From Minisyncoccota bacterium (GTDB lineage Bacteria > Patescibacteriota > Minisyncoccia > Phycocordibacterales > UBA9973): DNA of 57,326 bases. Positions 1 through 57,326 of this stretch are shown here, one piece after another. Below the pieces are notes generated by a model. It saw only the letters and a program-made list of their open reading frames with translations. It ran no database searches and had not been told where the DNA came from. The stretch is taken from NCBI GenBank assembly GCA_031972685.1, contig DALYEI010000002.1, positions 1 to 57,326 on the forward strand, in the 5' to 3' direction. Position 1 is the stretch's first letter. Each line of letters opens with the position of its first letter. The position numbers and the translations under genes were made by a program.

Positions 1-2
1 CT

Positions 3-1088
3 GACAAGGCTCATAAAGAATGGGTAGAAAAACAATATCAATTGTATAAAAAAGGAGCTTTAAAAGATGGTAATTTAGTGAAAGGTCCTGATGGTGGTAT
101 ATATAAAATAGGATCTTTAGATAACAAAGTTTCAAAAAAAGATAACTCTTTAGAAGGGGGGGAGCAAAAAACTTCACTTAATATTTCTCAATTTTTTAAA
201 ACAGGGACTACTGAGTTTATTGATTCAGAAGCAAAGCAGAATGCAAAAGAATCACTTCGAGATTTTTTGAAAAATGCAGATTTAAAGAATTTTAAAATAA
301 ATGTTTTGGGAACTTATTCTGTAGATAGACCTTATGAGAATAATCAAGAGTTAGCAGAAGCTCGAAGAGATTTAGGTAATAAAATTTTATTAGAAGTTCT
401 AAGAGAGAAATATTCACCAGAAGAAATAAGCAAGATTGTTATTGAAGCAGAAGCTAAAGGGAAAAGCTTGTTAGATAGTTTTACTCAAGATAAAATAGAT
501 GAAATGTCTCGTGGGGAAAAAGATGAAGCCATAAATCAAAATCAAGGTATTTCATTTAAGTTAGAGTTTATGAAAAAAAGAGAAATTAAAGAACTTGCAT
601 TTCAAAAAACCTTTAATAATTTAGAAGATTTTAATAATGTAAGAGCTGTAATTGTAGATAATTCTAATTCTATGAGAGAAGACGTAAATCAAGTTTCAGA
701 ATTTATTCAAAAAATTAATCTAGAAAATAAAAAATTAAATAAAGAAGTAATCGATATTTTTACAGTAGAAGGTAAAGATAAAGAAGCTCATTTAAATACC
801 CTTAATTCTGTTCTTTCTAAAATAGAAAAAAGCTTAGATCAAAAAGAGATTGTTCTAATTACTGATGAGCCAGATAATGAATCAAAAGGAGAAGAATATA
901 ATAAAAAAATTGAGCAAATATTAAAAGATGCAAAAGAAAAAAATATAAAAATTGTTGTTAAAATTTTAAATTCAGCAGGAGGTACTCCTTTTAAGATTTT
1001 TGAATTAGATCAAAAGAATAAAGATACTTTATTAAGTAATTCTAAAGATGACGCTACTTGGTTTGCTTCGCTAGAAGATAGATCATAA
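3..1088 (+). CDS. vWA-domain protein with OmpA-like segment, 5' end probably cut by the window edge
   Basis: The frame is open from base 3 with no upstream stop, and the listed start at 42 is a TTG. DNSNSM (DxSxS MIDAS-like) and VLITDEPDN motifs fit a von Willebrand A fold. The NQELAEARR segment resembles OmpA_C-like motifs. Confidence 0.55.
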   Translation, partial: DKAHKEWVEKQYQLYKKGALKDGNLVKGPDGGIYKIGSLDNKVSKKDNSLEGGEQKTSLNISQFFKTGTTEFIDSEAKQNAKESLRDFLKNADLKNFKINVLGTYSVDRPYENNQELAEARRDLGNKILLEVLREKYSPEEISKIVIEAEAKGKSLLDSFTQDKIDEMSRGEKDEAINQNQGISFKLEFMKKREIKELAFQKTFNNLEDFNNVRAVIVDNSNSMREDVNQVSEFIQKINLENKKLNKEVIDIFTVEGKDKEAHLNTLNSVLSKIEKSLDQKEIVLITDEPDNESKGEEYNKKIEQILKDAKEKNIKIVVKILNSAGGTPFKIFELDQKNKDTLLSNSKDDATWFASLEDRS

Positions 1089-1113
1089 TTCCTACCCAAA
1101 AGTATTTTTTATT

Positions 1114-1122
1114 TGCTATAAT
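1114..1122 (+). promoter_or_regulatory. extended -10 element TGcTATAAT, 6 nt upstream of the pilB ATG
   Basis: Exact TGnTATAAT match. The spacing predicts a TSS at or next to the start codon, and no SD is visible. Confidence 0.5.
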
Positions 1123-1128
1123 ATTTAT

Positions 1129-2874
1129 ATGCAAATAGATGAAGATCAATTAAAAAGATATATCTTGGAATCTAAACTCATTACTAAATCCGATTTAGAA
1201 GATATAGTAAAAAAATCAGAAGAAAAAAAGCAAAAGTGGACTGATTTGCTTTTGTCAGAAAATAAAATTTCCGAAGTAGATCTCAAAAGAATGGAAGCCT
1301 TTGTTTTAGGTATTCCTTTTGTGAATTTAGCAAAAGAAAAAATCAATGCCGAGATACTTTCTCTAATACCTGAACCTATAGCTCATAACTATAATATTAT
1401 CGCTTATAATAAAAAGGAAAATGCGCTCGAAGTTGCAATGCTAGACGTAGACGACCTACCAGTTATTGATTTTATTAAAAAACGTTCAGGTCTCAAGATT
1501 TTGCCTAGACTTACCGATACGGCATCTATAAAATCTTCTTTAATTCAATATAAAAAGAGTCTTCAAGCCGAATTTGATAATATTATTCAAAAGGAATCAG
1601 TTTCTCTAAAAATTGCTAAGCAAGAAGGAGAGCATTCCGAAGCTGAACTTAAAGAACTCGCTGAAGATTTACCAGTAGTTAAAATCGTTGATTCGATTAT
1701 TCTTCACGCGATTTTGCAAAACGTATCTGATATTCATATCGAACCAGGAGAAAATACTTTGACTGTTCGTTATCGTATCGATGGTATTTTGCATGATGCG
1801 ATGGTACTCGACAAAAGTGCGGGTAACGGTATTACTGCTCGTATTAAAGTTTTATCAAATCTGAAACTCGATGAAAAAAGACTTCCTCAAGACGGACGTT
1901 TTAAGATTGAGCAAAATGGAGATAAGGTATCTTTTCGTGTTTCTACTTTACCTACTTTCTTTGGAGAGAAAACCGTTATTCGTATTTTGAAAGAAAATGC
2001 TCATGGTTTTTCACTCGAAGGTTTAGGTTTTCACGGTGAAGGTTTAGAACGCATTCATGAATCCTTAAAACAAAAAACAGGTATGGTTCTCGCTACTGGT
2101 CCGACAGGTTCGGGTAAAACTACTACGCTCTATACTATGCTCGATATTTTAAACAAACCAGAAGTGAATATTTCTACCGTCGAAGATCCAGTCGAATATC
2201 AAATGCCTCGCGTAAATCAAAGCCAAGTAAAGCCTGAAATTGGATTTTCTTTTGCATCTGGACTTCGTTCATTACTACGTCAGGATCCTGATATTGTGAT
2301 GGTAGGAGAGATCCGTGATGGAGAGACTGCTTCGATTGCGGTAAATGCTTCGCTTACTGGGCACTTAGTACTTTCAACAATCCACACCAACTCCGCTGCC
2401 GGAGCTATCCCTCGTATGATTGATATGGGAGTTTTGCCGTTTTTGATAGTTTCAACTGTCAAAGTTATTATTGCGCAACGTTTAGTTCGTAGATTAACAA
2501 ATACTAAAGAAAAATATTTCTTGTCTCCAGATCAACTTAAAAATCTAGCTAAGATTATAGACCTCGACCGTATGCTATCTATTTTGAAGCAAGAAAAATT
2601 AATTGAAGAAAAGGCTACTTGGAAAGAAATACCTTTTTATAAAGTACCTGATGATTCTAAAGCTGGAGATGGGTATAGTGGGCGTGTTGGTATTCATGAA
2701 GTTTTAAAAGTTACTCTTTCTATTCGTGAACTTATTTTGAAAAATGCATCTGGAGATGAAATCGAAGAGCAAGCTAAAAAAGAAGGTATGATTACTATGA
2801 TAGAAGATGGAATCTTCCAAGCTGTTTTAGGAAATACTTCTATTGAAGAAGTCTTCCGTGTAGTTTCTGAATAA
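1129..2874 (+). CDS. pilB: type IV pilus / type II secretion assembly ATPase (GspE/PilB family)
   Basis: Walker A GPTGSGKTTT, the DPDIVMVGEIRD Asp box and the TGHLVLSTIHTN His box are all present. Length of 581 aa is typical of PilB. Confidence 0.9.
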   Translation: MQIDEDQLKRYILESKLITKSDLEDIVKKSEEKKQKWTDLLLSENKISEVDLKRMEAFVLGIPFVNLAKEKINAEILSLIPEPIAHNYNIIAYNKKENALEVAMLDVDDLPVIDFIKKRSGLKILPRLTDTASIKSSLIQYKKSLQAEFDNIIQKESVSLKIAKQEGEHSEAELKELAEDLPVVKIVDSIILHAILQNVSDIHIEPGENTLTVRYRIDGILHDAMVLDKSAGNGITARIKVLSNLKLDEKRLPQDGRFKIEQNGDKVSFRVSTLPTFFGEKTVIRILKENAHGFSLEGLGFHGEGLERIHESLKQKTGMVLATGPTGSGKTTTLYTMLDILNKPEVNISTVEDPVEYQMPRVNQSQVKPEIGFSFASGLRSLLRQDPDIVMVGEIRDGETASIAVNASLTGHLVLSTIHTNSAAGAIPRMIDMGVLPFLIVSTVKVIIAQRLVRRLTNTKEKYFLSPDQLKNLAKIIDLDRMLSILKQEKLIEEKATWKEIPFYKVPDDSKAGDGYSGRVGIHEVLKVTLSIRELILKNASGDEIEEQAKKEGMITMIEDGIFQAVLGNTSIEEVFRVVSE

Positions 2875-2875
2875 T

Positions 2876-4090
2876 ATGTTATTTAAATATAAAGCAAAAA
2901 CAAAAACTGGAGAAATTATAGAAGGCACTATAGAAGCCTCTGATCGTTTTTCTGTATCTCGTGACCTAAGATCAAAGGGTAATAATCCTATTTCAATCAC
3001 ACAAGAAGGCGGGGTTTTTAATCTAGACAGTTTAATAGAGAAAATTTTTGGAAAAGTAAAATTATCTGAGTTAATTATTTTTACCCGTAACCTAAGTGGA
3101 ATGCTTAAAGCTGGATTGCCTTTAGCTCGTGCTTTATCCGTAGTAGAAAAACAAACTAAAAATAAAACTTTTCAGAAAATTTTAGCTGATTTACAAAACG
3201 AGATTAATTCTGGAGGAACTTTTTCTAGTGGACTTACAAAATATCCAAAAGTTTTTTCAAAACTTTTTGTATCTATGGTCCGTGCAGGGGAAGAGTCTGG
3301 AAATTTATCTAATGCTTTACTCGAAGTTGGTATGAATTTAAATAAATCCTATACTCTAACTAAAAAGGTAAAAGGGGCAATGATTTATCCAGGTGTGATT
3401 TTAGGAGCTATGGTTATTATTGGAATTTTGCTTTTTGCTTTCGTGGTGCCGACTTTAGCGAAAACTTTCGTTGAACTTGGGGTTAAATTGCCAGCAACTA
3501 CTAGGTTTATTATCGGTCTCGGGAATTTCTTTTCGAATTATTTAATCTTTGCTTTACTTTCAGTTTTCGCTATAGGTTTCGGAGGGTATATGCTTTTCAA
3601 AGCAAAATTTATGCAAAAGTATATTGATTTTGTTGTGATAAGGATTCCGGTTATTGGTACTATTGCTAAAGAAGTTAATACAGCTCGTACTGCGAGAACC
3701 TTATCTTCATTATTACTTTCTGGAGTTTCTATTACTCGCGCTATTGAGATTACCGAAGACGTTGTGCAAAATTCTTATTATAAAAAAATCTTAGAAGAAG
3801 CCAAAGATAAAGTTGAAAAGGGTTCACCTTTCTCTTCAGCTTTTACTGAAAATACTAAACTCTATCCTATTATGATGTCGGAAATGATTCAAGTAGGTGA
3901 GGAAACAGGTAAGCTTTCAGACATGCTTCTTGAAATTGCAAATTTTTATGAAGGAGAAATAGAAGAAAAAACTAAAAACCTTTCGACTATTATTGAACCA
4001 ATCCTTATGATATTTATTGGAGGAGGAGTAGGTTTTTTTGCCCTTTCTATGATTACTCCACTTTATTCAGTTTTAAATAATATAGGTTAA
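2876..4090 (+). CDS. pilC: type IV pilus platform protein (GspF/PilC family)
   Basis: 404-aa polytopic protein with duplicated GspF-like halves (MVRAGEESGNL and MIQVGEETGKL). It lies immediately downstream of pilB. Confidence 0.88.
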   Translation: MLFKYKAKTKTGEIIEGTIEASDRFSVSRDLRSKGNNPISITQEGGVFNLDSLIEKIFGKVKLSELIIFTRNLSGMLKAGLPLARALSVVEKQTKNKTFQKILADLQNEINSGGTFSSGLTKYPKVFSKLFVSMVRAGEESGNLSNALLEVGMNLNKSYTLTKKVKGAMIYPGVILGAMVIIGILLFAFVVPTLAKTFVELGVKLPATTRFIIGLGNFFSNYLIFALLSVFAIGFGGYMLFKAKFMQKYIDFVVIRIPVIGTIAKEVNTARTARTLSSLLLSGVSITRAIEITEDVVQNSYYKKILEEAKDKVEKGSPFSSAFTENTKLYPIMMSEMIQVGEETGKLSDMLLEIANFYEGEIEEKTKNLSTIIEPILMIFIGGGVGFFALSMITPLYSVLNNIG

Positions 4091-4091
4091 T

Positions 4092-4550
4092 ATGAAAAAC
4101 TTTTTTCAAAAAGGAATTAGTGCTATTGAGATTTTAGTTGTCGTTTCTATTATTGTGCTTTTGACTGTGATTATAATTCCAAATTTTAAAGATATGCGTA
4201 ATTCGCAAATCTTACAAAACTCTACTTTAGATGTTTATAATGCTTTGAATAAAGCTCGTGCGAATTCTTTAGCGGGACTCAATTCGCAAAGTTATGGAGT
4301 GCATTTTTCTACTAATCAAGTTATAATTTTTGAAGGAACGGTTTATGATTCTGGAGCAGGTAGCAATGAAGTCATTGATTTAGATTCTCGGTCTAGTATC
4401 TCTAGTATTAGTCTATCCGGTGGGGGAAGTGATATTTATTTCAATCGTATTTACGGTAAGCCAAATAAAACAGGAACTTTGACTATCTCAGTTGGTTCAT
4501 CTTCGAAAAATGTTTCAGTGGGGGCTTTGGGTAATATTAATATAGATTAA
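4092..4550 (+). CDS. pseudopilin with prepilin-type N-terminal signal
   Basis: N-terminus QKG/ISAIEILVVVSIIVLL has Glu at +5 followed by a hydrophobic helix. The start lies 2 nt after the pilC stop. Confidence 0.7.
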   Translation: MKNFFQKGISAIEILVVVSIIVLLTVIIIPNFKDMRNSQILQNSTLDVYNALNKARANSLAGLNSQSYGVHFSTNQVIIFEGTVYDSGAGSNEVIDLDSRSSISSISLSGGGSDIYFNRIYGKPNKTGTLTISVGSSSKNVSVGALGNINID

Positions 4551-4551
4551 A

Positions 4552-5034
4552 ATGTTTACAAAAAACAAAAAACAAAAAGGATTTATGATGGTAGAACTTA
4601 TAGTGATTTCTGCTGTTTTGAGTATTATTGTAATTGCGGCTTCGTATGTAGCTAAAAAATCTATTGAAGTTTCTAGTCGTACTATTCATACTATGGAAGC
4701 GAGTTTCCTTTTAGAAGAAGGGGTTGAAGTAATGCGTATTTTACGTGATTCAAATTTTGATAATGTAGATCCGGCAATAGAAGGTTATAGTAATCAATAT
4801 TTAACTTTAGTTAGTAATACTTGGTCTTTAGTTGATGCTCCGCAAACAAACGGTATTTTTACGAGAATTATAAATATTTATCCTGTATATCGTGATGCTA
4901 CAACTTCAGATATTGTAACTTCGGGAGGGGTTTTAGATACTGGTACTAGTAAAATTACTGTAACTGTTTCTTGGTCCGAGGGAACTACAACCTTGAGTAA
5001 ATCTTTAACATTTTATTTGAGTGATTTATTTTAA
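4552..5034 (+). CDS. pseudopilin with prepilin-type N-terminal signal
   Basis: KG/FMMVELIVISAVL class III signal-like N-terminus, within the pilus operon. Confidence 0.6.
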   Translation: MFTKNKKQKGFMMVELIVISAVLSIIVIAASYVAKKSIEVSSRTIHTMEASFLLEEGVEVMRILRDSNFDNVDPAIEGYSNQYLTLVSNTWSLVDAPQTNGIFTRIINIYPVYRDATTSDIVTSGGVLDTGTSKITVTVSWSEGTTTLSKSLTFYLSDLF

Positions 5035-5035
5035 A

Positions 5036-5545
5036 ATGCATAAATTTAAAATTCAAAAATTAAATAAAGGATTTTCTCTAATCGAAGTAGTATTTTATGT
5101 TTCTATATTTTTAATACTTTCTATCGTTACTATTGATGCTCTTATTGTAATTACTAAATCCTTTAAAACTACAAAAGTAAATATCGAACTTGCGCAAGGT
5201 GGTACTATTTTAGAAAAGATAGCTCGTGAGATAAAGCAAGCTGAGAGTGTAACTTTGGTTTCATCTAGCGATATTTCCATTAATACTTTTGATGAAGATG
5301 GTAATGCGAAAAATATTCGATATCTTTTATCTGGGAGCAATTTAGCTGTTTATGAAAACGGTAGTGGAACTTCTTCAGGAAATTTAAATCCTTCTAATAT
5401 AAAAATTAATTCGATTTCTTTTACTGATTTGAATACTACTCTTTCAAATGCAATCCGTATTTCTATTACTATTGGTTCAAACCATTTTAATTCAACAAAA
5501 GAAGCTAACTATTATACAACGGTAGTTCTAAGAGGTGGATATTAA
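5036..5545 (+). CDS. pseudopilin with prepilin-type N-terminal signal
   Basis: NKG/FSLIEVVFYVSIF motif. I prefer the ATG at 5036, which sits 1 nt after the upstream stop, over the track start at 5021. Confidence 0.6.
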   Translation: MHKFKIQKLNKGFSLIEVVFYVSIFLILSIVTIDALIVITKSFKTTKVNIELAQGGTILEKIAREIKQAESVTLVSSSDISINTFDEDGNAKNIRYLLSGSNLAVYENGSGTSSGNLNPSNIKINSISFTDLNTTLSNAIRISITIGSNHFNSTKEANYYTTVVLRGGY

Positions 5546-5558
5546 TATTTATTAAAAT

Positions 5559-7334
5559 ATGAAGAATTATTTTTTACAACTTAAAAAACAAAATTATCAA
5601 AAAGGGCAAGCCTTGCTTATCTCTTTGGTATTTTTTACTTCTATATCTCTAGCTATGACTACGGGCTTAGTAGTTCCAACTGTTAAAGAATTTAAAATCG
5701 CAAACACAAGTATCAATAGTAAAAAATCTTATGCCTTGTCTGAGTCTGGAATAGAAGATGCTTTTTATAGGGTTAAAACAGGTAGAGATATAAGTGCAAC
5801 TGAAGTTTTAACTTTAGATGGGAATACTGTTACTACTAGTATTTCTACACCAAGTGCAGACGAAAAATATATAGAATCAGTTGGAGATGTTGCTAATTCA
5901 GATAGAAAGCTTGCTTTGTCTCTTTCTACTGATACTGGTATTTCTTTTAATTATGGGGTGCAAGTAGGGGCTGGTGGACTTTATTTAGATAGTGGAGCTG
6001 TAAATGGAAATGTTTATGCTAATGGTCCTATTACTGCTTCCAGTTCCGGAAGTAATGCTATTACTGGAACTGCTATTTCAGCTAATAGTCCAAGTTCTAC
6101 TACTAATCAGTCAAACGGTACTGGTACTCCAAGTAATAATATAAATTTTGGTAACAATAATTCTACTCAAGATATAGCTCAAAGTTTTCGTTTAACAGAA
6201 GAATTACCTTTAAATAAAGTCCAGTTTTATTTAAGTAGGACTTCAGGAACTGCACCATCTGATGCTACGGTAACTATTCGTAATGATAGTAGTGGCTCAC
6301 CAGGGAGTACTATTTATGCTACAGGAACTTTAGCTGCATCAACTGTAACAACAACTCCTAGTTGGATTGATATTGCTTTTACTTCTAACCCTACTTTAAA
6401 TACTGATACCCCTTACTGGGTAGTTATAGATGCTAGTACTAATGCTAGTAGGTATTATACAATAGGAGCAAATTTAAATACTTATAGTAATGGTTTAGGT
6501 AAGATAGGTAGAGTTGGAACTTCTTGGTCTGAAACTGCTTATGTGAATTTAGATTATTTTTTTAAAATTTATTTAGGCGGCTTGAATGGACGTATTCAGG
6601 GCGACGGTCAATGGACTCAACTTAGAATAGGTACAACTTCTGGTACAGCTCAAGCTAATACGGTTAATAATGTGCATGCGACAGGTAATATATATTGTCA
6701 AACAGGAACAGGTAATAATAAATCTTGTACTAGTCAAGCTGACCCTGTTTATATAGCTTTTCCTATTTCTGAAGCTAATATTGAAGCTTGGAAAACCGAA
6801 ACCGAAGCCGGGGGGATTTTGACTGGTAATTATACTGTCGGTTGGGCTGGAGCAACTTTAGGTCCTAAAAAAATCGTAGGAGATCTTACTGTGTCTGGTG
6901 GAGGCACTCTTACTATTTCGGGAAATCTTTGGGTTACTGGGAATATAAATCTTTCTGGTGGAGGAAAAATAAAACTCGCTTCTTCTTATGGTACTGATGA
7001 TGGAGTGATCGTAAATGATGGGACAGTATCTATTTCAGGAGGAGGTAGTGCTACAGGGTCTGGAACTACTGGAAGCTACTTAATGATATTAACTACTAAT
7101 ACCTCTACAGCCGCCGCCGCTTCTATTGCTGGAGGTGCAGGAGCTGTTATACTTTACGCTCCTTATGGAACTTTAACTGTGTCTGGTGGAGCTGCTTTGC
7201 GTGAAGCTGTTGCTTATAAGATGACGATTTCAGGAGGTTCTAGTATTACTTATGAAGCAGGATTAACTAACAATAATTTTTCTAGTGGGCCTTCAGGTAC
7301 TTGGAATGTAACTTCTTGGTCTGAAACTGATTAA
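5559..7334 (+). CDS. large pilin-like / putative pilus-associated surface protein
   Basis: N-terminal QKGQALLISLVFF hydrophobic segment followed by 550 aa rich in Thr, Ser, Gly and Asn, with repeated SGGG/TxSGG motifs. It is the last gene of the pilus cluster. Confidence 0.5.
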   Translation: MKNYFLQLKKQNYQKGQALLISLVFFTSISLAMTTGLVVPTVKEFKIANTSINSKKSYALSESGIEDAFYRVKTGRDISATEVLTLDGNTVTTSISTPSADEKYIESVGDVANSDRKLALSLSTDTGISFNYGVQVGAGGLYLDSGAVNGNVYANGPITASSSGSNAITGTAISANSPSSTTNQSNGTGTPSNNINFGNNNSTQDIAQSFRLTEELPLNKVQFYLSRTSGTAPSDATVTIRNDSSGSPGSTIYATGTLAASTVTTTPSWIDIAFTSNPTLNTDTPYWVVIDASTNASRYYTIGANLNTYSNGLGKIGRVGTSWSETAYVNLDYFFKIYLGGLNGRIQGDGQWTQLRIGTTSGTAQANTVNNVHATGNIYCQTGTGNNKSCTSQADPVYIAFPISEANIEAWKTETEAGGILTGNYTVGWAGATLGPKKIVGDLTVSGGGTLTISGNLWVTGNINLSGGGKIKLASSYGTDDGVIVNDGTVSISGGGSATGSGTTGSYLMILTTNTSTAAAASIAGGAGAVILYAPYGTLTVSGGAALREAVAYKMTISGGSSITYEAGLTNNNFSSGPSGTWNVTSWSETD

Positions 7335-7341
7335 TTTTTTG

Positions 7342-7350
7342 TGCTATAAT
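7342..7350 (+). promoter_or_regulatory. extended -10 element TGcTATAAT, 6 nt upstream of the tpiA ATG at 7357
   Basis: Exact TGnTATAAT match that lies inside the longer ORF-track prediction starting at 7339. Confidence 0.5.
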
Positions 7351-7356
7351 GTTTTT

Positions 7357-8133
7357 ATGTTAAATAAAAAAATTCTTATAGCAAACTTTAAAATGAATCC
7401 TCAAAATTCTAAAGAGGCTACGACTTTACTTAAAAATATTTTAAAAGATTTAAAAAATATTAAAAATACAGAAATAGTTTTTGCTCCGCCTTTTATTTAT
7501 CTTGAAAATCTTAAAAAGATAATTAAAAAATACGGATTAGCTTCTCAAAATTTATTTTATCAAGATAATGGTGCTTATACTGGAGAGATTTCTTATAAAA
7601 TGCTTGAAAATTTAGGAGTAAATTACGCTATTTTAGGACATTCAGAGAGGAGAGCTCTCGGAGAAGATAATAATTTTATAAATCAAAAATTAAAAGTTCT
7701 AACTAAAAGTAGTATTATACCGATACTTTGCATAGGAGAGAAAGTTAGAGATGATAATCACGAATACGTGAATTTTTTACAAAATCAAATCTTAGAATGT
7801 ACCGAAGGTATAAACAAGAAGATTTTAGAGAAATTAATAATTGCTTATGAGCCAGTTTGGGCTATCGGTAAAGATGCAGATAGGGAAGCAACTCCGGAAG
7901 AATTTTTAGAAATTAAAATCTTAATTAAGAAAGTTCTCGCTCTTAAATTTGGCGTAAAGAATATAAATAATGTCAGAATAATTTACGGAGGTTCAGTAGA
8001 TGATAAAAATATTTTTGGATTCTTAGAGAAAGGTGAGACTGACGGATTTTTAGTAGGTAGAGCAAGCCTCTATCCAAAGAAATTTATTAAAATTATAAAT
8101 TACACAGAAAACCTTCCTAAAATGCACGCATAA
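7357..8133 (+). CDS. tpiA: triosephosphate isomerase
   Basis: ANFKMN, ILGHSERR, AYEPVWAIG and YGGSV motifs. The start was moved to MLNKKIL because the -10 element sits upstream of it. Confidence 0.88.
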   Translation: MLNKKILIANFKMNPQNSKEATTLLKNILKDLKNIKNTEIVFAPPFIYLENLKKIIKKYGLASQNLFYQDNGAYTGEISYKMLENLGVNYAILGHSERRALGEDNNFINQKLKVLTKSSIIPILCIGEKVRDDNHEYVNFLQNQILECTEGINKKILEKLIIAYEPVWAIGKDADREATPEEFLEIKILIKKVLALKFGVKNINNVRIIYGGSVDDKNIFGFLEKGETDGFLVGRASLYPKKFIKIINYTENLPKMHA

Positions 8134-8211
8134 AATTCTACTGAATTTTTGCTCTGCTCGGCCCAGTTGGCCTGTGCAAGGTATTTTATAAAGATTTTCT
8201 GTTTCATATTT

Positions 8212-9285
8212 ATGCAAAGTATTAAAAAATTAAAAAATCTTAAAAACAAAAAAGTTATTGTTCGAGTTGATTTCAACGTACCTATAGAAAACGGAAAAGT
8301 AGTAGATAATTTTCGTATCAAAAAAGGTATACCTACTATTAAATATCTCGTAGATAAGGGGGCAAAAGTTCTTATACTTATGCATTTAGGCAAAGACGGT
8401 AATAGTGATATTAACCCTGTGATAAAAGAATTCTTTAAACTTTCTAAGATTAAGAAAGAACATATAGTATTTGCACCGAACGTTAGAGCCTTTCTTGGTG
8501 AAGAAAAGAATAAGACTGATCTCGCGAAAGACTTCGCAAGTTTAGGGGACTACTACGTGAATGATGCTTTTTCGGTTTCTCATCGTGCTCATACTTCGGT
8601 AGTTGGTATTCCTAAATATTTACCTTCTTATGCAGGACTTCAATTAGAAGAAGAAGTAAAGAATTTGAGTATTCCTTTTAAGAATAAAAAGAAACCTTTT
8701 TTATTTATTCTAGGAGGAGCGAAGTTCGGAACCAAAATTCCTTTAATTAAGAAATATTTAACTTCTGCGGACTTTGTATTTATTGGGGGAGCTTTGATGA
8801 ATAATTTGATTAAAATGCTTGGCTATGAAGTTGGGTCTTCTTTGGTAGATGAAGATTCATACCTTGAAGTTAAAAGAATTTTGAATAATAAAAAGCTTAT
8901 TTTGCCAATAGACGTTTTAGTTATCAATAAAGATAAATTAATTAATAAAAAATTAAATGAGATAAATAAAGACGATACTATTATTGATATCGGCAAAGAT
9001 ACGAGCCTACTTCTCAAAGAGAAAATTCAAAAATCTAAATTAATACTTTGGAACGGACCGCTTGGTAGGTACGAAGACAGGGGAGAGAAGCAAACTAAAG
9101 AGATTATTAAAACTATAGCTAAATTAAAAACTAAACCTATAAGTATTATAGGCGGAGGGGATACCGTAGCCTTAATTTCAGAAATGAAAATGGAAAAGAA
9201 TTTCACCTTCGTTTCAACCGGCGGCGGCGCAACTTTAGACTTCCTCGCCAAAGGCACTTTGGTAGGAATCAAGGCTCTAAAATAA
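8212..9285 (+). CDS. pgk: phosphoglycerate kinase
   Basis: VRVDFNVP, NDAFSVSHRAH, GGAKFGTKI, GGGDT and STGGGA motifs. The start was set at MQSIKKL; the upstream Cys- and Phe-rich extension in the track looks non-coding. Confidence 0.88.
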   Translation: MQSIKKLKNLKNKKVIVRVDFNVPIENGKVVDNFRIKKGIPTIKYLVDKGAKVLILMHLGKDGNSDINPVIKEFFKLSKIKKEHIVFAPNVRAFLGEEKNKTDLAKDFASLGDYYVNDAFSVSHRAHTSVVGIPKYLPSYAGLQLEEEVKNLSIPFKNKKKPFLFILGGAKFGTKIPLIKKYLTSADFVFIGGALMNNLIKMLGYEVGSSLVDEDSYLEVKRILNNKKLILPIDVLVINKDKLINKKLNEINKDDTIIDIGKDTSLLLKEKIQKSKLILWNGPLGRYEDRGEKQTKEIIKTIAKLKTKPISIIGGGDTVALISEMKMEKNFTFVSTGGGATLDFLAKGTLVGIKALK

Positions 9286-9366
9286 AACTATTTACAAATT
9301 TTGTAAATATACTAATATATATTTGAATACCGGCGACCCGCCGTTCAGGGTAAAAATCTTTTTAAA

Positions 9367-9657
9367 ATGAAAAAATTTATAGCTGTAGTTTCGGTAATTA
9401 TTATTGTATGTTGTATTTTTTATAGAAATAGAAATCAACAGCAAAAAGCAAAACACAAACCTCCTACATATGTTTATGTTAATGAACGTGTGTATTCTTA
9501 CGGGAATGGAGTGTATTACTTTTCAGTAAATGAATTCGGACACACACTTTCTGAATTCATTTCAAAAAATGATTCTCTAAGGCTACAAAGCGTGGCCGGA
9601 GATGGAGCCTCTATGGGTGCCCATATTGGCTACTTCGTAATCTTTGAAAAAAAATAA
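9367..9657 (+). CDS. small membrane-anchored hypothetical protein
   Basis: N-terminal TM helix FIAVVSVIIIVCCIF, with its own TTTACA / TAATAT promoter-like elements upstream and a terminator downstream. No family recognised. Confidence 0.45.
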   Translation: MKKFIAVVSVIIIVCCIFYRNRNQQQKAKHKPPTYVYVNERVYSYGNGVYYFSVNEFGHTLSEFISKNDSLRLQSVAGDGASMGAHIGYFVIFEKK

Positions 9658-9677
9658 TAAAGTAAAGAAAAGAGGAG

Positions 9678-9707
9678 CGTAGTGAATATAATTCATTACG
9701 TTTTTTT
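9678..9707 (+). terminator. intrinsic terminator
   Basis: 10-bp stem cgtagtgaat/attcattacg with one G-U pair, followed by T7. The T-run touches the stop codon of the HIT gene. Confidence 0.6.
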
Positions 9708-10068
9708 ATTTTGCTAGTGCGTTGATTATTTTATTTTTATTTTCTTCGAAGGCGTTGATGTCTCCTGGAACGTCAGCCCAGAGCCAGATATGTGCATGCG
9801 GAACTTCTTCACCGTAGATTTGACTACGGACTATATCAGCGCCTAAACCTTTTTTGAGAGCGAGAGCAAGTTTGCGAGTTATTTCAAAATATTCTCCAGC
9901 GTTAGGTACGTCCCAGACGAATCGATAATGAGCCTTAGGAATAACTTGAATATGGCCAGGAGCTAGAGGGTGAATATCTAAAAAGGCTAGAAAATTTTCA
10001 TCTTCATAGACTTTATGACTCGGTATTCCTCCGGCGACTATTTTGCAAAAAATGCAATTCTTGTCCAT
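9706..10068 (-). CDS. HIT-family nucleotide hydrolase/transferase
   Basis: CIFCKI zinc-finger-like N-terminus and histidine triad PHAHIWLW. A TGcTATAAT element lies 6 nt upstream on the minus strand (10075-10083). Confidence 0.85.
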   Translation of the reverse strand: MDKNCIFCKIVAGGIPSHKVYEDENFLAFLDIHPLAPGHIQVIPKAHYRFVWDVPNAGEYFEITRKLALALKKGLGADIVRSQIYGEEVPHAHIWLWADVPGDINAFEENKNKIINALAK

Positions 10069-10110
10069 AAGTAAATTATAGCATTATATGTTAAAATTGC
10101 ATTTGTATAT

Positions 10111-11802
10111 ATGCACAGTGATTTCTTAAACCAAATTTTAATAAAGAGAGGATTAGAAGATAAAGAAGAAATAGAAAAATTTTTGAATCCAGACTATGAT
10201 CGAGATATGCTTGATCCTTTTTTGATGCGAGACATGAAGAAATCTTGTGAAAGGATTTATAAGGCTATCAAAGAAAATCAGAAAATCGTTATTTATGCGG
10301 ATTATGATTGCGACGGTATTCCGGGAGCTGTGATACTTTCGGATTTATTTAAGAAAATTAATTATCCTAATTTTGAAGTTTATATACCTGAGCGAAATTC
10401 TGAGGGTTATGGACTTAATATGGAAGCGATTGAAGATTTTCGAATTCGAGGAGTAAATTTAATTATTACTATAGATTTAGGTATTACTGCTATAGAAGAA
10501 GTATCTCTCGCTAACTCTTACGGTATCGACGTAGTTATCACTGATCATCACTTGCCTCGTCATAGCTTCGGTGAAGGGGGGATTGATTCTTTAGATTTGC
10601 CTAAAGCTTACGCAATCCTTAATCCTAAGGTTGATGAATATACTGAGAAAATGCTCTGTGGCTCGGGAGTTATTTTTAAACTAGTAGAAGGTTTTCTAAA
10701 AAGATATGGAGAAGAATTTGGAATTAATATTGGTTGGGAGAAATGGCTTCTTGATATGGCGGGACTTGCGACCCTATCCGATATGGTTCCGCTCGTAGGA
10801 GAGAATAGAACTATCGCTTACTACGGGATGAAAGTTTTGCATAAATCTCGTCGTCCAGGGTTACAACAACTTTTAAAAATTATGAAAATAGATCAGAAAA
10901 CTTTATCGACTACTGACGTAACCTTTATGATAACTCCGCGTATTAATGCTGCTTCGCGTATGGATAGCCCGATGCGAGCTTTTGAGTTACTTGCAACTTC
11001 GGATGAGGTAGAAGGTGGAATGCTAGCAACTCATTTATCTAAAATCAACGATGAGCGTAAAAATATAGTTCTTCATATAATGAAAGAAGTTAAAAAGCAT
11101 TTTGAAAAACGTGAAGATCTAAGGGATTTACCGGTAATAGTTATTGGTAATCCAGCTTGGAAAGTAGGAGTGCTCGGTATCGTCGCGGGAAAAGTAGTAG
11201 AAGAATACGATAAAGTAGTTTTTGTTTGGGGTAAAGATGAAAACGATATTATCAAAGGTTCTTGCCGAGCGAAAGAGGGTATTTCGATTGTAGAGCTTAT
11301 GAGTAATACTAAAGAGCATTTCAAGGAATACGGAGGGCACGAGCTCGCTGGAGGATTCTCGGTAGAGCATGATAAAATTCATTTCTTAGAAGAAGCCTTA
11401 AATCAAAGCTATAAGGAAATCAAAGTTCTTAATAAAGAAGAGCCTCATCATATTGCTTACGATATGAAGCTCACTCTTAGAGACGTGAATATGAAAAACT
11501 GGCGAGAGTTAGATAAGATGGAGCCTTTTGGACTTGGGAATCCTATACCGGTTTTCCTTTTTGAAAATGTTAAAATTGAAAAAATCAAAAAGTTTGGTAA
11601 AAACGGTTCTGGTGAGCATTTAGAATTTACTTTTAGTGATAATACTAAAAGAGGAATGATCGCTATTTCGTTTTTTAGTGATGAGAACTCTTTTTCTCGT
11701 AAAATTATAGATGGTGGTATAGTAAACCTCCTCGCATCCTTCGACCTTTCTCGTTTCCGCGGCCGCGAAGAGCTAAGATTAAGAATTGTTGATATAATAT
11801 AA
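10111..11802 (+). CDS. recJ: single-stranded-DNA-specific exonuclease RecJ
   Basis: DHH motifs (YADYDCDG, ITDHH) and a DHHA1-like GGHELAGG. Length 563 aa. Confidence 0.85.
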   Translation: MHSDFLNQILIKRGLEDKEEIEKFLNPDYDRDMLDPFLMRDMKKSCERIYKAIKENQKIVIYADYDCDGIPGAVILSDLFKKINYPNFEVYIPERNSEGYGLNMEAIEDFRIRGVNLIITIDLGITAIEEVSLANSYGIDVVITDHHLPRHSFGEGGIDSLDLPKAYAILNPKVDEYTEKMLCGSGVIFKLVEGFLKRYGEEFGINIGWEKWLLDMAGLATLSDMVPLVGENRTIAYYGMKVLHKSRRPGLQQLLKIMKIDQKTLSTTDVTFMITPRINAASRMDSPMRAFELLATSDEVEGGMLATHLSKINDERKNIVLHIMKEVKKHFEKREDLRDLPVIVIGNPAWKVGVLGIVAGKVVEEYDKVVFVWGKDENDIIKGSCRAKEGISIVELMSNTKEHFKEYGGHELAGGFSVEHDKIHFLEEALNQSYKEIKVLNKEEPHHIAYDMKLTLRDVNMKNWRELDKMEPFGLGNPIPVFLFENVKIEKIKKFGKNGSGEHLEFTFSDNTKRGMIAISFFSDENSFSRKIIDGGIVNLLASFDLSRFRGREELRLRIVDII

Positions 11803-11804
11803 CT

Positions 11805-12281
11805 ATGCAAAAGATTACAATTTATACCGACGGGGCGGCGAGGGGGAATCCGGGGCCTTGTGGTTGGGGAGTTTTGATTATTTTAGAAGGAAAAGAAATA
11901 GAGCTCGGAGGATACGGAGGAGAGAGAGGTACGAATAATCAGATGGAACTAACTGCGCCAATAGAAGCTTTGAAATATTTGAAAAGTCTCTCCGTTAGGC
12001 AAGGCCTAGCGATAGAAGAAGTAAAAATATATTCAGATTCGAAATACGTTATCAACGGTATTACAGATTGGGTTTTTAATTGGATAAAGAATAATTGGAA
12101 GAACGCAGCTAAAAAACCAGTTTTAAATAAAGAACTTTGGGTAGAGTTATATGAACTTAATCAAGAATTCAAACCTAAATGGGAATACGTAGCAGGGCAT
12201 AGTGGGCACAAGGAGAACGATAGAGTAGACGAAATAGCGACAAGTTTCGCAGATCAAATACATATAGATTTAAAAAAATAA
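11805..12281 (+). CDS. rnhA: ribonuclease HI
   Basis: IYTDGAARGNPGP, NNQMELTA, SDSKYV and GHSGHKENDRVDEIA motifs. Confidence 0.88.
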   Translation: MQKITIYTDGAARGNPGPCGWGVLIILEGKEIELGGYGGERGTNNQMELTAPIEALKYLKSLSVRQGLAIEEVKIYSDSKYVINGITDWVFNWIKNNWKNAAKKPVLNKELWVELYELNQEFKPKWEYVAGHSGHKENDRVDEIATSFADQIHIDLKK

Positions 12282-12290
12282 TTTTAATTT

Positions 12291-13763
12291 ATGTTAGATA
12301 GAATATTTTATTCTATAAGCTTAGGTTTTATTTCTGGAATATTTTTAAGTTCTATTTTTATTTTAAATATTTATTTAATTTTACTTTTGATATTTTTATC
12401 TTTAGTTTTTTTATTAGTATTTAAATATTTTATTTTTAATAAATGGGGCATAGTAGCCTCATTTTTCTTTTTATTTATATTTTTAGGAATTTCGTATTTT
12501 TCATTTTTTGAAAATAAGATTGTTTATGATTTAGATGATTCCTTAAATCAAAAAGTTTCTTTGAATGCGAAAATCGTAAATGATATAGAAGTTAGAGATT
12601 TAGATACGAGATTCATAGTTAAGGTTTCAGGTAAAAAATCTAAGATTTTAGTAAAGACTGAAAGCAAAAGTGAGTTTAATTACGGAGATATTGTTCTCAT
12701 TGAAGGGAAATTAGAAAAGCCTCAAAACTTTATAACTGATAACGGTAAAGAATTTGATTATGTGAACTATCTTAAAAAGGACAAGGTTTTATACACTTTA
12801 AAAGTTGATAAAATCAAGATTTTAGAAAATAATCAAGGCAACCTTATCAAAAGCTTTCTATATAATATTAAAAATACTTTTTTAGCTAAGGTTAATAATT
12901 TGATTTTTCCTTACGAGTCGACTTTACTCGGCGGGTTAATCTTAGGAGAGAAATCTTCTTTCCCTGAGCATTTGCGAGAAGATTTTATTAAAACTGGGAC
13001 GATTCATATCGTAGCTTTATCAGGGTATAACGTTACGATTATTTCGCAGTGGTTTATGAAATTACTTTATTTTTTACCTGCCTTGTTTGCTTTTTATGGA
13101 GGAATACTAGTGATTATTTTCTTCGTAATTATGACCGGAGGAGAAGCGACTGCGGTGCGGGCGGGGATTATGGCTATACTTGTACTCGTTGCTCGGAATC
13201 TAGGTAGACCTTATGATGTATTGCGAGCTATTCTGGTCACTATAGTTTTAATGCTTTTATTTAATCCGTATTTGCTTTATTTTGATGTATCTTTCCAACT
13301 TTCTTTTATTTCGACTATTGCAGTTATATTCCTAACTCCGAGAATAGAAAAGTATTTTCAATTTATTACTCCTTTTTTTAATCTGCGAGATATCGTATCA
13401 GTAACTTTTTCGGCATATATATTCGTATTGCCCTTCGTTTTATATAAAATGGGAAATTTATCTTTAGTTGCTTTACCCGCAAATATTTTAGTTTTACCCT
13501 TTATCCCTATCACTATGCTACTAGGATTTTTAAGTGGAGTTTTCGCTTTAGTCTCTTTTTATTTAGCTTTACCTTTTGCTTATATAACGCACCTTTTCTT
13601 GTATTATGAATTAAGTATTATTAAGCTTTTTGCCTCTCTACCTTTTTCTTCTTTCATTATTCCAAATTTTCCACTAATAATAACTATTTTAATTTACCTG
13701 TATTTTATATATTTTCTTTTTGGTACTGGAATTAAAGACTTTTTTAAAGAGAACTTTACTTAG
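12291..13763 (+). CDS. comEC: ComEC/Rec2 DNA-uptake channel, N-terminal OB plus competence domains only
   Basis: Polytopic membrane protein with ESTLLGGLILGEK and IHIVALSGYNV competence-domain signatures. No metallo-beta-lactamase domain in this ORF. Confidence 0.8.
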   Translation: MLDRIFYSISLGFISGIFLSSIFILNIYLILLLIFLSLVFLLVFKYFIFNKWGIVASFFFLFIFLGISYFSFFENKIVYDLDDSLNQKVSLNAKIVNDIEVRDLDTRFIVKVSGKKSKILVKTESKSEFNYGDIVLIEGKLEKPQNFITDNGKEFDYVNYLKKDKVLYTLKVDKIKILENNQGNLIKSFLYNIKNTFLAKVNNLIFPYESTLLGGLILGEKSSFPEHLREDFIKTGTIHIVALSGYNVTIISQWFMKLLYFLPALFAFYGGILVIIFFVIMTGGEATAVRAGIMAILVLVARNLGRPYDVLRAILVTIVLMLLFNPYLLYFDVSFQLSFISTIAVIFLTPRIEKYFQFITPFFNLRDIVSVTFSAYIFVLPFVLYKMGNLSLVALPANILVLPFIPITMLLGFLSGVFALVSFYLALPFAYITHLFLYYELSIIKLFASLPFSSFIIPNFPLIITILIYLYFIYFLFGTGIKDFFKENFT

Positions 13764-13954
13764 TATGGAATTCGTGTTATTCTGTAGTTGAATATATTCA
13801 ATCATTATAAAATTTTTTTCCCATGAAAAAAATACTTTCGTTCTTTAAACCGTTTTTTATTCTTTTTCGATTCTTAAGAATCAAAAAAAGAAAGATTATC
13901 CGTAACGTCGACGGAATTAAAAGTGGTTACGATCACTGGTTAGGAATTTAAAAC

Positions 13955-13986
13955 GCTCGGAAAAATCATAAATGATTTTTCCGAGC
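13955..13986. terminator. bidirectional hairpin between the comEC region and the sod gene
   Basis: Perfect 15-nt arms gctcggaaaaatcat / atgatttttccgagc, flanked by A/T runs on both sides. Confidence 0.6.
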
Positions 13987-13990
13987 AATT

Positions 13991-14596
13991 TTATTTTACA
14001 GCGTTTTTGAAATTATTTTCGATTTTTTCCCAATTTAAGTTTTCAAAAAAAGCATCTATGTATTTTTTCTTTTCAGAGGTAGGATAGTCGTATACGTAAG
14101 CATGCTCCCACATATCGATTCCGAGAACCATAGTAGTATTATTGAGTTGACCTAAGTGTTGCTCATCAATCCAAGAAGTCATTAATATATCTCGTTCGCT
14201 ATTGTACCAAAGACTTGCCCAGCCGATACCTCTCGTAAGAGCGAGAGTTTTAAAGTCCTCCAAGAATTCTGCAAAGCTTCCGAAATCCTCTACTATTTTT
14301 TTATATAGATTACTTTCCATATTGATTTCACGAGGTCCATCGCTTAGAGAATCGAAATATAATTCGTGATTTTTCATACCGTTATATTCAAAAGAAAATC
14401 TTCGGTATAATTCGTTGATCACATACGGAGCAAAAGAATCTTCTGCTACGTAACCTCTATACTCTTTAATTTTTTCTAAAATAGTATTTGTATTTTTTAC
14501 ATATCCAGAATAGAGTTTTAAATGCTCTTCGATATTTTTAGCACTTATGCCTTTAAGTTCACCTATGTTAAATTGTTGTTCTTCGAATTTTTTCAT
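13991..14596 (-). CDS. Fe/Mn superoxide dismutase
   Basis: GIDMWEHAYVYDY metal-ligand motif and NHELYF. Length of 201 aa is typical. Confidence 0.88.
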   Translation of the reverse strand: MKKFEEQQFNIGELKGISAKNIEEHLKLYSGYVKNTNTILEKIKEYRGYVAEDSFAPYVINELYRRFSFEYNGMKNHELYFDSLSDGPREINMESNLYKKIVEDFGSFAEFLEDFKTLALTRGIGWASLWYNSERDILMTSWIDEQHLGQLNNTTMVLGIDMWEHAYVYDYPTSEKKKYIDAFFENLNWEKIENNFKNAVK

Positions 14597-14612
14597 ATGC
14601 TAATATTATAGC

Positions 14613-15476
14613 ATGAGAGAAAGTTTCCAAAAATACGGTTTGTTTTATCTAGCTATGTTTTTGGTAATTATTTTTATTCTAATTTTTGCTTTTAGTCTAG
14701 AGAATAAAAATAAAGATTTAACGTTTGCAATGCTCGATATTGGTCAAGGTGACGCTTTATTTATAAAGTCACCTACGGGAGTCGAAATACTTATAGATAG
14801 CGGAAGAGATAAAAGTGTTTTAAATGCTTTGCGAGAAGTTATGCCTTTTTGGGATCGGAGTATTGATATTGTGATTATGACGAATCCGGACTTAGATCAT
14901 ATCGGAGGATTTGAATATATTTTTGATTTATATAAAGTTGGTAAAGTTTTCGAGCCGGGTACTTATAATGATTCCGAAATTTATAAATTACTTGAAAAGA
15001 AAATGAAAGATAAAAATATCCCTCGTTATTTAGCTCGCAATGGTTTACGTATAGATATAGGTGACGGAGCTTATATAGATTTCCTTTTTCCTGATAGAGA
15101 CGTAGCGACTTGGGATAATAATGACGGATCGATAATAGCGAGACTGATTTATGGTAATAATTCTTTTATGCTAACAGGGGACGCAAGTAGTAAGACTGAG
15201 AAAATTGTACTTGAGAAATATAATCCTAAAGTTTTAGAAAGTGTTTTTTTAAAAGTAGGTCACCACGGTTCTCGTACTTCTACGAGTTCGGAATTTTTAG
15301 AAATTGTTCGTCCTAAATATGCTTTAATATCTCTAGGTAAAGATAATAGATACGGGCACCCTCACAAAGAAATAATAGACCGTTTGAGGCTATTAAATAT
15401 AGAGATTTTGCGTACTGATTTACTTGGGACAATAATACTTTCTTGTGATAAAATAGAATTATGCAAATTAAAATGA
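14613..15476 (+). CDS. membrane-anchored metallo-beta-lactamase domain protein (ComEC C-terminal-like)
   Basis: N-terminal TM helix, LDIGQGDALFI, NPDLDHIGG and KVGHHGSRTS motifs as in the ComEC Lactamase_B domain. It has its own TGcTAATAT element 6 nt upstream of the ATG. Confidence 0.8.
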   Translation: MRESFQKYGLFYLAMFLVIIFILIFAFSLENKNKDLTFAMLDIGQGDALFIKSPTGVEILIDSGRDKSVLNALREVMPFWDRSIDIVIMTNPDLDHIGGFEYIFDLYKVGKVFEPGTYNDSEIYKLLEKKMKDKNIPRYLARNGLRIDIGDGAYIDFLFPDRDVATWDNNDGSIIARLIYGNNSFMLTGDASSKTEKIVLEKYNPKVLESVFLKVGHHGSRTSTSSEFLEIVRPKYALISLGKDNRYGHPHKEIIDRLRLLNIEILRTDLLGTIILSCDKIELCKLK

Positions 15477-16738
15477 AAGATAAAAAAGTAGAAAAACTTA
15501 TTAAACTCGAAGCTAAAAGGCAAGCAGAAGGATTAGAATTAATCCCTTCTGAAAATTACGTATCCGAAGATGTTCTTCTTGCCAACGGTTCTATTTTTAC
15601 TAATAAATATTCCGAAGGTTACCCAGGACGACGTTATTACGGAGGGCAAGAATACACTGACGGAGTCGAAACTCTAGCGATAGAAAGAATCAAGAAACTT
15701 TTTAAATGTAAATTTGCAAACGTTCAAGCTCATTCTGGAGCGCCAGCGAATCTCGCAGTTTACTCTGCTTTGCTTTCTCCAGGGGATACAGTTCTCGGTA
15801 TGGATCTCTCTCACGGAGGGCATTTAACTCATGGGCATCCGATGACTCTTCCTGCGAAGATTTATAAATTCGTAACTTATAAAATGAAAGATGCGGACAC
15901 AGGGGAGATAGATTATGAAGATTTACGCAAGATGGCAAAAGAGCATAAACCGAAAATTATTCTTGCAGGATTCTCTGCTTATCCGAGAAATTTAAACTAT
16001 AAAAAATTCGTTGATATTGCGCGCGAAGTCGGAGCGATAACTGTTGCAGATATGGCTCACATCGCCGGACTGATTGCAGGAGGAGCGCTTCGTAATCCAT
16101 TCCTCGACGGTTTTGATATTATCACAAGTACAACTCATAAAACTCTAAGAGGTCCAAGAGGAGGAATTATTCTTACGAGAGATAACGAAGAAATAGCTAA
16201 GAAAATTGATAAAGCTATTTTCCCTGGAATTCAAGGTGGACCTCATATGCATATCATAGCCGCGAAAGCTGTAGCATTCGGAGAAGCCTTATCTCCGAAA
16301 TTTAAAGTTTACGCAAAACAAGTTTTAAAAAATGCAAAAGCTATGGAGAAGGTTTTGAAGCGTGAAGGAATCCGTATGATAGGAGGAGGGACTGATAATC
16401 ACCTAATCCTTGCTGACGTCTATGGATCACTTGGAGTTACCGGTAAAGAGGCTCAAACTGTCCTCGACGAAGTCGGCATAACTTTAAATATGAATTCTAT
16501 TGCCGGGGATACTCGGAAACCTCTTGATCCGTCAGGTATACGTTTTGGAACTCCAGCGATAACCACTAGAGGATTTAAAGAGACTGATTGCGAACGCGTT
16601 GCAGAGCTTATGATAGAAACTCTAAAAAATAAAGCCACTTCAACTTCGCTCAGTGCAAGTAAAAAAATAAAAACTAAAATCAAAGCCGAAATCAAAAAGT
16701 TAGCCCTAAAGCATCCAATCCCTAAGAAGTTCGTATAA
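15461..16738 (+). CDS. glyA: serine hydroxymethyltransferase
   Basis: LIPSENY, SGAPAN and the PLP-lysine motif TTHKTLRGPRGG. An alternative start exists at 15473. Confidence 0.92.
   Translation: MQIKMKDKKVEKLIKLEAKRQAEGLELIPSENYVSEDVLLANGSIFTNKYSEGYPGRRYYGGQEYTDGVETLAIERIKKLFKCKFANVQAHSGAPANLAVYSALLSPGDTVLGMDLSHGGHLTHGHPMTLPAKIYKFVTYKMKDADTGEIDYEDLRKMAKEHKPKIILAGFSAYPRNLNYKKFVDIAREVGAITVADMAHIAGLIAGGALRNPFLDGFDIITSTTHKTLRGPRGGIILTRDNEEIAKKIDKAIFPGIQGGPHMHIIAAKAVAFGEALSPKFKVYAKQVLKNAKAMEKVLKREGIRMIGGGTDNHLILADVYGSLGVTGKEAQTVLDEVGITLNMNSIAGDTRKPLDPSGIRFGTPAITTRGFKETDCERVAELMIETLKNKATSTSLSASKKIKTKIKAEIKKLALKHPIPKKFV
16636..16659 (+). repeat. 24-mer CACTTCAACTTCGCTCAGTGCAAG inside the glyA 3' region
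   Basis: 23/24 identical to 21676-21699 in the ileS leader. It encodes the TSTSLSAS segment. Confidence 0.7.
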
Positions 16739-16760
16739 AGATATCAATATTATCAATGTA

Positions 16761-16789
16761 TTGACATTGTAATTACATTAGATTAATAT
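16761..16789 (+). promoter_or_regulatory. sigma70-type promoter with embedded palindromic operator
   Basis: TTGACA (16761-16766), a 17-nt spacer and TAATAT (16784-16789), with the ATG 6 nt downstream. The spacer contains the perfect palindrome TGTAATTACA (16768-16777). Confidence 0.6.
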
Positions 16790-16795
16790 ATAAAT

Positions 16796-17065
16796 ATGGC
16801 TATACAAAATACAACAATTCAAATACGCCTCGATGAAAAAACTAAAAAAAATGCTCAAAAGGCTTTCGAGTCATTAGGTTTAGATATTTCTTCAGGGATA
16901 AAAGTTTTTATCAATCAAGTTATTAAAGATCAAGCAATACCTTTTATAATTGCTCGCGACCCTAAAAAGATAAGAGCAAAATGGGACAAAGAAGTTGCTC
17001 ATACTTTAAAATACGGTAAAAGTTATACTTCTATAGATAAAATGTTTGATGATATTTTAAAATAA
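16796..17065 (+). CDS. dinJ: RelB/DinJ-family antitoxin
   Basis: IQIRLDEKTKKNAQKAFESLGLDISSGIKVFINQVIKDQAIPF is a typical DinJ ribbon-helix-helix N-terminus. Confidence 0.8.
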   Translation: MAIQNTTIQIRLDEKTKKNAQKAFESLGLDISSGIKVFINQVIKDQAIPFIIARDPKKIRAKWDKEVAHTLKYGKSYTSIDKMFDDILK

Positions 17066-17069
17066 TTTT

Positions 17070-17344
17070 ATGTATTCTGCTTTTTATACAAAAAGATTCA
17101 GTAAGTCTTTAAAGAAAATAGAAAAAGCAGGTTTTTATGATATTAATATTATTCGAGATTTTATTAAATTATTATCTAGTGGTAAGAAATTAGATTCAAA
17201 ATATCGAGATCATAAACTAACAGGAGATTATGAAGGATATAGAGAATGCCATATAAAACCGGATTTACTTTTGATTTATCAAATTAAAGATAAAGAGTTG
17301 TTTTGGTCTTAATAGATATTGGTTCGCATAGTGAATTATTTTAA
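17070..17344 (+). pseudogene. yafQ: YafQ-family mRNA interferase toxin, frameshifted in a T-run
   Basis: The track ORF ends at 17312 as KDKELFWS*. The +1 frame from 17303 reads LVLIDIGSHSELF*, the conserved YafQ C-terminus, so one base appears missing in the TTTT run at 17301-17304. Confidence 0.7.
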
Positions 17345-17383
17345 AATATGCGTTTTAAAAGAAATTCTGCTAAAGTATAAGTA

Positions 17384-17932
17384 ATGATAGAAGTTGAAAA
17401 AAAGTTTATACCGACGGTTGAGAATTTAGAAATTCTTTTAAAAGATGTGGAATTTTTAGGTGAAGTTGTAAATCATGATATTGCATATGATTATCCTGAT
17501 TTAAGATTCTTGAAAGCAGGTAATATTGTTTTGCGTAATAGGAATGGAAATTTTGAATTAAAAATAAGACAAGCCCAAGGTATAAATATAGAGATTGAAG
17601 ATAGAAAAGAAATAGAAAAATATTTTAACACTTTTAATTTAGAAGAATTTATAAACAAAAATTTAATAATTGCTATAGAGTATAAAACAATAAGAAAGAA
17701 ATATAAAAAAGACGGCTTCATTATTGATATCGACGAGATGGAGTTTGGATATAAGGTAGGGGAGATTGAGCTTATGGTAGATAAAGAAGAAGATGTAAAA
17801 AATGCCGAAGAAAAAATTTATCAATTTGCATTAAGTAATAAATTAGAACTAAAATCAAATTTTTCTAAAAAAAGAGAATATTTAAAAAAATTTAAACCAG
17901 ATTTATACAAAGAAATTTATGAAAAAAATTAA
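17384..17932 (+). CDS. CYTH-domain protein
   Basis: N-terminal EVEKKF (ExExK) signature and alternating acidic/basic beta-strand pattern. Confidence 0.6.
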   Translation: MIEVEKKFIPTVENLEILLKDVEFLGEVVNHDIAYDYPDLRFLKAGNIVLRNRNGNFELKIRQAQGINIEIEDRKEIEKYFNTFNLEEFINKNLIIAIEYKTIRKKYKKDGFIIDIDEMEFGYKVGEIELMVDKEEDVKNAEEKIYQFALSNKLELKSNFSKKREYLKKFKPDLYKEIYEKN

Positions 17933-18614
17933 AGGGAAATTGATAGTTATAGACGGTACGGACGGAAGCGGGAAGGCGACTCAGGTAGAGCTTTTAGCTA
18001 AACGGTTAAAAGCTGAAGGTAAAAAGGTGGCCTTAGTGGACTTTCCAGAATATTATAAGAATTTCTTTGGGAAATTTATTGGGCATTGTTTATCTGAGCA
18101 GTATTATAATTTTATTAATGTGCATCCGAAAATTGCTTCGGTGATTTACGCAGCTGATCGTTTTGAATCCAGCAAAGAGATAAATAATTATTTAGAGAAA
18201 GGGTATATCGTCCTCGCGAATCGTTACGTATCTGCAAATCAGATTCATCAAGGAGGGAAAATCAAAAGTGCGAAAAAGAGAGCGGAATTTATAAAATGGT
18301 TAGATGAGATGGAATACGGAGTTTTTAAGATTCCTAAACCTAATCTAGTTTTATATTTATCTGTGCCACTTGATTTGTCTTTAAAAATGATGAAAGAAAG
18401 AAATAAGAATTCTAAGAGGAATTATGTAGGGAATAAGAAAGACGTTCACGAAGTAGATACTGATTTTCAGAAAAATTCTCGTGCGAGCGCACTTTGGCTC
18501 TCTAGTTATCTCAAAAATTTTATTAAAATAGATTGTAGTGATAAAAAGGGAATTAAAACTCGCGAAGACATTCACGAAGAAGTTTATAAATTAGTAAAGA
18601 AAGTAGTTAAATAA
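17919..18614 (+). CDS. tmk: thymidylate kinase
   Basis: P-loop IDGTDGSGKATQ and the DRF / ANRY motifs. The start overlaps the CYTH gene end by 14 nt. Confidence 0.85.
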   Translation: MKKIKGKLIVIDGTDGSGKATQVELLAKRLKAEGKKVALVDFPEYYKNFFGKFIGHCLSEQYYNFINVHPKIASVIYAADRFESSKEINNYLEKGYIVLANRYVSANQIHQGGKIKSAKKRAEFIKWLDEMEYGVFKIPKPNLVLYLSVPLDLSLKMMKERNKNSKRNYVGNKKDVHEVDTDFQKNSRASALWLSSYLKNFIKIDCSDKKGIKTREDIHEEVYKLVKKVVK

Positions 18615-18617
18615 ATT

Positions 18618-19127
18618 ATGAAAATTCCAATAGTAAATGAACAGGATGAGATAATAGGATATAAAGAAAGAGAAGAAACTACTCCTAAAGATATTCGTCG
18701 AATCGTTGGTCTCGATGTGTTAAATGAAAAAGGAGAAGTTCTCGTAGCTAAAAGGAATCTAGACAAAAAAATAGATCCAAATCTTTGGGGCCCTTCTGTT
18801 GCTGGAACTGTCGATGAAGGTTTTAATTATGATGAAACAGTTTTAAAAGAAGCCGAAGAAGAAATTGGTCTTTTTGATGTTAAACCAGTATTTTTAAAAA
18901 AATATTTTTATGAAACTCCTAAATCTAGACGTTGGTGTCAGAGATATTATGTGATTATAAATAGTAAAGAAAGAGAATTAAAAAGACAAGAATCAGAAGT
19001 TGCTGAATTAAAGTGGGTAAGTATAGAAGATTTAGAAAAATGGTGGAAAGAAAAACCAGAAGAATTTATACCAAGTTTTGAAAGAACACTTGATTTTATT
19101 AAAGAAGTTTATAAAAAAGAATTTTAA
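18618..19127 (+). CDS. Nudix hydrolase
   Basis: Nudix box GPSVAGTVDEGFNYDETVLKEAEEEIG. Confidence 0.8.
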   Translation: MKIPIVNEQDEIIGYKEREETTPKDIRRIVGLDVLNEKGEVLVAKRNLDKKIDPNLWGPSVAGTVDEGFNYDETVLKEAEEEIGLFDVKPVFLKKYFYETPKSRRWCQRYYVIINSKERELKRQESEVAELKWVSIEDLEKWWKEKPEEFIPSFERTLDFIKEVYKKEF

Positions 19128-19162
19128 TTTAAAATTTCTTTAATTTGTGTTATTGTAAGGGT

Positions 19163-19591
19163 ATGCAAGTTAAGATCAAAAGAATAGATAAAAGTTTACC
19201 GATGCCGGAATATCAGACTAGCGGAGCTGTGGCTTTTGATTTATACTCTCGTTTGGATTTTGTTATTAAACCTAAAACTTTAGAGAGATTGCCTACCAAC
19301 GTAATAATCGCGATACCGAAAGGTTATATGCTTGAGATTAAAGACCGTTCTAGTACTTTGAAGAAAAAGGGGCTGCTTGTTAGTACTGGATATATTGATA
19401 ATGATTATTGCGGAGAAAACGATGAGATACTTTTGCAAGTTTATAATATTACTGACTCTGATGTAGTTGTTGAAAAAGGAGAACGTTTAGGTCAGGGAGC
19501 TTTTGTGAGAGTAGATATAGGAGAATGGGAAGAAGTTGAAAATATGAGCGAGCAAAGTCGAGGAGGATTTGGAAGTACAGGACATAAATAA
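19163..19591 (+). CDS. dut: dUTP diphosphatase
   Basis: GYIDNDYCGE and RGGFGSTG motifs. The start was set at MQVKIKR, 6 nt downstream of TGtTATTGT (19148-19156). Confidence 0.85.
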   Translation: MQVKIKRIDKSLPMPEYQTSGAVAFDLYSRLDFVIKPKTLERLPTNVIIAIPKGYMLEIKDRSSTLKKKGLLVSTGYIDNDYCGENDEILLQVYNITDSDVVVEKGERLGQGAFVRVDIGEWEEVENMSEQSRGGFGSTGHK

Positions 19592-19592
19592 A

Positions 19593-21341
19593 ATGGAAAT
19601 AAAAACAAGAATTGAAAATCTAATAAAAGAAGCATTAAAAAAACTCGAGATAAATAGTGAGGCTTATTTTTCTGTGGAGCATCCAGCGGATCTTAAAATG
19701 GGGGATTATTCGACGAACGTCGCTATGGTTTATGCGAAGAATTTGAAAATGAATCCGAAAGATTTAGCAGAGAAGATAGTGAATCAAATTAAAAACCCCC
19801 AAGCCCCCTTATCAGGTGGTCAAGACTCCTCCTTGATAAGGGAGGATACAGGAGGGTTTATACAGGAAATTCAAATTGCAGGTGCAGGTTTTATTAATTT
19901 TTATTTATCAAAAGAATATTTTTATAAAAAGTTAAATAATATTTTAGAACTTGGTTCTAATTATGGAAGAAATAATATTCATAAAAATAAAAAGATTCTT
20001 ATTGAGCATTCAAGTCCAAATCTTTTCAAACCTTTTCATATTGGGCATGTTATGAATAATACTATAGGAGAATCTATAACTCGTTTTGCAAGATTTTCTG
20101 GAGCAGAAGTTGTAGAGATTTCATATCCTTCTGACGTTTCTTTTGGTATTGGGAAAGCTGTTTGGGCTTTATTAGAAGATGGGTTAGAAGTATTAAATAA
20201 CTTACCTAATGAAGCTTCGCAGTTAGCTTATCTTGGAGATTGTTATGTGAAAGGCAATAAAGCTTTAGTTGAAGATCCTAGTTTGGAAACGAGAATGCGT
20301 GAAATTACAAAGTTGATTTATGATCAAACTCCTAGTAAAGAATTAGAAGCATACAATATAGGTAAAAAGATTAATTTAGAATATTTTAAAATGATGACCA
20401 AGAAACTTGGTTCTCTGTTTGATGCTTTTATTTTTGAAAGCGAAGCTGGGAAAGAAGGGGAAAAATTAGTTAGAGAAAATACTCCTAATATTTTTACAGA
20501 ATCAGAAGGCGCGACGATATATAAAGGAGAACAAGACGGGCTTCATACTAGAGTTTTCATAAACAAAGAAGGATATCCAACTTATGAAGCTAAAGACGTA
20601 GGACTTTTATTTTTAAAATTCTCTCGTTATAATCCTGATTTATCTATATTTATCACAGACCACGAACAGTCAGAATATTTTAAAGTTGTAGTTTCGGCTG
20701 CTGGAAAGATAAATAAAGAATGGAAAGAAAAAACTATTCACAGAACTCACGGCAGAATGAGCTTTAAGGGACAGAAGATGTCTTCTCGTTTAGGAGGAGT
20801 TCCACTTGCTAGTGATTTAATAGAAGTTCTTTTAGCAGAGATAGAAGAACTTAAAAAAAATAAAGAAGAAGTAGATATTAAAGAAGATAGGGAAGCTGTA
20901 GCTATCTCGGCTTTGAAATTTGCTATTCTTAAAAGCGTAGCTGGTAAGAATATTAATTTTGATCCAGAAACTTCGTTATCTTTTGAAGGGGATTCAGGTC
21001 CTTATCTTCAGTATTCTACTGTGCGAGCGAACTCTGTTTTAGAGAAAGTTTCAAATGTTCAGTCTGATTTTTCTATTAAAAATGAAATTACTGAAGTAGA
21101 AAAATATTTAGATAGATTTGAGGAAGTTGTAGCTAAATGTATTAATGTTTGGGAGCCTCATCATATGGTAGATTATTTACTTGACTTGGCTCAAAGATTT
21201 AATTCTTGGTATGCGAAAGTAAAGATTATTGATGAAACTAATAAAGATATGGCTTATAACTTAGCTATTGTGAAAGCGTTTCATTCAACTATGCAAAACG
21301 GACTTTACCTCCTAGGTATTGAAAGTCCAGAGAAGATGTAA
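19593..21341 (+). CDS. argS: arginine--tRNA ligase
   Basis: HIGH-type motif PFHIGHVMNN and a DALR-like C-terminus. The start was set at MEIKTR, 1 nt after the dut stop. Confidence 0.9.
   Translation: MEIKTRIENLIKEALKKLEINSEAYFSVEHPADLKMGDYSTNVAMVYAKNLKMNPKDLAEKIVNQIKNPQAPLSGGQDSSLIREDTGGFIQEIQIAGAGFINFYLSKEYFYKKLNNILELGSNYGRNNIHKNKKILIEHSSPNLFKPFHIGHVMNNTIGESITRFARFSGAEVVEISYPSDVSFGIGKAVWALLEDGLEVLNNLPNEASQLAYLGDCYVKGNKALVEDPSLETRMREITKLIYDQTPSKELEAYNIGKKINLEYFKMMTKKLGSLFDAFIFESEAGKEGEKLVRENTPNIFTESEGATIYKGEQDGLHTRVFINKEGYPTYEAKDVGLLFLKFSRYNPDLSIFITDHEQSEYFKVVVSAAGKINKEWKEKTIHRTHGRMSFKGQKMSSRLGGVPLASDLIEVLLAEIEELKKNKEEVDIKEDREAVAISALKFAILKSVAGKNINFDPETSLSFEGDSGPYLQYSTVRANSVLEKVSNVQSDFSIKNEITEVEKYLDRFEEVVAKCINVWEPHHMVDYLLDLAQRFNSWYAKVKIIDETNKDMAYNLAIVKAFHSTMQNGLYLLGIESPEKM
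19805..19842 (+). repeat. GC-rich imperfect palindrome inserted in-frame in argS
   Basis: Arms cccttatca (19806-19814) and tgataaggg (19834-19842). It encodes part of NPQAPLSGGQDSSLIREDTGG. Confidence 0.6.
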
Positions 21342-21375
21342 TTGACATTTTTTCTTATTCTGATATCTTTAAAAT

Positions 21376-21567
21376 GAAATTTGAATTGCGTCTAATTGCT
21401 ACCAATGCTGTGAGGTGACGATTAAGTTCGTAAATTGGGTTAATCCCTGTTCTTTATTAAGCGATTTAGTTTGATTAATGAGACTGCCACATTTTTTTGT
21501 GTGAGGAAGGAGGGAAAGCAAAGAAACAAACAATTTCTACCTGCCGAACTAGGTTCGGCAGGTTTTT
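21376..21567 (+). ncRNA. candidate small RNA / orphan transcription unit
   Basis: TTGACA (21342-21347), a 16-nt spacer containing TG, and TATCTT (21364-21369) lie upstream. A strong terminator lies at 21540-21567 (10-bp GC-rich stem cctgccgaac/gttcggcagg plus T5). No convincing ORF lies between them. Confidence 0.3.
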
Positions 21568-21608
21568 AATTTGGTTTACAAAAATCTAACTTTTGGTATT
21601 ATAAAGAT

Positions 21609-21834
21609 AAGCTATGAAAGAGCAATCACTCTTTCGCTCTGTCAGTCTCGAATGACGGGGCAAGCTAGGGAAGAACACTTCGACTTCGCTCAGTGCAAGA
21701 CGAAATTAGTAGAACCCTATAAATGAGAAGTCCTTCTCTGCTAAAGCTATGAAGGATTAAAACCAAGGTGGTACCACGGGGAAACTCGTCCTTGAATTAT
21801 AACTTTATGTTGTAATTTGAGGACGAGTTTTTTT
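21609..21834 (+). promoter_or_regulatory. T-box leader (tRNA-sensing riboswitch) upstream of ileS
   Basis: Conserved T-box core aaaaccaaGGTGGTACCacgggg (about 21759-21780). A terminator follows, with arms aaactcgtcct (21782-21792) and aggacgagttt (21820-21830) plus a T-run. Its own promoter is TTTACA (21575-21580) / TGgTATTAT (21594-21602). Ile codons lie in candidate specifier positions (ATC 21625-21627, ATT 21705-21707). Confidence 0.7.
21676..21699 (+). repeat. 24-mer CACTTCGACTTCGCTCAGTGCAAG inside the T-box leader
   Basis: 23/24 identical to 16636-16659. Here it forms a hairpin, ttcgactt-loop-aagacgaa. Confidence 0.7.
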
Positions 21835-21853
21835 ATTAATTATTTTTTAAAAT

Positions 21854-24800
21854 ATGGAAAAAGAAAATCAAAAAAGTGAAAGTGCATTACGTGAAGAAAA
21901 GGTTTTAGAATTTTGGAATGAAAATAAAATCTTCCAAAAATCTATGGATGAGAGAGAAGGGGGGAAAGAATTTGTCTTCTACGAAGGGCCTCCGACTGCC
22001 AACGGTAAACCCGGAATTCATCACCTCGAAGCTCGCGCTTTTAAAGACGTGATCCCTCGTTATAAAACTATGCGTGGTTTTCACGTGCGTCGTAAAGGAG
22101 GTTGGGATACGCACGGACTCCCAGTCGAACTTCAAGTAGAGAAAAAATTAGGACTTAATTCTAAAAAGGCTATCGAAGAATACGGTATAGCGAAATTTAA
22201 TCGTGAATGTAAAGAAAATGTTTGGGAGTATTTAGAATTTTGGAATAATTTTACCGAACGTATTGGATACTGGGTAGATCAAAAAAATCCTTATGTTACT
22301 TATGAGAATAATTATATTGAATCTCTTTGGTCTGTAGTTAAAAAAATAGATGATCAAAAATTAATTTATAAGGATTATAAAATCGTGCCTTGGTGTCCAC
22401 GTTGCGGAACGACTTTATCTTCGCACGAGTTAGCGCAAGGTTACGAAGATGTGAAGGATTTATCTTTATATGTGAAGTTTCGTGTAGTTTCTTCGCCTGA
22501 TGCTTTTCCTCAGGTCCTCGGGTCGCAGGCTCAACCAGACCATTCAGAAAAGCATGCAGGCTCAGAAACTTTCATTCTCGCTTGGACTACTACACCTTGG
22601 ACCCTGCCTGGTAACGTCGCTCTCGCAGTCGGGGAAGATATTGAGTATGTAGAGGTTATTGCTTTAGACTGTGGAAATAAATATATTTTTGCTAAAGAAT
22701 TATTTAATAAAATAAAAGAAAAATTTACTTCAGAGATTGAGTTAGTTTCTGAATTTAAAGGCTCAGAATTAATCGGCTTAGAATACGAACCGCTTTTCCC
22801 TTATTTAGAAAATACAATTTCCGAAAGCGAAAAACCTAAATTAGAAAATGCTTTTAAGGTTTATCCTGCAGACTTCGTAACTACGGAAGACGGTACGGGG
22901 ATAGTGCATACTGCGGTGATGTACGGAGCAGACGATTTTGAGTTGGGTAATAAGGTTGGATTGCCGAAGCATCATTTAGTAAATCTCGAAGGTAAATTTA
23001 TCTCTGGTACGGATTTCTTAGAAGGACGCTTTGTGAAAGAAAAAGACGGCGGAGAAGTTAATGGTTTGGGTAAGCCGACTTTAGACGTAGATATTATTAA
23101 ATATTTACAAGAGAAAAATTTATTCTTCCATAAAGAACTTTATGAGCACTCATATCCTCATTGCTGGCGTTGCAAAACTGCTTTGATTTATTATGCACGC
23201 GATTCTTGGTATATCCGTATGTCGAGTCCAGAGATTAAAGATAAAATGATCGAAGAGAATAAAAGTATTAATTGGGAGCCTAGTCATATCCGCGAAGGGC
23301 GTTTTGGAGAATGGCTATCAGGTATTAAAGACTGGGCTATCTCTCGCGAGAGATATTGGGGAACACCCTTACCTATATGGGTTGCCGAAGATAAGGAAAT
23401 GCTCGTAGTAGATAGTATTGCAATGCTGAAAAATTATTCTAAAAAAAGTAATAATAAATATTTCGTAATGCGTCACGGTCAAACTAAAAATAATACTAAA
23501 AACTTAGTAAGCACTAAAATAGAAAAAGGTAGTCATCTTACGGATTTAGGTAAAGAGAATACGAAAATTTCTGCAGAATCTTTAAAAGATAAAAATATAG
23601 ATTTTATAATTTCTTCACCTTTTACTCGCACCTTAGAAACTTCAAAAATAATTACTGAAGTTTTAGGTATGTCCGAAGATAAAATACTGACTGATGCAAG
23701 GTTAGGGGAGATGCAAGTATTGTCTTATGAAGGTAAAAATTGGGACGAATATCATAAAGATTTTCCGAAGACTGTAGAGAATTTTGATAAGAAAAAAGAA
23801 GGAGATGAATCTTATCGTGACGTGCAAAAACGAGTGATGAATTTCCTTTTTGAAATAGAAGAGAAATATAAAGATAAAAATATTCTAATCGTGACTCACG
23901 GAGGTCCGGCTTGGCTTATGTCTTCAGGATCAGAGATGTTAAGTGTGGAAAGTACTTTAGAAATTATTTCTGATAAAAAAGATTTTCATTATCTTGATAA
24001 TTCTGAATTTTTAGAATTACCTTTCTTTAAATATCCTCATGATGAGAATTTTATTTTAGATTTACATCGTCCGTATATTGATGAAGTAGTTTTAGAGAAA
24101 AATGGTAAAGAATTCATTCGCACTAAAGAAGTTATGGATGTTTGGTTTGATTCGGGAGCTATGCCTTTTGCTCAAGATCATTATCCTTTCGAAAATAAAG
24201 AATTTATAGATGGTGCAGGCTATCCAGCTGACTTTATTTCTGAAGCTATTGATCAAACTCGTGGCTGGTTCTATACGCTTCATGCTGTGGGAACTTTGAT
24301 GGGTCGCGGTAAGGCTTATAAGAACGTTATTTGCTTAGGGCATTTACTAGATGCTAAAGGTAAAAAGATGAGTAAATCTCAAGGTAATATCGTTGAGCCC
24401 TTAAGTATGATAGCTAAATACGGAGTAGATACACTTCGCCTTTGGATGTATAGCGTGAATCAACCAGGGGAGAGTAAAAACTTTGATGAGAAAACTGTAG
24501 CGATACTACACAGTCAGGTTTTTGGTCTGCTTTATAACGTGCTCGCTTTTTATGAACTTTATCGAGATCGTGAATTAGAAACTAAAGAATTAGTAAAAAG
24601 TAAAAATATTTTAGATACTTGGATTTTGGCAAAGTTAAGTGAACTTGTAGAAGGAGTAACGAAAAACCTTGACACTTATAAAGTTTTAGAACCTACTCGT
24701 GCGATTCGTGATTTTATTGGAGATCTTTCTACTTGGTATTTACGTCGTTCACGTGAACGTATTAAAGAAGGGGAAAGTGAAGCAAAGCAAACTTTGTATT

Positions 24801-25417
24801 TTGTATTAAAAAATCTTGCGAAAGTTATGGCACCGTTTGCACCCTTTTCTGCAGAAGATATTTGGTTAAAACTTAGGCTGGAGAATGATAAAGAAAGCGT
24901 GCATTTGAGTGATTGGCCTAATGTCGCTGAGGATTTGCGGGACACGCCAGAGGTTGTAGAGAAAATGCAAAAAGTTCGTGATTTAGTTTCTACTGGTCTT
25001 CAAATTCGTCAAAAGAATAATCTGCCAGTGCGTCAGCCGCTTACTTCTTTCACTATAAATCTATCTGATTTAAATCAAGATTATGTAGAAATTATTAAAG
25101 ATGAATTGAATGTAAAAGAAGTTTTATCTGGTGAAGAAGTCAAGATTGATACGAATCTTACCGAAGAATTGAAACAAGAAGGAAATTATCGTGAATTTTT
25201 ACGTTCTGTGCAAGATTTGCGCAAGAAAGACGGCTTGATTCCTAGTGATATGATAACTTTATTTATTGAAACTAATGAAGAAGGTCAAACTTTGATTAAT
25301 AAATTTGAAACTGAATTTAAAAAAGTTGCTGGAATTAGTGAAATTAAATTTACTGAAAATGAAGGGGTAGAAGTAAAAGTAGGGGAATTAGTATTTAAAA
25401 TCAAAATACAAAAATAA
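21854..25417 (+). CDS. ileS: isoleucine--tRNA ligase with an inserted histidine-phosphatase-like domain
   Basis: PPTANGKPGIHH (HIGH), WTTTPWTLPGN (editing domain) and KMSKSQGN (KMSKS) motifs. About 200 extra residues lie between WGTPLPIW and DLHRPYID. Confidence 0.92.
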   Translation: MEKENQKSESALREEKVLEFWNENKIFQKSMDEREGGKEFVFYEGPPTANGKPGIHHLEARAFKDVIPRYKTMRGFHVRRKGGWDTHGLPVELQVEKKLGLNSKKAIEEYGIAKFNRECKENVWEYLEFWNNFTERIGYWVDQKNPYVTYENNYIESLWSVVKKIDDQKLIYKDYKIVPWCPRCGTTLSSHELAQGYEDVKDLSLYVKFRVVSSPDAFPQVLGSQAQPDHSEKHAGSETFILAWTTTPWTLPGNVALAVGEDIEYVEVIALDCGNKYIFAKELFNKIKEKFTSEIELVSEFKGSELIGLEYEPLFPYLENTISESEKPKLENAFKVYPADFVTTEDGTGIVHTAVMYGADDFELGNKVGLPKHHLVNLEGKFISGTDFLEGRFVKEKDGGEVNGLGKPTLDVDIIKYLQEKNLFFHKELYEHSYPHCWRCKTALIYYARDSWYIRMSSPEIKDKMIEENKSINWEPSHIREGRFGEWLSGIKDWAISRERYWGTPLPIWVAEDKEMLVVDSIAMLKNYSKKSNNKYFVMRHGQTKNNTKNLVSTKIEKGSHLTDLGKENTKISAESLKDKNIDFIISSPFTRTLETSKIITEVLGMSEDKILTDARLGEMQVLSYEGKNWDEYHKDFPKTVENFDKKKEGDESYRDVQKRVMNFLFEIEEKYKDKNILIVTHGGPAWLMSSGSEMLSVESTLEIISDKKDFHYLDNSEFLELPFFKYPHDENFILDLHRPYIDEVVLEKNGKEFIRTKEVMDVWFDSGAMPFAQDHYPFENKEFIDGAGYPADFISEAIDQTRGWFYTLHAVGTLMGRGKAYKNVICLGHLLDAKGKKMSKSQGNIVEPLSMIAKYGVDTLRLWMYSVNQPGESKNFDEKTVAILHSQVFGLLYNVLAFYELYRDRELETKELVKSKNILDTWILAKLSELVEGVTKNLDTYKVLEPTRAIRDFIGDLSTWYLRRSRERIKEGESEAKQTLYFVLKNLAKVMAPFAPFSAEDIWLKLRLENDKESVHLSDWPNVAEDLRDTPEVVEKMQKVRDLVSTGLQIRQKNNLPVRQPLTSFTINLSDLNQDYVEIIKDELNVKEVLSGEEVKIDTNLTEELKQEGNYREFLRSVQDLRKKDGLIPSDMITLFIETNEEGQTLINKFETEFKKVAGISEIKFTENEGVEVKVGELVFKIKIQK
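22496..22560 (+). repeat. GC-rich imperfect palindrome inserted in-frame in ileS
   Basis: Arms atgcttttc (22500-22508) and gaaaagcat (22547-22555), flanked by cctg/cagg. It encodes PDAFPQVLGSQAQPDHSEKHAG. Confidence 0.6.
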
Positions 25418-25418
25418 T

Positions 25419-26075
25419 ATGCGAAATATTTTAAAAATTTACGAACATTATAAAATAATGCCGAATCTGAGCTTGCATCAATTACGAGTTGCGAGCGTAA
25501 TATATTTAATTTACAAAAATTCAACTCTAAAAATAGATGAAAATATCGCGATTCAATCTGGATTACTGCACGATATGGGCAATATTGTGAAATTTGATTT
25601 AAATTATTACCCAGAATTCAATCAACCTTTAGGCTTAGCATATTGGCAAAATATTCAAAAAGAATTTAAAGAAAAATACGGTAACGATGAACACGAAGCA
25701 ACTCAAAAGATTTTAGAAGAATTAGGAATTGATAAAAGAGTTATAGAGATTGATAGTAAAATGATTTTTGGTAATTTATGTATTGATAAAGATAGTAATG
25801 ATTGGGAATTAAAGTTACTTCATTATGCTGATATGCGAGTTGGACCTTTTGGAATTCTATCTTATGAAGATCGGATGGAAGATGCGAGAAAAAGATATGA
25901 AAAAAAACTTGATGATGAAATGACTCGAGAAAAAGACAGGAGAGAAATATTGCTTGCTTGTGGTAAAGATATCGAGCGCCAAATCTTTGAAAATTGTTCT
26001 ATAAAACCTGAGGATATTAACGACGACTCAATAGCGCCTATAATCGAAGAATTAAAAGGATTTATGATAAAATAA
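25419..26075 (+). CDS. HD-domain phosphohydrolase
   Basis: LLHDMGN motif. The start lies 1 nt after the ileS stop. Confidence 0.65.
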   Translation: MRNILKIYEHYKIMPNLSLHQLRVASVIYLIYKNSTLKIDENIAIQSGLLHDMGNIVKFDLNYYPEFNQPLGLAYWQNIQKEFKEKYGNDEHEATQKILEELGIDKRVIEIDSKMIFGNLCIDKDSNDWELKLLHYADMRVGPFGILSYEDRMEDARKRYEKKLDDEMTREKDRREILLACGKDIERQIFENCSIKPEDINDDSIAPIIEELKGFMIK

Positions 26076-26079
26076 GAGT

Positions 26080-26646
26080 ATGAAAAAAGTTTACTTAATT
26101 CATGGATATGAAGGAGAGCCTAATGGAGGATGGAGACCTTGGTTAATGGGAAAGCTTGCAAAAGATAATATTTGGGCTTGCGCTCTTGCTATGCCAATGG
26201 CTGGTAGTCCAAAAAAAGAACAGTGGGTAAAAAAAATACAAGAAGAAATAGGAGAGCCTCATGAAGAAATATTTCTAGTCGGGCATTCTTTAGGTGTTCC
26301 TGCTATTTTAAATTTTTTAGAAAGTCTACCAAGCGGAAGTAAAATAGGTGGAGCAGTTCTTGTATCTGGGATTATTCATGTTATTCCTGACAAAGAACGT
26401 TACTTACCAATAAATCATTTTTTTGATAAAGATTTTAAATATCAATACATCAAAGATAGATGTAAAAATTTTGTTATTATTCATGCAAAAAATGATGAAA
26501 ATGTTCCTTATCAGCAGGCTGTTGATTTGTCAGAATCTTTGTTGGTGAAATTAATCACATTAGAAGAAGGTGGTCACCTTAATGCTTCATCAGGGTGCTA
26601 TGAACTACCAGAAGCATTAGAAGAATTAAAAAAGATGATGAATTAA
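26080..26646 (+). CDS. alpha/beta serine hydrolase (YdeN/RBBP9-like)
   Basis: IHGYEG N-terminus, nucleophile elbow GHSLG, and late D and H residues (NDENVP, GGH). Confidence 0.7.
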   Translation: MKKVYLIHGYEGEPNGGWRPWLMGKLAKDNIWACALAMPMAGSPKKEQWVKKIQEEIGEPHEEIFLVGHSLGVPAILNFLESLPSGSKIGGAVLVSGIIHVIPDKERYLPINHFFDKDFKYQYIKDRCKNFVIIHAKNDENVPYQQAVDLSESLLVKLITLEEGGHLNASSGCYELPEALEELKKMMN

Positions 26647-26649
26647 ATT

Positions 26650-27048
26650 ATGAAAACTATTTTAGTTGATGCGGTCTATACATTTATTATAAAAAATTCT
26701 AATAATGAATTTGAAATTTTTCAAGAAATGTTTGAATTACTTGAACAATACCCAAATCAAAAACTTGTTTTAACAAATGCTTCTGATGATAAATTTGAAT
26801 TATATAAATTAAATGAGTTACCTTATAATTTTTTTACGCTAAAACATAACCCAGAAAAAACAAATCCAGAATATTTTAAGATTTTATTAAATACTTATAA
26901 TTTAAAAGCAGAAGATGTGATTTATTTTGAACACAGTATAGAGGCTGTAAAAAGCGCAGAATCAGTAAGAATTAAATCATATTTTTATGATGAAAATAAA
27001 AAAGATTTAGTAGGTTTAAAAAATTTTCTAGATACTAATTTAAACTAA
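26650..27048 (+). CDS. hypothetical protein, possibly HAD-like
   Basis: N-terminal ILVDAVYTF resembles HAD motif I, but the second Asp is missing. Confidence 0.3.
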   Translation: MKTILVDAVYTFIIKNSNNEFEIFQEMFELLEQYPNQKLVLTNASDDKFELYKLNELPYNFFTLKHNPEKTNPEYFKILLNTYNLKAEDVIYFEHSIEAVKSAESVRIKSYFYDENKKDLVGLKNFLDTNLN

Positions 27049-27082
27049 ATGCATCATATTTATCATACTGAGGGGATAATAT
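27049..27082 (+). repeat. copy A of the 34-bp recO 5'-end duplication
   Basis: atgcatcaTatttatcatactgaggggataatat, 33/34 identical to 28335-28368. It translates to MHHIYHTEGII followed by a stop. Confidence 0.9.
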
Positions 27083-27089
27083 AAAAAAC

Positions 27090-28331
27090 ATGGAAAACTT
27101 TAAGAAAATTGAAAGCAAAACTTTAGAAGAGCATAAAAATGAACTTGAAAGACAATTTCATATTTTTAAACTTTCTTACATTGAAAGACTTTATGATAAA
27201 AAAATTCCACCTCTTGAAGAAAGTTTTATTGATATTAAATATGGTGAAAATGATGAAATAATTGAAAAAGAAATTAAAATAAATACTGATGATTTTAATA
27301 TGCTTCTCGGTAGATATACTGATATTTTAAGATCATTTGTTATTGCACATAAAAAAATAGAGAATCCGGATTCTAGGGTAGGTTGGACTGATGAAGAATA
27401 CGATGCTATTTCAAAAATATATATTGAAAAGATTAAAGAATTTTATCGTGTCGATAAAACAAAATGGATTGAAAATACTATGCTTTTATTGGATGAAATG
27501 AATAATAAATTAAAAAATGAAAAAATAGAAAATCTTTTAGATAATGATAGATCAGGCCTAATTTCAACAGAAATTATTACAGATCAAAGATTAGAAAATA
27601 TTTTAAAAAACACCAATATACCTTTTAACAAATATGATAAATACTTAGAATTACATTTAAGACCACTAGTTGAATTACAATATGGAAAATCAGAAGTAAA
27701 TATTTTTTCCGAAGATTCCTTAAAACAATTAGCATTAGATATAGTTGATAAATATCGAGAAGTAAAAGGAATAATCGGACAGTCTTGGATTTTAGATACT
27801 CCTATTGCTGAAAGAATTGGGTTTAAGCAGTTGAAAAAAACAATAAGTATGACTCCATCATTTTGGGGCCAATTTCAAGATGCAAAAGGGCAGTTAGTTA
27901 AAGAAAGAATTAATAAATTACTCGAAACAGGTAAACCACCTTATATGGTGGTTATGGGTATTATTGATGTCATTGATTTTTTGAAAAAATATTTACCAAA
28001 TGAAAGAAAAGGAGAAGTTATTTTAAAAGAAAAAAATGAAGATTTCGATTATAAATCTTTTAATGATGCTAATATAAAAGGAAATCTAATGCGTTGGGAT
28101 GATATGTCTTTAAGTGAAGTAGAGAACTATATTGAAAGTAATAAGTTTTTAAAAATGTTTTTTGAAACAGAGGAAGGTAAAAATTCAAAAGATTTATTTA
28201 TAAAACTTAAAAAAGAAAATATAAAATTAGAAAACTTAAGATCAAATCAAGAATGGCAAGATTATGCTCAAAAATTTAATAAATTTATCGATTCTTTAAT
28301 GTTTAAAGAAAAGAAAGTTTTTATAGAATAA
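27090..28331 (+). CDS. hypothetical protein (413 aa), no family recognised
   Basis: Long uninterrupted ORF bracketed by the 34-bp direct repeats. The TAATAT inside repeat copy A lies 7 nt upstream of its ATG. Confidence 0.5.
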   Translation: MENFKKIESKTLEEHKNELERQFHIFKLSYIERLYDKKIPPLEESFIDIKYGENDEIIEKEIKINTDDFNMLLGRYTDILRSFVIAHKKIENPDSRVGWTDEEYDAISKIYIEKIKEFYRVDKTKWIENTMLLLDEMNNKLKNEKIENLLDNDRSGLISTEIITDQRLENILKNTNIPFNKYDKYLELHLRPLVELQYGKSEVNIFSEDSLKQLALDIVDKYREVKGIIGQSWILDTPIAERIGFKQLKKTISMTPSFWGQFQDAKGQLVKERINKLLETGKPPYMVVMGIIDVIDFLKKYLPNERKGEVILKEKNEDFDYKSFNDANIKGNLMRWDDMSLSEVENYIESNKFLKMFFETEEGKNSKDLFIKLKKENIKLENLRSNQEWQDYAQKFNKFIDSLMFKEKKVFIE

Positions 28332-28334
28332 AAT

Positions 28335-28368
28335 ATGCATCACATTTATCATACTGAGGGGATAATAT
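28335..28368 (+). repeat. copy B of the 34-bp duplication, which is the real recO 5' end
   Basis: See 27049-27082. Confidence 0.9.
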
Positions 28369-28910
28369 TGGGAAGTAAAAATTTCAAAGAAGCGAATAAG
28401 TATTTTTATATTTTAACGAAAGATTTAGGTTTAGTTTATGCTGAAGCGCAAGGGATCAGGAAACTTTCTTCAAAACTCCGCTACGTTTTGCAAGATTTTA
28501 ATTATGTAAAATTAGACTTTGTGCAGAGGAAAAATATTTGGCGAATTACGAATGCAATCAAAACTAATGAATTAGAATTATTAAATAAAGATTTTTATAA
28601 ATTAAAAATCGTAGCAAATATTTCCAAACTTTTACTCCGACTACTTCCAGGGATAGAACCTAACCCGACTTTATTTAAAGAAGTTTTAGATGGATTTTTC
28701 TTGCTTGAAGGGAATAATTCGAAAGAAGAATTAAAAAATATAGAAATAGTTTTAGTGCTTCGTATATTAAGTAATCTCGGATATATCGGAGAGAATTTTG
28801 AAGATTTAACTCGATCTCCTTTTGAAAATGAATTGTTAGCTACTTTGTCTTTGAATAAGGTAAAGATAATCAAAGAAATCAACAAGGCTCTTCGCGAAAG
28901 TCAACTTTGA
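28335..28910 (+). CDS. recO: DNA repair protein RecO (short form)
   Basis: N-terminal OB-fold pattern TEGIILGSKNFKEANKYFYILTKDLGLVYAEAQGIRK is typical of RecO. Confidence 0.7.
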   Translation: MHHIYHTEGIILGSKNFKEANKYFYILTKDLGLVYAEAQGIRKLSSKLRYVLQDFNYVKLDFVQRKNIWRITNAIKTNELELLNKDFYKLKIVANISKLLLRLLPGIEPNPTLFKEVLDGFFLLEGNNSKEELKNIEIVLVLRILSNLGYIGENFEDLTRSPFENELLATLSLNKVKIIKEINKALRESQL

Positions 28911-28928
28911 TTATGGTATAATATTTTT

Positions 28929-30821
28929 ATGGACGATGATAAAGAGAAACTTAATGAAGTTGAAGATTTAAAGAAAAAACTTTTTAGTACTAGTTATAAA
29001 ACTCGTATCGAAGATCGAGAAGGTTTTCATTATATTCATCGTGAGAAAATTCCTGAAACTTGGAATGAAAATGATTTGAATAATAATAAAAATACCGTTA
29101 AGAAAAATCCAATTTTTCAAAACTTCTTTATTTTTTCTTTTATTGTTTTTTTGGGTGCTGTCGGATATTTACTTTTTAATTTTTTTATTAAAGGGAATGA
29201 CGTTTCCAATGAAAATATTGAAATTGCAGTTTTCGGTAATACTTTTACCGGAGGAGGGGAAGAGCTTCCTTTGATAGTAGAAATCACAAATAAAAACAGC
29301 CTGCCTCTGGAATTAGCTGACCTGGTTATAGAATATCCGAAAGGTTCAGCCGTAGATAATACCGGTGAAGAAATCGCTCGTTTGCGTCAATCTCTCGGAG
29401 TAGTAAAAGCTGGTGAAGTAAAGAGTGAGACTATTAAAGTATCTTTATTTGGAGAGACTGGTTCTATTCACCAAATAAAGATTGCTCTTGAATATCGTCT
29501 CGAAGGTTCAAATGCTATCTTTGTAAAAGATAAATTATATGAAGTTACTATAAATTCGACTCCTGTTAACCTTTCTATTCTTGCGCCAATTGATACAACT
29601 CCAGAGCAAGAATTTATTTTAAATGTTAAGGCGACCTTAAATGAAACTAAAGAAGTCCCAAACAATTTGAGCTTAAAATTAGATTATCCTTTTGGTTTTG
29701 AATTTATTTCTGCAAATCCTTCTCCAGAAGTAGGTAACAATATTTGGGATCTAGTAGGATTAAAACCAGGAGAAGAATTTAACGTTGAGATTAAGGGTAG
29801 AATGATAGACGTTTTTGAAGGTGAAGAGAAAATTTTCCATGCGTCTGCGGGACCCGAGAAAAGAAATGATAAATCTGAATTAGGTGTTATATTTAATTCT
29901 TTTAGACATAGTCTTTTTATTAAAAAACCTTTCATTGAAACTAAATTATTTGTAAATAGTGAGTATAAAAGAGAATACGCTATTTCTACTAAGTCTGCTA
30001 TTATCGGAGTTATAGAATGGACAAATAATTTAAATACAGAAGTAACCGATTTAGAAATTACTGCAAAATTTGCAGGTAACGCTTATAATCCTCGTAATGT
30101 CAAAGTTGATCCTGGATTTTTTGATTCTAAAAGTAATACTATAATTTGGGATAAAAATATCGACGAACAATTTAATTCTATCCCTCCAGGCAAAAGTGGA
30201 GTAATTTCATTTACTCTTTCTCCAACCTCAGTTTTCGGAGCGAATGGTAATATGCTCGTTGATCCTAAGATTGATATAGAACTTTATGTGAAAGGTAAGC
30301 AAACCGAAGCCGGAGCAACTCTCAAAAATTTAGATCTTATAGAAAATAAAACTATTAAAATAATTTCGGATCTATCTTTGCTATCTAAATCAAGTTACGC
30401 TGGATTACCTTTCAAAAATACTGGCCCGTACCCTCCAAAACCAGAAGAAGAAACAACTTATACTGTTACTTTTAGTGTAGCTAATACAACTAACAATATT
30501 TCGAAAGCCAAGTTAGTTACTACTTTACCTCCCCGTGTTACTTATAAAAATTTAATTTCTCCAAAAGATGAAAAGCTTACCTTCGATCCCAATACTAGAG
30601 AATTAATTTGGGATATTGGTACTATTCCTCGGGAGACTGGACTTTCTGGTCCTAAAAAAGAAGTTTCTTTTCAAGTCTCTTATACTCCCTCACTTTCTGA
30701 AATCGGACTTAATCCGACTTTAGTTAATAAGAGTACTTTGACTGGACGAGATGATTTTGCTAATGTGGATTTAAGGGTGGAAAGACCTATTATCCAAATT
30801 GGTGAAAGTATTAAAGAATAA
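28929..30821 (+). CDS. membrane-anchored surface protein, hypothetical
   Basis: Single TM helix (FFIFSFIVFLGAVGYLLFNFF) followed by about 540 aa that look beta-rich. TGgTATAAT lies 6 nt upstream of the ATG. Confidence 0.5.
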   Translation: MDDDKEKLNEVEDLKKKLFSTSYKTRIEDREGFHYIHREKIPETWNENDLNNNKNTVKKNPIFQNFFIFSFIVFLGAVGYLLFNFFIKGNDVSNENIEIAVFGNTFTGGGEELPLIVEITNKNSLPLELADLVIEYPKGSAVDNTGEEIARLRQSLGVVKAGEVKSETIKVSLFGETGSIHQIKIALEYRLEGSNAIFVKDKLYEVTINSTPVNLSILAPIDTTPEQEFILNVKATLNETKEVPNNLSLKLDYPFGFEFISANPSPEVGNNIWDLVGLKPGEEFNVEIKGRMIDVFEGEEKIFHASAGPEKRNDKSELGVIFNSFRHSLFIKKPFIETKLFVNSEYKREYAISTKSAIIGVIEWTNNLNTEVTDLEITAKFAGNAYNPRNVKVDPGFFDSKSNTIIWDKNIDEQFNSIPPGKSGVISFTLSPTSVFGANGNMLVDPKIDIELYVKGKQTEAGATLKNLDLIENKTIKIISDLSLLSKSSYAGLPFKNTGPYPPKPEEETTYTVTFSVANTTNNISKAKLVTTLPPRVTYKNLISPKDEKLTFDPNTRELIWDIGTIPRETGLSGPKKEVSFQVSYTPSLSEIGLNPTLVNKSTLTGRDDFANVDLRVERPIIQIGESIKE

Positions 30822-30832
30822 TTTATATAAAT

Positions 30833-32242
30833 ATGGAAAATAATAATAAAAATGATAAAGATTTAATGGATAAAATAGTTAGTCTTTGTAAGAGGAGGGG
30901 TTTTATTTTTGCTGGTAGTGATATTTACGGAGGTTTTGCTGGTACTTATGATTGGGGACATCTTGGCGTAGCTTTGAAGAGAAATATTACTGATATGTGG
31001 GATAAAGCTATGAGAGATCATTACAATATGACCTTTTTAGATTCTAGTATTTTTACTTCAGGTAAGGTGTGGGAAGCGTCCGGGCACGTTTCAGGGTTTT
31101 CTGATCCTTTAGTAACTTGTAATTTGTGTAAAGAAAAATCTCGGGCAGACCATCTTTTGGAAGCCATAGGAGTGAAAGCAGACGAGAAATTAACTGATTT
31201 AGATATCAATAAAATTTTTGACGATAATAGAACTAATCTAAAATGTCCTAAGTGTGGAGGTAAAGATTTTGGTAAGGTAAGAGCAACTAATCTCCTTGCA
31301 ACTTCAAATCTTGGAATGCTAGATGAAAATGAAGGACAAGTTTATCTTCGTGGAGAAACAGCCCAAGGTATTTTTATTAATTACAAAAATGTTTTAGATA
31401 GTGGTTTTGTGTCTGTACCTTTTGGTATTGCTCAAATAGGTAAAGCATTTAGAAATGAAATCAGTCCTCGCCAGTTTTTATTCCGTAAAAGAGAATTTGA
31501 GCAAATGGAAATGCAATACTTCTGTAATCCAAAAGAAGCTATGGAAGATTTTGAATCTTGGAAAAATGAAAGAATGGAATATTATAGAAAAATGGGAATT
31601 AATATGAACAAGCTTCGCTTTAAACCACATGATAATCTAGTTTTCTATGCAAAAGCTGCTTGCGATATTGAATATGAATATCCTTTTGGCTGGAGCGAAC
31701 TTGAAGGTGTTCATTATAGGGGAGATTATGATTTGACTCAACATCAGAAGTTTTCTGGAGTAGATATGAGATTTTATGACGAAGAAACAAAAGAGCGTTA
31801 TATTCCTCATGTTGTAGAAACTTCTGTTGGGGTAGATAGAACTGTGTTGATGATTTTGTGTGATTCTTACTATGAAGATGAAATAGGTGACAGTAAAAGA
31901 ATTGTTTTAAAATTCCCTCCAAAAATAGCGCCTGTGGTTTGCGCGGTTTCTCCGTTACTTAAGAATAAACCTGAACTTGTAGAATATGCTAAGAATGTTT
32001 TTGGAACTTTGAAAAACGAATTTGGTAGAGTTATGTTTGACGATAATGGAAATATCGGTAAACGCTATCGCCGTCAAGACGAGATAGGAACTCCGTTTTG
32101 TATAGTTGTGGACTTTGATACCTTAGGCGAAGAAAAGGCTGAACTAAAAGATACAGTCACCGTTCGCGACCGCGATACTGGTAATCAAGAACGTGTAAAA
32201 GTCTCTGAATTAATAAATTTTTTAAAAAAGAAATTAGATTAA
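30833..32242 (+). CDS. glyQS: glycine--tRNA ligase (dimeric class II)
   Basis: GKAFRNEISPR, FEQMEMQYF and GVDR motifs, with an anticodon-binding C-terminus. Confidence 0.9.
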   Translation: MENNNKNDKDLMDKIVSLCKRRGFIFAGSDIYGGFAGTYDWGHLGVALKRNITDMWDKAMRDHYNMTFLDSSIFTSGKVWEASGHVSGFSDPLVTCNLCKEKSRADHLLEAIGVKADEKLTDLDINKIFDDNRTNLKCPKCGGKDFGKVRATNLLATSNLGMLDENEGQVYLRGETAQGIFINYKNVLDSGFVSVPFGIAQIGKAFRNEISPRQFLFRKREFEQMEMQYFCNPKEAMEDFESWKNERMEYYRKMGINMNKLRFKPHDNLVFYAKAACDIEYEYPFGWSELEGVHYRGDYDLTQHQKFSGVDMRFYDEETKERYIPHVVETSVGVDRTVLMILCDSYYEDEIGDSKRIVLKFPPKIAPVVCAVSPLLKNKPELVEYAKNVFGTLKNEFGRVMFDDNGNIGKRYRRQDEIGTPFCIVVDFDTLGEEKAELKDTVTVRDRDTGNQERVKVSELINFLKKKLD

Positions 32243-32243
32243 A

Positions 32244-32810
32244 ATGGAAGACTTTAAATTGAAACAAGGATTAAAAGGGGAAGTTTCTTTTGAGGGGATG
32301 AATGAAGTTAAAAAAAATATACCAAAACAGTACGTAGATTTAATAAAAATAAAAAAATTAGTTAGTTTAAATCTTAAGAATGTTGTTAAATATAATTCTT
32401 TCAAAGAAGAGATGGATGATTCAGTTTCTGTATTTATGGAAAAATTGACAATGGTTACTTTTCCAAAAGATGAGAAATTTTTAATTGAATCTTTTTTGAA
32501 ATTTGTTGAAAATAAAGTTTTATGTAATTTTGAAAATAAAATTCCTAATAATTTTCAATTTCAAATAATCTTAAAAGATTTTATTGAATATTTAAAAAAT
32601 AAAGAAAAAGATTTTTCTTCCTATGAAGAACAACCTTTTACAGATGCTTTGTCAAAGATAACTGAAGAAAAGTTTATTCATGTTATCAATGATATTTTTA
32701 ATGGTTATAATGAATTATTAGAAAATGAAATATTGTTTGATGATTTAAAATCTGAACATGTCGGGTTTAGCGAGATAGATAAAACTTATAAATTGATTGA
32801 TGTGGTTTAA
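32244..32810 (+). CDS. hypothetical protein
   Basis: ORF only. It starts 1 nt after the glyQS stop. Confidence 0.4.
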   Translation: MEDFKLKQGLKGEVSFEGMNEVKKNIPKQYVDLIKIKKLVSLNLKNVVKYNSFKEEMDDSVSVFMEKLTMVTFPKDEKFLIESFLKFVENKVLCNFENKIPNNFQFQIILKDFIEYLKNKEKDFSSYEEQPFTDALSKITEEKFIHVINDIFNGYNELLENEILFDDLKSEHVGFSEIDKTYKLIDVV

Positions 32811-32854
32811 TGTTTTTTTATACTTAATTTTTAATTTATGCTAAAATAGTCCGT

Positions 32855-34123
32855 ATGAAAATAATAAAGAAAACTTTAAAAAATGGTTTGAAGGTTTTAA
32901 TGATACCGATGAAAGATAATCCGACGGTTACGGTTTTGTCTTTGGTGGAGACTGGTAGCAAATACGAAACTAAAGAGAATAATGGTATTTCGCATTTTCT
33001 AGAGCATATGTGTTTTAAGGGAACCCTACGCCGTCCGAAAGCTACCGATATATCTTTAGAGCTTGATTCTATTGGTAGTCAGTATAATGCTTTTACCGGT
33101 CAAGAATATACAGGATACTATGCGAAAGGAGATGCAAAGCATTTCAAGAAGATTTTTGATGTGGTTACTGATATTTATTTAAATTCTACTTTTCCAGAAG
33201 CTGAAATTGAAAAAGAGAAAGGAGTAATAATCGAAGAGATAAATATGTATGAAGATATGCCTCATCGTCACGTGCAGGATTTGATTATGGAACTTCTCTA
33301 CGGAGATACTCCTGCGGGATGGAATATTGCAGGTAAGAAAGAAAATATTTTAAAAATGAAAAGAGAAGACTTTATAAATTATCATAAAGCTCATTATGTG
33401 CCGAATGCTACGACTTTAATAATTGCAGGTAATATAAAAGTAACTGACGTCACTAAAGAAATCAATAAAACTTTCGGTAAGGTATTAAAATCTAAAAAGG
33501 GAAATAAGGTCAAAACAAAAGAAAATCAAAATAATCCAGAAGCTTTAATAAAATATAAAGAAACTGATCAGACTCATTTCGTTTTAGCTTTTCGTTCATA
33601 TGACCTTAAATATAAGAAGAATAATATTTTGTCTATTTTATCTGGAGTTTTAGGAGCGGGTATGAGTTCTAGACTTTTTGTAAAGTTGCGTGAAGAGATG
33701 GGAGTAGGATACTACGTTCGGGCATATAACGATGCTTATACGGATCACGGATATTTTCAAATTTCAGCTGGAGTAGATAATAAAAGAGTGCATGAAGTTT
33801 TAGAAGCAATCCTTAAAGAGTGTAAAAAGCTTTGCGAAGAATTAGTTGGTGATGGAGAATTAAATAAAGTTAAAGAATGCCTAATAGGGAATATGAAACT
33901 TTCTCTTGAATCTTCGGACGATATTGCGAATTATTTTGGTATGCAAGAATTACTCAAAAAAGAAACAAAGCAAATGAGTGAAAAAGAAAAAGAACTACGA
34001 AAGGTTACCGCGAAAGAAGTTCGAGATATGGCTCGTGCTCTATTTAAAGATGAAAAGATGAATCTCGCTTTAATAGGTCCTTTTCACGATAAAGAGAATT
34101 TTATTGATATACTTAAATTTTAA
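32855..34123 (+). CDS. M16-family zinc peptidase
   Basis: Inverted zinc motif HFLEHMCFKGT (HxxEH). TGcTAAAAT lies 7 nt upstream of the ATG. Confidence 0.85.
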   Translation: MKIIKKTLKNGLKVLMIPMKDNPTVTVLSLVETGSKYETKENNGISHFLEHMCFKGTLRRPKATDISLELDSIGSQYNAFTGQEYTGYYAKGDAKHFKKIFDVVTDIYLNSTFPEAEIEKEKGVIIEEINMYEDMPHRHVQDLIMELLYGDTPAGWNIAGKKENILKMKREDFINYHKAHYVPNATTLIIAGNIKVTDVTKEINKTFGKVLKSKKGNKVKTKENQNNPEALIKYKETDQTHFVLAFRSYDLKYKKNNILSILSGVLGAGMSSRLFVKLREEMGVGYYVRAYNDAYTDHGYFQISAGVDNKRVHEVLEAILKECKKLCEELVGDGELNKVKECLIGNMKLSLESSDDIANYFGMQELLKKETKQMSEKEKELRKVTAKEVRDMARALFKDEKMNLALIGPFHDKENFIDILKF

Positions 34124-34143
34124 ATTTATGTTATTATGATTGT

Positions 34144-35205
34144 ATGTTTAATCAAAATAACACCTTATCTATAAGTACTGGATCTATGATCCGTTTTCTG
34201 CTTGTTTTACTAGGGTTTTTCTTGATTTGGGTATTACGCGATTTAGTTTTAGTAGTATTAACTTCTATCGTTGTAGCTTCTTTTATGGAATCAGTAGTGC
34301 CTTTTTTAAAGAAAATTAAATTAGGTAGAGTTTTCGGTATGGCTATAGTGTATTTGATTTTAATCTTACTTTTTGCAGCTTTTTTCTACCTTTTTGCTCC
34401 CTTACTCATAACTGAAATTTATAATTTATCAGTATTTTTATCTACTTATGCTGTAGGAGTAGATTTCTTGAATTATTTTAACAACGAAGCTTTCGGCGGA
34501 GCGAAAGAATTAGTATCTTCTTTAGGTAAAGATTTTTCTTTAGAATATTTACTTAAAACCTCTGAAGCATTTTTGCAAAATCTTTCTGGAGGATTTTTCA
34601 CTACTTTATCTTTTGCTTTCGGGGGATTATTTAATTTCGCTTTAATAATTATCGTTTCATTTTATCTTTCAATTCAAGAGAAGGGTATAGAGAATTTCTT
34701 ACGTATTATTTTACCTATCAAGTATGAAGGTTACGTAGTAGATCTTTGGAATCGTTCTTCTCGTAAAATCGCCCTTTGGATGAAAGGTCAGATCTTCGTA
34801 GCTTTTATGGTAGCTTTACTTATTTATTTAGTCTTAGCACTTATGGGTATTGAATACGCTTTACTTCTCGCTATTATTGCTGGAATTACGCAAATCGTAC
34901 CTTACGGTATTTGGCTTGCTTTAGTCCCGGCTTTATCATTCTCTTATTTAGCAGGAGGGGGAGGAGTCGCTTTAACAGTTTTCGCTGTGTATATGATTAT
35001 TCATCAATTTGAATCTTTCTTATTTACTCCACTTTTGATTAATAAAGTCGTCGGACTTTCTCCTCTCGTAGTTATCTTATCTCTTTTGATTGGGTATGAA
35101 TTAGCTGGTTTTTGGGGTATTATACTTGCTATACCGGTAGCTGTAGTTTTGATGGAATATATGGCTGATTTAGAAAAGCAAAAAATAAATATAAAAAATA
35201 ATTAA
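34144..35205 (+). CDS. AI-2E / PerM-family (UPF0118) transporter
   Basis: Pattern of about 8 TM helices with a conserved C-terminal region (QFESFLFTPLLINKVVGLSPL). Confidence 0.75.
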   Translation: MFNQNNTLSISTGSMIRFLLVLLGFFLIWVLRDLVLVVLTSIVVASFMESVVPFLKKIKLGRVFGMAIVYLILILLFAAFFYLFAPLLITEIYNLSVFLSTYAVGVDFLNYFNNEAFGGAKELVSSLGKDFSLEYLLKTSEAFLQNLSGGFFTTLSFAFGGLFNFALIIIVSFYLSIQEKGIENFLRIILPIKYEGYVVDLWNRSSRKIALWMKGQIFVAFMVALLIYLVLALMGIEYALLLAIIAGITQIVPYGIWLALVPALSFSYLAGGGGVALTVFAVYMIIHQFESFLFTPLLINKVVGLSPLVVILSLLIGYELAGFWGIILAIPVAVVLMEYMADLEKQKINIKNN

Positions 35206-35209
35206 TTCA

Positions 35210-36652
35210 ATGAAAAAGAAAAACTTCTATCTTACAACAACTTTGCCTTACGTTAACGCTTCGCTTCATATGGGGCATGCTTTAGAGTTTGTGCGTGCTG
35301 ATGCTATCGCGAGATATAAAAAGCTCGTTGGTCACGAGGTATTTTTTAATACTGGGACTGATGAGCACGGTATGAAAATTTATGAAAAAGCAAAAGAAAA
35401 TAATATGGAAGTGCAGGCTTTCGTAGATCAAAATTTTCTAAAATTCAAAGAGTCTTTAAGGGCTTTCGGTATGAGTGATGATTTACATTTTATTCGTACT
35501 ACTGATGAAAATCATATTAAACTCGCACAAGAATTTTGGACTCGAGTTTATAATAACGGATATATTTATAAAAAAAATTATGAAGCGAAATATTGCGTTG
35601 GTTGTGAAAGTGAGAAGACTGATAGTGAACTCAACGAGTCTGGTTTTTGCCCGGATCATAACGGTATACCTCTAGAGACTATTAGTGAAGAGAATTATTT
35701 TTTCAAATATAGTGAATTTACAGATAAACTTTTAAAATTCTATGAAGAGAATCCTAATTTCATAATTCCAGAATTTCGCTTTAATGAAATCAAGATGTTC
35801 GTCTCTCGAGGACTTCAAGACTTCTCTATTTCTAGACTTAAGAGTAAAATGCCTTGGGGAATACCTGTGCCGAATGACAATGATCACGTTATGTATGTTT
35901 GGTTTGATGCACTTACTAACTATATCAATACTTTAGATTGGCAAGATAATAAAGAGCAATTTGAGAAATATTGGGTAAATGGGACTCCTACTCAATATTG
36001 CGGTAAAGATAATACTCGTTTCCAAGGAGCTATGTGGCAAGCGATGCTTATGGCTGGAGGATTTCCGAATTCTAGTCAAATAGTAGTTAACGGTTTTATA
36101 ACTGGTGACGGGGGAGTAAAGATGAGTAAAACTTTAGGTAACGTAGTAGATCCAAAAGAAATAGTATACGAATACGGGACTGATGCTCTCCGGTATTTCT
36201 TGCTTCGCGAAATTTCAAATTTTGAAGATAGCCCTTTTACCCTAGAGCGGTTTCGTGACTCATATAATTCCGGACTTGCAAATGGGTTGGGGAATTTAGC
36301 TTCAAGAATTTTAACCTTATCTGAAAAATACCTAGAGAGCTGTCCTGAAATTCCTGAAAATTCAATCCCTGAAGAATTTTTCTTAAAGCTTGAGATTTTT
36401 GATATCAAAGGTGCTTGTGATTTAATTTGGGAAAAAGTAAATAATTTAGATAAAAGAATTCAAGAAACTGAACCTTTTAAAGTTGTAAAAGTTGATTTAG
36501 AAAAAGGTAAGGTTTTAATTTCTGAAATGGTATTAGAACTTTATACTATTGCGAGAATGCTAAATCCAATAATGCCAGAGACTAATGAAAAACTAAAAAA
36601 ACTTATTCGAGAAAACAAAAAACCCGAACAACCCTTGTTCCTACGTAAATAA
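35210..36652 (+). CDS. metG: methionine--tRNA ligase
   Basis: YVNASLHMGHALE (HIGH-type), a CxxC ... C zinc knuckle and KMSKTLGN. Confidence 0.9.
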   Translation: MKKKNFYLTTTLPYVNASLHMGHALEFVRADAIARYKKLVGHEVFFNTGTDEHGMKIYEKAKENNMEVQAFVDQNFLKFKESLRAFGMSDDLHFIRTTDENHIKLAQEFWTRVYNNGYIYKKNYEAKYCVGCESEKTDSELNESGFCPDHNGIPLETISEENYFFKYSEFTDKLLKFYEENPNFIIPEFRFNEIKMFVSRGLQDFSISRLKSKMPWGIPVPNDNDHVMYVWFDALTNYINTLDWQDNKEQFEKYWVNGTPTQYCGKDNTRFQGAMWQAMLMAGGFPNSSQIVVNGFITGDGGVKMSKTLGNVVDPKEIVYEYGTDALRYFLLREISNFEDSPFTLERFRDSYNSGLANGLGNLASRILTLSEKYLESCPEIPENSIPEEFFLKLEIFDIKGACDLIWEKVNNLDKRIQETEPFKVVKVDLEKGKVLISEMVLELYTIARMLNPIMPETNEKLKKLIRENKKPEQPLFLRK

Positions 36653-36688
36653 TGAAATAAAATCCATTATTTATTGTAATATATATAG

Positions 36689-37249
36689 ATGGAGTTTATA
36701 GATAAAAATGATGAAGAGATAGCTCTTTTAATTAAAAAGGGTAATAAAGATGCGTTTGAAATTATAGTCGATAGATATCTAGAAAAGATTAAAAGATACG
36801 CTCGTCGTTTTATGCGAGATGCTTTTGATATTGATGATTTGGTTCAAGAAATTTTTCTTAAAGTTTATATTAATATTCAAGGCTTCGATGAAAATCGCAA
36901 ATTCTCATCTTGGATTTATCGTATTGCTCATAATGAATTTGTAAATAAATTAAGGAAAAAAAGTTATGAAAATTTGTTTCGAGTAGATTTTGATACTTTT
37001 TTCCCGCACCCAATAGCTAAAGAAAATGATGAAGAGAGATTTGATAATGTTTTAAATAAAGAAATTATTGAAAAATATTTAGCAAATATAGATATAAAAT
37101 ATAGAGAAATTTTAATTTTATATTATTTTGAAGATATGGATTATCAAAGTATTGCTGATATTTTAGAAATACCTAAGTCGACGGTAGGTATTCGTCTAAA
37201 AAGAGGTAAAGAAAAATTAAAAAGTTTATTAGAAAATAAAAATTTATAA
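36689..37249 (+). CDS. ECF-type sigma-70 family factor
   Basis: Region 2 (FSSWIYRIAHNEFVNKLRK) and region 4 HTH (MDYQSIADILEIPKSTVGIRLKRGKEKL). Confidence 0.85.
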   Translation: MEFIDKNDEEIALLIKKGNKDAFEIIVDRYLEKIKRYARRFMRDAFDIDDLVQEIFLKVYINIQGFDENRKFSSWIYRIAHNEFVNKLRKKSYENLFRVDFDTFFPHPIAKENDEERFDNVLNKEIIEKYLANIDIKYREILILYYFEDMDYQSIADILEIPKSTVGIRLKRGKEKLKSLLENKNL

Positions 37250-37250
37250 T

Positions 37251-37859
37251 ATGGAAGAAAAGATAAAGAATATAAAAGAAAAAATACTGTATTTTATACA
37301 TAAAGATGAGGTGAAAATGAAACCCAAAGGCTATTTTATATTTAAAAGTATTTTGCAAATAGTTTCAGTATTTCTTGTTTTTATAGCAACTCTCTATTTA
37401 GCGAGTTTTGTTTCTTTGATTTTAAAAGAAAAAGAAGTTTTTGAAACTTTTGGAATTCGTCCTAATGAATTAAGGCATTTTATTTATGCTGTACCTTGGA
37501 TGATAGTATTCTTATCTTTAATTTTACTGGTGATATTAGAAATCCTGACCCGTAATTTTGCCTTTGTTTACAAGAAACCAGTAGCATATTCTCTTTTTGC
37601 TATTATTATTTTAGTTTTAAGTATTGGATTTTTATTAAATAAAATTGATAGAGAATTTCGTTTTGCTAGATTTGGAGAAGAGGGAGCTCCTATTTTAGGC
37701 CCGATGCATAAGTATTATCGTGGAGAATTCGAAGAGAGGCCTTTTGTAAAGAAATTTTATAAATTTCAAGACAGAAGAATAAAGGATCCAAATTTTGATT
37801 TTGATGAATTTAGAGATTTACCACCTCCACATTCTGAGATTAGATTTTCTCCAAACTAA
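37251..37859 (+). CDS. membrane protein, possible anti-sigma partner
   Basis: The call rests on its position 1 nt after the sigma gene and on three TM helices. No zinc-binding anti-sigma motif was seen. Confidence 0.35.
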   Translation: MEEKIKNIKEKILYFIHKDEVKMKPKGYFIFKSILQIVSVFLVFIATLYLASFVSLILKEKEVFETFGIRPNELRHFIYAVPWMIVFLSLILLVILEILTRNFAFVYKKPVAYSLFAIIILVLSIGFLLNKIDREFRFARFGEEGAPILGPMHKYYRGEFEERPFVKKFYKFQDRRIKDPNFDFDEFRDLPPPHSEIRFSPN

Positions 37860-37935
37860 ATGAAATATTTTTCTCCCTCATTTGTAATAATATATGCAGG
37901 AGATATCACTGCACTTATTAATTAACTTAATTAAA

Positions 37936-38382
37936 ATGACAAAAAGAAAAATATTAACTTATAGTTCAATCTTCGCACTCGCTTTATTCTTTAGTTTAAG
38001 CGTGAATAATGCTAGCGCTTTTTGGGGAGGGAAGCAAATCTCGGTAACCGAGAGAGCAGAAATGCAAAAGACTATGTTTGCTGAGCAAGCAAGTTTGCTC
38101 GGTATATCTGTAGATGAAGTTAAAAACGCTTGGGCTAACGGGCAAAATATCTGGGAGCTTGCAAAAGCTAAAGGTATTTCCGAAGATACTTTGAAAACCA
38201 AGATGGAAGCTATGCGTAAAGCAAAAATGACTGAAGAATTAAATGCACTCGTTTCTTCGGGGGTTATCACTCAAGCTCAAGCTGATGCTCGTATCAAATT
38301 CTTAGAAACTGCTAAGACTAAAGTAGAAGGTAAGGGCAAAGGTAAGGGACGAGGTATGATGATGCCTATGTTTCACTTCTAA
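37936..38382 (+). CDS. secreted helical protein, hypothetical
   Basis: Signal-peptide-like MTKRKILTYSSIFALALFFSLSVNNASA. I prefer this ATG over the track start at 37894. The tail is Gly/Lys-rich (GKGKGKGRGMMMPMFHF). Confidence 0.45.
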   Translation: MTKRKILTYSSIFALALFFSLSVNNASAFWGGKQISVTERAEMQKTMFAEQASLLGISVDEVKNAWANGQNIWELAKAKGISEDTLKTKMEAMRKAKMTEELNALVSSGVITQAQADARIKFLETAKTKVEGKGKGKGRGMMMPMFHF

Positions 38383-38414
38383 ATAATCTCGACAATAATT
38401 TCCTATAAACTCCA

Positions 38415-38448
38415 AAAACCGTCTATATATAGACGGTTTTTGTTTTTT
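38415..38448 (+). terminator. intrinsic terminator
   Basis: Palindrome aaaaccgtctata/tatagacggtttt followed by a T-rich run. Confidence 0.7.
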
Positions 38449-38463
38449 ATGTAAAGATATAAT

Positions 38464-39252
38464 ATGACTAAATATTTTGATATTCATTCACACATAAACC
38501 TTGATCCGCTTTTAGCTGATAAAGACGAAGTTATAAAAAGATTAAAAGAAAATGATATAAGTACTATTACTATTGGTACAGATTTTGAAATGTCTCTAAG
38601 ATCTATAGCTTTAGCCAAAGAATACGAAAACCTATATGCAGGAGTAGGACTTCATCCTAATGATAATATAGATGAAGAATTTAATTATGAAAAATATAAA
38701 GAATTAGCTCAGAATGAAAAAGTAGTTTGCATAGGGGAAACCGGACTCGACTATTTTAGAAATGAAGGGGAAGATTTTAAGATTCGTCAAAAAGAAATTT
38801 TTAACCGCCACATAGAGCTCGCTATACAATTAGATAAGCCTCTAATGATTCACGCTCGTCCGAGTAAGCGGACTATGGACGCTTATGAAGATGCCCTAGA
38901 TATTTTAGAAATATATAAAAAAGAAAACCCAAAAATTCATGCAAATTTTCATTTCTTCGTAGGGGATATAAAGATTGCAAAAAGAATAGTAGAGAATAAT
39001 TGGACTGTATCTTTTGACGGACCAATAACCTTCGCTCGAGATTATGATGAAGTTATCAAGTGTTTACCGATAGAGAATATTATGTGCGAGACGGATGCAC
39101 CTTTCGCTGCGCCTATACCTCACCGAGGGAAGACTTGCGAGCCTTATATGGTAATAGAAATCTATAAAAAAATAGCTGAAATAAAAGGTTTGGATTTAGA
39201 ATTTACTATTTCCCAAATCCGCAAAAACGTAAAAAGAGTTTTTAAGATTTAA
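38464..39252 (+). CDS. tatD: TatD-family metal-dependent DNase/hydrolase
   Basis: DIHSHIN (HxH), GETGLDY, MIHAR and ETDAPF motifs. Confidence 0.85.
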   Translation: MTKYFDIHSHINLDPLLADKDEVIKRLKENDISTITIGTDFEMSLRSIALAKEYENLYAGVGLHPNDNIDEEFNYEKYKELAQNEKVVCIGETGLDYFRNEGEDFKIRQKEIFNRHIELAIQLDKPLMIHARPSKRTMDAYEDALDILEIYKKENPKIHANFHFFVGDIKIAKRIVENNWTVSFDGPITFARDYDEVIKCLPIENIMCETDAPFAAPIPHRGKTCEPYMVIEIYKKIAEIKGLDLEFTISQIRKNVKRVFKI

Positions 39253-41421
39253 TTATTCAAAATGAATATTTTGGTTTTTTTCTTTAACTTTTTGTTTTAG
39301 GGTAGGGTAGTTTTGAAGTTCTCTATCTTTTGAAATTATTTCTAACGCTTCTTCTCTTGCGAAAGATACCATTTTGATATTTTTAATAGCTTCCATACCG
39401 AGATCGGTTATGCCCCATTGTTTTGCGCCTCCAAGCTCTCCAGCGCCCCGTAGCGATAAATCTAATTCTGCTAATTCAAATCCATTTTTAGCAGTTTTTA
39501 GTGCGTTAAGTCTATCTACGGTTTTAGTAGTTTTGGCATCAGCAAATACGTAGCAATAAGCTTGATGCGTACCACGAATCACTCTACCTCTTAGTTGATG
39601 AAGTTGAGCAAGTCCAAATCTCTCGGCACCTTCGATAATAATAATAGTTGCATTTGGGACATTGACTCCGACTTCGACGACAGAAGTCGCAACAAGAATA
39701 TCGATTTTTTTATTTTTGAAATCTTGCATAACACGCTCTTTTTTCTCTTTGGTCATTTTAGAGTGCAAGATATCAATATTGTATTCCTTAAAGATTTCTT
39801 TTTTAAGTCTTTTTGCCTCTTCGGTAACAGACTTCATTTCGATTTTATCATCTTCACTCGTATCAATCCGAGGGCAAATAACGTACATCTGTCTCCCAGC
39901 TTTTAATTCAATTTTAATTTCTTCGTAAGTTTTTTCTCTTTTGTTGGGTGTAATAATATCTGTGATGATAGGTTTACGTCCGCTAGGCATTTCGGAAAGT
40001 AAAGATAAATCCAAATCTCCATAAATAGTTAAAGCTAAAGTTCGAGGTATTGGGGTTGCAGTCATAGAAAGTAGATGCGGATAAATTTCATCTTTTTTAA
40101 CTAATTCTCTTCTTTGCTTGGTTCCGAAACGATGTTGCTCATCTATGATAACTAAAGCCAAATGTTTAAATTTTACAGACTTTTGAATCAAAGTATGAGT
40201 CCCTATTAGTATAGGAATTTCTCCGTTAGCTACCCATTTAAGAAGTTGCGCTCGCGAAATATCAGTCCACTTACTCGAATCTATTTTAGAAGGGAATTTA
40301 CGGCAAGTTTTACCGGTAATGAGTCCAATATTAATATTTAAATTTTCAAAATATTTTATAAAAGATTCGAAATGTTGAGTAGCGAGGATTTCCGTCGGCA
40401 CCATATATGCAACCTGCATATTTCCAAAATCTTGCTTTTTGAGAGATTCTATATTGATAGGGCGCTCGTTGATAGTAGCATAGCTTATCGCTCCAGCGAC
40501 GAGAGTCTTACCACTACCAACGTCACCTTCAAGTAAACGAGACATAGGATAATCTTTTTTAAGGTCATTCAATATTGTATCAATAGCTTCTTTTTGAGAA
40601 TTAGTCGGTTGGAAAGGGAAGTTATCTAAGAATTTTTTCACTTCTTCTTTTTTAATATTAATTTGAAAAGCTTTATGATTTTTGTATTCAAGTCTAGCCT
40701 TTTGTCTTTCTAATTGAATAAAGAAAACTTCTTCGAAAGCAAATCTTTTGCGAGCTATATCGCGGTCGTTTTTAGTTTTAGGCATATGCATCCAAAATAA
40801 AGCAGTCTTGAGTCCAGGTAAATTATATTTTTCTAAAATACTTTTTGGAATATAATCTTCTAAACTCTCTAAAGTTTTTTCTCTAATTATTTTTTCAATT
40901 GCATGATAAAACCATTTTGAAGTTATGCCTTTAGTTTCTCGATAAATCGGATAAGATAAACCGTAATCTTTCTTACCGTCATTAAATAAACTCTCGTGCT
41001 TATCTATAGCTAAATCCGGAGTTCTCTCAATTTCAGGATTTGTAATAGAGATTCCGTTTTTATTCTCCATAATTTTCCCAGTTAGCTTCACAGTATCTCC
41101 GTCCTTAATCATTTTGGCTAAATAGGGTTGATTAAACCAAATGATTTTTATTTTACCGGTTAAGTCTTCTATATAACCTTCACCCATAGGGATTTTAGTT
41201 TTAAAAGATTTTTTGGTTTGGAGTTTAGATATTTTACCGTATATAGTTGCATTTTCTCCTCCTATTAAATCTATGATATTTTTAACTTCGCTCATATCAG
41301 AGTAACGAATAGGGAAGTAAAAAAGCAAATCCGAAATAGTAAAAAGCCCTAGTTTTGCTAAAGCTTTTTTTTGATTTTCATCTAAACGAAAATTCTTTTC
41401 TAATTTGTCTCCTAAGTTCAT
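39253..41421 (-). CDS. recG: ATP-dependent DNA helicase RecG
   Basis: N-terminal OB wedge region, GDVGSGKT, DEQHRFG and QLRGRV motifs. Length 722 aa. Confidence 0.9.
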   Translation of the reverse strand: MNLGDKLEKNFRLDENQKKALAKLGLFTISDLLFYFPIRYSDMSEVKNIIDLIGGENATIYGKISKLQTKKSFKTKIPMGEGYIEDLTGKIKIIWFNQPYLAKMIKDGDTVKLTGKIMENKNGISITNPEIERTPDLAIDKHESLFNDGKKDYGLSYPIYRETKGITSKWFYHAIEKIIREKTLESLEDYIPKSILEKYNLPGLKTALFWMHMPKTKNDRDIARKRFAFEEVFFIQLERQKARLEYKNHKAFQINIKKEEVKKFLDNFPFQPTNSQKEAIDTILNDLKKDYPMSRLLEGDVGSGKTLVAGAISYATINERPINIESLKKQDFGNMQVAYMVPTEILATQHFESFIKYFENLNINIGLITGKTCRKFPSKIDSSKWTDISRAQLLKWVANGEIPILIGTHTLIQKSVKFKHLALVIIDEQHRFGTKQRRELVKKDEIYPHLLSMTATPIPRTLALTIYGDLDLSLLSEMPSGRKPIITDIITPNKREKTYEEIKIELKAGRQMYVICPRIDTSEDDKIEMKSVTEEAKRLKKEIFKEYNIDILHSKMTKEKKERVMQDFKNKKIDILVATSVVEVGVNVPNATIIIIEGAERFGLAQLHQLRGRVIRGTHQAYCYVFADAKTTKTVDRLNALKTAKNGFELAELDLSLRGAGELGGAKQWGITDLGMEAIKNIKMVSFAREEALEIISKDRELQNYPTLKQKVKEKNQNIHFE

Positions 41422-41792
41422 TATCCAATTAATGATTTTAATTTAGCTACGAGTTCGTCTAGGGTGAAATTAGACTTGACCATAAAATCATTCACGCCTA
41501 ATTTATTTGCTCGAGCTATATCTTTATCTTCAGCAAGGTTTGAAAATACGATGATCGGTACGTTTGGGATTTTATTCTCTTCACGGATTTTCGCTAAAAT
41601 CGTAAAACCGTCTACTTCAGGAAGCAGTAGATCAAGTAAGATAATATTAATATCTCTATGCTCGTCGATTTGCTTGAAAGCATCTCCTCCATTACTAGCG
41701 ACTAATACTTCGTAACCTTCTTTGGTTAATTTCTTAGCTTCAAGCCCTTGCAAGAAATCGTCATCTTCAATTATTAAAACTTTTTTTGCCAT
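41421..41792 (-). CDS. stand-alone response-regulator receiver (CheY-like)
   Basis: IIEDD, LLDLLLPEVDG and SNL...K receiver signature with no output domain. Its stop overlaps the recG start (TAATG). Confidence 0.85.
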   Translation of the reverse strand: MAKKVLIIEDDDFLQGLEAKKLTKEGYEVLVASNGGDAFKQIDEHRDINIILLDLLLPEVDGFTILAKIREENKIPNVPIIVFSNLAEDKDIARANKLGVNDFMVKSNFTLDELVAKLKSLIG

Positions 41793-41796
41793 AATA

Positions 41797-42177
41797 TTAT
41801 AGAGTTATTTTGCTAATTTTTTCGACTAATTCATCTAAAGTAAAATTTGCTTTGGTTAAGAATTCCGTAACCCCTAGAGTATTTACCTTTTTTTGTCTTT
41901 CTATGTCATCTGAATTAGAAAATACGATAACTGAGACATTTTTAGTATTTGGGTTTTCGCGAATTTTTTGCAAAACTGTGATTCCGTCTACGGTAGGTAA
42001 AAGCAAATCAAGTAAAATCAAATCTATAGTCTTTGCTTCTTCGTTGTTATTTAAGTGTACAAATGCATCTTCTCCTGAACTTGCTATGAGCACATCGTAG
42101 CCGTTGTCTTTTAGTTTCTTTGCTTCCATACTAAGCATTAAAGGATCGTCTTCGATTATTAAGATTTTTTTCGCCAT
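41797..42177 (-). CDS. stand-alone response-regulator receiver (CheY-like)
   Basis: IIEDD and LLDLLLPTVDG motifs. It is a paralogue of the adjacent receiver. Confidence 0.85.
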   Translation of the reverse strand: MAKKILIIEDDPLMLSMEAKKLKDNGYDVLIASSGEDAFVHLNNNEEAKTIDLILLDLLLPTVDGITVLQKIRENPNTKNVSVIVFSNSDDIERQKKVNTLGVTEFLTKANFTLDELVEKISKITL

Positions 42178-42212
42178 ACTTAAATTATAACTTAGTGAGG
42201 ATTTAGTGCAAG

Positions 42213-42956
42213 TTATTTAAATATAGGTAGAGTAAAGTAGAATATAGTACCTTCACCAGGCTTACTTTCAAACCAGATTTCTCCTTCTGATTTATCGATA
42301 ATTTGTTTTACGGTATAAAGCCCTATACCAGTACCCTTAATACCTTTTTTCTCAGCTTCAGTATCTCGATAAAATTTATCAAAGATGCGATTTTTACCTT
42401 CTTCTGATATGCCTGTACCCGTATCTTTTACAGAAACTTGAATTTTATTTTCTACTTCTTTGGCAGTAATAAATACTTTACCGTGAGGGTCGCTGTATTT
42501 GATAGCATTCTCGATTAGGTTTTGTAAAATTACTCTTAATTTGTCTTTATCAGCTCGCATTGGTTTTAGGGGGTGTTCTGGTCTCAAAAAAATAACTTCA
42601 ATTCCTTTACCATGCGCTTCACCCGAAAAATCAAAAATAGTTTCTTCTAATAATTCACAAACACTAATACCTTCAAATTCATATGCTTTCTCGATAATAT
42701 TTTCAGTTTTATTATTATCTAAAATATCAGTTAAGTTTTTGATAGCGCGTTCATTACTCTCATATGCTTTTTTCATTAATACTTCTTGCTCAGGAGTAAG
42801 TTTACCGAGATCTCCATCGAGGAACATTTTGATAATCCATTTGAGCCCTGATAGGGAAGTACGAGCTTGGTGACTCATAAGCGAAACCATATCAGTTTTA
42901 AAAGCTATGATCTTCTTTAGTTTCTCGTTTTCTGTTTTAAAATCTTCATTTTCCAT
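42213..42956 (-). CDS. soluble histidine kinase (HisKA plus HATPase_c only)
   Basis: H-box MSHQARTSL, N-box LIENAIKY, and G-boxes DTGTGI and GTGIGL. No TM or sensor domain. TGcTATAAT lies 6 nt upstream (42963-42971, minus strand). Confidence 0.85.
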   Translation of the reverse strand: MENEDFKTENEKLKKIIAFKTDMVSLMSHQARTSLSGLKWIIKMFLDGDLGKLTPEQEVLMKKAYESNERAIKNLTDILDNNKTENIIEKAYEFEGISVCELLEETIFDFSGEAHGKGIEVIFLRPEHPLKPMRADKDKLRVILQNLIENAIKYSDPHGKVFITAKEVENKIQVSVKDTGTGISEEGKNRIFDKFYRDTEAEKKGIKGTGIGLYTVKQIIDKSEGEIWFESKPGEGTIFYFTLPIFK

Positions 42957-43046
42957 TTTTTTATTATAGCAATAAAATTTAAGTAAAGAAATAATAGTTT
43001 AAATTTTTAAATAGATAAAATTTCTTCGAAATGATAAAATTTATTT

Positions 43047-43502
43047 ATGGAAATATTTACTTTAGATTTAATAGGGTTATTTTTATTTATTGCTGGATTT
43101 GTAGTCGGATTAGGGGCTGTGTTGGTTATTGATATTCACGGATTTTTAGGACGCAAGTCTTCTTATTGGACTATAGCGACCACTCGCGCGCATAAAGTTA
43201 CTAAACCTTTAATTTGGATTGGTATCTTTTTAGCTATTATTGGAGGAAGTATCTTTTATAGGAATGAATCTTTTTCTGGAATTCCTTTTTGGCATAGTAT
43301 CTTTGCTTTTATTTTAATATTAAATGGTTTATTTTTATCTTTTGTAGTGAGTCCATTTTTATTGAAAAAAGAAAAAGAAGGGAAGGATGGGGAATTATTG
43401 CCTCAATCTTTGCAAAATAAAATTATCGTGAGTTTTATAATCTCAGCTTTATTTTGGTGGAGTAGCTTGTTTTTGTTAGTTGTTTATCTTTTAAATAAAT
43501 AA
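43047..43502 (+). CDS. small four-TM membrane protein, hypothetical
   Basis: Hydrophobicity pattern. TGaTAAAAT lies 6 nt upstream of the ATG. Confidence 0.5.
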   Translation: MEIFTLDLIGLFLFIAGFVVGLGAVLVIDIHGFLGRKSSYWTIATTRAHKVTKPLIWIGIFLAIIGGSIFYRNESFSGIPFWHSIFAFILILNGLFLSFVVSPFLLKKEKEGKDGELLPQSLQNKIIVSFIISALFWWSSLFLLVVYLLNK

Positions 43503-43619
43503 ATTGCGGTCTATATTGTACAAATTTTAACCTTTTTTAAACCAACAAGCAAACAAAATAGAAGCAATCTTTGGTTCTATTTTGTGGGAAGTTTAGATTA
43601 TGTCTATAACTATAAAACC

Positions 43620-43648
43620 TTGACAAATCAAGTATTTTTTGATATACT
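43620..43648 (+). promoter_or_regulatory. sigma70-type promoter
   Basis: TTGACA (43620-43625), a 17-nt spacer ending in TGa, and TATACT (43643-43648). Confidence 0.6.
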
Positions 43649-43687
43649 ATACACAGTTCTTTAAAATACATTTGATTTGTAAGGTTT

Positions 43688-43743
43688 ATTTTGAAAGTTA
43701 GCACAACTGCTAGAAATTTGGCTTGTGTGCTAACTTTCAAAAT
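43688..43743. repeat. 18-bp perfect inverted repeat with a 20-nt spacer
   Basis: attttgaaagttagcaca (43688-43705) and tgtgctaactttcaaaat (43726-43743). It lies between the promoter and the lipoprotein start, with no U-tract. Confidence 0.8.
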
Positions 43744-43767
43744 CAATTCACTTATAAAATCAAATAA

Positions 43768-44250
43768 ATGACAAAAATAATTTTAACATTCGCAACAGCC
43801 TTAATGGCTTTATGTTTGATGAGTTGTTCAAACTCAGAAAACCAATCTTCAAAACTTGAATCCCATTCTTCCGATGTACATGGTGTGCGTGATACTAATT
43901 ATGATTCCCAAAACAAAACTGCGGAGTGTGGTTGCCAAGATTTAAAAATTCTTGTTGGGGGTATGATCTATAATAAAGAATTAGTAAAGCTTGAAAACAA
44001 GAAATTGCTTCCAGAAGAAGTTTGGGCTATGGAGATAATGGATACTTATGTTTACACGGCAGATTGCGAAAAAATGGCCGGGCAGGGACTTTATTCAGGT
44101 GATTCGTGTGTGGTGCGTTTATGCATCAATAGTAAAACTGATTACAAAATCAGAATTATGAAAAACACAACATCTTCTGATAATACTGAAAAATCCTTTA
44201 AATACTGTAAGGATTTTAAATCAAATCTTTTCTGCTATCGTAGTCGCTAG
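43768..44250 (+). CDS. Cys-rich lipoprotein, hypothetical
   Basis: Signal peptide with lipobox LMSC (ALMALCLMSCSNS). Confidence 0.6.
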   Translation: MTKIILTFATALMALCLMSCSNSENQSSKLESHSSDVHGVRDTNYDSQNKTAECGCQDLKILVGGMIYNKELVKLENKKLLPEEVWAMEIMDTYVYTADCEKMAGQGLYSGDSCVVRLCINSKTDYKIRIMKNTTSSDNTEKSFKYCKDFKSNLFCYRSR

Positions 44251-44269
44251 TGTTTAATTAGGAATTATT

Positions 44270-44306
44270 ATACGCCTTCAGTTGACATTGGAGGCGTATT
44301 TTTTTA
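44270..44306 (+). terminator. intrinsic terminator
   Basis: Stem atacgcct/aggcgtat with a 14-nt loop and T7. Confidence 0.6.
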
Positions 44307-44323
44307 CGCTCCACCAAAAAAGA

Positions 44324-44347
44324 AAAGCGGAAGTCCGCTTTTTTTTT
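44324..44347. terminator. second hairpin terminator, A-run / T-run flanked
   Basis: aaagcgg aagt ccgcttt followed by T9 and preceded by an A-run. Confidence 0.55.
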
Positions 44348-44483
44348 GCGGTGTACTCGGGTATGGTACCCGTGGGTTCAACCCTTGTAAGGCTATTCTA
44401 GCATGTTCTGACTGATGAAGTTTAGCTTTGTGGGTCGCAAGCTCAAATGCCAACAAATGCCAATTTTTGATATAATACAAACT

Positions 44484-45185
44484 ATGACCGTAGGCGAATT
44501 AGTGTATCAACAAGCAATAAAGGATGGATATGACCCTGCTACAGCAGAAAGGCTTGTTTCGCCGTTGAAGGCTGTTTTTGAGGCACATGAGAAGACACTC
44601 AAGGCTTTTGAACCAATGAGAGAATCATTGAAAAAAAGCATTGGGATGGCTAATTCCGCATTTGAATCTGTAAGACCATCGTTGGATGTTTTGGCTGGAT
44701 TCTCATTCCCAACAATAGATAAAGATGATTATATTATTCCTGCAAGAATGGTTCAGGAAGTTAGAATTGTTAACCCTGAAGATTTAGATGTTGGATCAGC
44801 TAAAAAAGAAAGTAGCGTTGTTGTTGCATCATACTTACTTCCCAAAAATGCTACATGGGAAGCATTGGATATAAAGTTTTTGGATGGACACCTTGTTAAG
44901 GTTTCTTACCCAAATATGAAACCGCAAAAGTTTGATTACAAAGATATGGGTTTTATGAATACTAAGACAAACAACCCAGATTATAAATGGGCACTACTTT
45001 TGGTAATGGCAGAATACGGTGGTTCGTTAACTAAATCAGAATGGGATAGAAGATTTGGCAGAAATGTTAAATATGAACTCAATGAAGGCTTGAAGAAGTT
45101 TTTTGGTATGAAGTCCAGCCCAATATCTCACTACACTAAAAGATATGGGTACAAAGCACTATTTTCTCTTAGAGCTGACAAATAG
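44484..45185 (+). CDS. hypothetical protein
   Basis: ORF with no family recognised. The start was set at MTVGEL, 7 nt downstream of TGaTATAAT (44468-44476), rather than the track start at 44415. Confidence 0.5.
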   Translation: MTVGELVYQQAIKDGYDPATAERLVSPLKAVFEAHEKTLKAFEPMRESLKKSIGMANSAFESVRPSLDVLAGFSFPTIDKDDYIIPARMVQEVRIVNPEDLDVGSAKKESSVVVASYLLPKNATWEALDIKFLDGHLVKVSYPNMKPQKFDYKDMGFMNTKTNNPDYKWALLLVMAEYGGSLTKSEWDRRFGRNVKYELNEGLKKFFGMKSSPISHYTKRYGYKALFSLRADK

Positions 45186-45206
45186 TCATTTCATATAAAA
45201 TGACGA

Positions 45207-45246
45207 AACAAAGACCTTTTGCTTGAACGAGCAAAAGGTCTTTGTT
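45207..45246 (+). terminator. 17-bp hairpin, probable terminator
   Basis: aacaaagaccttttgct / agcaaaaggtctttgtt with a 6-nt loop. The U-tract is weak. Confidence 0.5.
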
Positions 45247-45361
45247 ATTAAGGATTTCCTTACTACTCATTTTTGGGAAATAAAAAGAAATTGTCATTTT
45301 GTCATTCAATGACGAATAAGGGTAGAAGAGCAGCTAAGAACCTCTTCTGAAGAAAAACTCT

Positions 45362-46630
45362 ATGGCTAAGCAAAAGCGTACATGGTCTAGCACTACTCGC
45401 AAGTTGGTAGACCTAATTAATAACGGATACAATCCGAGAAAGTTGAGTGAGAGCGAAAAGAGAGACTTGGAAAATTCTGTTAAGGAATTTGGAACGGTCG
45501 TGCCTATTGTTCTTAATATCGGCTCAAGAGCCAATATTGTTATTGGTGGTGAGCAAAGAGTAAAAGTGTATATCGATCTCGGCATAGAAGAGATTGAGTG
45601 CATGATACCCTCGAAAGAGTTAACACTTGAAGAAGAAAAGGAACTCAACCTGCGACTCAACAAAAATACTGGTTCATGGAATGAAGAACTCTTGAAAGAG
45701 TTCGATATGGACATGCTTCTTGATGTGGGTTTTGGAGATGAAGAATTACAGAATCTATTTGATGACGTGGATCTTGTTGAAGATGATTTTGATGTTGAAA
45801 AAGCTATTAAAGAAACAGTGACACCAAAAGTGAAGTTAGGAGAAGTTTGGGAACTCGGGAAGCATCGCCTTTTAGTTGGAGATTCCACTGATGAGAATAT
45901 GGTAAAGGAACTCATGCAAGATGACATGGCAGATATTGTCTTTTGTGACCCACCCTATAATATTTTTTGGATATACGGAGGAAAGTATGGTGGAGAATAC
46001 AAAGATAATAAAAGCGAAGAGGAATACTCTGAATTTATTAGTAAAAGTATCGAAACGGCTAAAAAGTTTGCTAAACCAGACTCACACTTCTTTTATTGGT
46101 CAGACCCAAATAGCATAGGATTAACTCAATCTCTATACGATAAATACCAAATCAAGAAAAGAAGAGTGTGTCTTTGGGTAAAATCGAATCAGAACTGTAC
46201 TCCGAAAGTTGCTTGGAACAGACTCTATGAGCCATGCACATACGGCACACTTGGTAAGCCATATTTAAATCCCAACTTCAGAAATGCCAATGAAATTCTT
46301 AATCAAGAAGTAACAACTGGTAATCAGGTTCTGGATGAATTGCAGGACATGATAGACCTTTGGCTTGTTAAAAGAGATAACACTCAAAGCTATTTACATC
46401 CGACGCAGAAACCGATTTCTTTAAATGAAAAACCTTTCAAACGATGCTCTGCACCTGGGCATATCATCTTTTCTGGCTTCGCTGGAAGCGGATCTGATTT
46501 GATTGCATCTGAAGAATTAAATCGTGTGTGGCGTGGGGTCGAAAAAGATTTACTCTTCGCGACGATCATCATAGATCGTTGGGAAAAATTTACTAATCTT
46601 AAGGCGAAGAAAATCTATGAAAATAAATAA
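45362..46630 (+). CDS. ParB-like nuclease domain fused to a beta-class N4/N6 DNA methyltransferase
   Basis: N-terminus has GYNPRKLSE and GGEQRV (ParB/Srx-like). It is followed by FCDPPYN (motif IV), HPTQKPISL and FAGSGS (motif I) in the permuted beta-class order. Confidence 0.8.
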   Translation: MAKQKRTWSSTTRKLVDLINNGYNPRKLSESEKRDLENSVKEFGTVVPIVLNIGSRANIVIGGEQRVKVYIDLGIEEIECMIPSKELTLEEEKELNLRLNKNTGSWNEELLKEFDMDMLLDVGFGDEELQNLFDDVDLVEDDFDVEKAIKETVTPKVKLGEVWELGKHRLLVGDSTDENMVKELMQDDMADIVFCDPPYNIFWIYGGKYGGEYKDNKSEEEYSEFISKSIETAKKFAKPDSHFFYWSDPNSIGLTQSLYDKYQIKKRRVCLWVKSNQNCTPKVAWNRLYEPCTYGTLGKPYLNPNFRNANEILNQEVTTGNQVLDELQDMIDLWLVKRDNTQSYLHPTQKPISLNEKPFKRCSAPGHIIFSGFAGSGSDLIASEELNRVWRGVEKDLLFATIIIDRWEKFTNLKAKKIYENK

Positions 46631-47366
46631 AGGAGATATTTTTAGAGTCGGAAATCACATTATTGGATGTGGCGATTCTCTAGATAAAGAATTTGTCGCA
46701 AAAGTTATAGGTAGCAATAAAATACGAGCAGTCGTGACTGATCCTCCTTATGGTGTTGCCTACGTAGAAAATAAAATAGGACTCTCAAAGCTCGGTGTTA
46801 ATAATGAAAAAATTATCGCCAATGACCATCTGCAATCAGAAGAAGAATACGAAAATTTCACTCGCAAATATTTAGGTGCGACTATTCCGTATCTTGAAGA
46901 ATACAATGCGGTCTATATTTTCAATGCCGACTTAATGTTTCCAAGTTTACGCTTGGGAATGAAGTCTGCTGGTTTTTATTACAGTCAGATGATTATTTGG
47001 CTGAAAAATCAACCAGTCATGAGTAGAAAAGACTATCTGTCTATGTATGAACTCATTGCCTATGGATGGTTTGGTAAACACAAAATGGAACAGTCTAAGG
47101 CAAGAAATGTTATCTATCATCCTAGACCACATAAATCTAATCTCCACCCTACGCAAAAACCAATAGGGCTATTGAGAAAAATAATTCCTAACTCAACGAG
47201 AGTTGGTGACGTTGTATACGATCCATTTTTAGGAAGTGGATCAACGGCTGTCGCTTGTGCACACTTAGGTCGAAAGTGTATCGGCATAGAGCTTGATGAG
47301 GCGTATGTGCAAACATCTCTCACAAGGCTTGAAAAGCTCACTGGCGAGACAGCAGTAAAGCTTTAA
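46617..47366 (+). CDS. beta-class N4/N6 DNA methyltransferase
   Basis: VTDPPYG, HPTQKPIGLL and DPFLGSGST motifs. The start overlaps the upstream gene by 14 nt. Confidence 0.85.
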   Translation: MKINKGDIFRVGNHIIGCGDSLDKEFVAKVIGSNKIRAVVTDPPYGVAYVENKIGLSKLGVNNEKIIANDHLQSEEEYENFTRKYLGATIPYLEEYNAVYIFNADLMFPSLRLGMKSAGFYYSQMIIWLKNQPVMSRKDYLSMYELIAYGWFGKHKMEQSKARNVIYHPRPHKSNLHPTQKPIGLLRKIIPNSTRVGDVVYDPFLGSGSTAVACAHLGRKCIGIELDEAYVQTSLTRLEKLTGETAVKL

Positions 47367-47373
47367 GTGATAT

Positions 47374-47748
47374 ATGCAGGAAGAAGATTTTTCTAAAGAT
47401 CCATATAAAAAGCAGGTCTACGAAACCTATGCTCTTTGGAAGTCCCTTCCTTCGTTTCTTAAAGGGCAACCAAGAGTAGCACTCGAAAAGTTCGGTGTTG
47501 AAGAAGAGTCAGTATTTGAATTGCTTGCGATAAAGACACAGCTTGAATTCTCAAAAATATACAAAATTGATACTGGCACGCTCACTGATTGGAATAAGAG
47601 ACTTGAGAAAGATGGACTAGTCAAAGACATCAACTCATGGGCAAGAAAGCTAACTCCGAATGTTATTTTTGCACTCTATAAAAATATCATTAAAAGTGGC
47701 AAGGCTCATGAAGTAAGAGCTTGGTTTGAAATCGTAGAAAATAACTAG
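47374..47748 (+). CDS. phage-type HTH protein (terminase-small-subunit-like), tentative
   Basis: The segment KTQLEFSKIYKIDTGTLTDWNKRLEKDG looks like an HTH. Resemblance to phage small-terminase/phBC6A51-type HTH proteins is from memory only. Confidence 0.35.
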   Translation: MQEEDFSKDPYKKQVYETYALWKSLPSFLKGQPRVALEKFGVEEESVFELLAIKTQLEFSKIYKIDTGTLTDWNKRLEKDGLVKDINSWARKLTPNVIFALYKNIIKSGKAHEVRAWFEIVENN

Positions 47749-47749
47749 T

Positions 47750-47947
47750 ATGACTAAACCAATTAACCTAGAAGAAATAAATAATATTCTTTCGGATACT
47801 ATCCGCAAAGTGATGAACAAGGAAATGTCACTCAAGCAGGCATCTATGATTGCCAAGCTTACTTCTACGCTTTCAAAGAATATAGCCAACACAGAACTTA
47901 AAGAACGGGTCGAGTTCTTGGAAAACGCATTAAGAAAAAACAGATGA
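47750..47947 (+). CDS. hypothetical small protein
   Basis: ORF packed 1 nt after the upstream stop and ending 1 nt before the next start. Confidence 0.35.
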   Translation: MTKPINLEEINNILSDTIRKVMNKEMSLKQASMIAKLTSTLSKNIANTELKERVEFLENALRKNR

Positions 47948-47948
47948 T

Positions 47949-49430
47949 ATGAAAAACTTAAGTGATTTACTTAGAAGATCAAATATCACACCGCTTGAGC
48001 GAGTGACTGCACTGGTGCATAACGATATTTACAGAGAAAAGAATGGCAAAGGTGCACTATCTGATTCTGATATCTATGTTTTGACTCAAGCATGGAGTCC
48101 TCGTACCCTCGAAGTAAAGGAATACAACCGATACATAAAGATTGTTCAACTAGAGAATTCTATGAAAATGGATGCTCAGATGTTTTTATATCGGTCAGAG
48201 CTATCACTGTTACGAAACCAGAGAGTGCTTGATAGTTTTCTTTCTGGTACAAGAAGCTTTCAGGGGGTAGCAATGCAACAATTCACAAAAGATATTCCAG
48301 AGGAAGAAAGTATCAAACTGCTTACAGAATCTACTTATTTTGAGTATCAAAAACTGTTACACATATTTACGTTTAATAACCTACCAAAAGAAACACAAGA
48401 AGACTTACTTCTCCTCGACGACACGGTTGCTAGTGATTCCAAATACTTGGAAGACCAGATCTTTCTCTATGAACGATTCAAGGATAGCACCAAACTCAGT
48501 AAGGAGGAGAAAGACTTGATTGTCAGTCGTATCTATTCCTGTATGTACTATGAGGGAGCGAAGAAAATAAGAAATACCATGGCGGAAAAAGGAGGGTTTT
48601 TACTCCATCACTTTTTTGCTGAGCTACCAATAAAAGATGTATTTTTAAAATTAGCTTACGATGCACATATTTCACACGATGCTACCGAAGAAAACATATT
48701 GTCGATGGTGGAAGAATATGCAAAAAATAAAAACATGAGTATTGAGTTGTTGGTCAAAGAAACTCTATCTCGTTGGTTAGATGATGGCTTATTCGTAAAT
48801 GAATATTCACCACTTAGTATGAGTGAGCGTTTTGACACATGGAATGGTAATACCAAAAAGAGTCACAAGGATTTGTTCATGGCTTGGTATACAGAACTGC
48901 AAAAGTCCAAAAAGTATTTTCAAAAGCTATTTGATACCGGCAAGTTGGTAAAACAAAATCTTGAAAAAGATTTCTTGGGAATGCCGAGAGTGGTAGAGAT
49001 AATAACTGGGACTAATTTATATACCTGTAAAGAAGAGGTTAATTTTGTGCAGGAGTATAAAGAACAGATTGAAATACTTTTACCGCTTGCAAATATGTTT
49101 CTTTTTACAAAGAAGCACGCAAGTCCAGTTAAGAGCTATAAGACACTCTGCGAATTTAAAAATCTGGCTCAAAAACCATCGACTATATTTGATATTGATA
49201 TGACCGAGAAGTATAGTGAGTTTTTTGAACTATACAAAGAAGAAGTTGATCTACTAAATCATAGTCTTAGTAAACTAATAGATACCGCAATAGAGCATCT
49301 ATACACCGAGAAATCATTGCTCTATGTTCTCGATATTATCGAGGCTAACTTTACATTTAATCTTGATGCCGACGACAGCGTAGCTGAAATAACAGAATTA
49401 TATTCTGCTGAGTTTAAAAAACTATTGTAA
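47949..49430 (+). CDS. hypothetical protein (493 aa), no family recognised
   Basis: Long ORF that looks helical. No NTPase or nuclease motif recognised. Confidence 0.5.
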   Translation: MKNLSDLLRRSNITPLERVTALVHNDIYREKNGKGALSDSDIYVLTQAWSPRTLEVKEYNRYIKIVQLENSMKMDAQMFLYRSELSLLRNQRVLDSFLSGTRSFQGVAMQQFTKDIPEEESIKLLTESTYFEYQKLLHIFTFNNLPKETQEDLLLLDDTVASDSKYLEDQIFLYERFKDSTKLSKEEKDLIVSRIYSCMYYEGAKKIRNTMAEKGGFLLHHFFAELPIKDVFLKLAYDAHISHDATEENILSMVEEYAKNKNMSIELLVKETLSRWLDDGLFVNEYSPLSMSERFDTWNGNTKKSHKDLFMAWYTELQKSKKYFQKLFDTGKLVKQNLEKDFLGMPRVVEIITGTNLYTCKEEVNFVQEYKEQIEILLPLANMFLFTKKHASPVKSYKTLCEFKNLAQKPSTIFDIDMTEKYSEFFELYKEEVDLLNHSLSKLIDTAIEHLYTEKSLLYVLDIIEANFTFNLDADDSVAEITELYSAEFKKLL

Positions 49431-49442
49431 TTTCAGAATCAA

Positions 49443-49904
49443 TTAGTGATTATCCCTCAACTCGTCGAGCTTCTTCTTGACCTCATACGGATGAGCTATG
49501 TGGCTCAGGACGATTTCTTCTTTACTTGTTCCTGCGGTGTTAATAAATAACTGCCCGCTTTTTGTGAATGTCTTGTCTAAAAATGATTCACGGACGGTAA
49601 CATCAGTGATCTGCTTGTAGTCAACGCTGACTAAGTTTGTTGAGAAAAATCCACGATGGATCAATACTCGCTTGTCGGTAAATCCGTATATGTTTGCCTT
49701 AGGCAAGTAAAACTTCAGATACAAGAATGCGATGAGGAATATGAAAATTCCTACGACGGCAAACACGAACGGCAAACTGATGATCGCCCAGATGATAATG
49801 TATGTATTAATATACTGCTTTCCGACTGAGAACTCGTACTTAACTTCTTCATGTGCACTGAGGACTTTGCCCCAAACTTCTTCACTATGTGATTTTTTAT
49901 CCAT
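49443..49904 (-). CDS. membrane protein with bacterial PH domain (bPH_2 / YdbS-like)
   Basis: Two TM helices (IIIWAIISLPFVFAVVGIFIFLIAFLYL) followed by FTDKRVLIHRGFFSTNLVSVDYKQITDVTV, typical of bPH_2. Confidence 0.7.
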   Translation of the reverse strand: MDKKSHSEEVWGKVLSAHEEVKYEFSVGKQYINTYIIIWAIISLPFVFAVVGIFIFLIAFLYLKFYLPKANIYGFTDKRVLIHRGFFSTNLVSVDYKQITDVTVRESFLDKTFTKSGQLFINTAGTSKEEIVLSHIAHPYEVKKKLDELRDNH

Positions 49905-50110
49905 AAAACTTTGGACGGTTTAATTATTATGGTGGCTGTTTAGGTAGCAAAAAGCTCCTAGCCAGATCCGATATACCCCGTGAGGTATACCCATACCCGT
50001 TTCCAGATATGACCGTCCAAAGTAGACTCTGACTAGGAGTTCTTTACTTTGGACGGATTTGGCGACCATATCCTCAATAAATTGAGGGGTTAGGTCTGTT
50101 ATTAAATTGT
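49905..50110 (-). promoter_or_regulatory. about 200-nt structured leader / candidate cis-regulatory RNA upstream of the bPH gene
   Basis: 12-bp perfect hairpin (50013-50024 / 50045-50056). Its loop (50029-50039) can pair over 11 bp with 49955-49965. Closing helix 49928-49936 / 50062-50070. A third copy of ACTTTGGACGG lies at 49908-49918, next to the start codon. Confidence 0.45.
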
Positions 50111-50116
50111 AAACGA

Positions 50117-50125
50117 ATTATACCA
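50117..50125 (-). promoter_or_regulatory. extended -10 element TGgTATAAT on the minus strand
   Basis: Plus-strand attatacca is the reverse complement of TGGTATAAT. No terminator is visible between the DUF2779 stop and this element. Confidence 0.45.
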
Positions 50126-50189
50126 TTTTCAAGGGTATTTTTGTACTTTAGCTTAGATCGAGTTTATTGTGTAGTGAAGTTACCAACAG

Positions 50190-51689
50190 CTAGATTTTTT
50201 CATAAAGATGCTTCCAAATTGCGTACATAGCATAAGTATCTAGACCACAATAAATTTTAAGATTTTTAGAAATATCCTCAAGTTCTTCCTTGCTTGTGCC
50301 TGGTGCGACCATGAACCACCACTGTTCCGAGGCTTGACCACCCTCATGGATAACTAAGTCACCATAGTTTAAGTCAGGGATCAAGGCTGGCAATACTTTT
50401 TTGATTGAGGCACTTCCTTGAAAATCTGGATGGACATAATACTGCTTTGAAAAAATATCCTTCAGATCATACATTTGATTATTTATACGCTCCATCGCTT
50501 CTCGATGTTCAGGAAGACGCTCTGCGATATCAGAATTGACTCCTTTCTCAAATGACTTATTCCACGAAATAACTGTACCTTTTGGTTCGATATGCTTAGT
50601 TAAAAGTTGCGCGACCAATTCTGAAGGATCGGTACGTTTAGGATGAAGAAAATCAACATGCTCAACTTCGCCATTTGGTTCACGTAAAATGTGAAGTGAA
50701 AATTGAAACGGTATCCGTTTATAAGGACTATAATTAACGAACTGCGGAATCGCTGGAGCATACGTTTCGTAATCCAAGAAATATAGAGGAAATTCCAAGC
50801 CACTAAGTTGAGTTCTAATCTCACTCAAATCAATAGTTGGGGCCTTGGTTCTATGAGCTTGTAGTTGGTTGGTCTGAATGGGAGATAGCTCATAATCGGT
50901 AGGGATATCATCAAGATTGTAGATACTATTGTCGACAAAAAATTCCATTTTCTTTTTACTGCTTCCAATACGTGAAAGATCATGGACTGAATATTCTGGT
51001 ACTTCGGGATGGGAGTACTGAAACGTAGCGCAATGTCTGCTTCGCCCTAGGTAATGACAATCACAACCACTCGCAGGTTCTGTTTCTTGATTAAGGAACT
51101 CACGTGAGCCTTCCATTAAAATACTCATTTCATCGAATCTTTGAGCCACGGTTTCAGTAAGATCTTCAATTGTAAATAATTGACGAATATCAAGATCGCT
51201 AGTTCGTACGTATTCTTTATTCAAATGAATTAAAAACGAACGTCCCAGATTCACGCCCGCACGCTTTAAGACTATTGCTTGAAATGTGAGATCTTCAACA
51301 TGGCTTCTCTCGTCTGAACCCTCTTTAAGAGAATTTGTTCCTTTGATTTCGTAAAGATCCCAGCAATCATTTTCGGGTTCATAAACCAAAACGTCATTTC
51401 GAGCAATAAAGCCATCAACAATAAATGTAGCTTGAAAAATGGCAGGGGTTTTTGCCTCCATTAACTTTCTTGTTTCAAGACATGCATTTTCACCTTTACT
51501 TATAACTTCAACGCCATCAGGAAAAAGACCGCGAGCACACAACTCTACTTCGTTACCTTGTTCGATAAGTTGCTTTTCAAATTCGGAAAGTTCGAAATTC
51601 TCCAGAAGCTCAGGTTTGTGTAGTTTCAGCCAAGTATTTTTAGCACAGTTACGTGAGTCGATAAATATTGTTTTTGATATAAGAGGCAT
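50190..51689 (-). CDS. DUF2779-type protein: Cas4-like PD-(D/E)xK nuclease plus DEDD-like exonuclease
   Basis: N-terminal half has Cys at RNCAKN, D...ExK (ARNDVLVY ... DLYEIKG) and the Cys cluster CDCHYLGRSRHC. C-terminal half has FLDYETYAP (DxE) and CGLDTYAMYAIW. Confidence 0.7.
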   Translation of the reverse strand: MPLISKTIFIDSRNCAKNTWLKLHKPELLENFELSEFEKQLIEQGNEVELCARGLFPDGVEVISKGENACLETRKLMEAKTPAIFQATFIVDGFIARNDVLVYEPENDCWDLYEIKGTNSLKEGSDERSHVEDLTFQAIVLKRAGVNLGRSFLIHLNKEYVRTSDLDIRQLFTIEDLTETVAQRFDEMSILMEGSREFLNQETEPASGCDCHYLGRSRHCATFQYSHPEVPEYSVHDLSRIGSSKKKMEFFVDNSIYNLDDIPTDYELSPIQTNQLQAHRTKAPTIDLSEIRTQLSGLEFPLYFLDYETYAPAIPQFVNYSPYKRIPFQFSLHILREPNGEVEHVDFLHPKRTDPSELVAQLLTKHIEPKGTVISWNKSFEKGVNSDIAERLPEHREAMERINNQMYDLKDIFSKQYYVHPDFQGSASIKKVLPALIPDLNYGDLVIHEGGQASEQWWFMVAPGTSKEELEDISKNLKIYCGLDTYAMYAIWKHLYEKI

Positions 51690-51703
51690 ATTCTCTGAGA
51701 GGT

Positions 51704-54700
51704 TTATGAGATTGTTTTAATAATATCCTCGATTATTGCTTCTTTGTGTGAAATCCAATGTTGAGACCAAACACGATATATATCCCAACCAAGTCTTCTA
51801 AGAATATCTTCTCTCAAACGATCGTTTACACGAGCAGAGTATGAAGAGTGATACGATGCACCATCACACTCGATTCCAAGAATATAGTCAGTTCCAGTCT
51901 TAGGATTTATGATTGCCAAGTCGATTTTAAAACCTGATACACCAATTTGTTTTCTAACTTCGTACCCACGTTCCTCAAGTGCTCGTTTAACCTCCAGTTC
52001 AAATGGACTATCAGCTTCAACGTCCTCTCCTGCAACAACAAGACGGCTACCGTCGAGAGTCTTAACCCCATTTTCAGCATAATCTAAATATTTCTGTAAC
52101 ATTTTTGCACCTCGTGAAGTTTCTCCGGCTTTCATCTCGGTCGATTTAAAAGAAGATACGCAAATCAATTTTTCTTTCGCACGAGTTACTGCTACGTTCA
52201 AACGTCTGTAGCCAGTGACGCTATTGATAGGACCAAAACGATTAAAGAAGTTACCATTTTTATCTTTACCATACCCAATAGAGAGTACGATAATGTCGCG
52301 CTCATCTCCTTGTACAGATTCAAGATTCTTAATGAAGAACGCATCGCTACCGTCTTGATCTTCGTTTAATTTTTCCTGAAGTTCAGGATGTGTTTTAAGA
52401 AACTCGATCATCGCGTCTCTGATACCCACTTCTTGAGATTTACTGAATGCGATCACACCAATGGACTTGTCTGGATAGTCGGTCGCAGACTGAGCACACA
52501 TTTCAACGACGCGTTTTGCTTCGATATCGTTACGACGTGTTCCCGCATGACCTTCCTTTTTGATTCCGCCATCGAATATACCGTCCTCAACATACTCAAA
52601 CTGAACCCCGCGACTTGAATGATCTGGATTGGGGAAAGTAATAAGGCGATCCTTGTAGACTTCACAGTTTGAGAACGCAATAAGATCTTCATACTTACTG
52701 CGGTAGTGATATAAGAGAGAATCGCTTGATTCAGGAAGAACGGTTCGTGCGGCATGAAGAATGCTTTCATAATCTTGTTCTTCGACCTCTTCAGAATCGT
52801 CATCTGAATCTGAGGCTACGTCAAAGAAAGATGTTGGGGGAAGCTGGTGTTCATCACCGAAAATAATGACTTGTTTTCCCCGAGCAATTGCACCCAGAGC
52901 GTGTTCAACACGCATCTGTGATGCTTCATCGAAAATAACCGTGTCAAAATCAAGTGAGCCATATGGAATATATGAACTCAATGTCAAAGGACTCATCATC
53001 CAGCAAGGCTTGTATTGCTGGATATGAGAAGTACATTTCATAACAACCTGTCGAACGGGTTTGTGTTGCTTCTGGAGTTGGCTTTGGTGAAGCAAAAAGC
53101 GTTCAAGCTCGCCACGACGCTCTTTTACTTTTTTAATCTCAGGAGCAATTCTTTGGAGTATTCGTTTCGCATTAACATCAAGTACACGCTTCTCAAGCTT
53201 GCGGAACTCCTCGATAGTTTTCTTGTGTTCACTTACATTAAAATCTCGTAGATCAGGATCGCTACGATAATAATTTTCAAGCCACGAATTCCAAAGTGAT
53301 TCAGCAAACAAAGCTGCTGGATTTTTTATATCGCTACCCTTAACTGATTCCAAGAACCAAGAGTAACCTAGATCTTTCATCTGGTGCGAATAACGACGAT
53401 ATTCCATCCATGCTTCAAGGCCTTCTTGGTCTTGGATCATTCCCGATAACTTTTCCTGAAATGCCTCAATTTTTAGAGGTTCAAGAATTGCTAAGCTTTG
53501 TTCATTCTCAAACAGCTTATTTAAAGCCGAAGCGTGCTTTTCGTAATTTGTAAGTGCTGACTTCCATTTATCAAGTTTTGCTTTTGCTTCTGTGGTTAAT
53601 TGTATCGAATCACTGAGTGAAATATCACTTTGATAATTAGACAATTTTGATATATGCCAGAGCAGATCCTCAAGTTCAAGCATATTCTTCTCTAAGGACT
53701 TACGTTTATCTATAAGTGAGGCGGGGTTTTCCTCTTCTGTGAATAAGCTGAAAATATCTGGATCAATCTTATCTAAACATACCTTGAGTTGGTTAAGATT
53801 CTGGACATCTTTCTTGAGAGAACCAAAAGTTCGAGAAGAATCATTCTTTATTAAGAAATTTTCCACAATCTCTTCGAGAGAAATTATGTTCTGAGCATTC
53901 TCTGTCAGCTCTCCAAGTTTAGAAGCAACATTTGCAATTGAGACACGATCAAGATCAGAAAATACACTGAATATGCTCCAAGGACCACTGAGTACTGCCT
54001 CCAAATCTTTTAATGAATCGCTAAAAGCTTTCGTTGCACGAGGACTACTGTTTTTCTCGACAACCTGCTTTAGATGGCTAGGGAGTTCGCTCTTATTTTC
54101 TTGACGCATCCATTCGCTGAGATTCTTTGCGCTACCTGAAAGAATTGGAATTTCGTGTACCGTTATTGATTTACCTGAAACAATGTACTTCTCGTTAAAT
54201 TGAGCAAGAAGAATACCTAATTTTTCTTCAAGGTTTTGGCTGTCGCGTACAGCAGAAACAACTTGATTAATATCTACATACTTTTTCGGTGTATTTAGGT
54301 TGCACCAATCTGAAACTATCGCTTTAGTTGCCCTATAATCACGGGAGAAAAAATGTAGGTATTTATGATACCTCTTATTAAATTCAGTAAATACTTTTTC
54401 GACATCTTCTCTATTTAAGTTTTCACGAATAATTGCCCATTTTTCAAATACCGCATTTGCTTCTTCAAGTTTACGATAAATGGCTTGTAATGTTGTAAGT
54501 GATCCAAGAGAAGCCTGTAATGATGATGCTTCGCTCCAATCCTTTATTCCAATAATAAGTGGATCGAGAATTAAAATATTTCGATAATGAATTAATTCAG
54601 CAATAGGTAAATTCAAGAGATCGTCGTTCTTGCAAGCCTCTACATTTGAATATAAGGAAGACAGGATCGCTTCAATTTTAGATGCAGCATCGAGTGCAGT

Positions 54701-56605
54701 GCGAATCTCTTTAATTTCACGCTCGTCATTTACGGACTGGACATCTAGCTTACTCAAAGACCATAAAGTAGGCACTTTATAGATATCCCCGAAACTCTCG
54801 GTAAGTTTTTGATAGGCAGAAATAACTTCAACCGTTTGTTTTAAAATCTGAATTCCAGCATTAAGAATGACTTCATCTCGTAGTGGTATTGGTAATAAGC
54901 TAGTTTCAAACTGTGCCAATTTTTCAACAGTCTCCATATTCTTTTGCAGACTTTGAATTGTATCCAAGCCTATTGATTCGGGTTGTAGAGAATTAAGTTC
55001 GGCAATCGCAGAATGAGCATCCTCAAGTACGACTCGAACTCTACTCGCGAAGTCAGGAGAGAAATTTTCTTTTTGTATTTGACTCCATGCTGAAAATTTG
55101 GAATCAGAAATCTTGTGGAGGACTGGAGAAACAGCTTCCAAAATCGTAAGAATTTTCCGATACGTGTCTTCAGTAATAACTAATGGATTACTTTCTCCCC
55201 ATGGTATTGCCCGATCAGAGTTAAGTGCTTGTGCTCTAGCAAGCTCTCCGTGAACCCATTGAACTGATCGCTTGAGTGGTTCAACAACAGTAGCCAGTGA
55301 ACATGCGTAATTCCATAGTTTTGTATGGACACCTTCACGCAATTCAAGAGCCGTATCATCACTAGAGCTACTATGTCCATAGGCTTCGATCAGAAAGTCT
55401 CTATCGTTTATAACAGATTTCGCGAATGTTTTTTTATCAGCGTTCTGATAAAAAAGTGGCAGACAAAGCTTGTCGAGTCCTTTATCTTTGAGACGTTTAA
55501 AAACAACTTCAAGGGCAACCTGTTTTTCACAGACAACGAGTACTTTTTTGCCACGAGCAAGTAAGTTAGAAACAAGGTTAACGATGGTCTGACTTTTTCC
55601 TGTTCCAGGAGGACCTTGAACAACAAGACTGTTACCTTGAACAGCTTTCTGAATAACTCGCATCTGGCTTACATCGGCATCTAGAACAGTGAAGTCTTCT
55701 TCAACAGCCAAAAGATCATCGGGTTGTGAGTCTGACGGTAAACCTTCTTGAATGATAGAACCTTTGCCGATAAGACCATCAACAAATTCATGTTCACAAA
55801 TTGCTTCTTCATTATTTCTTAGGTCTTCGTATATTTGTTGACCATAAAAAGAGTACTGACCGATACGAATATCGTCAGTGATATCATTTTTAATTTTAGA
55901 TTCTGCAAATGATTTTTTTAATATTTTGACAAGGGAGTCGAATGTTCCAGAGAGACTGGTGATTTCTTCAAGTGAGGGTATCCCAGAAATCTGAACCCCG
56001 TATTCCAATTCAGAGAGTAAAAGTAGTACAGGATTAACAACAATATCATTCGCTTCTAAATACGTTCTGATTATTGTTTTCTTTGGCGTAGATTTTGTTT
56101 CTTCAACTGAAACAGGAATAAGAAGAAGTGGGGCATCGTAGTCATAGTCTTTTTCTTCTAGTGCTCCTTCTGAGCCACGACCATTTCCTGGTTCTTTCCA
56201 ACGTACACGACCAATCGTGAGGTATAGGGTATGGAGTCCATGTTCTTCAAATTTCTTTTTACTATCAAGCCTCAAAGCTTGAAGCATTGTTATAAGCTTT
56301 TTACCTTGAACGTCTGTAGGCGGAATAGATGAATCCTTTTCAGCATCCTCTACCACTTCTTCCTCTTCGCGAAGAATTGCTTTATGCGGAAACTCAATCT
56401 CTATTTCTTCAGCAGAACCGAAACTCTCTTCAAAATCAGAGATGTTCATTTTAAAAGAAATAGCCCGAGCTTTTGCGGGGTATTTCAAGAGACGGTTTCG
56501 TCGAGTAAGATCAACAATCTTTTTTTCGTACTCTCTCAAAACTTTTATATTTGGATTCAAAACTTCGGCAGAAGTTTCATTTGGACGGTTTTTTACTGTA
56601 GTCAT
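51704..56605 (-). CDS. DUF4011-type SF1 (Upf1-like) helicase with C-terminal Vsr/DUF559-like endonuclease
   Basis: N-terminal LTRRNRLLKY; helicase motifs GPPGTGKSQT, VIFDEASQM, GDEHQLPP, QGDERDIIVLS and LNVAVTRAKEKL. The C-terminus IDLAII...GIECDGASYHSS...RLREDILRRLGWDIYRVWS is typical of Vsr-like / DUF559 nucleases. Confidence 0.85.
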   Translation of the reverse strand: MTTVKNRPNETSAEVLNPNIKVLREYEKKIVDLTRRNRLLKYPAKARAISFKMNISDFEESFGSAEEIEIEFPHKAILREEEEVVEDAEKDSSIPPTDVQGKKLITMLQALRLDSKKKFEEHGLHTLYLTIGRVRWKEPGNGRGSEGALEEKDYDYDAPLLLIPVSVEETKSTPKKTIIRTYLEANDIVVNPVLLLLSELEYGVQISGIPSLEEITSLSGTFDSLVKILKKSFAESKIKNDITDDIRIGQYSFYGQQIYEDLRNNEEAICEHEFVDGLIGKGSIIQEGLPSDSQPDDLLAVEEDFTVLDADVSQMRVIQKAVQGNSLVVQGPPGTGKSQTIVNLVSNLLARGKKVLVVCEKQVALEVVFKRLKDKGLDKLCLPLFYQNADKKTFAKSVINDRDFLIEAYGHSSSSDDTALELREGVHTKLWNYACSLATVVEPLKRSVQWVHGELARAQALNSDRAIPWGESNPLVITEDTYRKILTILEAVSPVLHKISDSKFSAWSQIQKENFSPDFASRVRVVLEDAHSAIAELNSLQPESIGLDTIQSLQKNMETVEKLAQFETSLLPIPLRDEVILNAGIQILKQTVEVISAYQKLTESFGDIYKVPTLWSLSKLDVQSVNDEREIKEIRTALDAASKIEAILSSLYSNVEACKNDDLLNLPIAELIHYRNILILDPLIIGIKDWSEASSLQASLGSLTTLQAIYRKLEEANAVFEKWAIIRENLNREDVEKVFTEFNKRYHKYLHFFSRDYRATKAIVSDWCNLNTPKKYVDINQVVSAVRDSQNLEEKLGILLAQFNEKYIVSGKSITVHEIPILSGSAKNLSEWMRQENKSELPSHLKQVVEKNSSPRATKAFSDSLKDLEAVLSGPWSIFSVFSDLDRVSIANVASKLGELTENAQNIISLEEIVENFLIKNDSSRTFGSLKKDVQNLNQLKVCLDKIDPDIFSLFTEEENPASLIDKRKSLEKNMLELEDLLWHISKLSNYQSDISLSDSIQLTTEAKAKLDKWKSALTNYEKHASALNKLFENEQSLAILEPLKIEAFQEKLSGMIQDQEGLEAWMEYRRYSHQMKDLGYSWFLESVKGSDIKNPAALFAESLWNSWLENYYRSDPDLRDFNVSEHKKTIEEFRKLEKRVLDVNAKRILQRIAPEIKKVKERRGELERFLLHQSQLQKQHKPVRQVVMKCTSHIQQYKPCWMMSPLTLSSYIPYGSLDFDTVIFDEASQMRVEHALGAIARGKQVIIFGDEHQLPPTSFFDVASDSDDDSEEVEEQDYESILHAARTVLPESSDSLLYHYRSKYEDLIAFSNCEVYKDRLITFPNPDHSSRGVQFEYVEDGIFDGGIKKEGHAGTRRNDIEAKRVVEMCAQSATDYPDKSIGVIAFSKSQEVGIRDAMIEFLKTHPELQEKLNEDQDGSDAFFIKNLESVQGDERDIIVLSIGYGKDKNGNFFNRFGPINSVTGYRRLNVAVTRAKEKLICVSSFKSTEMKAGETSRGAKMLQKYLDYAENGVKTLDGSRLVVAGEDVEADSPFELEVKRALEERGYEVRKQIGVSGFKIDLAIINPKTGTDYILGIECDGASYHSSYSARVNDRLREDILRRLGWDIYRVWSQHWISHKEAIIEDIIKTIS

Positions 56606-56727
56606 AACTATTTGATTTTACCATTTCTGCACCAGAATTGACAGATAAAAAGACTGAGATATAAGGGCATAGTTGCCAATTGGAGATACCCTAGACTTCT
56701 ACGAAGATCAGCGTCATTCATTAAAAT

Positions 56728-57090
56728 GTGGAAGACATTGAAGCAATAATAGATGCCAGCAAGCATTTCAAATATCACGAACCAAGCGGAAGTACGCCTT
56801 TTAACCGCATCTCTTCTCTTCCTGAATCAAAGAAGCATTTAAAACGAGCCATCAAGGAAAGGATACAATTGTTGGTTGGGGCATACATATCACTGGCATC
56901 ATTTATTGATGACGATCTCGTCGATTTTTTAGAAGAGTGTAATGAGAATTTAGATAAAGAAAAGATAAAAGAAATATCAAAAATATATAAATTAGTTCTA
57001 AAAAATATGGACAAGCTTAGGAAAGAAATGGAGGATTTCGACCCTTTTGAGTTACCAACAGATAGTACTCGGGACGCACTAGACTCCTAG
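56728..57090 (+). CDS. hypothetical acidic protein
   Basis: ORF with a GTG start, divergent from the helicase gene and just upstream of the recombinase. No family recognised. Confidence 0.35.
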   Translation: MEDIEAIIDASKHFKYHEPSGSTPFNRISSLPESKKHLKRAIKERIQLLVGAYISLASFIDDDLVDFLEECNENLDKEKIKEISKIYKLVLKNMDKLRKEMEDFDPFELPTDSTRDALDS

Positions 57091-57115
57091 GGCGAGTTGC
57101 GTCATCAATGTAGGT

Positions 57116-57326
57116 ATGAAGATAGAAAACCCAAATATAGAGCAAGGTGTAGCGAAAGTGGTAGTCGAGCCAAAGAAGATCAAATACTGCCTATACGCAA
57201 GAAAATCGACAGAATCTGAGGAACGGCAAGTGCTTTCCATAGATAGCCAAATCAGCGAGATGCTCCAACTGGCGGATCGTGAGGGGCTTGAAGTGGTCAC
57301 CATGAAGCGTGAGAGCCATAGTGCAA
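57116..57326 (+). CDS. serine recombinase, N-terminal catalytic domain, 3' end cut by the window
   Basis: My own translation from the ATG at 57116 gives MKIENPNIEQGVAKVVVEPKKIKYCLYARKSTESEERQVLSIDSQISEMLQLADREGLEVVTMKRESHSA. The YARKST...SIDSQ motif is the resolvase/invertase catalytic signature. It is missing from the ORF track because no stop codon is reached. Confidence 0.8.
   Translation, partial: MKIENPNIEQGVAKVVVEPKKIKYCLYARKSTESEERQVLSIDSQISEMLQLADREGLEVVTMKRESHSA

Follow-up and report, generated by a model that had tools for sequence, protein, structure and literature searches.

An apparently active histidine phosphatase nested in the isoleucyl-tRNA synthetase of a Patescibacteria bacterium

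Few enzymes have been studied as thoroughly as the aminoacyl-tRNA synthetases, and the domains known to be inserted into them, such as the CP1 editing domain, join the reaction cycle. Among bacterial isoleucyl-tRNA synthetases (IleRS), type 2 is the eukaryote-like, mupirocin-resistant type. In an SR1 bacterium, an IleRS with two nested domains of the phosphoglycerate mutase (PGM) superfamily and a nested NUDIX domain has been noted (Kantor et al., 2013; PMC3812714). A single sentence there is devoted to this architecture; where the domains are inserted, how they arose, how far they are conserved and what they do is not analysed. The OD1 genome of the same study, RAAC4_OD1_1, also has a gene for a relative of the domain described here (L047), of which a term search of the paper found no mention. 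Beyond the sentence on SR1, the literature searched, including a domain-insertion survey of 2026, yielded no other description of a histidine phosphatase in an IleRS.

The DNA analysed here is a stretch of 57,326 nucleotides (the window) from a Patescibacteria bacterium with a tiny genome. Judged by sequence, its only IleRS holds a second, complete and apparently active enzyme within a surface hairpin of the catalytic core. This nested phosphatase can be traced to an operon partner and is paralleled by an independent capture in valyl-tRNA synthetase (ValRS).

The host synthetase and its insertion site

The ileS gene (21854..25417, on the forward strand, as are all features given below) is one unbroken frame encoding 1187 amino acids; the frame runs through the insert without interruption, as the sequence-only reading had held. 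The product scored 875.7 bits with the TIGR00392 profile (cut-off 621.4). Its best solved relative is Priestia megaterium IleRS2 (8c8w, E 1e-228), with Thermus thermophilus IleRS (1ile) at E 2e-211, and a Foldseek comparison with type-2 IleRS structures gave E 4e-87 and a TMt of 0.76. With the exception models for MupA and MupB, whose cut-off is 1900, it reached 766 and 738 bits; on these profile scores, the enzyme is related to MupA and MupB as an IleRS2 and is neither of the two.

The N-terminal part of the synthetase (residues 1–518; 21854..23407), aligned to residues 3–466 of 8c8w, comprises the first Rossmann half and the CP1 editing domain. It contains GIHH (residues 54–57; 22013-22024), the WGTPLPIW strand (residues 502–509; 23357-23380), and the editing motif TTTPW (residues 245–249) and H352, which are invariant in 105 homologues. 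The C-terminal part (residues 733–1187; 24050..25414), aligned to residues 484–847 and 938–1022 of 8c8w, comprises the anticodon-binding domain and a C-terminal DUF5915, with Pfam matches to Anticodon_1 and DUF5915. DLHRPYIDE, DVWFDSG and KMSKS (residues 838–842; 24365-24379) are located in this part. The class I signatures and the editing-domain motifs are present. The flanking motifs had been read as intact HIGH and KMSKS; KMSKS stands, but the supposed HIGH is the type-2 variant GIHH. No second IleRS, including any insert-free one, was found in a search of the organism's own assembly. The ileS product is a complete type-2 IleRS and the sole IleRS of the assembly.

Upstream of ileS lies argS (19569..21341), assigned from its open reading frame and from Pfam families on an identical contig. 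A probable T-box leader precedes ileS (21605..21796; Rfam RF00230, E 4.4e-6), its 34.8 bits falling below the gathering score of 93.

The whole insert, seen as a gap in the alignment to 8c8w, covers residues 519–732 (23408..24049): query residues 3–518 align with chain residues 3–466, and residues 733–1090 with 484–847. The insertion site is the tip of a β-hairpin located directly after the WGTPLP strand. In 8c8w and 1ile this tip consists of about 17 residues flanked by two Cys pairs, compared with about 214 here, which bears out the earlier remark that other IleRSs have a short linker at this position. The span originally given for the insert, 23440-24058, is correct at its end, DLHRPYIDE beginning at 24059, but not at its start: codon 530 begins at 23441, and translation from 23440, one base out of frame, yields nothing but stops.

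In the P. megaterium and T. thermophilus enzymes the hairpin is a zinc knuckle built from Cys pairs. Both pairs are lost here, WVAEDKE and VLEKNGKE replacing CxxC and CxC, and one CxxC pair is retained in some homologues. We take the zinc knuckle to be a variable feature of this site and not a defining one. The insert shows that the hairpin can accommodate an entire domain. His_Phos_1 is the sole Pfam match within the insert, and the signature of an intein or other self-removing element (Hint, splicing domain) is absent from it.

The insert has a somewhat lower GC content than the remaining gene (0.293 vs 0.363); apart from this, nothing was found in favour of a phosphatase gene joined chimerically into ileS during assembly or binning. 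The probability of such an artefact is negligible. The reading frame is continuous, no insert-free IleRS was found in the genome, and the identical 1187-residue protein occurs on four contigs and was recovered, with the same neighbours, from assemblies of two different sequencing runs. The nested architecture is present in all of the best 120 database matches, and the species genomes with a relative of the nested domain number at least 500. On the genomes surveyed, the nested design is fixed in hundreds of uncultivated species.

Family, catalytic residues and fold of the nested domain

The sequence-only reading had proposed a phosphatase-like domain inside IleRS, and the profile search it called for upheld the proposal, placing the insert in branch 1 of the histidine phosphatase superfamily. 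The His_Phos_1 catalytic domain (Pfam PF00300, E 1.5e-32) covers residues 537–691 (23462..23926), and a whole-genome profile scan located it at the same residues. It scored 113.2 bits within the whole protein and 117.7 bits (E 6.7e-34) when the 206 residues were excised, against a curated cut-off of 21.7 bits; as a profile match, this is far beyond chance.

The motifs lie where they had first been placed, with FVMRHGQT at residues 537–544, SSPFTRTLET at 587–596 and VTHGG at 680–684. The RHG motif (23471..23479) contains R540, the predicted phospho-accepting H541 and G542. The SPFTR motif supplies R592, the predicted second phosphate-binding arginine (23627..23629), the THGG motif supplies H682, the second catalytic histidine by prediction (23897..23899), and E619 (23708..23710) is the predicted proton donor. 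None of the residues R540, H541, G542, N547, R592, E619 and H682 varies among 105 nested IleRS sequences, which span roughly 50% sequence divergence, or among the seven stand-alone copies adjacent to ileS. Column conservation is 0.667 in the insert, 0.65–0.67 in the IleRS body and 0.55 in the editing domain. These data show that the fold and all the catalytic residues are under purifying selection as strong as that on the synthetase.

Dead domains usually do not retain catalytic residues so strictly. Loss of the zinc-knuckle cysteines from the host hairpin would fit a domain that replaces the knuckle structurally, but invariance of the catalytic set across such divergence makes it highly improbable that the domain is a structural or regulatory module devoid of catalysis that has merely kept its fold. 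The nested histidine phosphatase is apparently active.

An AlphaFold model of the full-length protein reached a pLDDT of 88.6 and a pTM of 0.81, and the insert was predicted with confidence, with pLDDT values of 90–97 in the insert and 81–95 in the linkers. The domain modelled by itself (pLDDT 85.1) matched 4ij5, 4qih, 9mmh and 1h2e with TM scores of 0.66–0.72 and E about 1e-11 (probability 1.00 for 4ij5, 4qih and 1h2e). As modelled, the insert has the α/β fold of the histidine phosphatase superfamily.

Scores with narrower family models all fell below the respective cut-offs. The domain gave 28.6 bits against 81.7 with TIGR01258 and 75.5 against 225 with NF038349 (archaeal short form), both models of dPGM; 81.2 against 162.9 with the CobC α-ribazole phosphatase model TIGR03162; 60 against 350 with the PspA phosphoserine phosphatase model NF045917; and 30.6 against 74.5 with the SixA model TIGR00249. 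We infer that the domain belongs to a subgroup of small-molecule phosphatases (PspA, PhoE, GpgP and HFP-like) and is not a phosphoglycerate mutase.

The gene content of the organism could nonetheless suggest that the cell relies on the nested domain as its phosphoglycerate mutase. The insert is the only His_Phos_1 match in its own genome, in which enolase is present and neither iPGM_N, nor the Metalloenzyme family (none at E<=0.1), nor apgM was found; iPGM is absent as well from nine of the ten genomes sampled from its order. This role is very unlikely. In a hand tally, iPGM occurs in 160 of the 208 class genomes that have His_Phos and in 37 of the 43 that lack it, and since it accompanies a single nested His_Phos in many genomes (e.g. 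G014, G024, G027 and G042), the two do not form a complementary pattern. The single copy may itself be an assembly gap, because genomes of the same genus have an extra free His_Phos paralogue and a 1.9-kb contig of the present assembly (C30) ends exactly at the position of this paralogue in G121. With iPGM co-occurring and the scores for both dPGM models too low, the role of a missing phosphoglycerate mutase was rejected as a general explanation.

Origin of the domain and recurrence in class Ia synthetases

The nested domains fall into a single clade (support 100/99), which groups with the stand-alone copies adjacent to ileS (88/85); a further branch (96/97) sets the nested and ileS-adjacent copies apart from most free paralogues. 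The stand-alone gene, denoted X, lies between argS and ileS in L003, L005, L006, L007 and L009, with a spacing of few bases in L003, L006 and L007. It also adjoins ileS in L004 and L008, where no ArgRS match was found, and L010-L017 contain only non-adjacent His_Phos copies. Because the nested clade groups with the phosphatase genes of the argS-X-ileS loci, we infer a one-time capture of an operon partner into the synthetase. The nested phosphatase would thus descend from a gene that relatives have kept between argS and ileS.

Co-regulation by a T-box in relatives was considered and rejected: four argS-X-ileS loci contained no T-box match with E<=1e-3, and these operons are packed too tightly for a leader. 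A conserved NUDIX-dUTPase-argS-ileS string was also rejected, as the order is not kept in relatives. Identity between the NUDIX gene of the window and the NUDIX domain within the G098 IleRS is no more than 25%, and the genome of the window has four NUDIX genes. A search for a defence-system link gave no PADLOC match, either in the insert or in the HD-like open reading frame downstream.

Nesting has also occurred elsewhere in the class. In three genomes (L022, L023 and L025), ValRS contains a nested His_Phos at the homologous site, and the tree assigns this domain to a lineage different from that nested in IleRS. By this placement, ValRS captured its His_Phos independently of IleRS. The IleRS of G098, from the same class, hosts both NUDIX and His_Phos. 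His_Phos is lacking altogether in 43 of 251 class genomes and present in up to 10 copies in others; the domain is dispensable for Ile-tRNA synthesis, given the genomes devoid of it.

Function of the nested phosphatase and comparison with known systems

The reading we adopt, with confidence evenly balanced against doubt, is that the domain is an autonomous and active phosphatase module, made one-to-one with the synthetase, which uses a soluble phosphomonoester as substrate and stands outside the aminoacylation chemistry. The single polypeptide would comprise two enzymes, a type-2 IleRS as host and a branch-1 histidine phosphatase of about 180–200 residues as guest. The guest is predicted to be a phosphomonoesterase that proceeds through a phospho-His541 intermediate; R540, R592 and H682 would hold the phosphate and E619 would act as the acid. 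Phosphatase output would be tied to synthetase output, here probably under the ileS T-box leader with its sub-threshold match. If the guest is a housekeeping enzyme and co-expression its only tie to the host, it would present a clear case of genome streamlining, with one gene nested in an essential gene. Insertion into a catalytic-core loop carries more risk than end-to-end fusion and counts against mere co-expression. The recurrence of such captures (independently with another His_Phos lineage in ValRS, and alongside NUDIX in the IleRS of G098) argues for more than that.

An alternative is direct coupling, in which the phosphatase forms a third active site and acts on something that IleRS holds or makes. 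The candidates would be a tRNA(Ile) acceptor end blocked by a 2'- or 3'-phosphate, a nucleotide released as a by-product when the adenylate is made, a phosphorylated IleRS residue, or an inhibitor of IleRS that bears a phosphate. A nucleotide or tRNA-end substrate had already been raised, as speculation, in the sequence-only reading. We consider such coupling possible but doubtful. The argS-X-ileS neighbourhood is conserved across families and the same phosphatase lineage is fused into IleRS, while a separate lineage independently entered the homologous ValRS loop in three class genomes; both observations are consistent with coupling. The well-predicted linkers (pLDDT 81–95) suggest an attachment that is fixed rather than floppy. 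NUDIX and His_Phos families both act on nucleotide-type phosphate compounds. In G098 the two occur together in IleRS, an architecture also noted for SR1 in PMC3812714.

Other observations argue against coupling. Every one of the closest structural matches is a small-molecule phosphatase. His_Phos domains are abundant, with up to 10 copies per genome, and compact, which suits nesting and makes repeated capture by chance possible. A phosphatase step cannot be obligatory, since the 43 class genomes mentioned above have no His_Phos and others (L010-L017) have only non-adjacent copies. Pyrophosphate removal to assist adenylation was rejected as a role; it is unnecessary, a family-I pyrophosphatase gene being present in the genome. 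Class Ia synthetases of Patescibacteria have repeatedly gained accessory hydrolases, with His_Phos in IleRS, a different His_Phos lineage in ValRS, and NUDIX together with His_Phos in some IleRSs. The broader proposal that these hydrolases provide an extra site for a ligand of the synthetase, be it an acceptor-end phosphate or nucleotide by-products or inhibitors at the adenylate site, is more tentative still. If the phosphatase does act on a ligand of the synthetase, it would introduce a new step in tRNA charging or in repair and quality control.

Whatever the substrate, the host part of the protein has the entire synthetase architecture in common with IleRS2 (8c8u, 8c8v and 8c8w) and 1ile, including the GxHH-type signature; it differs at the hairpin tip, with its added domain and missing Cys pairs. 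The guest resembles Hydrogenobacter PspA (4ij5), mycobacterial GpgP Rv2419c (4qih), HFP of the riboflavin pathway (9mmh) and Bacillus PhoE/YhfR (1h2e, 1ebb) in fold, in catalytic residues and in its length of about 200 amino acids. Sequence matches to small branch-1 histidine phosphatases reach E 1e-9 at an identity of only 20–24%. PspA, GpgP, HFP and PhoE are free-standing enzymes with known small-molecule substrates, whereas the phosphatase here is nested in IleRS, and the loop after N547 departs from the usual pattern, QG..D.PLT.

The closest sampled free relative is the stand-alone phosphatase of the argS-X-ileS loci in Paceibacteria (L003-L009), with 30–39% identity. It has the catalytic set as well as R616, Y672 and K675 in common with the nested domain, but is a separate gene of about 185–190 codons, and the adjoining IleRS is insert-free.

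Among inserted domains, CP1 also occupies a loop of the Rossmann-fold core and, in contrast to the domain described here, has a known role in the reaction cycle of the synthetase itself. The GNAT-containing IleRS (NF040702) likewise has a nested enzyme domain, but the present IleRS scores only 336 bits with that model against a cut-off of 1999. The ValRS of three class genomes provides a counterpart at the homologous site, derived from a different His_Phos lineage. The SR1 IleRS of PMC3812714 represents a like architecture in a candidate-phyla-radiation bacterium, but in another lineage and with two phosphatase copies and a NUDIX domain.

The ileS gene and its nested phosphatase domain

The ileS open reading frame runs unbroken from 21854 to 25417 on the + strand of the window and encodes a 1187-residue protein. 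NCBIfam recognizes the full-length protein as ileS (875.7 bits; cut-off 621.4), and Pfam finds tRNA-synt_1, His_Phos_1, Anticodon_1 and DUF5915 in it. The closest solved structure is the type-2 isoleucyl-tRNA synthetase (IleRS2) of Priestia megaterium. The gene is the sole IleRS gene of the window's genome, a 590-kb assembly that is ~95% complete. The sequence-only reading had placed an in-frame histidine-phosphatase domain between the motifs WGTPLPIW (residues 502–509, + strand) and DLHRPYIDE (residues 736–744, + strand). This is confirmed by a His_Phos_1 match at residues 537–691 (E 1.5e-32, 113 bits) within the single frame. All its motif positions hold, including RHG at 23471–23479 and the codon of His682 at 23897–23899 (both + strand), but its start of 23440 is one base off frame, codon 530 lying at 23441. 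The flanking synthetase motifs had been called intact; KMSKS lies at residues 838–842 (+ strand), and the "HIGH" motif has the type-2 form GIHH.

Residues 3–518 and 733–1090 align to residues 3–466 and 484–847 of the P. megaterium chain, so that ~214 residues stand in place of a hairpin tip of ~17 residues, which bears out the short linker of the first reading. In the P. megaterium enzyme two Cys pairs flank this tip, whereas the cysteines are absent from the window IleRS. The catalytic signature is complete, as first read: R540, H541, G542, R592, E619 and H682, together with N547, do not vary among the 105 nested IleRS that were aligned. Mean column conservation is 0.667 in the insert, 0.65–0.67 in the synthetase body and 0.55 in the editing domain.

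An AlphaFold2 model built from the full alignment (pLDDT 88.6, pTM 0.81; insert 90–97, linkers 81–95) matches IleRS2 structures. A domain-only model (pLDDT 85.1) resembles small free-standing branch-1 phosphatases (TM 0.66–0.72), among them PspA 4ij5, GpgP 4qih, the riboflavin-pathway HFP 9mmh, the Entamoeba phosphoserine phosphatase and PhoE 1h2e, and a PDB search by sequence agrees. The domain falls below every NCBIfam equivalog cut-off for CobC, PspA, SixA and dPGM; it is a superfamily member of no named subfamily. Elsewhere, the window IleRS has 24 residues (SSPDAFPQVLGSQAQPDHSEKHAGSE; residues 213–236, window 22490–22561) that are extra relative to P. megaterium IleRS2. They are located at the hairpin that leads into the editing domain, and with residues 219–235 at pLDDT <50 they are the one long stretch inside the model that has low confidence.

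The same 1187-residue protein with the same neighbours is found on four contigs, including assemblies from two different sequencing runs. A search for relatives scored on residues 520–745 alone returned 1535 long proteins, and tRNA-synt_1 and His_Phos_1 occur together in all of the best 120. A scan of species-representative genomes yielded at least 500 confirmed relatives of the nested domain, labelled Paceibacterota, Nomurabacteria, Parcubacteria or Minisyncoccia. Judged from these sequences, a chimeric join is a very unlikely source of the insert. The first reading of the insert is supported.

The argS–ileS neighbourhood

Ten class genomes were sampled in which the His_Phos match is a stand-alone gene of ~190–215 aa. 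In seven of them (loci L003–L009) this gene adjoins an insert-free ileS. argS was detected on its other flank in five of the seven (L003, L005, L006, L007, L009), and in L003, L006 and L007 only a few bases separate the three genes. The trees unite the nested domains in one clade (support 100/99), which joins the ileS-adjacent copies (88/85), and a 96/97 branch splits both from most free paralogues. R616, Y672 and K675, beyond the catalytic set, are common to both. Because the two groups cluster in trees and share extra residues, and the stand-alone gene adjoins ileS, the simplest reading is that an operon partner was captured once into the IleRS hairpin. In the window, argS is followed by a probable T-box leader (match sub-threshold) and then ileS, an order that probably places the nested phosphatase under the ileS leader.

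A tmRNA gene (122–152 bits) lies 1.2–1.6 kb upstream of argS in L003, L006 and L007; in L004, which gave no argS match, one lies ~3.9 kb upstream of the phosphatase–ileS pair. All four are at about position 2500–3600 of their loci. In the window, four ORFs (25419–28331) lie between ileS and recO, which directly follows ileS in relatives. The first starts 2 nt past the ileS stop and encodes a weak HD-like protein (17.8 bits, below cut-off); the others are a Ser_hydrolase and two ORFs of 132 and 413 aa. PADLOC gave zero defence matches for the insert and the HD-like ORF. NUDIX and dUTPase genes (18618–19591) lie immediately upstream of argS, an arrangement not conserved in the relatives examined.

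Candidate roles

About an even chance is given to a predicted autonomous, active phosphatase that would be made in step with IleRS. In its favour, the modelled fold is like those of small-molecule phosphatases, the gene is absent from many relatives, and class genomes hold up to ten His_Phos genes; the fold is also compact and suited to nesting. An obligatory step of Ile-tRNA synthesis is unlikely, since 43 of 251 class genomes are without any His_Phos and some others retain only non-adjacent copies. Pyrophosphate removal was rejected because a family-I pyrophosphatase is already present in the genome.

That the domain is the missing phosphoglycerate mutase of this genome, which has enolase but no iPGM, apgM or second His_Phos, is highly improbable. 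iPGM, present in 197 of the 251 class genomes, occurs in 160/208 with His_Phos and 37/43 without (hand tally), and also in many that have just the nested His_Phos. With the dPGM models failed as well, the mutase was rejected as a general explanation. Moreover, contig C30 of the window's genome ends exactly where the same-genus genome G121 has a free His_Phos paralogue. C30 (1941 bp) stops ~116 bp past the homologue of a G121 gene after which come a 234-aa gene and this paralogue; the assembly gap may hide a free paralogue. The mutase, a silent module and an artefact keep only small remainders of probability.

In the window's order, nine of ten sampled genomes (G000, the window's own, G148, G214, G021, G061, G092, G171, G193 and G235) are without iPGM/apgM (Pfam Metalloenzyme). 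Genomes of genus g26 (e.g. G019, G091, G120, G192, G213) each have 6–10 His_Phos_1 matches and zero of the Metalloenzyme family, a marked superfamily expansion in ~0.8-Mb genomes.

Recurrence in other synthetases

Three class genomes encode a ValRS with a His_Phos domain nested at a position homologous to that of the IleRS insert (L022 in G073, L023 in G090, L025 in G210; valS 796–897 bits). These guests cluster with free paralogues outside the IleRS-linked clade and are of a different lineage; their capture was therefore independent of that in IleRS. Another IleRS of the class (L020, G098:C7, 3223–7083) contains NUDIX (PF00293, 83 bits) and His_Phos_1 (142 bits), the complete NUDIX occupying the hairpin site of residues 213–236 of the window IleRS. 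Frames of 1303–1366 aa hint at this architecture in G196 and G152 too. The window's free NUDIX is just 25% identical to the nested one of G098.

A less probable candidate, at somewhat under one chance in three, is a genuine third active site that would work on a synthetase ligand; the conserved neighbourhood with ileS, the fusion into IleRS, the separate capture in ValRS and the NUDIX nested alongside His_Phos all speak for it. The autonomous phosphatase coupled to IleRS production remains preferred. The window IleRS is a synthetase with an accreted domain, barely mentioned in print: the sole published mention found in the literature search is a passage of Kantor et al. 2013 (PMC3812714) on the IleRS of SR1. 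With its NUDIX and His_Phos domains, the G098 IleRS mirrors the SR1 architecture mentioned in that passage.

What the first reader, a model, noticed from the sequence alone, without database searches (positions are those of the whole stretch)
49443..56623. Candidate multi-nuclease defence-like operon: DUF4011 helicase/Vsr-like nuclease, DUF2779 dual nuclease, structured RNA and bPH membrane protein
Three co-oriented minus-strand genes make up the cluster. Gene 1 (51704-56605, 1633 aa) combines a DUF4011-like N-terminus, a Upf1-like SF1 helicase with a long helical insertion between motifs I and II, and a C-terminal Vsr/DUF559-like endonuclease. As far as I recall, this is the architecture of the single-gene Hhe class catalogued in defence-island screens. 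Gene 2 (50190-51689) starts 14 nt after the gene 1 stop. It is a DUF2779 protein with a Cas4-like Fe-S PD-(D/E)xK nuclease and a DEDD-like exonuclease. I see no terminator after gene 2. A promoter-like element and the structured leader then precede gene 3, a bPH_2 membrane protein. The cluster sits in an accessory segment next to orphan methyltransferases and a serine recombinase. I am not aware of a described system that pairs a DUF4011 helicase-nuclease with DUF2779 and a bPH protein. The combination of a translocase, three nuclease modules and a possible membrane effector fits a nucleic-acid-targeting immunity or exclusion module.
Basis: partly seen in the sequence, partly recalled or inferred. 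Interest (0 to 1): 0.8.

Follow-up and report, generated by a model that had tools for sequence, protein, structure and literature searches.

The report
Mobile defence island with LOOT RNA
The segment lies on a mobile island of an ultra-small (CPR) bacterium and holds a known type of anti-phage helicase-nuclease, a two-headed DNA exonuclease behind it, and a separate known RNA motif (LOOT) that leads into a membrane-protein gene; the genes are ordinary in kind, but the way they recur together is new and testable.

Summary
Gene 1 is a member of the Hhe / PADLOC PDC-S37 class, a single-gene helicase-nuclease defence. Gene 2 is a DUF2779 protein with a Cas4-like and a DEDDy nuclease domain. The "structured RNA" is the Rfam motif LOOT (RF03000). 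Gene 3 is a YdbT-like bPH membrane protein.

This is not one obligate operon. It is two units on a horizontally acquired island (window about 44340 to the end) that has a serine recombinase and ParB-methyltransferase genes.

Unit 1 is gene 1 plus gene 2. The pairing recurs in distant lineages but is facultative. Relatives of gene 1 at 75-82% identity lack DUF2779. Across 61 scorable loci, DUF2779 sits behind a large co-oriented gene, almost always a helicase, restriction or NTPase gene, far more often than chance (17/61 vs 28/444, p=2e-6).

Unit 2 (promoter, LOOT, bPH) belongs to the island backbone. LOOT lies next to recombinase, terminase-like or ParB-methyltransferase genes in 12 lineages, always 55-85 nt before a variable gene. 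It carries a covarying alternative helix followed by a U tract, which suggests a cis-acting switch.

Verdict: a new variant of a known kind, of moderate interest.

The parts
51704..56605 (-). Gene 1: a 1633-aa protein with a DUF4011 N-terminus, an Upf1-like SF1 helicase carrying an insertion of about 890 aa, and a C-terminal MTES_1575/DUF559 (Vsr-like) endonuclease. It belongs to the Hhe / PDC-S37 class.
   Evidence: ORF; Pfam; PADLOC PDC-S37 964 bits and Hhe 499 bits; invariant motifs; PDB profile hits to Upf1, IGHMBP2, Sen1 and Dna2
56615..56644 (-). Promoter-like site (CTGTCA, 18-nt spacer, TG-TAAAAT) just upstream of the gene 1 start
   Evidence: consensus scan. This is a consensus match only; the number of sites in the region is no higher than in shuffles.
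50190..51689 (-). Gene 2: a 499-aa DUF2779 protein. The N-terminal part is a Cas4/MGME1-like PD-(D/E)xK nuclease with four conserved cysteines; the C-terminal part is a DEDDy 3'-5' exonuclease. It starts 14 nt after the gene 1 stop.
   Evidence: Pfam; invariant residues; AlphaFold model pLDDT 90; Foldseek; published description of the same architecture (PMC13621843, PMC3985635)
50117..50125 (-). Extended -10 promoter element TGGTATAAT, conserved in all four close relatives, 21 nt upstream of LOOT
   Evidence: sequence; alignment A2; -10-like elements lie 25-45 nt upstream of LOOT in other lineages too
49970..50096 (-). LOOT RNA (Rfam RF03000), matched over the full length of the model
   Evidence: cmscan 81.2 bits against a gathering score of 46.4; one compensatory G-C to C-G change in P3 between the window and L003/L004
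50028..50039 (-). Apex of LOOT helix P2 (CUCCUAGUCAGA): the 5' strand of the alternative helix
49947..49966 (-). 3' extension of LOOT: UCUGGCUAGGAG (49966-49955), complementary to the P2 apex, followed by CUUUUUGC (49954-49947). Together they look like a terminator.
   Evidence: 12 lineages; 99/99 cells paired, 7 of 9 pairs with changes on both sides, 0/500 shuffles reach the score
49908..49918 (-). Copy of the P2 5' arm (CCGTCCAAAGT), 3 nt before the gene 3 start codon. It can pair with the P2 3' arm.
   Evidence: analogous copies with different sequences occur in L142 and L143
49443..49904 (-). Gene 3: a 153-aa YdbT-like membrane protein with a hydrophobic N-terminal segment and a bPH_2 domain
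   Evidence: Pfam; homologues are named YdbT-like; LOOT precedes homologues in L138 and L139
56728..57090 (+). 120-aa ORF of unknown function between gene 1 and the recombinase, conserved in L001
   Evidence: A small ORF occupies the same position in L140; sequence homology with it was not shown.
57116..57326 (+). N-terminus of a large serine recombinase; the gene runs off the end of the window
   Evidence: translation shows YARKSTESE...SIDSQ; the full-length orthologue L001:3246-4574 has Resolvase, Recombinase and Zn_ribbon_recom domains
45362..47366 (+). ParB_N-N6_N4 methyltransferase and a second N6_N4 methyltransferase; both are island backbone genes
   Evidence: Pfam; homologues accompany LOOT in L139, L142, L143, L144 and L146
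44340..57326 (.). Extent of the horizontally acquired island inside the window
   Evidence: 95% nucleotide identity to L001 stops at 44340, beyond which the flanks differ; GC rises from 0.30-0.33 to 0.37-0.40

Best explanation
The 7.2-kb segment consists of two separately promoted units on an integrative island of a Patescibacteria (CPR) genome.

Unit 1 is defence cargo: gene 1 and gene 2, probably transcribed together.
- Gene 1 is an Hhe/PDC-S37-class protein with an Upf1-like SF1 motor and a Vsr-like endonuclease.
- Gene 2 (DUF2779) combines a Cas4-like 5'-3' nuclease with a DEDDy 3'-5' exonuclease.
- Proposed mechanism (inferred): gene 1 recognises, nicks and unwinds invading DNA, and gene 2 degrades both unwound strands. 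This is a RecBCD/AddAB-like division of labour in bacteria reported to lack RecBCD.
- The partnership is facultative. Gene 1 can stand alone, and DUF2779 serves as the distal gene behind many different translocase-type defence genes.

Unit 2 is island backbone: an extended -10 promoter, the LOOT RNA, and a variable small gene that is mostly membrane or secreted (here the bPH gene).
- Proposed mechanism (inferred): LOOT acts in cis. Either its P2 apex forms a hairpin, or it pairs with a segment just 3' of the motif that is followed by a U tract. That choice between a terminator-like state and read-through gates expression of the downstream gene.
- The signal that decides between the two states is unknown.

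Shown: domain identities, linkage statistics, covariation of the alternative helix, and the island boundary.
Inferred: the biochemical cooperation of genes 1 and 2, transcription termination by the alternative helix, and anti-phage function in this organism.
For: Gene 1 class: PADLOC PDC-S37 E=4.5e-290 and Hhe E=7e-150. hhe is a single-gene helicase-nuclease defence system (PMC11482910, PMC13223576), and a Halomonas Hhe is annotated as a DUF4011 protein of the same length (PMC11232893).

Gene 2 nuclease sites are conserved and the fold agrees (PMC13621843).

The gene 1 - gene 2 adjacency recurs:
- in the window clade, as a 6.8-kb block at 88-93% nucleotide identity in three different contexts;
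- in L085/L086, where gene 1 is 48% and gene 2 40% identical and the gap is 2 nt;
- in L027;
- in L139/L140, with a helicase only 27% identical but carrying the same C-terminal nuclease;
- in L136, where an analogous PDDEXK_1+RNase_H_2 dual nuclease lies next to a 43%-identical gene 1 relative.

The co-oriented position upstream of DUF2779 is enriched for large genes: 17/61 vs 28/444, p=2e-6, while the downstream position is not enriched. These neighbours are Type I, III and IIG restriction enzymes, SNF2, PDC-S06, GmrSD, Avs4, GajB-like and SF1 genes.

CPR bacteria are reported to lack RecBCD (PMC6509639).

LOOT: 12 lineages confirmed by Rfam. In each, a co-oriented start codon lies 55-85 nt downstream. 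LOOT lies next to serine recombinase, ParB-methyltransferase or terminase-like genes. For the alternative helix, 99/99 cells pair, 7 of 9 pairs change on both sides, and 0/500 shuffles reach the score; it is followed by a U tract in most lineages.
Against: - Gene 1 relatives at 82%, 80%, 75%, 48% and 46% identity, and all 28-40% relatives on viral contigs, have no DUF2779 nearby.
- Most DUF2779 genes in CPR sit next to housekeeping genes such as rpoD, folD, atpC, thioredoxin and AhpC. The Mycoplasma homologue is quasi-essential (PMC13621843), which fits a general repair role.
- No PADLOC model matches gene 2 or gene 3.
- CPR genomes have long same-strand gene runs and short spacers, so tight spacing is weak evidence for coupling.
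- The register of the LOOT alternative helix was chosen from each sequence's best helix, which inflates the pairing percentage. L087 and L085 lack a U tract directly after the helix.
- Rfam lists LOOT as an sRNA.
- No experiment exists for any part of this in any CPR organism.
Confidence: 0.5

Rival explanations
1. The genes are independent neighbours. Gene 1 is a self-sufficient single-gene Hhe-type defence. Gene 2 is a general DNA-repair or maintenance nuclease, housekeeping-like in reduced genomes, that happens to lie beside a spot where defence genes insert or that was carried along on the island. LOOT and bPH are unrelated backbone genes.
For: - Hhe works as a single gene (PMC11482910).
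- Close relatives of gene 1 lack DUF2779.
- DUF2779 is about 60% identical across more than 100 CPR clusters and often sits next to rpoD, folD or atpC.
- The Mycoplasma homologue is quasi-essential (PMC13621843).
- A core DUF4011 gene flanks a defence hotspot in P. aeruginosa, which shows that such anchor genes exist (bioRxiv 2022.11.11.516204).
Against: - The enrichment for large NTPase genes is one-sided: it is found upstream and co-oriented, not downstream. Gaps are 2-21 nt in at least 12 independent cases. A symmetric insertion hotspot would not predict this.
- Gene 1, gene 2 and LOOT move as one block between contexts.
- The helicase-nuclease plus dual-nuclease pairing recurs with non-orthologous partners.
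Confidence: 0.3
2. This is one integrated multi-component immunity system. Helicase-nuclease, DUF2779, LOOT RNA and the bPH membrane effector all work together; for example, LOOT senses infection and switches on a membrane effector.
For: - The full arrangement is conserved in L139/L140 at deep divergence.
- LOOT was found in 3 of 6 loci fetched through gene 1 relatives, against 1 of 72 DUF2779 loci that lack gene 1 (p=0.001).
- LOOT precedes bPH in three lineages.
- SNase genes that are 66% identical follow gene 1 and gene 2 in both L004 and L085.
Against: - In L003 and L004, which are 88-93% identical over gene 1, gene 2 and LOOT, bPH is replaced.
- LOOT plus a downstream gene occurs with a recombinase but without any helicase or DUF2779 (L138, L143, L144).
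- Gene 1 occurs without LOOT within 6-8 kb in L084 and L136.
- Shared descent of one family of islands explains the co-occurrence equally well.
Confidence: 0.08
3. The helicase and nucleases serve the mobile element itself, in replication, recombination or packaging of a satellite or prophage-like island, and do not act in defence.
For: - The island family carries a serine recombinase, ParB-methyltransferase genes and, in relatives, terminase-like genes.
- Five LOOT loci lie on IMG/VR viral contigs.
- Phages often encode Cas4/RecB-like exonucleases and SF1 helicases (general knowledge).
Against: - Gene 1 scores 964 bits on a defence-candidate model and has a Vsr-like endonuclease rather than a replicative architecture.
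- The slot between recombinase and LOOT holds different defence-type cargo in other islands, such as a KAP NTPase, or is empty.
- Gene 1 relatives also occur away from such islands, for example after a ribosomal protein operon.
- The window itself has no recognisable terminase.
Confidence: 0.1

Closest known systems
Hhe (single-gene helicase + Vsr-like nuclease defence system) and PADLOC candidate PDC-S37
   Same: Gene 1 has the same architecture: DUF4011, an SF1 helicase and an MTES_1575/DUF559 nuclease. Its length (1633 aa) equals that of an annotated Halomonas Hhe. It matches both HMMs strongly (PMC11232893).
   Different: The best match is PDC-S37, an untested candidate class, rather than Hhe proper. 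Here the gene is followed at 14 nt by a DUF2779 dual nuclease, which is not part of either model. The host is a CPR bacterium.
RecBCD / AddAB helicase-nuclease machines
   Same: An SF1 motor is combined with a Cas4/RecB-type PD-(D/E)xK nuclease that has an Fe-S-type cysteine set, and nucleases of both polarities are available. This is the proposed working analogy for gene 1 plus gene 2.
   Different: There is no sequence-level membership. The second nuclease is a DEDDy exonuclease, the motor carries its own Vsr-like endonuclease, no complex has been shown, and there is no Chi-type regulation.
DUF2779 / MMSYN1_0389 lineage of Cas4-related nucleases (PMC13621843) and solo-Cas4
   Same: Gene 2 has the same two-domain architecture, with the catalytic D-E-K and DEDD-Y residues conserved.
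   Different: Gene 2 keeps all four cysteines, whereas the Mycoplasma protein has two. It is island-borne and lies behind a defence helicase. No function is known for any member of the family.
LOOT RNA motif (Rfam RF03000; Weinberg et al. 2017, PMC5737381)
   Same: The match covers the full model and scores above the gathering threshold, with the same helices.
   Different: Rfam lists it as an sRNA. Here it always lies 55-85 nt upstream of a co-oriented gene, on recombinase/ParB-methyltransferase islands, and has a covarying 3' alternative helix with a U tract that lies outside the Rfam model. I could not read the original supplement, so part of this may already be known.
Defence hotspots on phage satellites and integrative islands (P4-like or PICI-type) and core-gene-flanked hotspots (P. 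aeruginosa cDHS1)
   Same: An integrase-bearing element carries a slot whose cargo varies between relatives: gene 1 with gene 2, a KAP NTPase, a reverse transcriptase, or CBASS-like genes.
   Different: The host is a CPR bacterium. The recombinase is a large serine recombinase. Terminase-like genes are present only in relatives. Satellite behaviour has not been shown.
Riboswitch or attenuator leaders with a terminator/antiterminator choice
   Same: There are mutually exclusive helices, one of them followed by a U tract, between a promoter and a gene.
   Different: No ligand or binding protein is known. The terminator-like helix would enclose about 60 nt of folded RNA (or form a pseudoknot with basal P2). 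The downstream genes are functionally heterogeneous.

Membership tests
Hhe / PDC-S37 helicase-nuclease defence class | N-terminal DUF4011 domain | tested here: met
   PF13195 at residues 29-195, E=2.3e-16
Hhe / PDC-S37 helicase-nuclease defence class | SF1 (Upf1-like) helicase core with intact ATPase motifs | tested here: met
   AAA_11 and AAA_12; invariant GPPGTGKS, DE and QGDxR motifs; PDB hits to Upf1, IGHMBP2, Sen1 and Dna2
Hhe / PDC-S37 helicase-nuclease defence class | C-terminal Vsr-like (DUF559/MTES_1575) endonuclease | tested here: met
   PF18741 E=2e-32 and PF04480 E=6e-4; invariant E1579-C-D-G and H1586
Hhe / PDC-S37 helicase-nuclease defence class | Match to the family HMMs | tested here: met
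   PDC-S37 964 bits; Hhe 498.9 bits. The closer fit is to PDC-S37.
Hhe / PDC-S37 helicase-nuclease defence class | Protects against phage as a single gene | not testable with these tools
   Needs expression and phage challenge. Neighbourhoods show that relatives often stand alone.
DUF2779 (PF11074) Cas4-like + DEDD dual nuclease | PF11074 domain above the gathering score | tested here: met
   141.9 bits against a cut-off of 23.3
DUF2779 (PF11074) Cas4-like + DEDD dual nuclease | PD-(D/E)xK catalytic triad and Cas4-type cysteines in the N-terminal half | tested here: met
   Invariant D99, E114 and K116, and C15, C209, C211 and C220; Foldseek hits to MGME1 and Cas4 with probability 1.0 but modest TM-scores
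DUF2779 (PF11074) Cas4-like + DEDD dual nuclease | DEDD(y) acidic residues in the C-terminal half | tested here: met
   Invariant D306, E308, D408, Y480 and D484; RNase T-like fold with probability 0.6-0.9. The assignment of D408 to the third motif is by position only.
LOOT RNA (RF03000) | Covariance-model score above the Rfam gathering threshold over the full model | tested here: met
   81.2 bits against 46.4, model positions 1-121
bPH_2 (YdbS/YdbT-like) membrane proteins | PF03703 domain after N-terminal hydrophobic segments | tested here: met
   37.6 bits against 22. The hydrophobic stretch at about residues 35-67 was read from the sequence. Homologues are named YdbT-like.
Obligate multi-gene defence system (gene 1 + gene 2 + LOOT + gene 3) | The components co-occur consistently across relatives | tested here: not met
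   Gene 1 occurs without gene 2. Gene 2 occurs without gene 1 in more than 70 loci. Gene 3 is replaced in L003 and L004. The full set recurs only in L139/L140.
Phage satellite / PICI-like integrative island | Integrase plus terminase-related genes, no virion structural genes, and inducible packaging | tested here: inconclusive
   A serine recombinase is present. Terminase-like genes are found only in relatives. The window ORFs at that position have no hit. Induction cannot be tested here.
Transcription-attenuating cis-regulatory RNA | Mutually exclusive conserved helices, one of them a terminator, upstream of the regulated gene | tested here: inconclusive
   The alternative helix covaries, and a U tract follows it in most lineages. 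Termination itself and the signal were not tested, and the geometry is atypical.

The most novel reading that the evidence does not exclude
There are two linked novelties.

(1) DUF2779 proteins may be a general, previously unrecognised accessory module of bacterial immunity: a two-polarity exonuclease recruited as the distal gene behind many unrelated translocase-type defence proteins (Hhe/PDC-S37, Type I/III/IIG restriction enzymes, SNF2, GmrSD, Avs4, GajB-like helicases). In RecBCD-less bacteria such as CPR and Mollicutes it would supply the step that degrades DNA after cleavage.

(2) LOOT may be the cis-acting switch of a family of satellite or prophage-like integrative islands in CPR bacteria. 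It sits beside the recombinase and would gate a membrane or secreted protein through a terminator-like alternative helix.
Probability: 0.3. Interest if true: 0.75.

Novelty: new variant of a known kind. Interest (0 to 1): 0.55.

Why it matters
CPR/Patescibacteria are a large part of bacterial diversity, mostly lack CRISPR, and how they resist phages is poorly understood. This locus makes three things testable.

1. It gives a concrete candidate partnership between an Hhe-class helicase-nuclease and a DUF2779 dual exonuclease. It also gives a statistical hint that DUF2779, an uncharacterised family that is quasi-essential in the minimal cell JCVI-syn3.0, works downstream of many translocase-type defence enzymes.
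2. It gives the first genomic context and a mechanistic hypothesis for the orphan RNA motif LOOT: a leader with a covarying terminator-like switch.
3. It outlines a family of integrative islands in CPR bacteria that exchange defence cargo.

None of this has been shown experimentally. The individual genes are of known kinds.

Tried and rejected
- The genome-contig scan with the single gene 2 protein returned only 2 loci.
- A PHROG search of the island ORFs gave no hits. A blastp comparison found no similarity between the window's 493-aa and 124-aa ORFs and the terminase-like and HTH genes of related islands. I therefore dropped my provisional labels of TerL and TerS for those window ORFs.
- A sequence-profile search of PDB with the gene 2 alignment found nothing useful. 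Fold comparison was needed instead.
- I first thought that bPH and LOOT were restricted to the window's own species. Looking up gene 3 homologues overturned this.
- I considered LOOT as an integration target (attB) for the recombinase. I did not pursue this: the recombinase lies on the 5' side of LOOT, and the short repeat in the window spans only 115 nt. It remains possible.
- The main text of Weinberg et al. 2017 does not describe LOOT, and its supplement is not held. No paper mentions PDC-S37.
- I could not predict a structure for gene 1, because it exceeds the 1200-aa limit, or for a gene 1 - gene 2 complex.

Full report
OBSERVATION

The three minus-strand ORFs are at the stated coordinates: 51704-56605 (1633 aa), 50190-51689 (499 aa) and 49443-49904 (153 aa). 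Gene 2 begins 14 nt after the gene 1 stop.

Gene 1. Pfam gives DUF4011 (29-195), AAA_11 (from 311), AAA_12 (1291-1485) and MTES_1575 (1535-1632, E=2e-32), plus a weak DUF559 hit. In an alignment of 29 relatives, Walker A (G331-T340), Walker B (D1226/E1227), a QGDxR motif (1432-1436) and the nuclease residues E1579-C-D-G and H1586 are invariant. About 890 residues therefore separate motifs I and II. A profile search of PDB hits IGHMBP2, Upf1, Sen1 and Dna2, and the insertion (about 770-1034) hits designed coiled coils.

Gene 2. It is a DUF2779 protein (E=1.7e-41). Thirty homologues share invariant C15/C209/C211/C220, D99/E114/K116 and D306/E308/D408/Y480/D484. An AlphaFold model (pLDDT 90.4) resembles MGME1 and Cas4 Pcal_0546 in the N-terminal half and RNase T in the C-terminal half. 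The probabilities are high but the TM-scores are modest. This dual-nuclease architecture is already published for the family (PMC3985635; PMC13621843, where the Mycoplasma member is quasi-essential).

Gene 3. It is a bPH_2 protein.

The RNA. The structured RNA between genes 2 and 3 is the Rfam motif LOOT (RF03000) at 49970-50096 (-), scoring 81.2 bits against a gathering score of 46.4. A conserved extended -10 element (TGGTATAAT, 50125-50117) precedes it. No terminator-like site follows gene 2.

WHERE IT SITS

Homologue names and the title of a 97%-identical contig place the window in Patescibacteria/CPR ("uncultured Candidatus Saccharibacteria"). The left 40 kb of the window looks chromosomal: it includes RecG and a RecJ-like gene.

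Window 44340-57326 is 95% identical to contig L001, but left of 44340 the two contigs differ. GC rises there from 0.30-0.33 to 0.37-0.40.

The island carries a ParB_N-methyltransferase, a second methyltransferase and, at the window's end, the N-terminus of a large serine recombinase. "Accessory segment" is therefore correct.

IS GENE 1 A KNOWN DEFENCE GENE?

PADLOC models PDC-S37 (E=4.5e-290, 964 bits) and Hhe (E=7e-150) match gene 1. Genes 2 and 3 match nothing. hhe is a single-gene helicase-nuclease defence system used in phage work (PMC11482910; listed in PMC13223576). A Halomonas Hhe is annotated as a DUF4011 protein of identical length (PMC11232893). Gene 1 is a member of this known class, closest to the untested candidate subgroup PDC-S37.

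IS GENE 2 LINKED TO GENE 1?

Neighbourhoods of gene 1 relatives with a DUF2779-type neighbour:
- The window clade. In L001, L003 and L004 a 6.8-kb block (gene 1, gene 2, LOOT) at 88-95% nucleotide identity sits in three different contexts.
- L027, with one small ORF between the two genes.
- L085/L086, where gene 1 is 48% and gene 2 40% identical and the gap is 2 nt.
- L136, where a 43%-identical relative faces a 505-aa PDDEXK_1+RNase_H_2 protein. This is the sister architecture of DUF2779.

Neighbourhoods of gene 1 relatives without DUF2779:
- Relatives at 82%, 80% and 75% identity.
- Relatives at 48% and 46% identity.
- About ten relatives at 28-40% identity on viral contigs.

Seen from the DUF2779 side (80 metagenome loci and 12 viral loci):
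- Both flanks vary widely. They include housekeeping genes such as rpoD, folD, atpC, thioredoxin and AhpC.
- The co-oriented upstream position is nevertheless enriched for ORFs of at least 640 aa: 17 of 61 against 28 of 444 other ORFs in the same loci (Fisher p=2e-6). The downstream position is not enriched (5 of 62).
- These upstream genes are a Type III Res, a Type IIG/ISP enzyme, HsdR, SNF2 (BrxH/DrmD-like), PDC-S06, SF1 helicases, GmrSD, Avs4 and GajB-like helicases. Many have gaps of 2-21 nt.

The linkage is therefore real but promiscuous and facultative. DUF2779 behaves like a distal partner of translocase-type defence genes, and SF1 helicase-nucleases are its most frequent partner.

ARE LOOT AND bPH PART OF IT?

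In L003 and L004, homology to the window ends exactly at the gene 3 start codon. Other genes follow instead: a DUF5048-like protein and an SNase.

A covariance model built from the window clade, confirmed with Rfam, found LOOT in:
- L083, L087 and L085/L086, which are all gene 1 loci;
- L038, a locus with a WYL protein, DUF2779 and DarT;
- L138 and L139/L140, which were fetched through gene 3 homologues.

LOOT was present in 3 of 6 loci fetched through gene 1 relatives, against 1 of 72 DUF2779 loci lacking gene 1 (p=0.001).

L139/L140 reproduces the whole arrangement: serine recombinase, small ORF, SF1 helicase with MTES_1575 (only 27% identical to gene 1), DUF2779 (60%), TerB_N, LOOT, bPH (50%), HTH protein, ParB-methyltransferase.

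A LOOT sequence pattern scanned over IMG/VR gave five hits, all true LOOT. Every hit with enough flank carries ParB-methyltransferase and HTH genes, and several carry terminase-like genes.

The serine recombinase lies divergently next to LOOT in L083, L138, L143 and L144. In L142 a KAP NTPase fills the slot between recombinase and LOOT. In the window that slot holds genes 1 and 2.

I conclude that LOOT and its downstream gene belong to the backbone of a family of integrative, phage-related islands, and that genes 1 and 2 are cargo.

HOW LOOT MAY WORK

- In all lineages a -10-like element lies 25-45 nt upstream, and a co-oriented start codon lies 55-85 nt downstream.
- A 9-17-nt segment beginning 1-8 nt after the Rfam 3' end is complementary to the P2 apex. 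Its sequence differs from lineage to lineage, and in most lineages CUUUUUG(C/U) follows it.
- On a register-anchored 9-bp alignment of 11 distinct sequences, 99 of 99 cells pair and 7 of 9 pairs change on both sides. No shuffle out of 500 reaches the covariation score, and slid registers fall to about 50% paired. One caveat applies: the register came from each sequence's best helix.
- This helix excludes the apical P2 hairpin, which is a perfect 6-7-bp stem in L087 and L085. The tail can instead form a local hairpin with a third copy further downstream.
- In the window, L142 and L143, a copy of the P2 5' arm lies just before the start codon.

I infer a cis-acting switch between a terminator-like state and read-through. 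The signal is unknown, and the downstream genes are heterogeneous: bPH in three lineages, SNase, DUF4352, and zinc-ribbon/TM proteins.

MECHANISM PROPOSED FOR GENES 1 AND 2 (INFERRED)

The Hhe-class protein nicks and unwinds foreign DNA. DUF2779, with a Cas4-like 5'-3' nuclease and a DEDDy 3'-5' exonuclease, degrades both strands. This is analogous to RecBCD/AddAB, which CPR bacteria are reported to lack (PMC6509639).

The main rival is that gene 2 is a general repair nuclease lying next to a defence insertion site. The one-sided, co-oriented enrichment and the block-wise mobility argue against this but do not exclude it.

NOVELTY AND VERDICT

All four components are of known kinds. Three things appear new, as far as the held literature shows:
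- the recurrent pairing of Hhe-type helicase-nucleases, and other translocases, with DUF2779;
- the island family itself;
- the context and alternative helix of LOOT.

The finding is a real, moderately interesting new variant of a known kind. It is not a categorically new multi-nuclease system.

Noticed in passing
window 49908-49918 and 50046-50056 (-); L142 and L143 downstream of LOOT: A 10-12-nt copy of the LOOT P2 5' arm lies 3-10 nt before the start codon of the downstream gene in three lineages, with a different sequence in each. The P2 3' arm could therefore pair with the translation start region.
   Followed up: partly
window 47949-49430 (+) and 47374-47748 (+): The 493-aa and 124-aa ORFs have no Pfam or PHROG hit. 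They occupy the position where related islands carry terminase-like and HTH (TerS-like) genes, and blastp shows no similarity to those genes.
   Followed up: partly
window 44340 (island edge); L001:17347: A 95%-identical copy of the island has different flanks in L001 (photolyase side) than in the window (histidine kinase / RecG side). This fits a mobile or rearranged island. No att repeats were searched for.
   Followed up: partly
L038:7390-10670 and 12269-12384: DUF2779 is flanked by a WYL-domain protein and a DarT ADP-ribosyltransferase, with a LOOT RNA 2.8 kb downstream. This is another defence-type context for both elements.
   Followed up: partly
L083:12272-15047: A Peptidase_S24 gene and CBASS-like SAVED and SMODS genes lie 4 kb from an 80%-identical gene 1 relative, on the same recombinase/methyltransferase island.
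   Followed up: no
L088 and L092 (IMGVR_UViG_3300032737_000190): One IMG/VR contig carries two DUF2779 genes about 17 kb apart. One of them is next to a DrmD-like SNF2 gene.
   Followed up: no
L143:2333-3391; L142:5094-7793; L144:3566-4966: Other LOOT islands carry a reverse transcriptase (RVT_1), a KAP-family NTPase and a PIF1 helicase as variable cargo.
   Followed up: no
L004:9697-10662 and L085:14500-15333: SNase-domain genes that are 66% identical over 134 aa follow gene 1 and gene 2 in two lineages whose gene 1 proteins are only 48% identical.
   Followed up: partly
window 21854-25417 (+) and 19569-21341 (+): Two large ORFs in the apparently chromosomal part of the window match PHROG families of unknown function strongly: phrog_12710 (E=3e-187) and phrog_15344 (E=5e-74).
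   Followed up: no
L139:591-5264 / L140:468-5264: The helicase-nuclease in the otherwise conserved architecture is only 27% identical to gene 1 and lacks a DUF4011 Pfam hit, whereas DUF2779 (60%) and bPH (50%) are well conserved. Either the helicase evolves very fast or it was replaced by an analogous gene.
   Followed up: partly

Follow-up and report, generated by a model that had tools for sequence, protein, structure and literature searches.

Many structured RNAs are orphans for which metagenomes are the only source, and LOOT RNA is one of them. Rfam holds it as RF03000, a "metagenomic-based" family of type "Gene; sRNA" that comes from the Weinberg/Breaker ZWD collection (PMC7779021), and R-scape later served to refine its consensus structure (PMC11701678). 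The main text of the 2017 discovery paper does not discuss it, and no literature on its function was found: its mentions are those of the Rfam papers and of a CaCoFold note on many "cross-covariations." What could such an RNA be doing in front of a gene? This article describes a LOOT RNA in a window from a Minisyncoccota bacterium (the window being the whole stretch of DNA analysed, 57,326 nucleotides long), and uses its relatives to propose how it might act on the gene that follows.

The Rfam scan that a sequence-only reading of the same DNA had suggested gives a single match across the window. It is to RF03000 and lies exactly on the leader of a gene for a bPH membrane protein (49970–50096, minus strand; 81.2 bits against a gathering score of 46.4; E = 8.8e-14; model positions 1–121 of 121), so that the RNA scores above the family threshold over the whole model. 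The hallmark hairpins of LOOT, namely P1 with its CCUAA/(C/U)AUGG internal loop, the long P2, P3 with its GAAA loop, and P4, are all recovered in the Rfam alignment, in the MFE fold and in the helix checks. ARAGORN finds no tRNA or tmRNA in the whole window. The leader is thus a further copy of a catalogued orphan family and not an unrecognised RNA; the earlier statement that it fell into no known riboswitch class holds as far as riboswitches are concerned, but the RNA had already been catalogued as LOOT. It shares with the family the four hairpins, CCUAA/AUGG in P1 and the GAAA loop on P3. It differs in that the Rfam model ends at P4, whereas the functional unit here runs about 65 nt further, through a pseudoknot partner, a U-run and a copy of a P2 arm at the start codon (Table 1). 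Moreover, Rfam types LOOT as an sRNA, whereas the RNA of the window appears to behave like a 5′ leader.

Table 1. The LOOT leader of the window and the gene behind it, in the order of the minus-strand RNA.
Feature	Position	Strand	Basis
Extended −10-like box, TGGTATAAT	50117–50125	−	Sequence
Conserved 5′ flank, ACAAUUUAAUA, consensus ACAAYUKAAUA	50100–50110	−	Flanks of verified LOOTs
LOOT P1: outer 4-bp helix, internal loop CCUAAC/UAUGG, inner 6-bp hairpin	50064–50096	−	Rfam alignment, MFE fold
X, 5′ arm of P2, CCGUCCAAAGUA	50045–50056	−	Rfam alignment, helix check, MFE fold
Y, 5′ strand of the pseudoknot, in the apical region of P2, CUCCUAGUCAGA	50028–50039	−	Covariation
X′, 3′ arm of P2, UACUUUGGACGG	50013–50024	−	Strand common to both alternative helices
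LOOT P3: 8-bp hairpin, GAAA tetraloop	49992–50011	−	Rfam alignment, MFE fold
LOOT P4: 9-bp hairpin; the Rfam model ends at 49970	49970–49991	−	Rfam alignment, MFE fold
Y′, 3′ strand of the pseudoknot, outside the Rfam model, UCUGGCUAGGAG	49955–49966	−	Own-locus pairing, covariation
UUUUUG, conserved U-run plus G, directly 3′ of Y′	49948–49953	−	Conservation
Copy of X, 3 nt before the ATG, CCGUCCAAAGU	49908–49918	−	Repeats in relatives
bPH gene, 153-aa membrane protein, ATG 49904–49902	49443–49904	−	Pfam bPH_2, E = 2.7e-09

With a folding energy of −72.7 kcal/mol (z = −5.95), the 226-nt leader (50110–49885) is more stable than every one of 200 shuffles. Its most prominent hairpin, already noticed in the sequence, is the outer stem of LOOT P2, in which X and X′ (CCGUCCAAAGUA with UACUUUGGACGG) form 12 perfect base pairs; over the loci the P2 arms are perfectly complementary yet hypervariable, with 82 distinct sequences. 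A second hairpin, read at first as 6 bp long, is real and corresponds to LOOT P4, but it has 9 bp (49991–49970). P1 (50096–50064) and P3 (50011–49992) were absent from the elements listed at that time. The closing helix that had been drawn between 50070–50062 and 49936–49928 makes 8 of its 9 pairs in the window and overlaps the 3′ strand of P1; it is rejected here, because its best run in 50 relatives is no longer than with shuffled partners. The internal loop of P1, CCUAAC/UAUGG, agrees at 10 of 11 positions with the classical 11-nt receptor of GAAA tetraloops (CCUAAG...UAUGG). On the strength of this textbook likeness, the GAAA loop of P3 may dock into the receptor-like loop of P1, which would compact the fold and favour the X:X′ pairing.

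Relatives were gathered independently of the gene, by means of a pattern drawn from conserved positions (it fixes CCUAA, AUGG, GGUC, GAAA, and GGG). In the GTDB species genomes the pattern finds at least 119 loci. A helix filter for P1, P2, and P3 is passed by 119 of the 136 matches listed, and 116 loci were analysed. The matches that fail the filter include the only isolate genome and those named Anaerolineales, Acidobacteriota, and Terriglobia. The valid loci listed carry overwhelmingly Patescibacteria/CPR names (Saccharibacteria, Paceibacterota, Nomura-, Adler-, Morani-, Gottesman-, Doudna-, and Lloydbacteria), and about a dozen come from MAGs otherwise named. Scanning IMG/VR with the pattern gives 11 loci, 8 of which are LOOT above the Rfam cut-off. 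Eight IMG/VR contigs classed as viral hold bona fide LOOT RNAs (L007–L009, L012, L013, and L015–L017); these may be misclassified fragments of CPR chromosomes, or else CPR phages or prophages.

On the evidence of covariation, the pseudoknot formed by Y and Y′ is a feature of the LOOT family. In the window it has 12 bp including one U.G pair, which becomes A.C if the other strand is read. When the apical loop of each locus is matched with the sequence that follows its own P4, an ungapped helix of at least 9 bp is found in 113 of the 116 loci, with a mode at 11–12 bp, against a mode of 6–7 bp when foreign apical loops are set against the Y′ region. A covariance model in which the pseudoknot is written as nested pairs was used to align 90 loci (the alignments behind the pair counts given in this article were fitted to the structures under test). 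In this alignment 11 of the 12 pairs are changed on both sides and 95.3% of the cells are paired, on a par with P3 (96.7% of cells; 7 of 8 pairs changed on both sides) and P4 (98.5% of cells), while sliding the partners by 1–3 columns leaves at most 46% paired. G.U pairs make up 19.8% of all pseudoknot pairs, and the U.G pair of the window (50032 with 49962) is kept in 82 of the 90 sequences, which supports the earlier opinion that the minus strand is the functional one. The pairing between loop and flank had also been correctly seen, and it covaries, but its length is 12 bp (50039–50028 with 49966–49955) rather than 11. An apical hairpin of 4–6 bp (3–4 bp in shuffles) can form in P2 as well; since its 5′ strand is also the 5′ strand of the pseudoknot, the two are mutually exclusive.

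The UUUUUG that follows Y′ is conserved at 88–98% per position in the 90 sequences, and the 8 nt behind Y′ most often contain 5–6 Ts, against a background mode of 2. By its sequence this U-run resembles the tail of a terminator, and could mark the end of LOOT as a separate RNA, or an attenuator. In many loci it is not a free tail, because it pairs with an A-run 5′ of Y and so extends the pseudoknot to 16–19 bp.

The third copy of the repeat reported in the window, CCGUCCAAAGU at 49918–49908, is indeed present 3 nt before the ATG at 49904, and it has counterparts elsewhere. When the P2 5′ arm of each locus is sought in the 450 nt downstream, 22 perfect copies and 19 copies with one mismatch are found, that is in 41 of 111 loci; as controls, searching upstream gives 2 of 119 and searching with the arms of other loci 9 of 2053, each below 2%. 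All 41 copies lie 40–100 nt after P3 with an A-rich run in front, and 40 of them are followed by an ATG within 0–6 nt. They represent 19 different arm sequences. In a further seven loci the copy has two mismatches, both at its distal end, and the copy mismatches are clustered toward the AUG-proximal end. In two loci (L118 and L095) where X contributes a U.G wobble to P2, the copy carries a C instead, making it the perfect complement of X′.

This alternative helix was then given a covariance model of its own, with X′ and the copy as nested pairs, which 52 of 100 loci matched. Nine of its 11 pairs are changed on both sides and 95.4% of the cells are paired, against at most 44% with slid partners. 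Under a nested-energy model that leaves out the pseudoknot and the tertiary contacts, the median difference between the folds forced to contain X:X′ or X′:copy is +0.7 kcal/mol (the window has +0.5), and in 16 of 42 loci the MFE structure is the alternative one. On this point the comparison with relatives largely favours the sequence-only reading, both the pseudoknot and the alternative helix showing compensatory changes in relatives. The arrangement of X, X′, and a copy at the ATG recurs and covaries in about 40–50% of LOOT loci, and a mutually exclusive fold gating the translation start, as had been suggested, has the expected layout, with a covarying X′:copy helix and nearly isoenergetic folds. 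Mutually exclusive structures, which characterise a riboswitch platform, are present in that 40–50% of loci only. About half of the LOOT loci lack a start-codon copy, so that the switch is the feature of a subfamily and not the core function of LOOT. For the copy-less loci a relay was considered, in which the pseudoknot would free a C/U-rich strand that masks the start; it was dropped because the predicted accessibility of the start is the same with and without the pseudoknot (0.49 vs. 0.50), and these loci give no consistent link between the state of the pseudoknot and the accessibility of the start site. Nor does the use of Shine-Dalgarno (SD) sequences clearly split the copy and no-copy classes, both of which occur in low-SD genomes (median 0.00 vs. 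0.12).

The reading that we prefer, with a probability of roughly 60%, is that LOOT is a cis-acting 5′ leader (about 206 nt long in the bPH mRNA) with a translational strand-exchange switch. X′ would have two equally good partners, either X or the copy that lies 3 nt before the AUG. Once X:X′ is formed, together with the LOOT fold and the pseudoknot, the A/U-rich start region would be single-stranded and translatable; if X′ pairs with the copy, an 11–12 bp helix would abut the AUG and block initiation. We infer that the first fold is the ON state and the second the OFF state. A helix at the AUG should weigh heavily where unstructured start regions take the place of SD sequences. Anything that stabilises the compact LOOT fold, be it a ligand, an ion, a protein or the kinetics of co-transcriptional folding, would in this way turn on the gene.

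How the leader is transcribed bears directly on this proposal. The TGgTATAAT noticed in the sequence (TGGTATAAT) is present at 50125–50117 on the minus strand, and its placement agrees with a positional peak over the LOOT loci. Within the 70 nt upstream, 100 of 115 loci have a −10-like box that matches in 5 of 6 positions or more; 42 of the boxes carry TGn, and their positions peak 20–24 nt before P1 (28 loci vs. about 7 per bin); the TATAAT of the window ends 20 nt before P1. In the window and in L001, L008, L012, and L013 the conserved 5′ flank begins 6–9 nt after the box. Judged from the sequence, this flank (ACAAUUUAAUA) is the probable 5′ end of the transcript, and the transcription start is predicted near 50110. 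In 94 loci the region from +150 to +450 is covered by a gene that runs in the same direction as LOOT; in 6 this gene runs the other way, and 5 loci have no gene there. The strands of the upstream genes, by contrast, are split 54 to 45, so that LOOT appears to head a transcription unit. The start codon comes a median of 44.5 nt after Y′. A strong −10 box 4–11 nt before the ATG is found in none of 78 LOOT-downstream genes, against 90 of 558 (16%) of the other long ORFs in the same loci, so that the downstream genes appear to depend on the LOOT promoter. From this we infer that LOOT lies in the 5′-UTR and is co-transcribed with the gene.

The bPH gene has neither an SD-like motif nor a −10 box directly upstream. 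SD-like motifs are rare in the window genome, preceding 3 of 50 genes, and in many genes a TATAAT-like box ends 6–8 nt before the ATG (e.g., 1129, 13991(−), 14613, 28929, 32855, and 42213(−)), which points to widespread leaderless mRNAs in this genome of 33% GC. Two other candidates were rejected: a second promoter within the leader (TTGCTA-16-AATAAT) is not conserved in relatives, its 4 scan matches corresponding to a shuffle expectation of 3.2, and a uORF that would start at a conserved UUG behind GGAG differs in length and frame among L001, L008, L012, and L013.

A separate conserved module is found upstream of the LOOT promoter in about 36 of the 116 loci: GTTGGTAAC ... CTTCGCAA/CTACACAA ... 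CTAAGCTAAGGTAC. In the window it occupies 50142–50190 and 50120–50137 on the minus strand, and it occurs also in L001, L008, L012, L013, L076, L077, L108, and others. Next comes a hairpin that varies and covaries in sequence and has the −10 box in its 3′ arm (arms ATACC/GGTAT in the window, GATAGC/GCTATC and GTAGCA/TGCTAC elsewhere). The homology between the window and L001 starts exactly at GCTGTTGGTAAC. The module has no Rfam match; it might serve as an operator, might terminate transcription arriving from upstream, or might be another RNA.

The orientation and promoter counts weigh against an alternative that we regard as unlikely, in which LOOT would be an independent trans-acting sRNA ending at the U-run and the start-codon copy would be its mRNA target site, cis-proximal or in trans. 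Rfam's "Gene; sRNA" type would agree with this, as would the GC-rich helix strand followed by a highly conserved U-run in nearly all loci and the presence of the same arm alleles before different genes in different genomes. But downstream genes are 94% co-oriented with LOOT while upstream genes are about evenly split, the start codon is near, and none of 78 downstream genes has a promoter of its own. The supposed seed, X′, is moreover buried in a perfect 12-bp stem, 73 of 92 loci have no canonical local terminator hairpin, and two LOOTs from one MAG (L075 and L112) have different arms.

Terminators matter again for a somewhat less probable alternative, according to which LOOT would mainly control transcription: Y′ and the U-run would form a conditional terminator, or an anti-terminator against a short local hairpin, and the copy would be a secondary add-on. 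No intrinsic terminator was detected in the leader of the window, and a canonical hairpin with a T-run between P3 and the start codon is found in 19 of 92 loci, about 2-fold over shuffles. These local hairpins are confined to one subgroup, with Y′ = GGCGGCGGG, where an alternative hairpin of 5–6 bp can form with the P4 3′ arm or the linker just before the U-run; the subgroup itself fits transcriptional control, as do the conservation of the U-run in all classes, copy-less loci included, and the mutual exclusion of apical hairpin and pseudoknot. Against this, it would be unorthodox for a terminator stem to enclose P3 and P4 while crossing P2, and the U-run is paired with the A-run 5′ of Y in many loci, as part of a pseudoknot of 16–19 bp.

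The translational switch that we favour must also be set against the genes that carry it. The leader had been described as that of the bPH gene, but the relatives show that it is not specific to this gene: 93 downstream proteins fall into 44 Pfam families, none of them in more than 3 loci, including DUF4352, DNA methylases, nucleases, proteases, zinc ribbons, DndB, HSDR_N, and HNH. An N-terminal hydrophobic segment is present in 53 of 94 downstream proteins. bPH homologues with 70% and 61% identity carry LOOT (88.9 and 72.6 bits), but a 74%-identical homologue does not and has instead a TACAAT 7 nt before its ATG. A coherent function of the downstream genes that would point to a ligand, as riboswitches have, is not found. 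To call the leader of the window a riboswitch would be premature, as the gene context implies no ligand and about half of the loci lack the copy. Because the gene set is so heterogeneous, a pathway metabolite is disfavoured as the trigger of the proposed switch; the candidates left would be a global signal, an ion, a protein, or control by kinetics alone.

An identical bPH protein is encoded on six public contigs. One of these (L002) shares the context of the window; in two others, L001 and L004, the gene upstream is another one and the leader allele diverges. X, X′, and the copy read CCGUCCAAAGU / ACUUUGGACGG / CCGUCCAAAGU in the window and CCGCUAAAGU / ACUUUAGCGG / CCGCUAAAGU in L001, so that all three change together between the two alleles, and the loop-to-flank pairing has two compensatory changes. 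Elsewhere, a single MAG (isolate SRP285395_co1_532; contigs L075 and L112) holds at least two LOOTs with the P2 arms CCCATGGAAGA and CCACTTGCATA, and the arm alleles CCCGCTAGAG, CCGTCCAAAGTA, and CCGCTAAAGTG recur before unrelated genes in many MAGs. Different arms within one genome, and arm alleles recurring before unrelated genes, hint at a modular exchange of whole leaders.

Such heterogeneity would also suit a constitutive structural 5′-UTR module, stabilising the mRNA or promoting its translation for instance, in which nothing switches and the copy tunes basal expression. The downstream genes are very diverse and often accessory, membrane or defence genes, whole leader alleles are swapped between identical genes, a close bPH homologue does without LOOT, and structural motifs largely account for the conserved nucleotides. 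We consider this reading doubtful all the same, because nearly isoenergetic folds are kept over 19 arm alleles, which is hard to explain without selection for switching. Finally, it is barely credible that X′ and the copy are DNA inverted repeats of an invertible, phase-variable segment (they are 11-bp inverted repeats about 95 bp apart, and three Logan contigs end within the leader), or that a 49-aa ORF at 49920–50069 is a real small gene, since the enclosed P3, P4, and pseudoknot covary as a one-strand RNA with many G.U pairs, the contig breaks fall at the end of P4 and away from the repeats, no recombinase is consistently linked, and the ORF, cut to 5 codons in L001, is not conserved.

The surroundings of the leader deserve a short description. 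The window is a housekeeping chromosome segment with 33% GC, and the bPH homologues are named Minisyncoccota or Patescibacteria, which points to a patescibacterium as the source. The unit made of LOOT and the bPH gene lies within an accessory or defence-like island (43000–56605 in the window; also in L001, L137, and L139), which contains ParB-fused and stand-alone N6/N4 DNA methyltransferases, a DUF2779 protein and a 1633-aa fusion of DUF4011, an SF1 helicase and an MTES_1575 nuclease. The gene upstream of LOOT varies among otherwise near-identical contigs, and in L138 a divergent gene for a large serine recombinase (1310–2626, minus strand) lies upstream of the LOOT-bPH unit. The Logan contigs L003, L005, and L006, from three samples, end at the same base, at about 49969 in the window, which is the 3′ end of P4 and lies 66 nt upstream of the ATG; this suggests that the populations sampled hold several LOOT alleles with the same downstream sequence, or that a repeat breaks the assembly. 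Elsewhere in the window (21854–25417, plus strand) is encoded a 1187-aa class I aminoacyl-tRNA synthetase, IleRS-like (tRNA-synt_1, Anticodon_1), with a His_Phos_1 histidine-phosphatase domain inserted in the catalytic domain (residues 537–691).

The strand-exchange leader can be extended, tentatively, to a wider scheme. LOOT might be the sensor of a riboswitch-like regulator found throughout Patescibacteria, acting on accessory, membrane and defence genes in response to a global signal (a second messenger, an ion or a protein) through interchangeable platforms, with the exchange of a hypervariable, locus-specific "address" arm gating the start codon in largely leaderless lineages without SD sequences; we see this as possible rather than probable. 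More speculatively, the alternative fold, a 12-bp closing helix round three hairpins that ends 0–6 nt before the AUG, might be a processing substrate, cleavage of which would yield a leaderless mRNA.

Whatever its trigger, LOOT can now be assigned to a lineage, the Patescibacteria/CPR, whose genomes are tiny and where almost no RNA regulation has been characterised. The comparison further gives the family a probable place in 5′ leaders, a pseudoknot conserved outside the model so far catalogued and, in nearly half of the cases, a covarying, putatively bistable start-codon switch. An entry of "function unknown" thereby gains a concrete mechanism that is open to testing, for which the 19 arm sequences form a natural allele series, equivalent to ready-made compensatory mutants. 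The proposal is also relevant to the regulation of translation where SD pairing is not used.

Among known systems, the c-di-GMP-I riboswitch (GEMM-I) has adjacent hairpins joined by a GNRA tetraloop-receptor contact and controls diverse genes, including those for pilins and for membrane and secreted proteins. LOOT would resemble it by the putative tetraloop-receptor contact between its hairpins and resembles it by its very diverse downstream genes, but there is no Rfam match to GEMM here, and the LOOT architecture is a different one, with a pseudoknot added to four hairpins; the likeness can do no more than guide the choice of candidate ligands. The M-box Mg2+ riboswitch offers a parallel of another kind, since in the model proposed for LOOT, too, tertiary compaction would decide whether a strand is available for the alternative helix; the two are unlike in that they have no homology in sequence or structure, and the genes downstream of LOOT are not Mg2+ transporters. 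Parallels in mechanism are also found among riboswitches with strand exchange. The add adenine riboswitch has a translational expression platform that works by strand exchange, and the SAM-II and preQ1 classes form pseudoknots. In these as in the proposed LOOT switch, one strand has two exclusive partners, one of which hides the translation start, and a pseudoknot belongs to the folded sensor state. Unlike them, LOOT would hide the region next to the AUG instead of an SD sequence, and it would swap a full arm of 11–12 bp, hypervariable from one locus to the next, in front of a heterogeneous set of genes.
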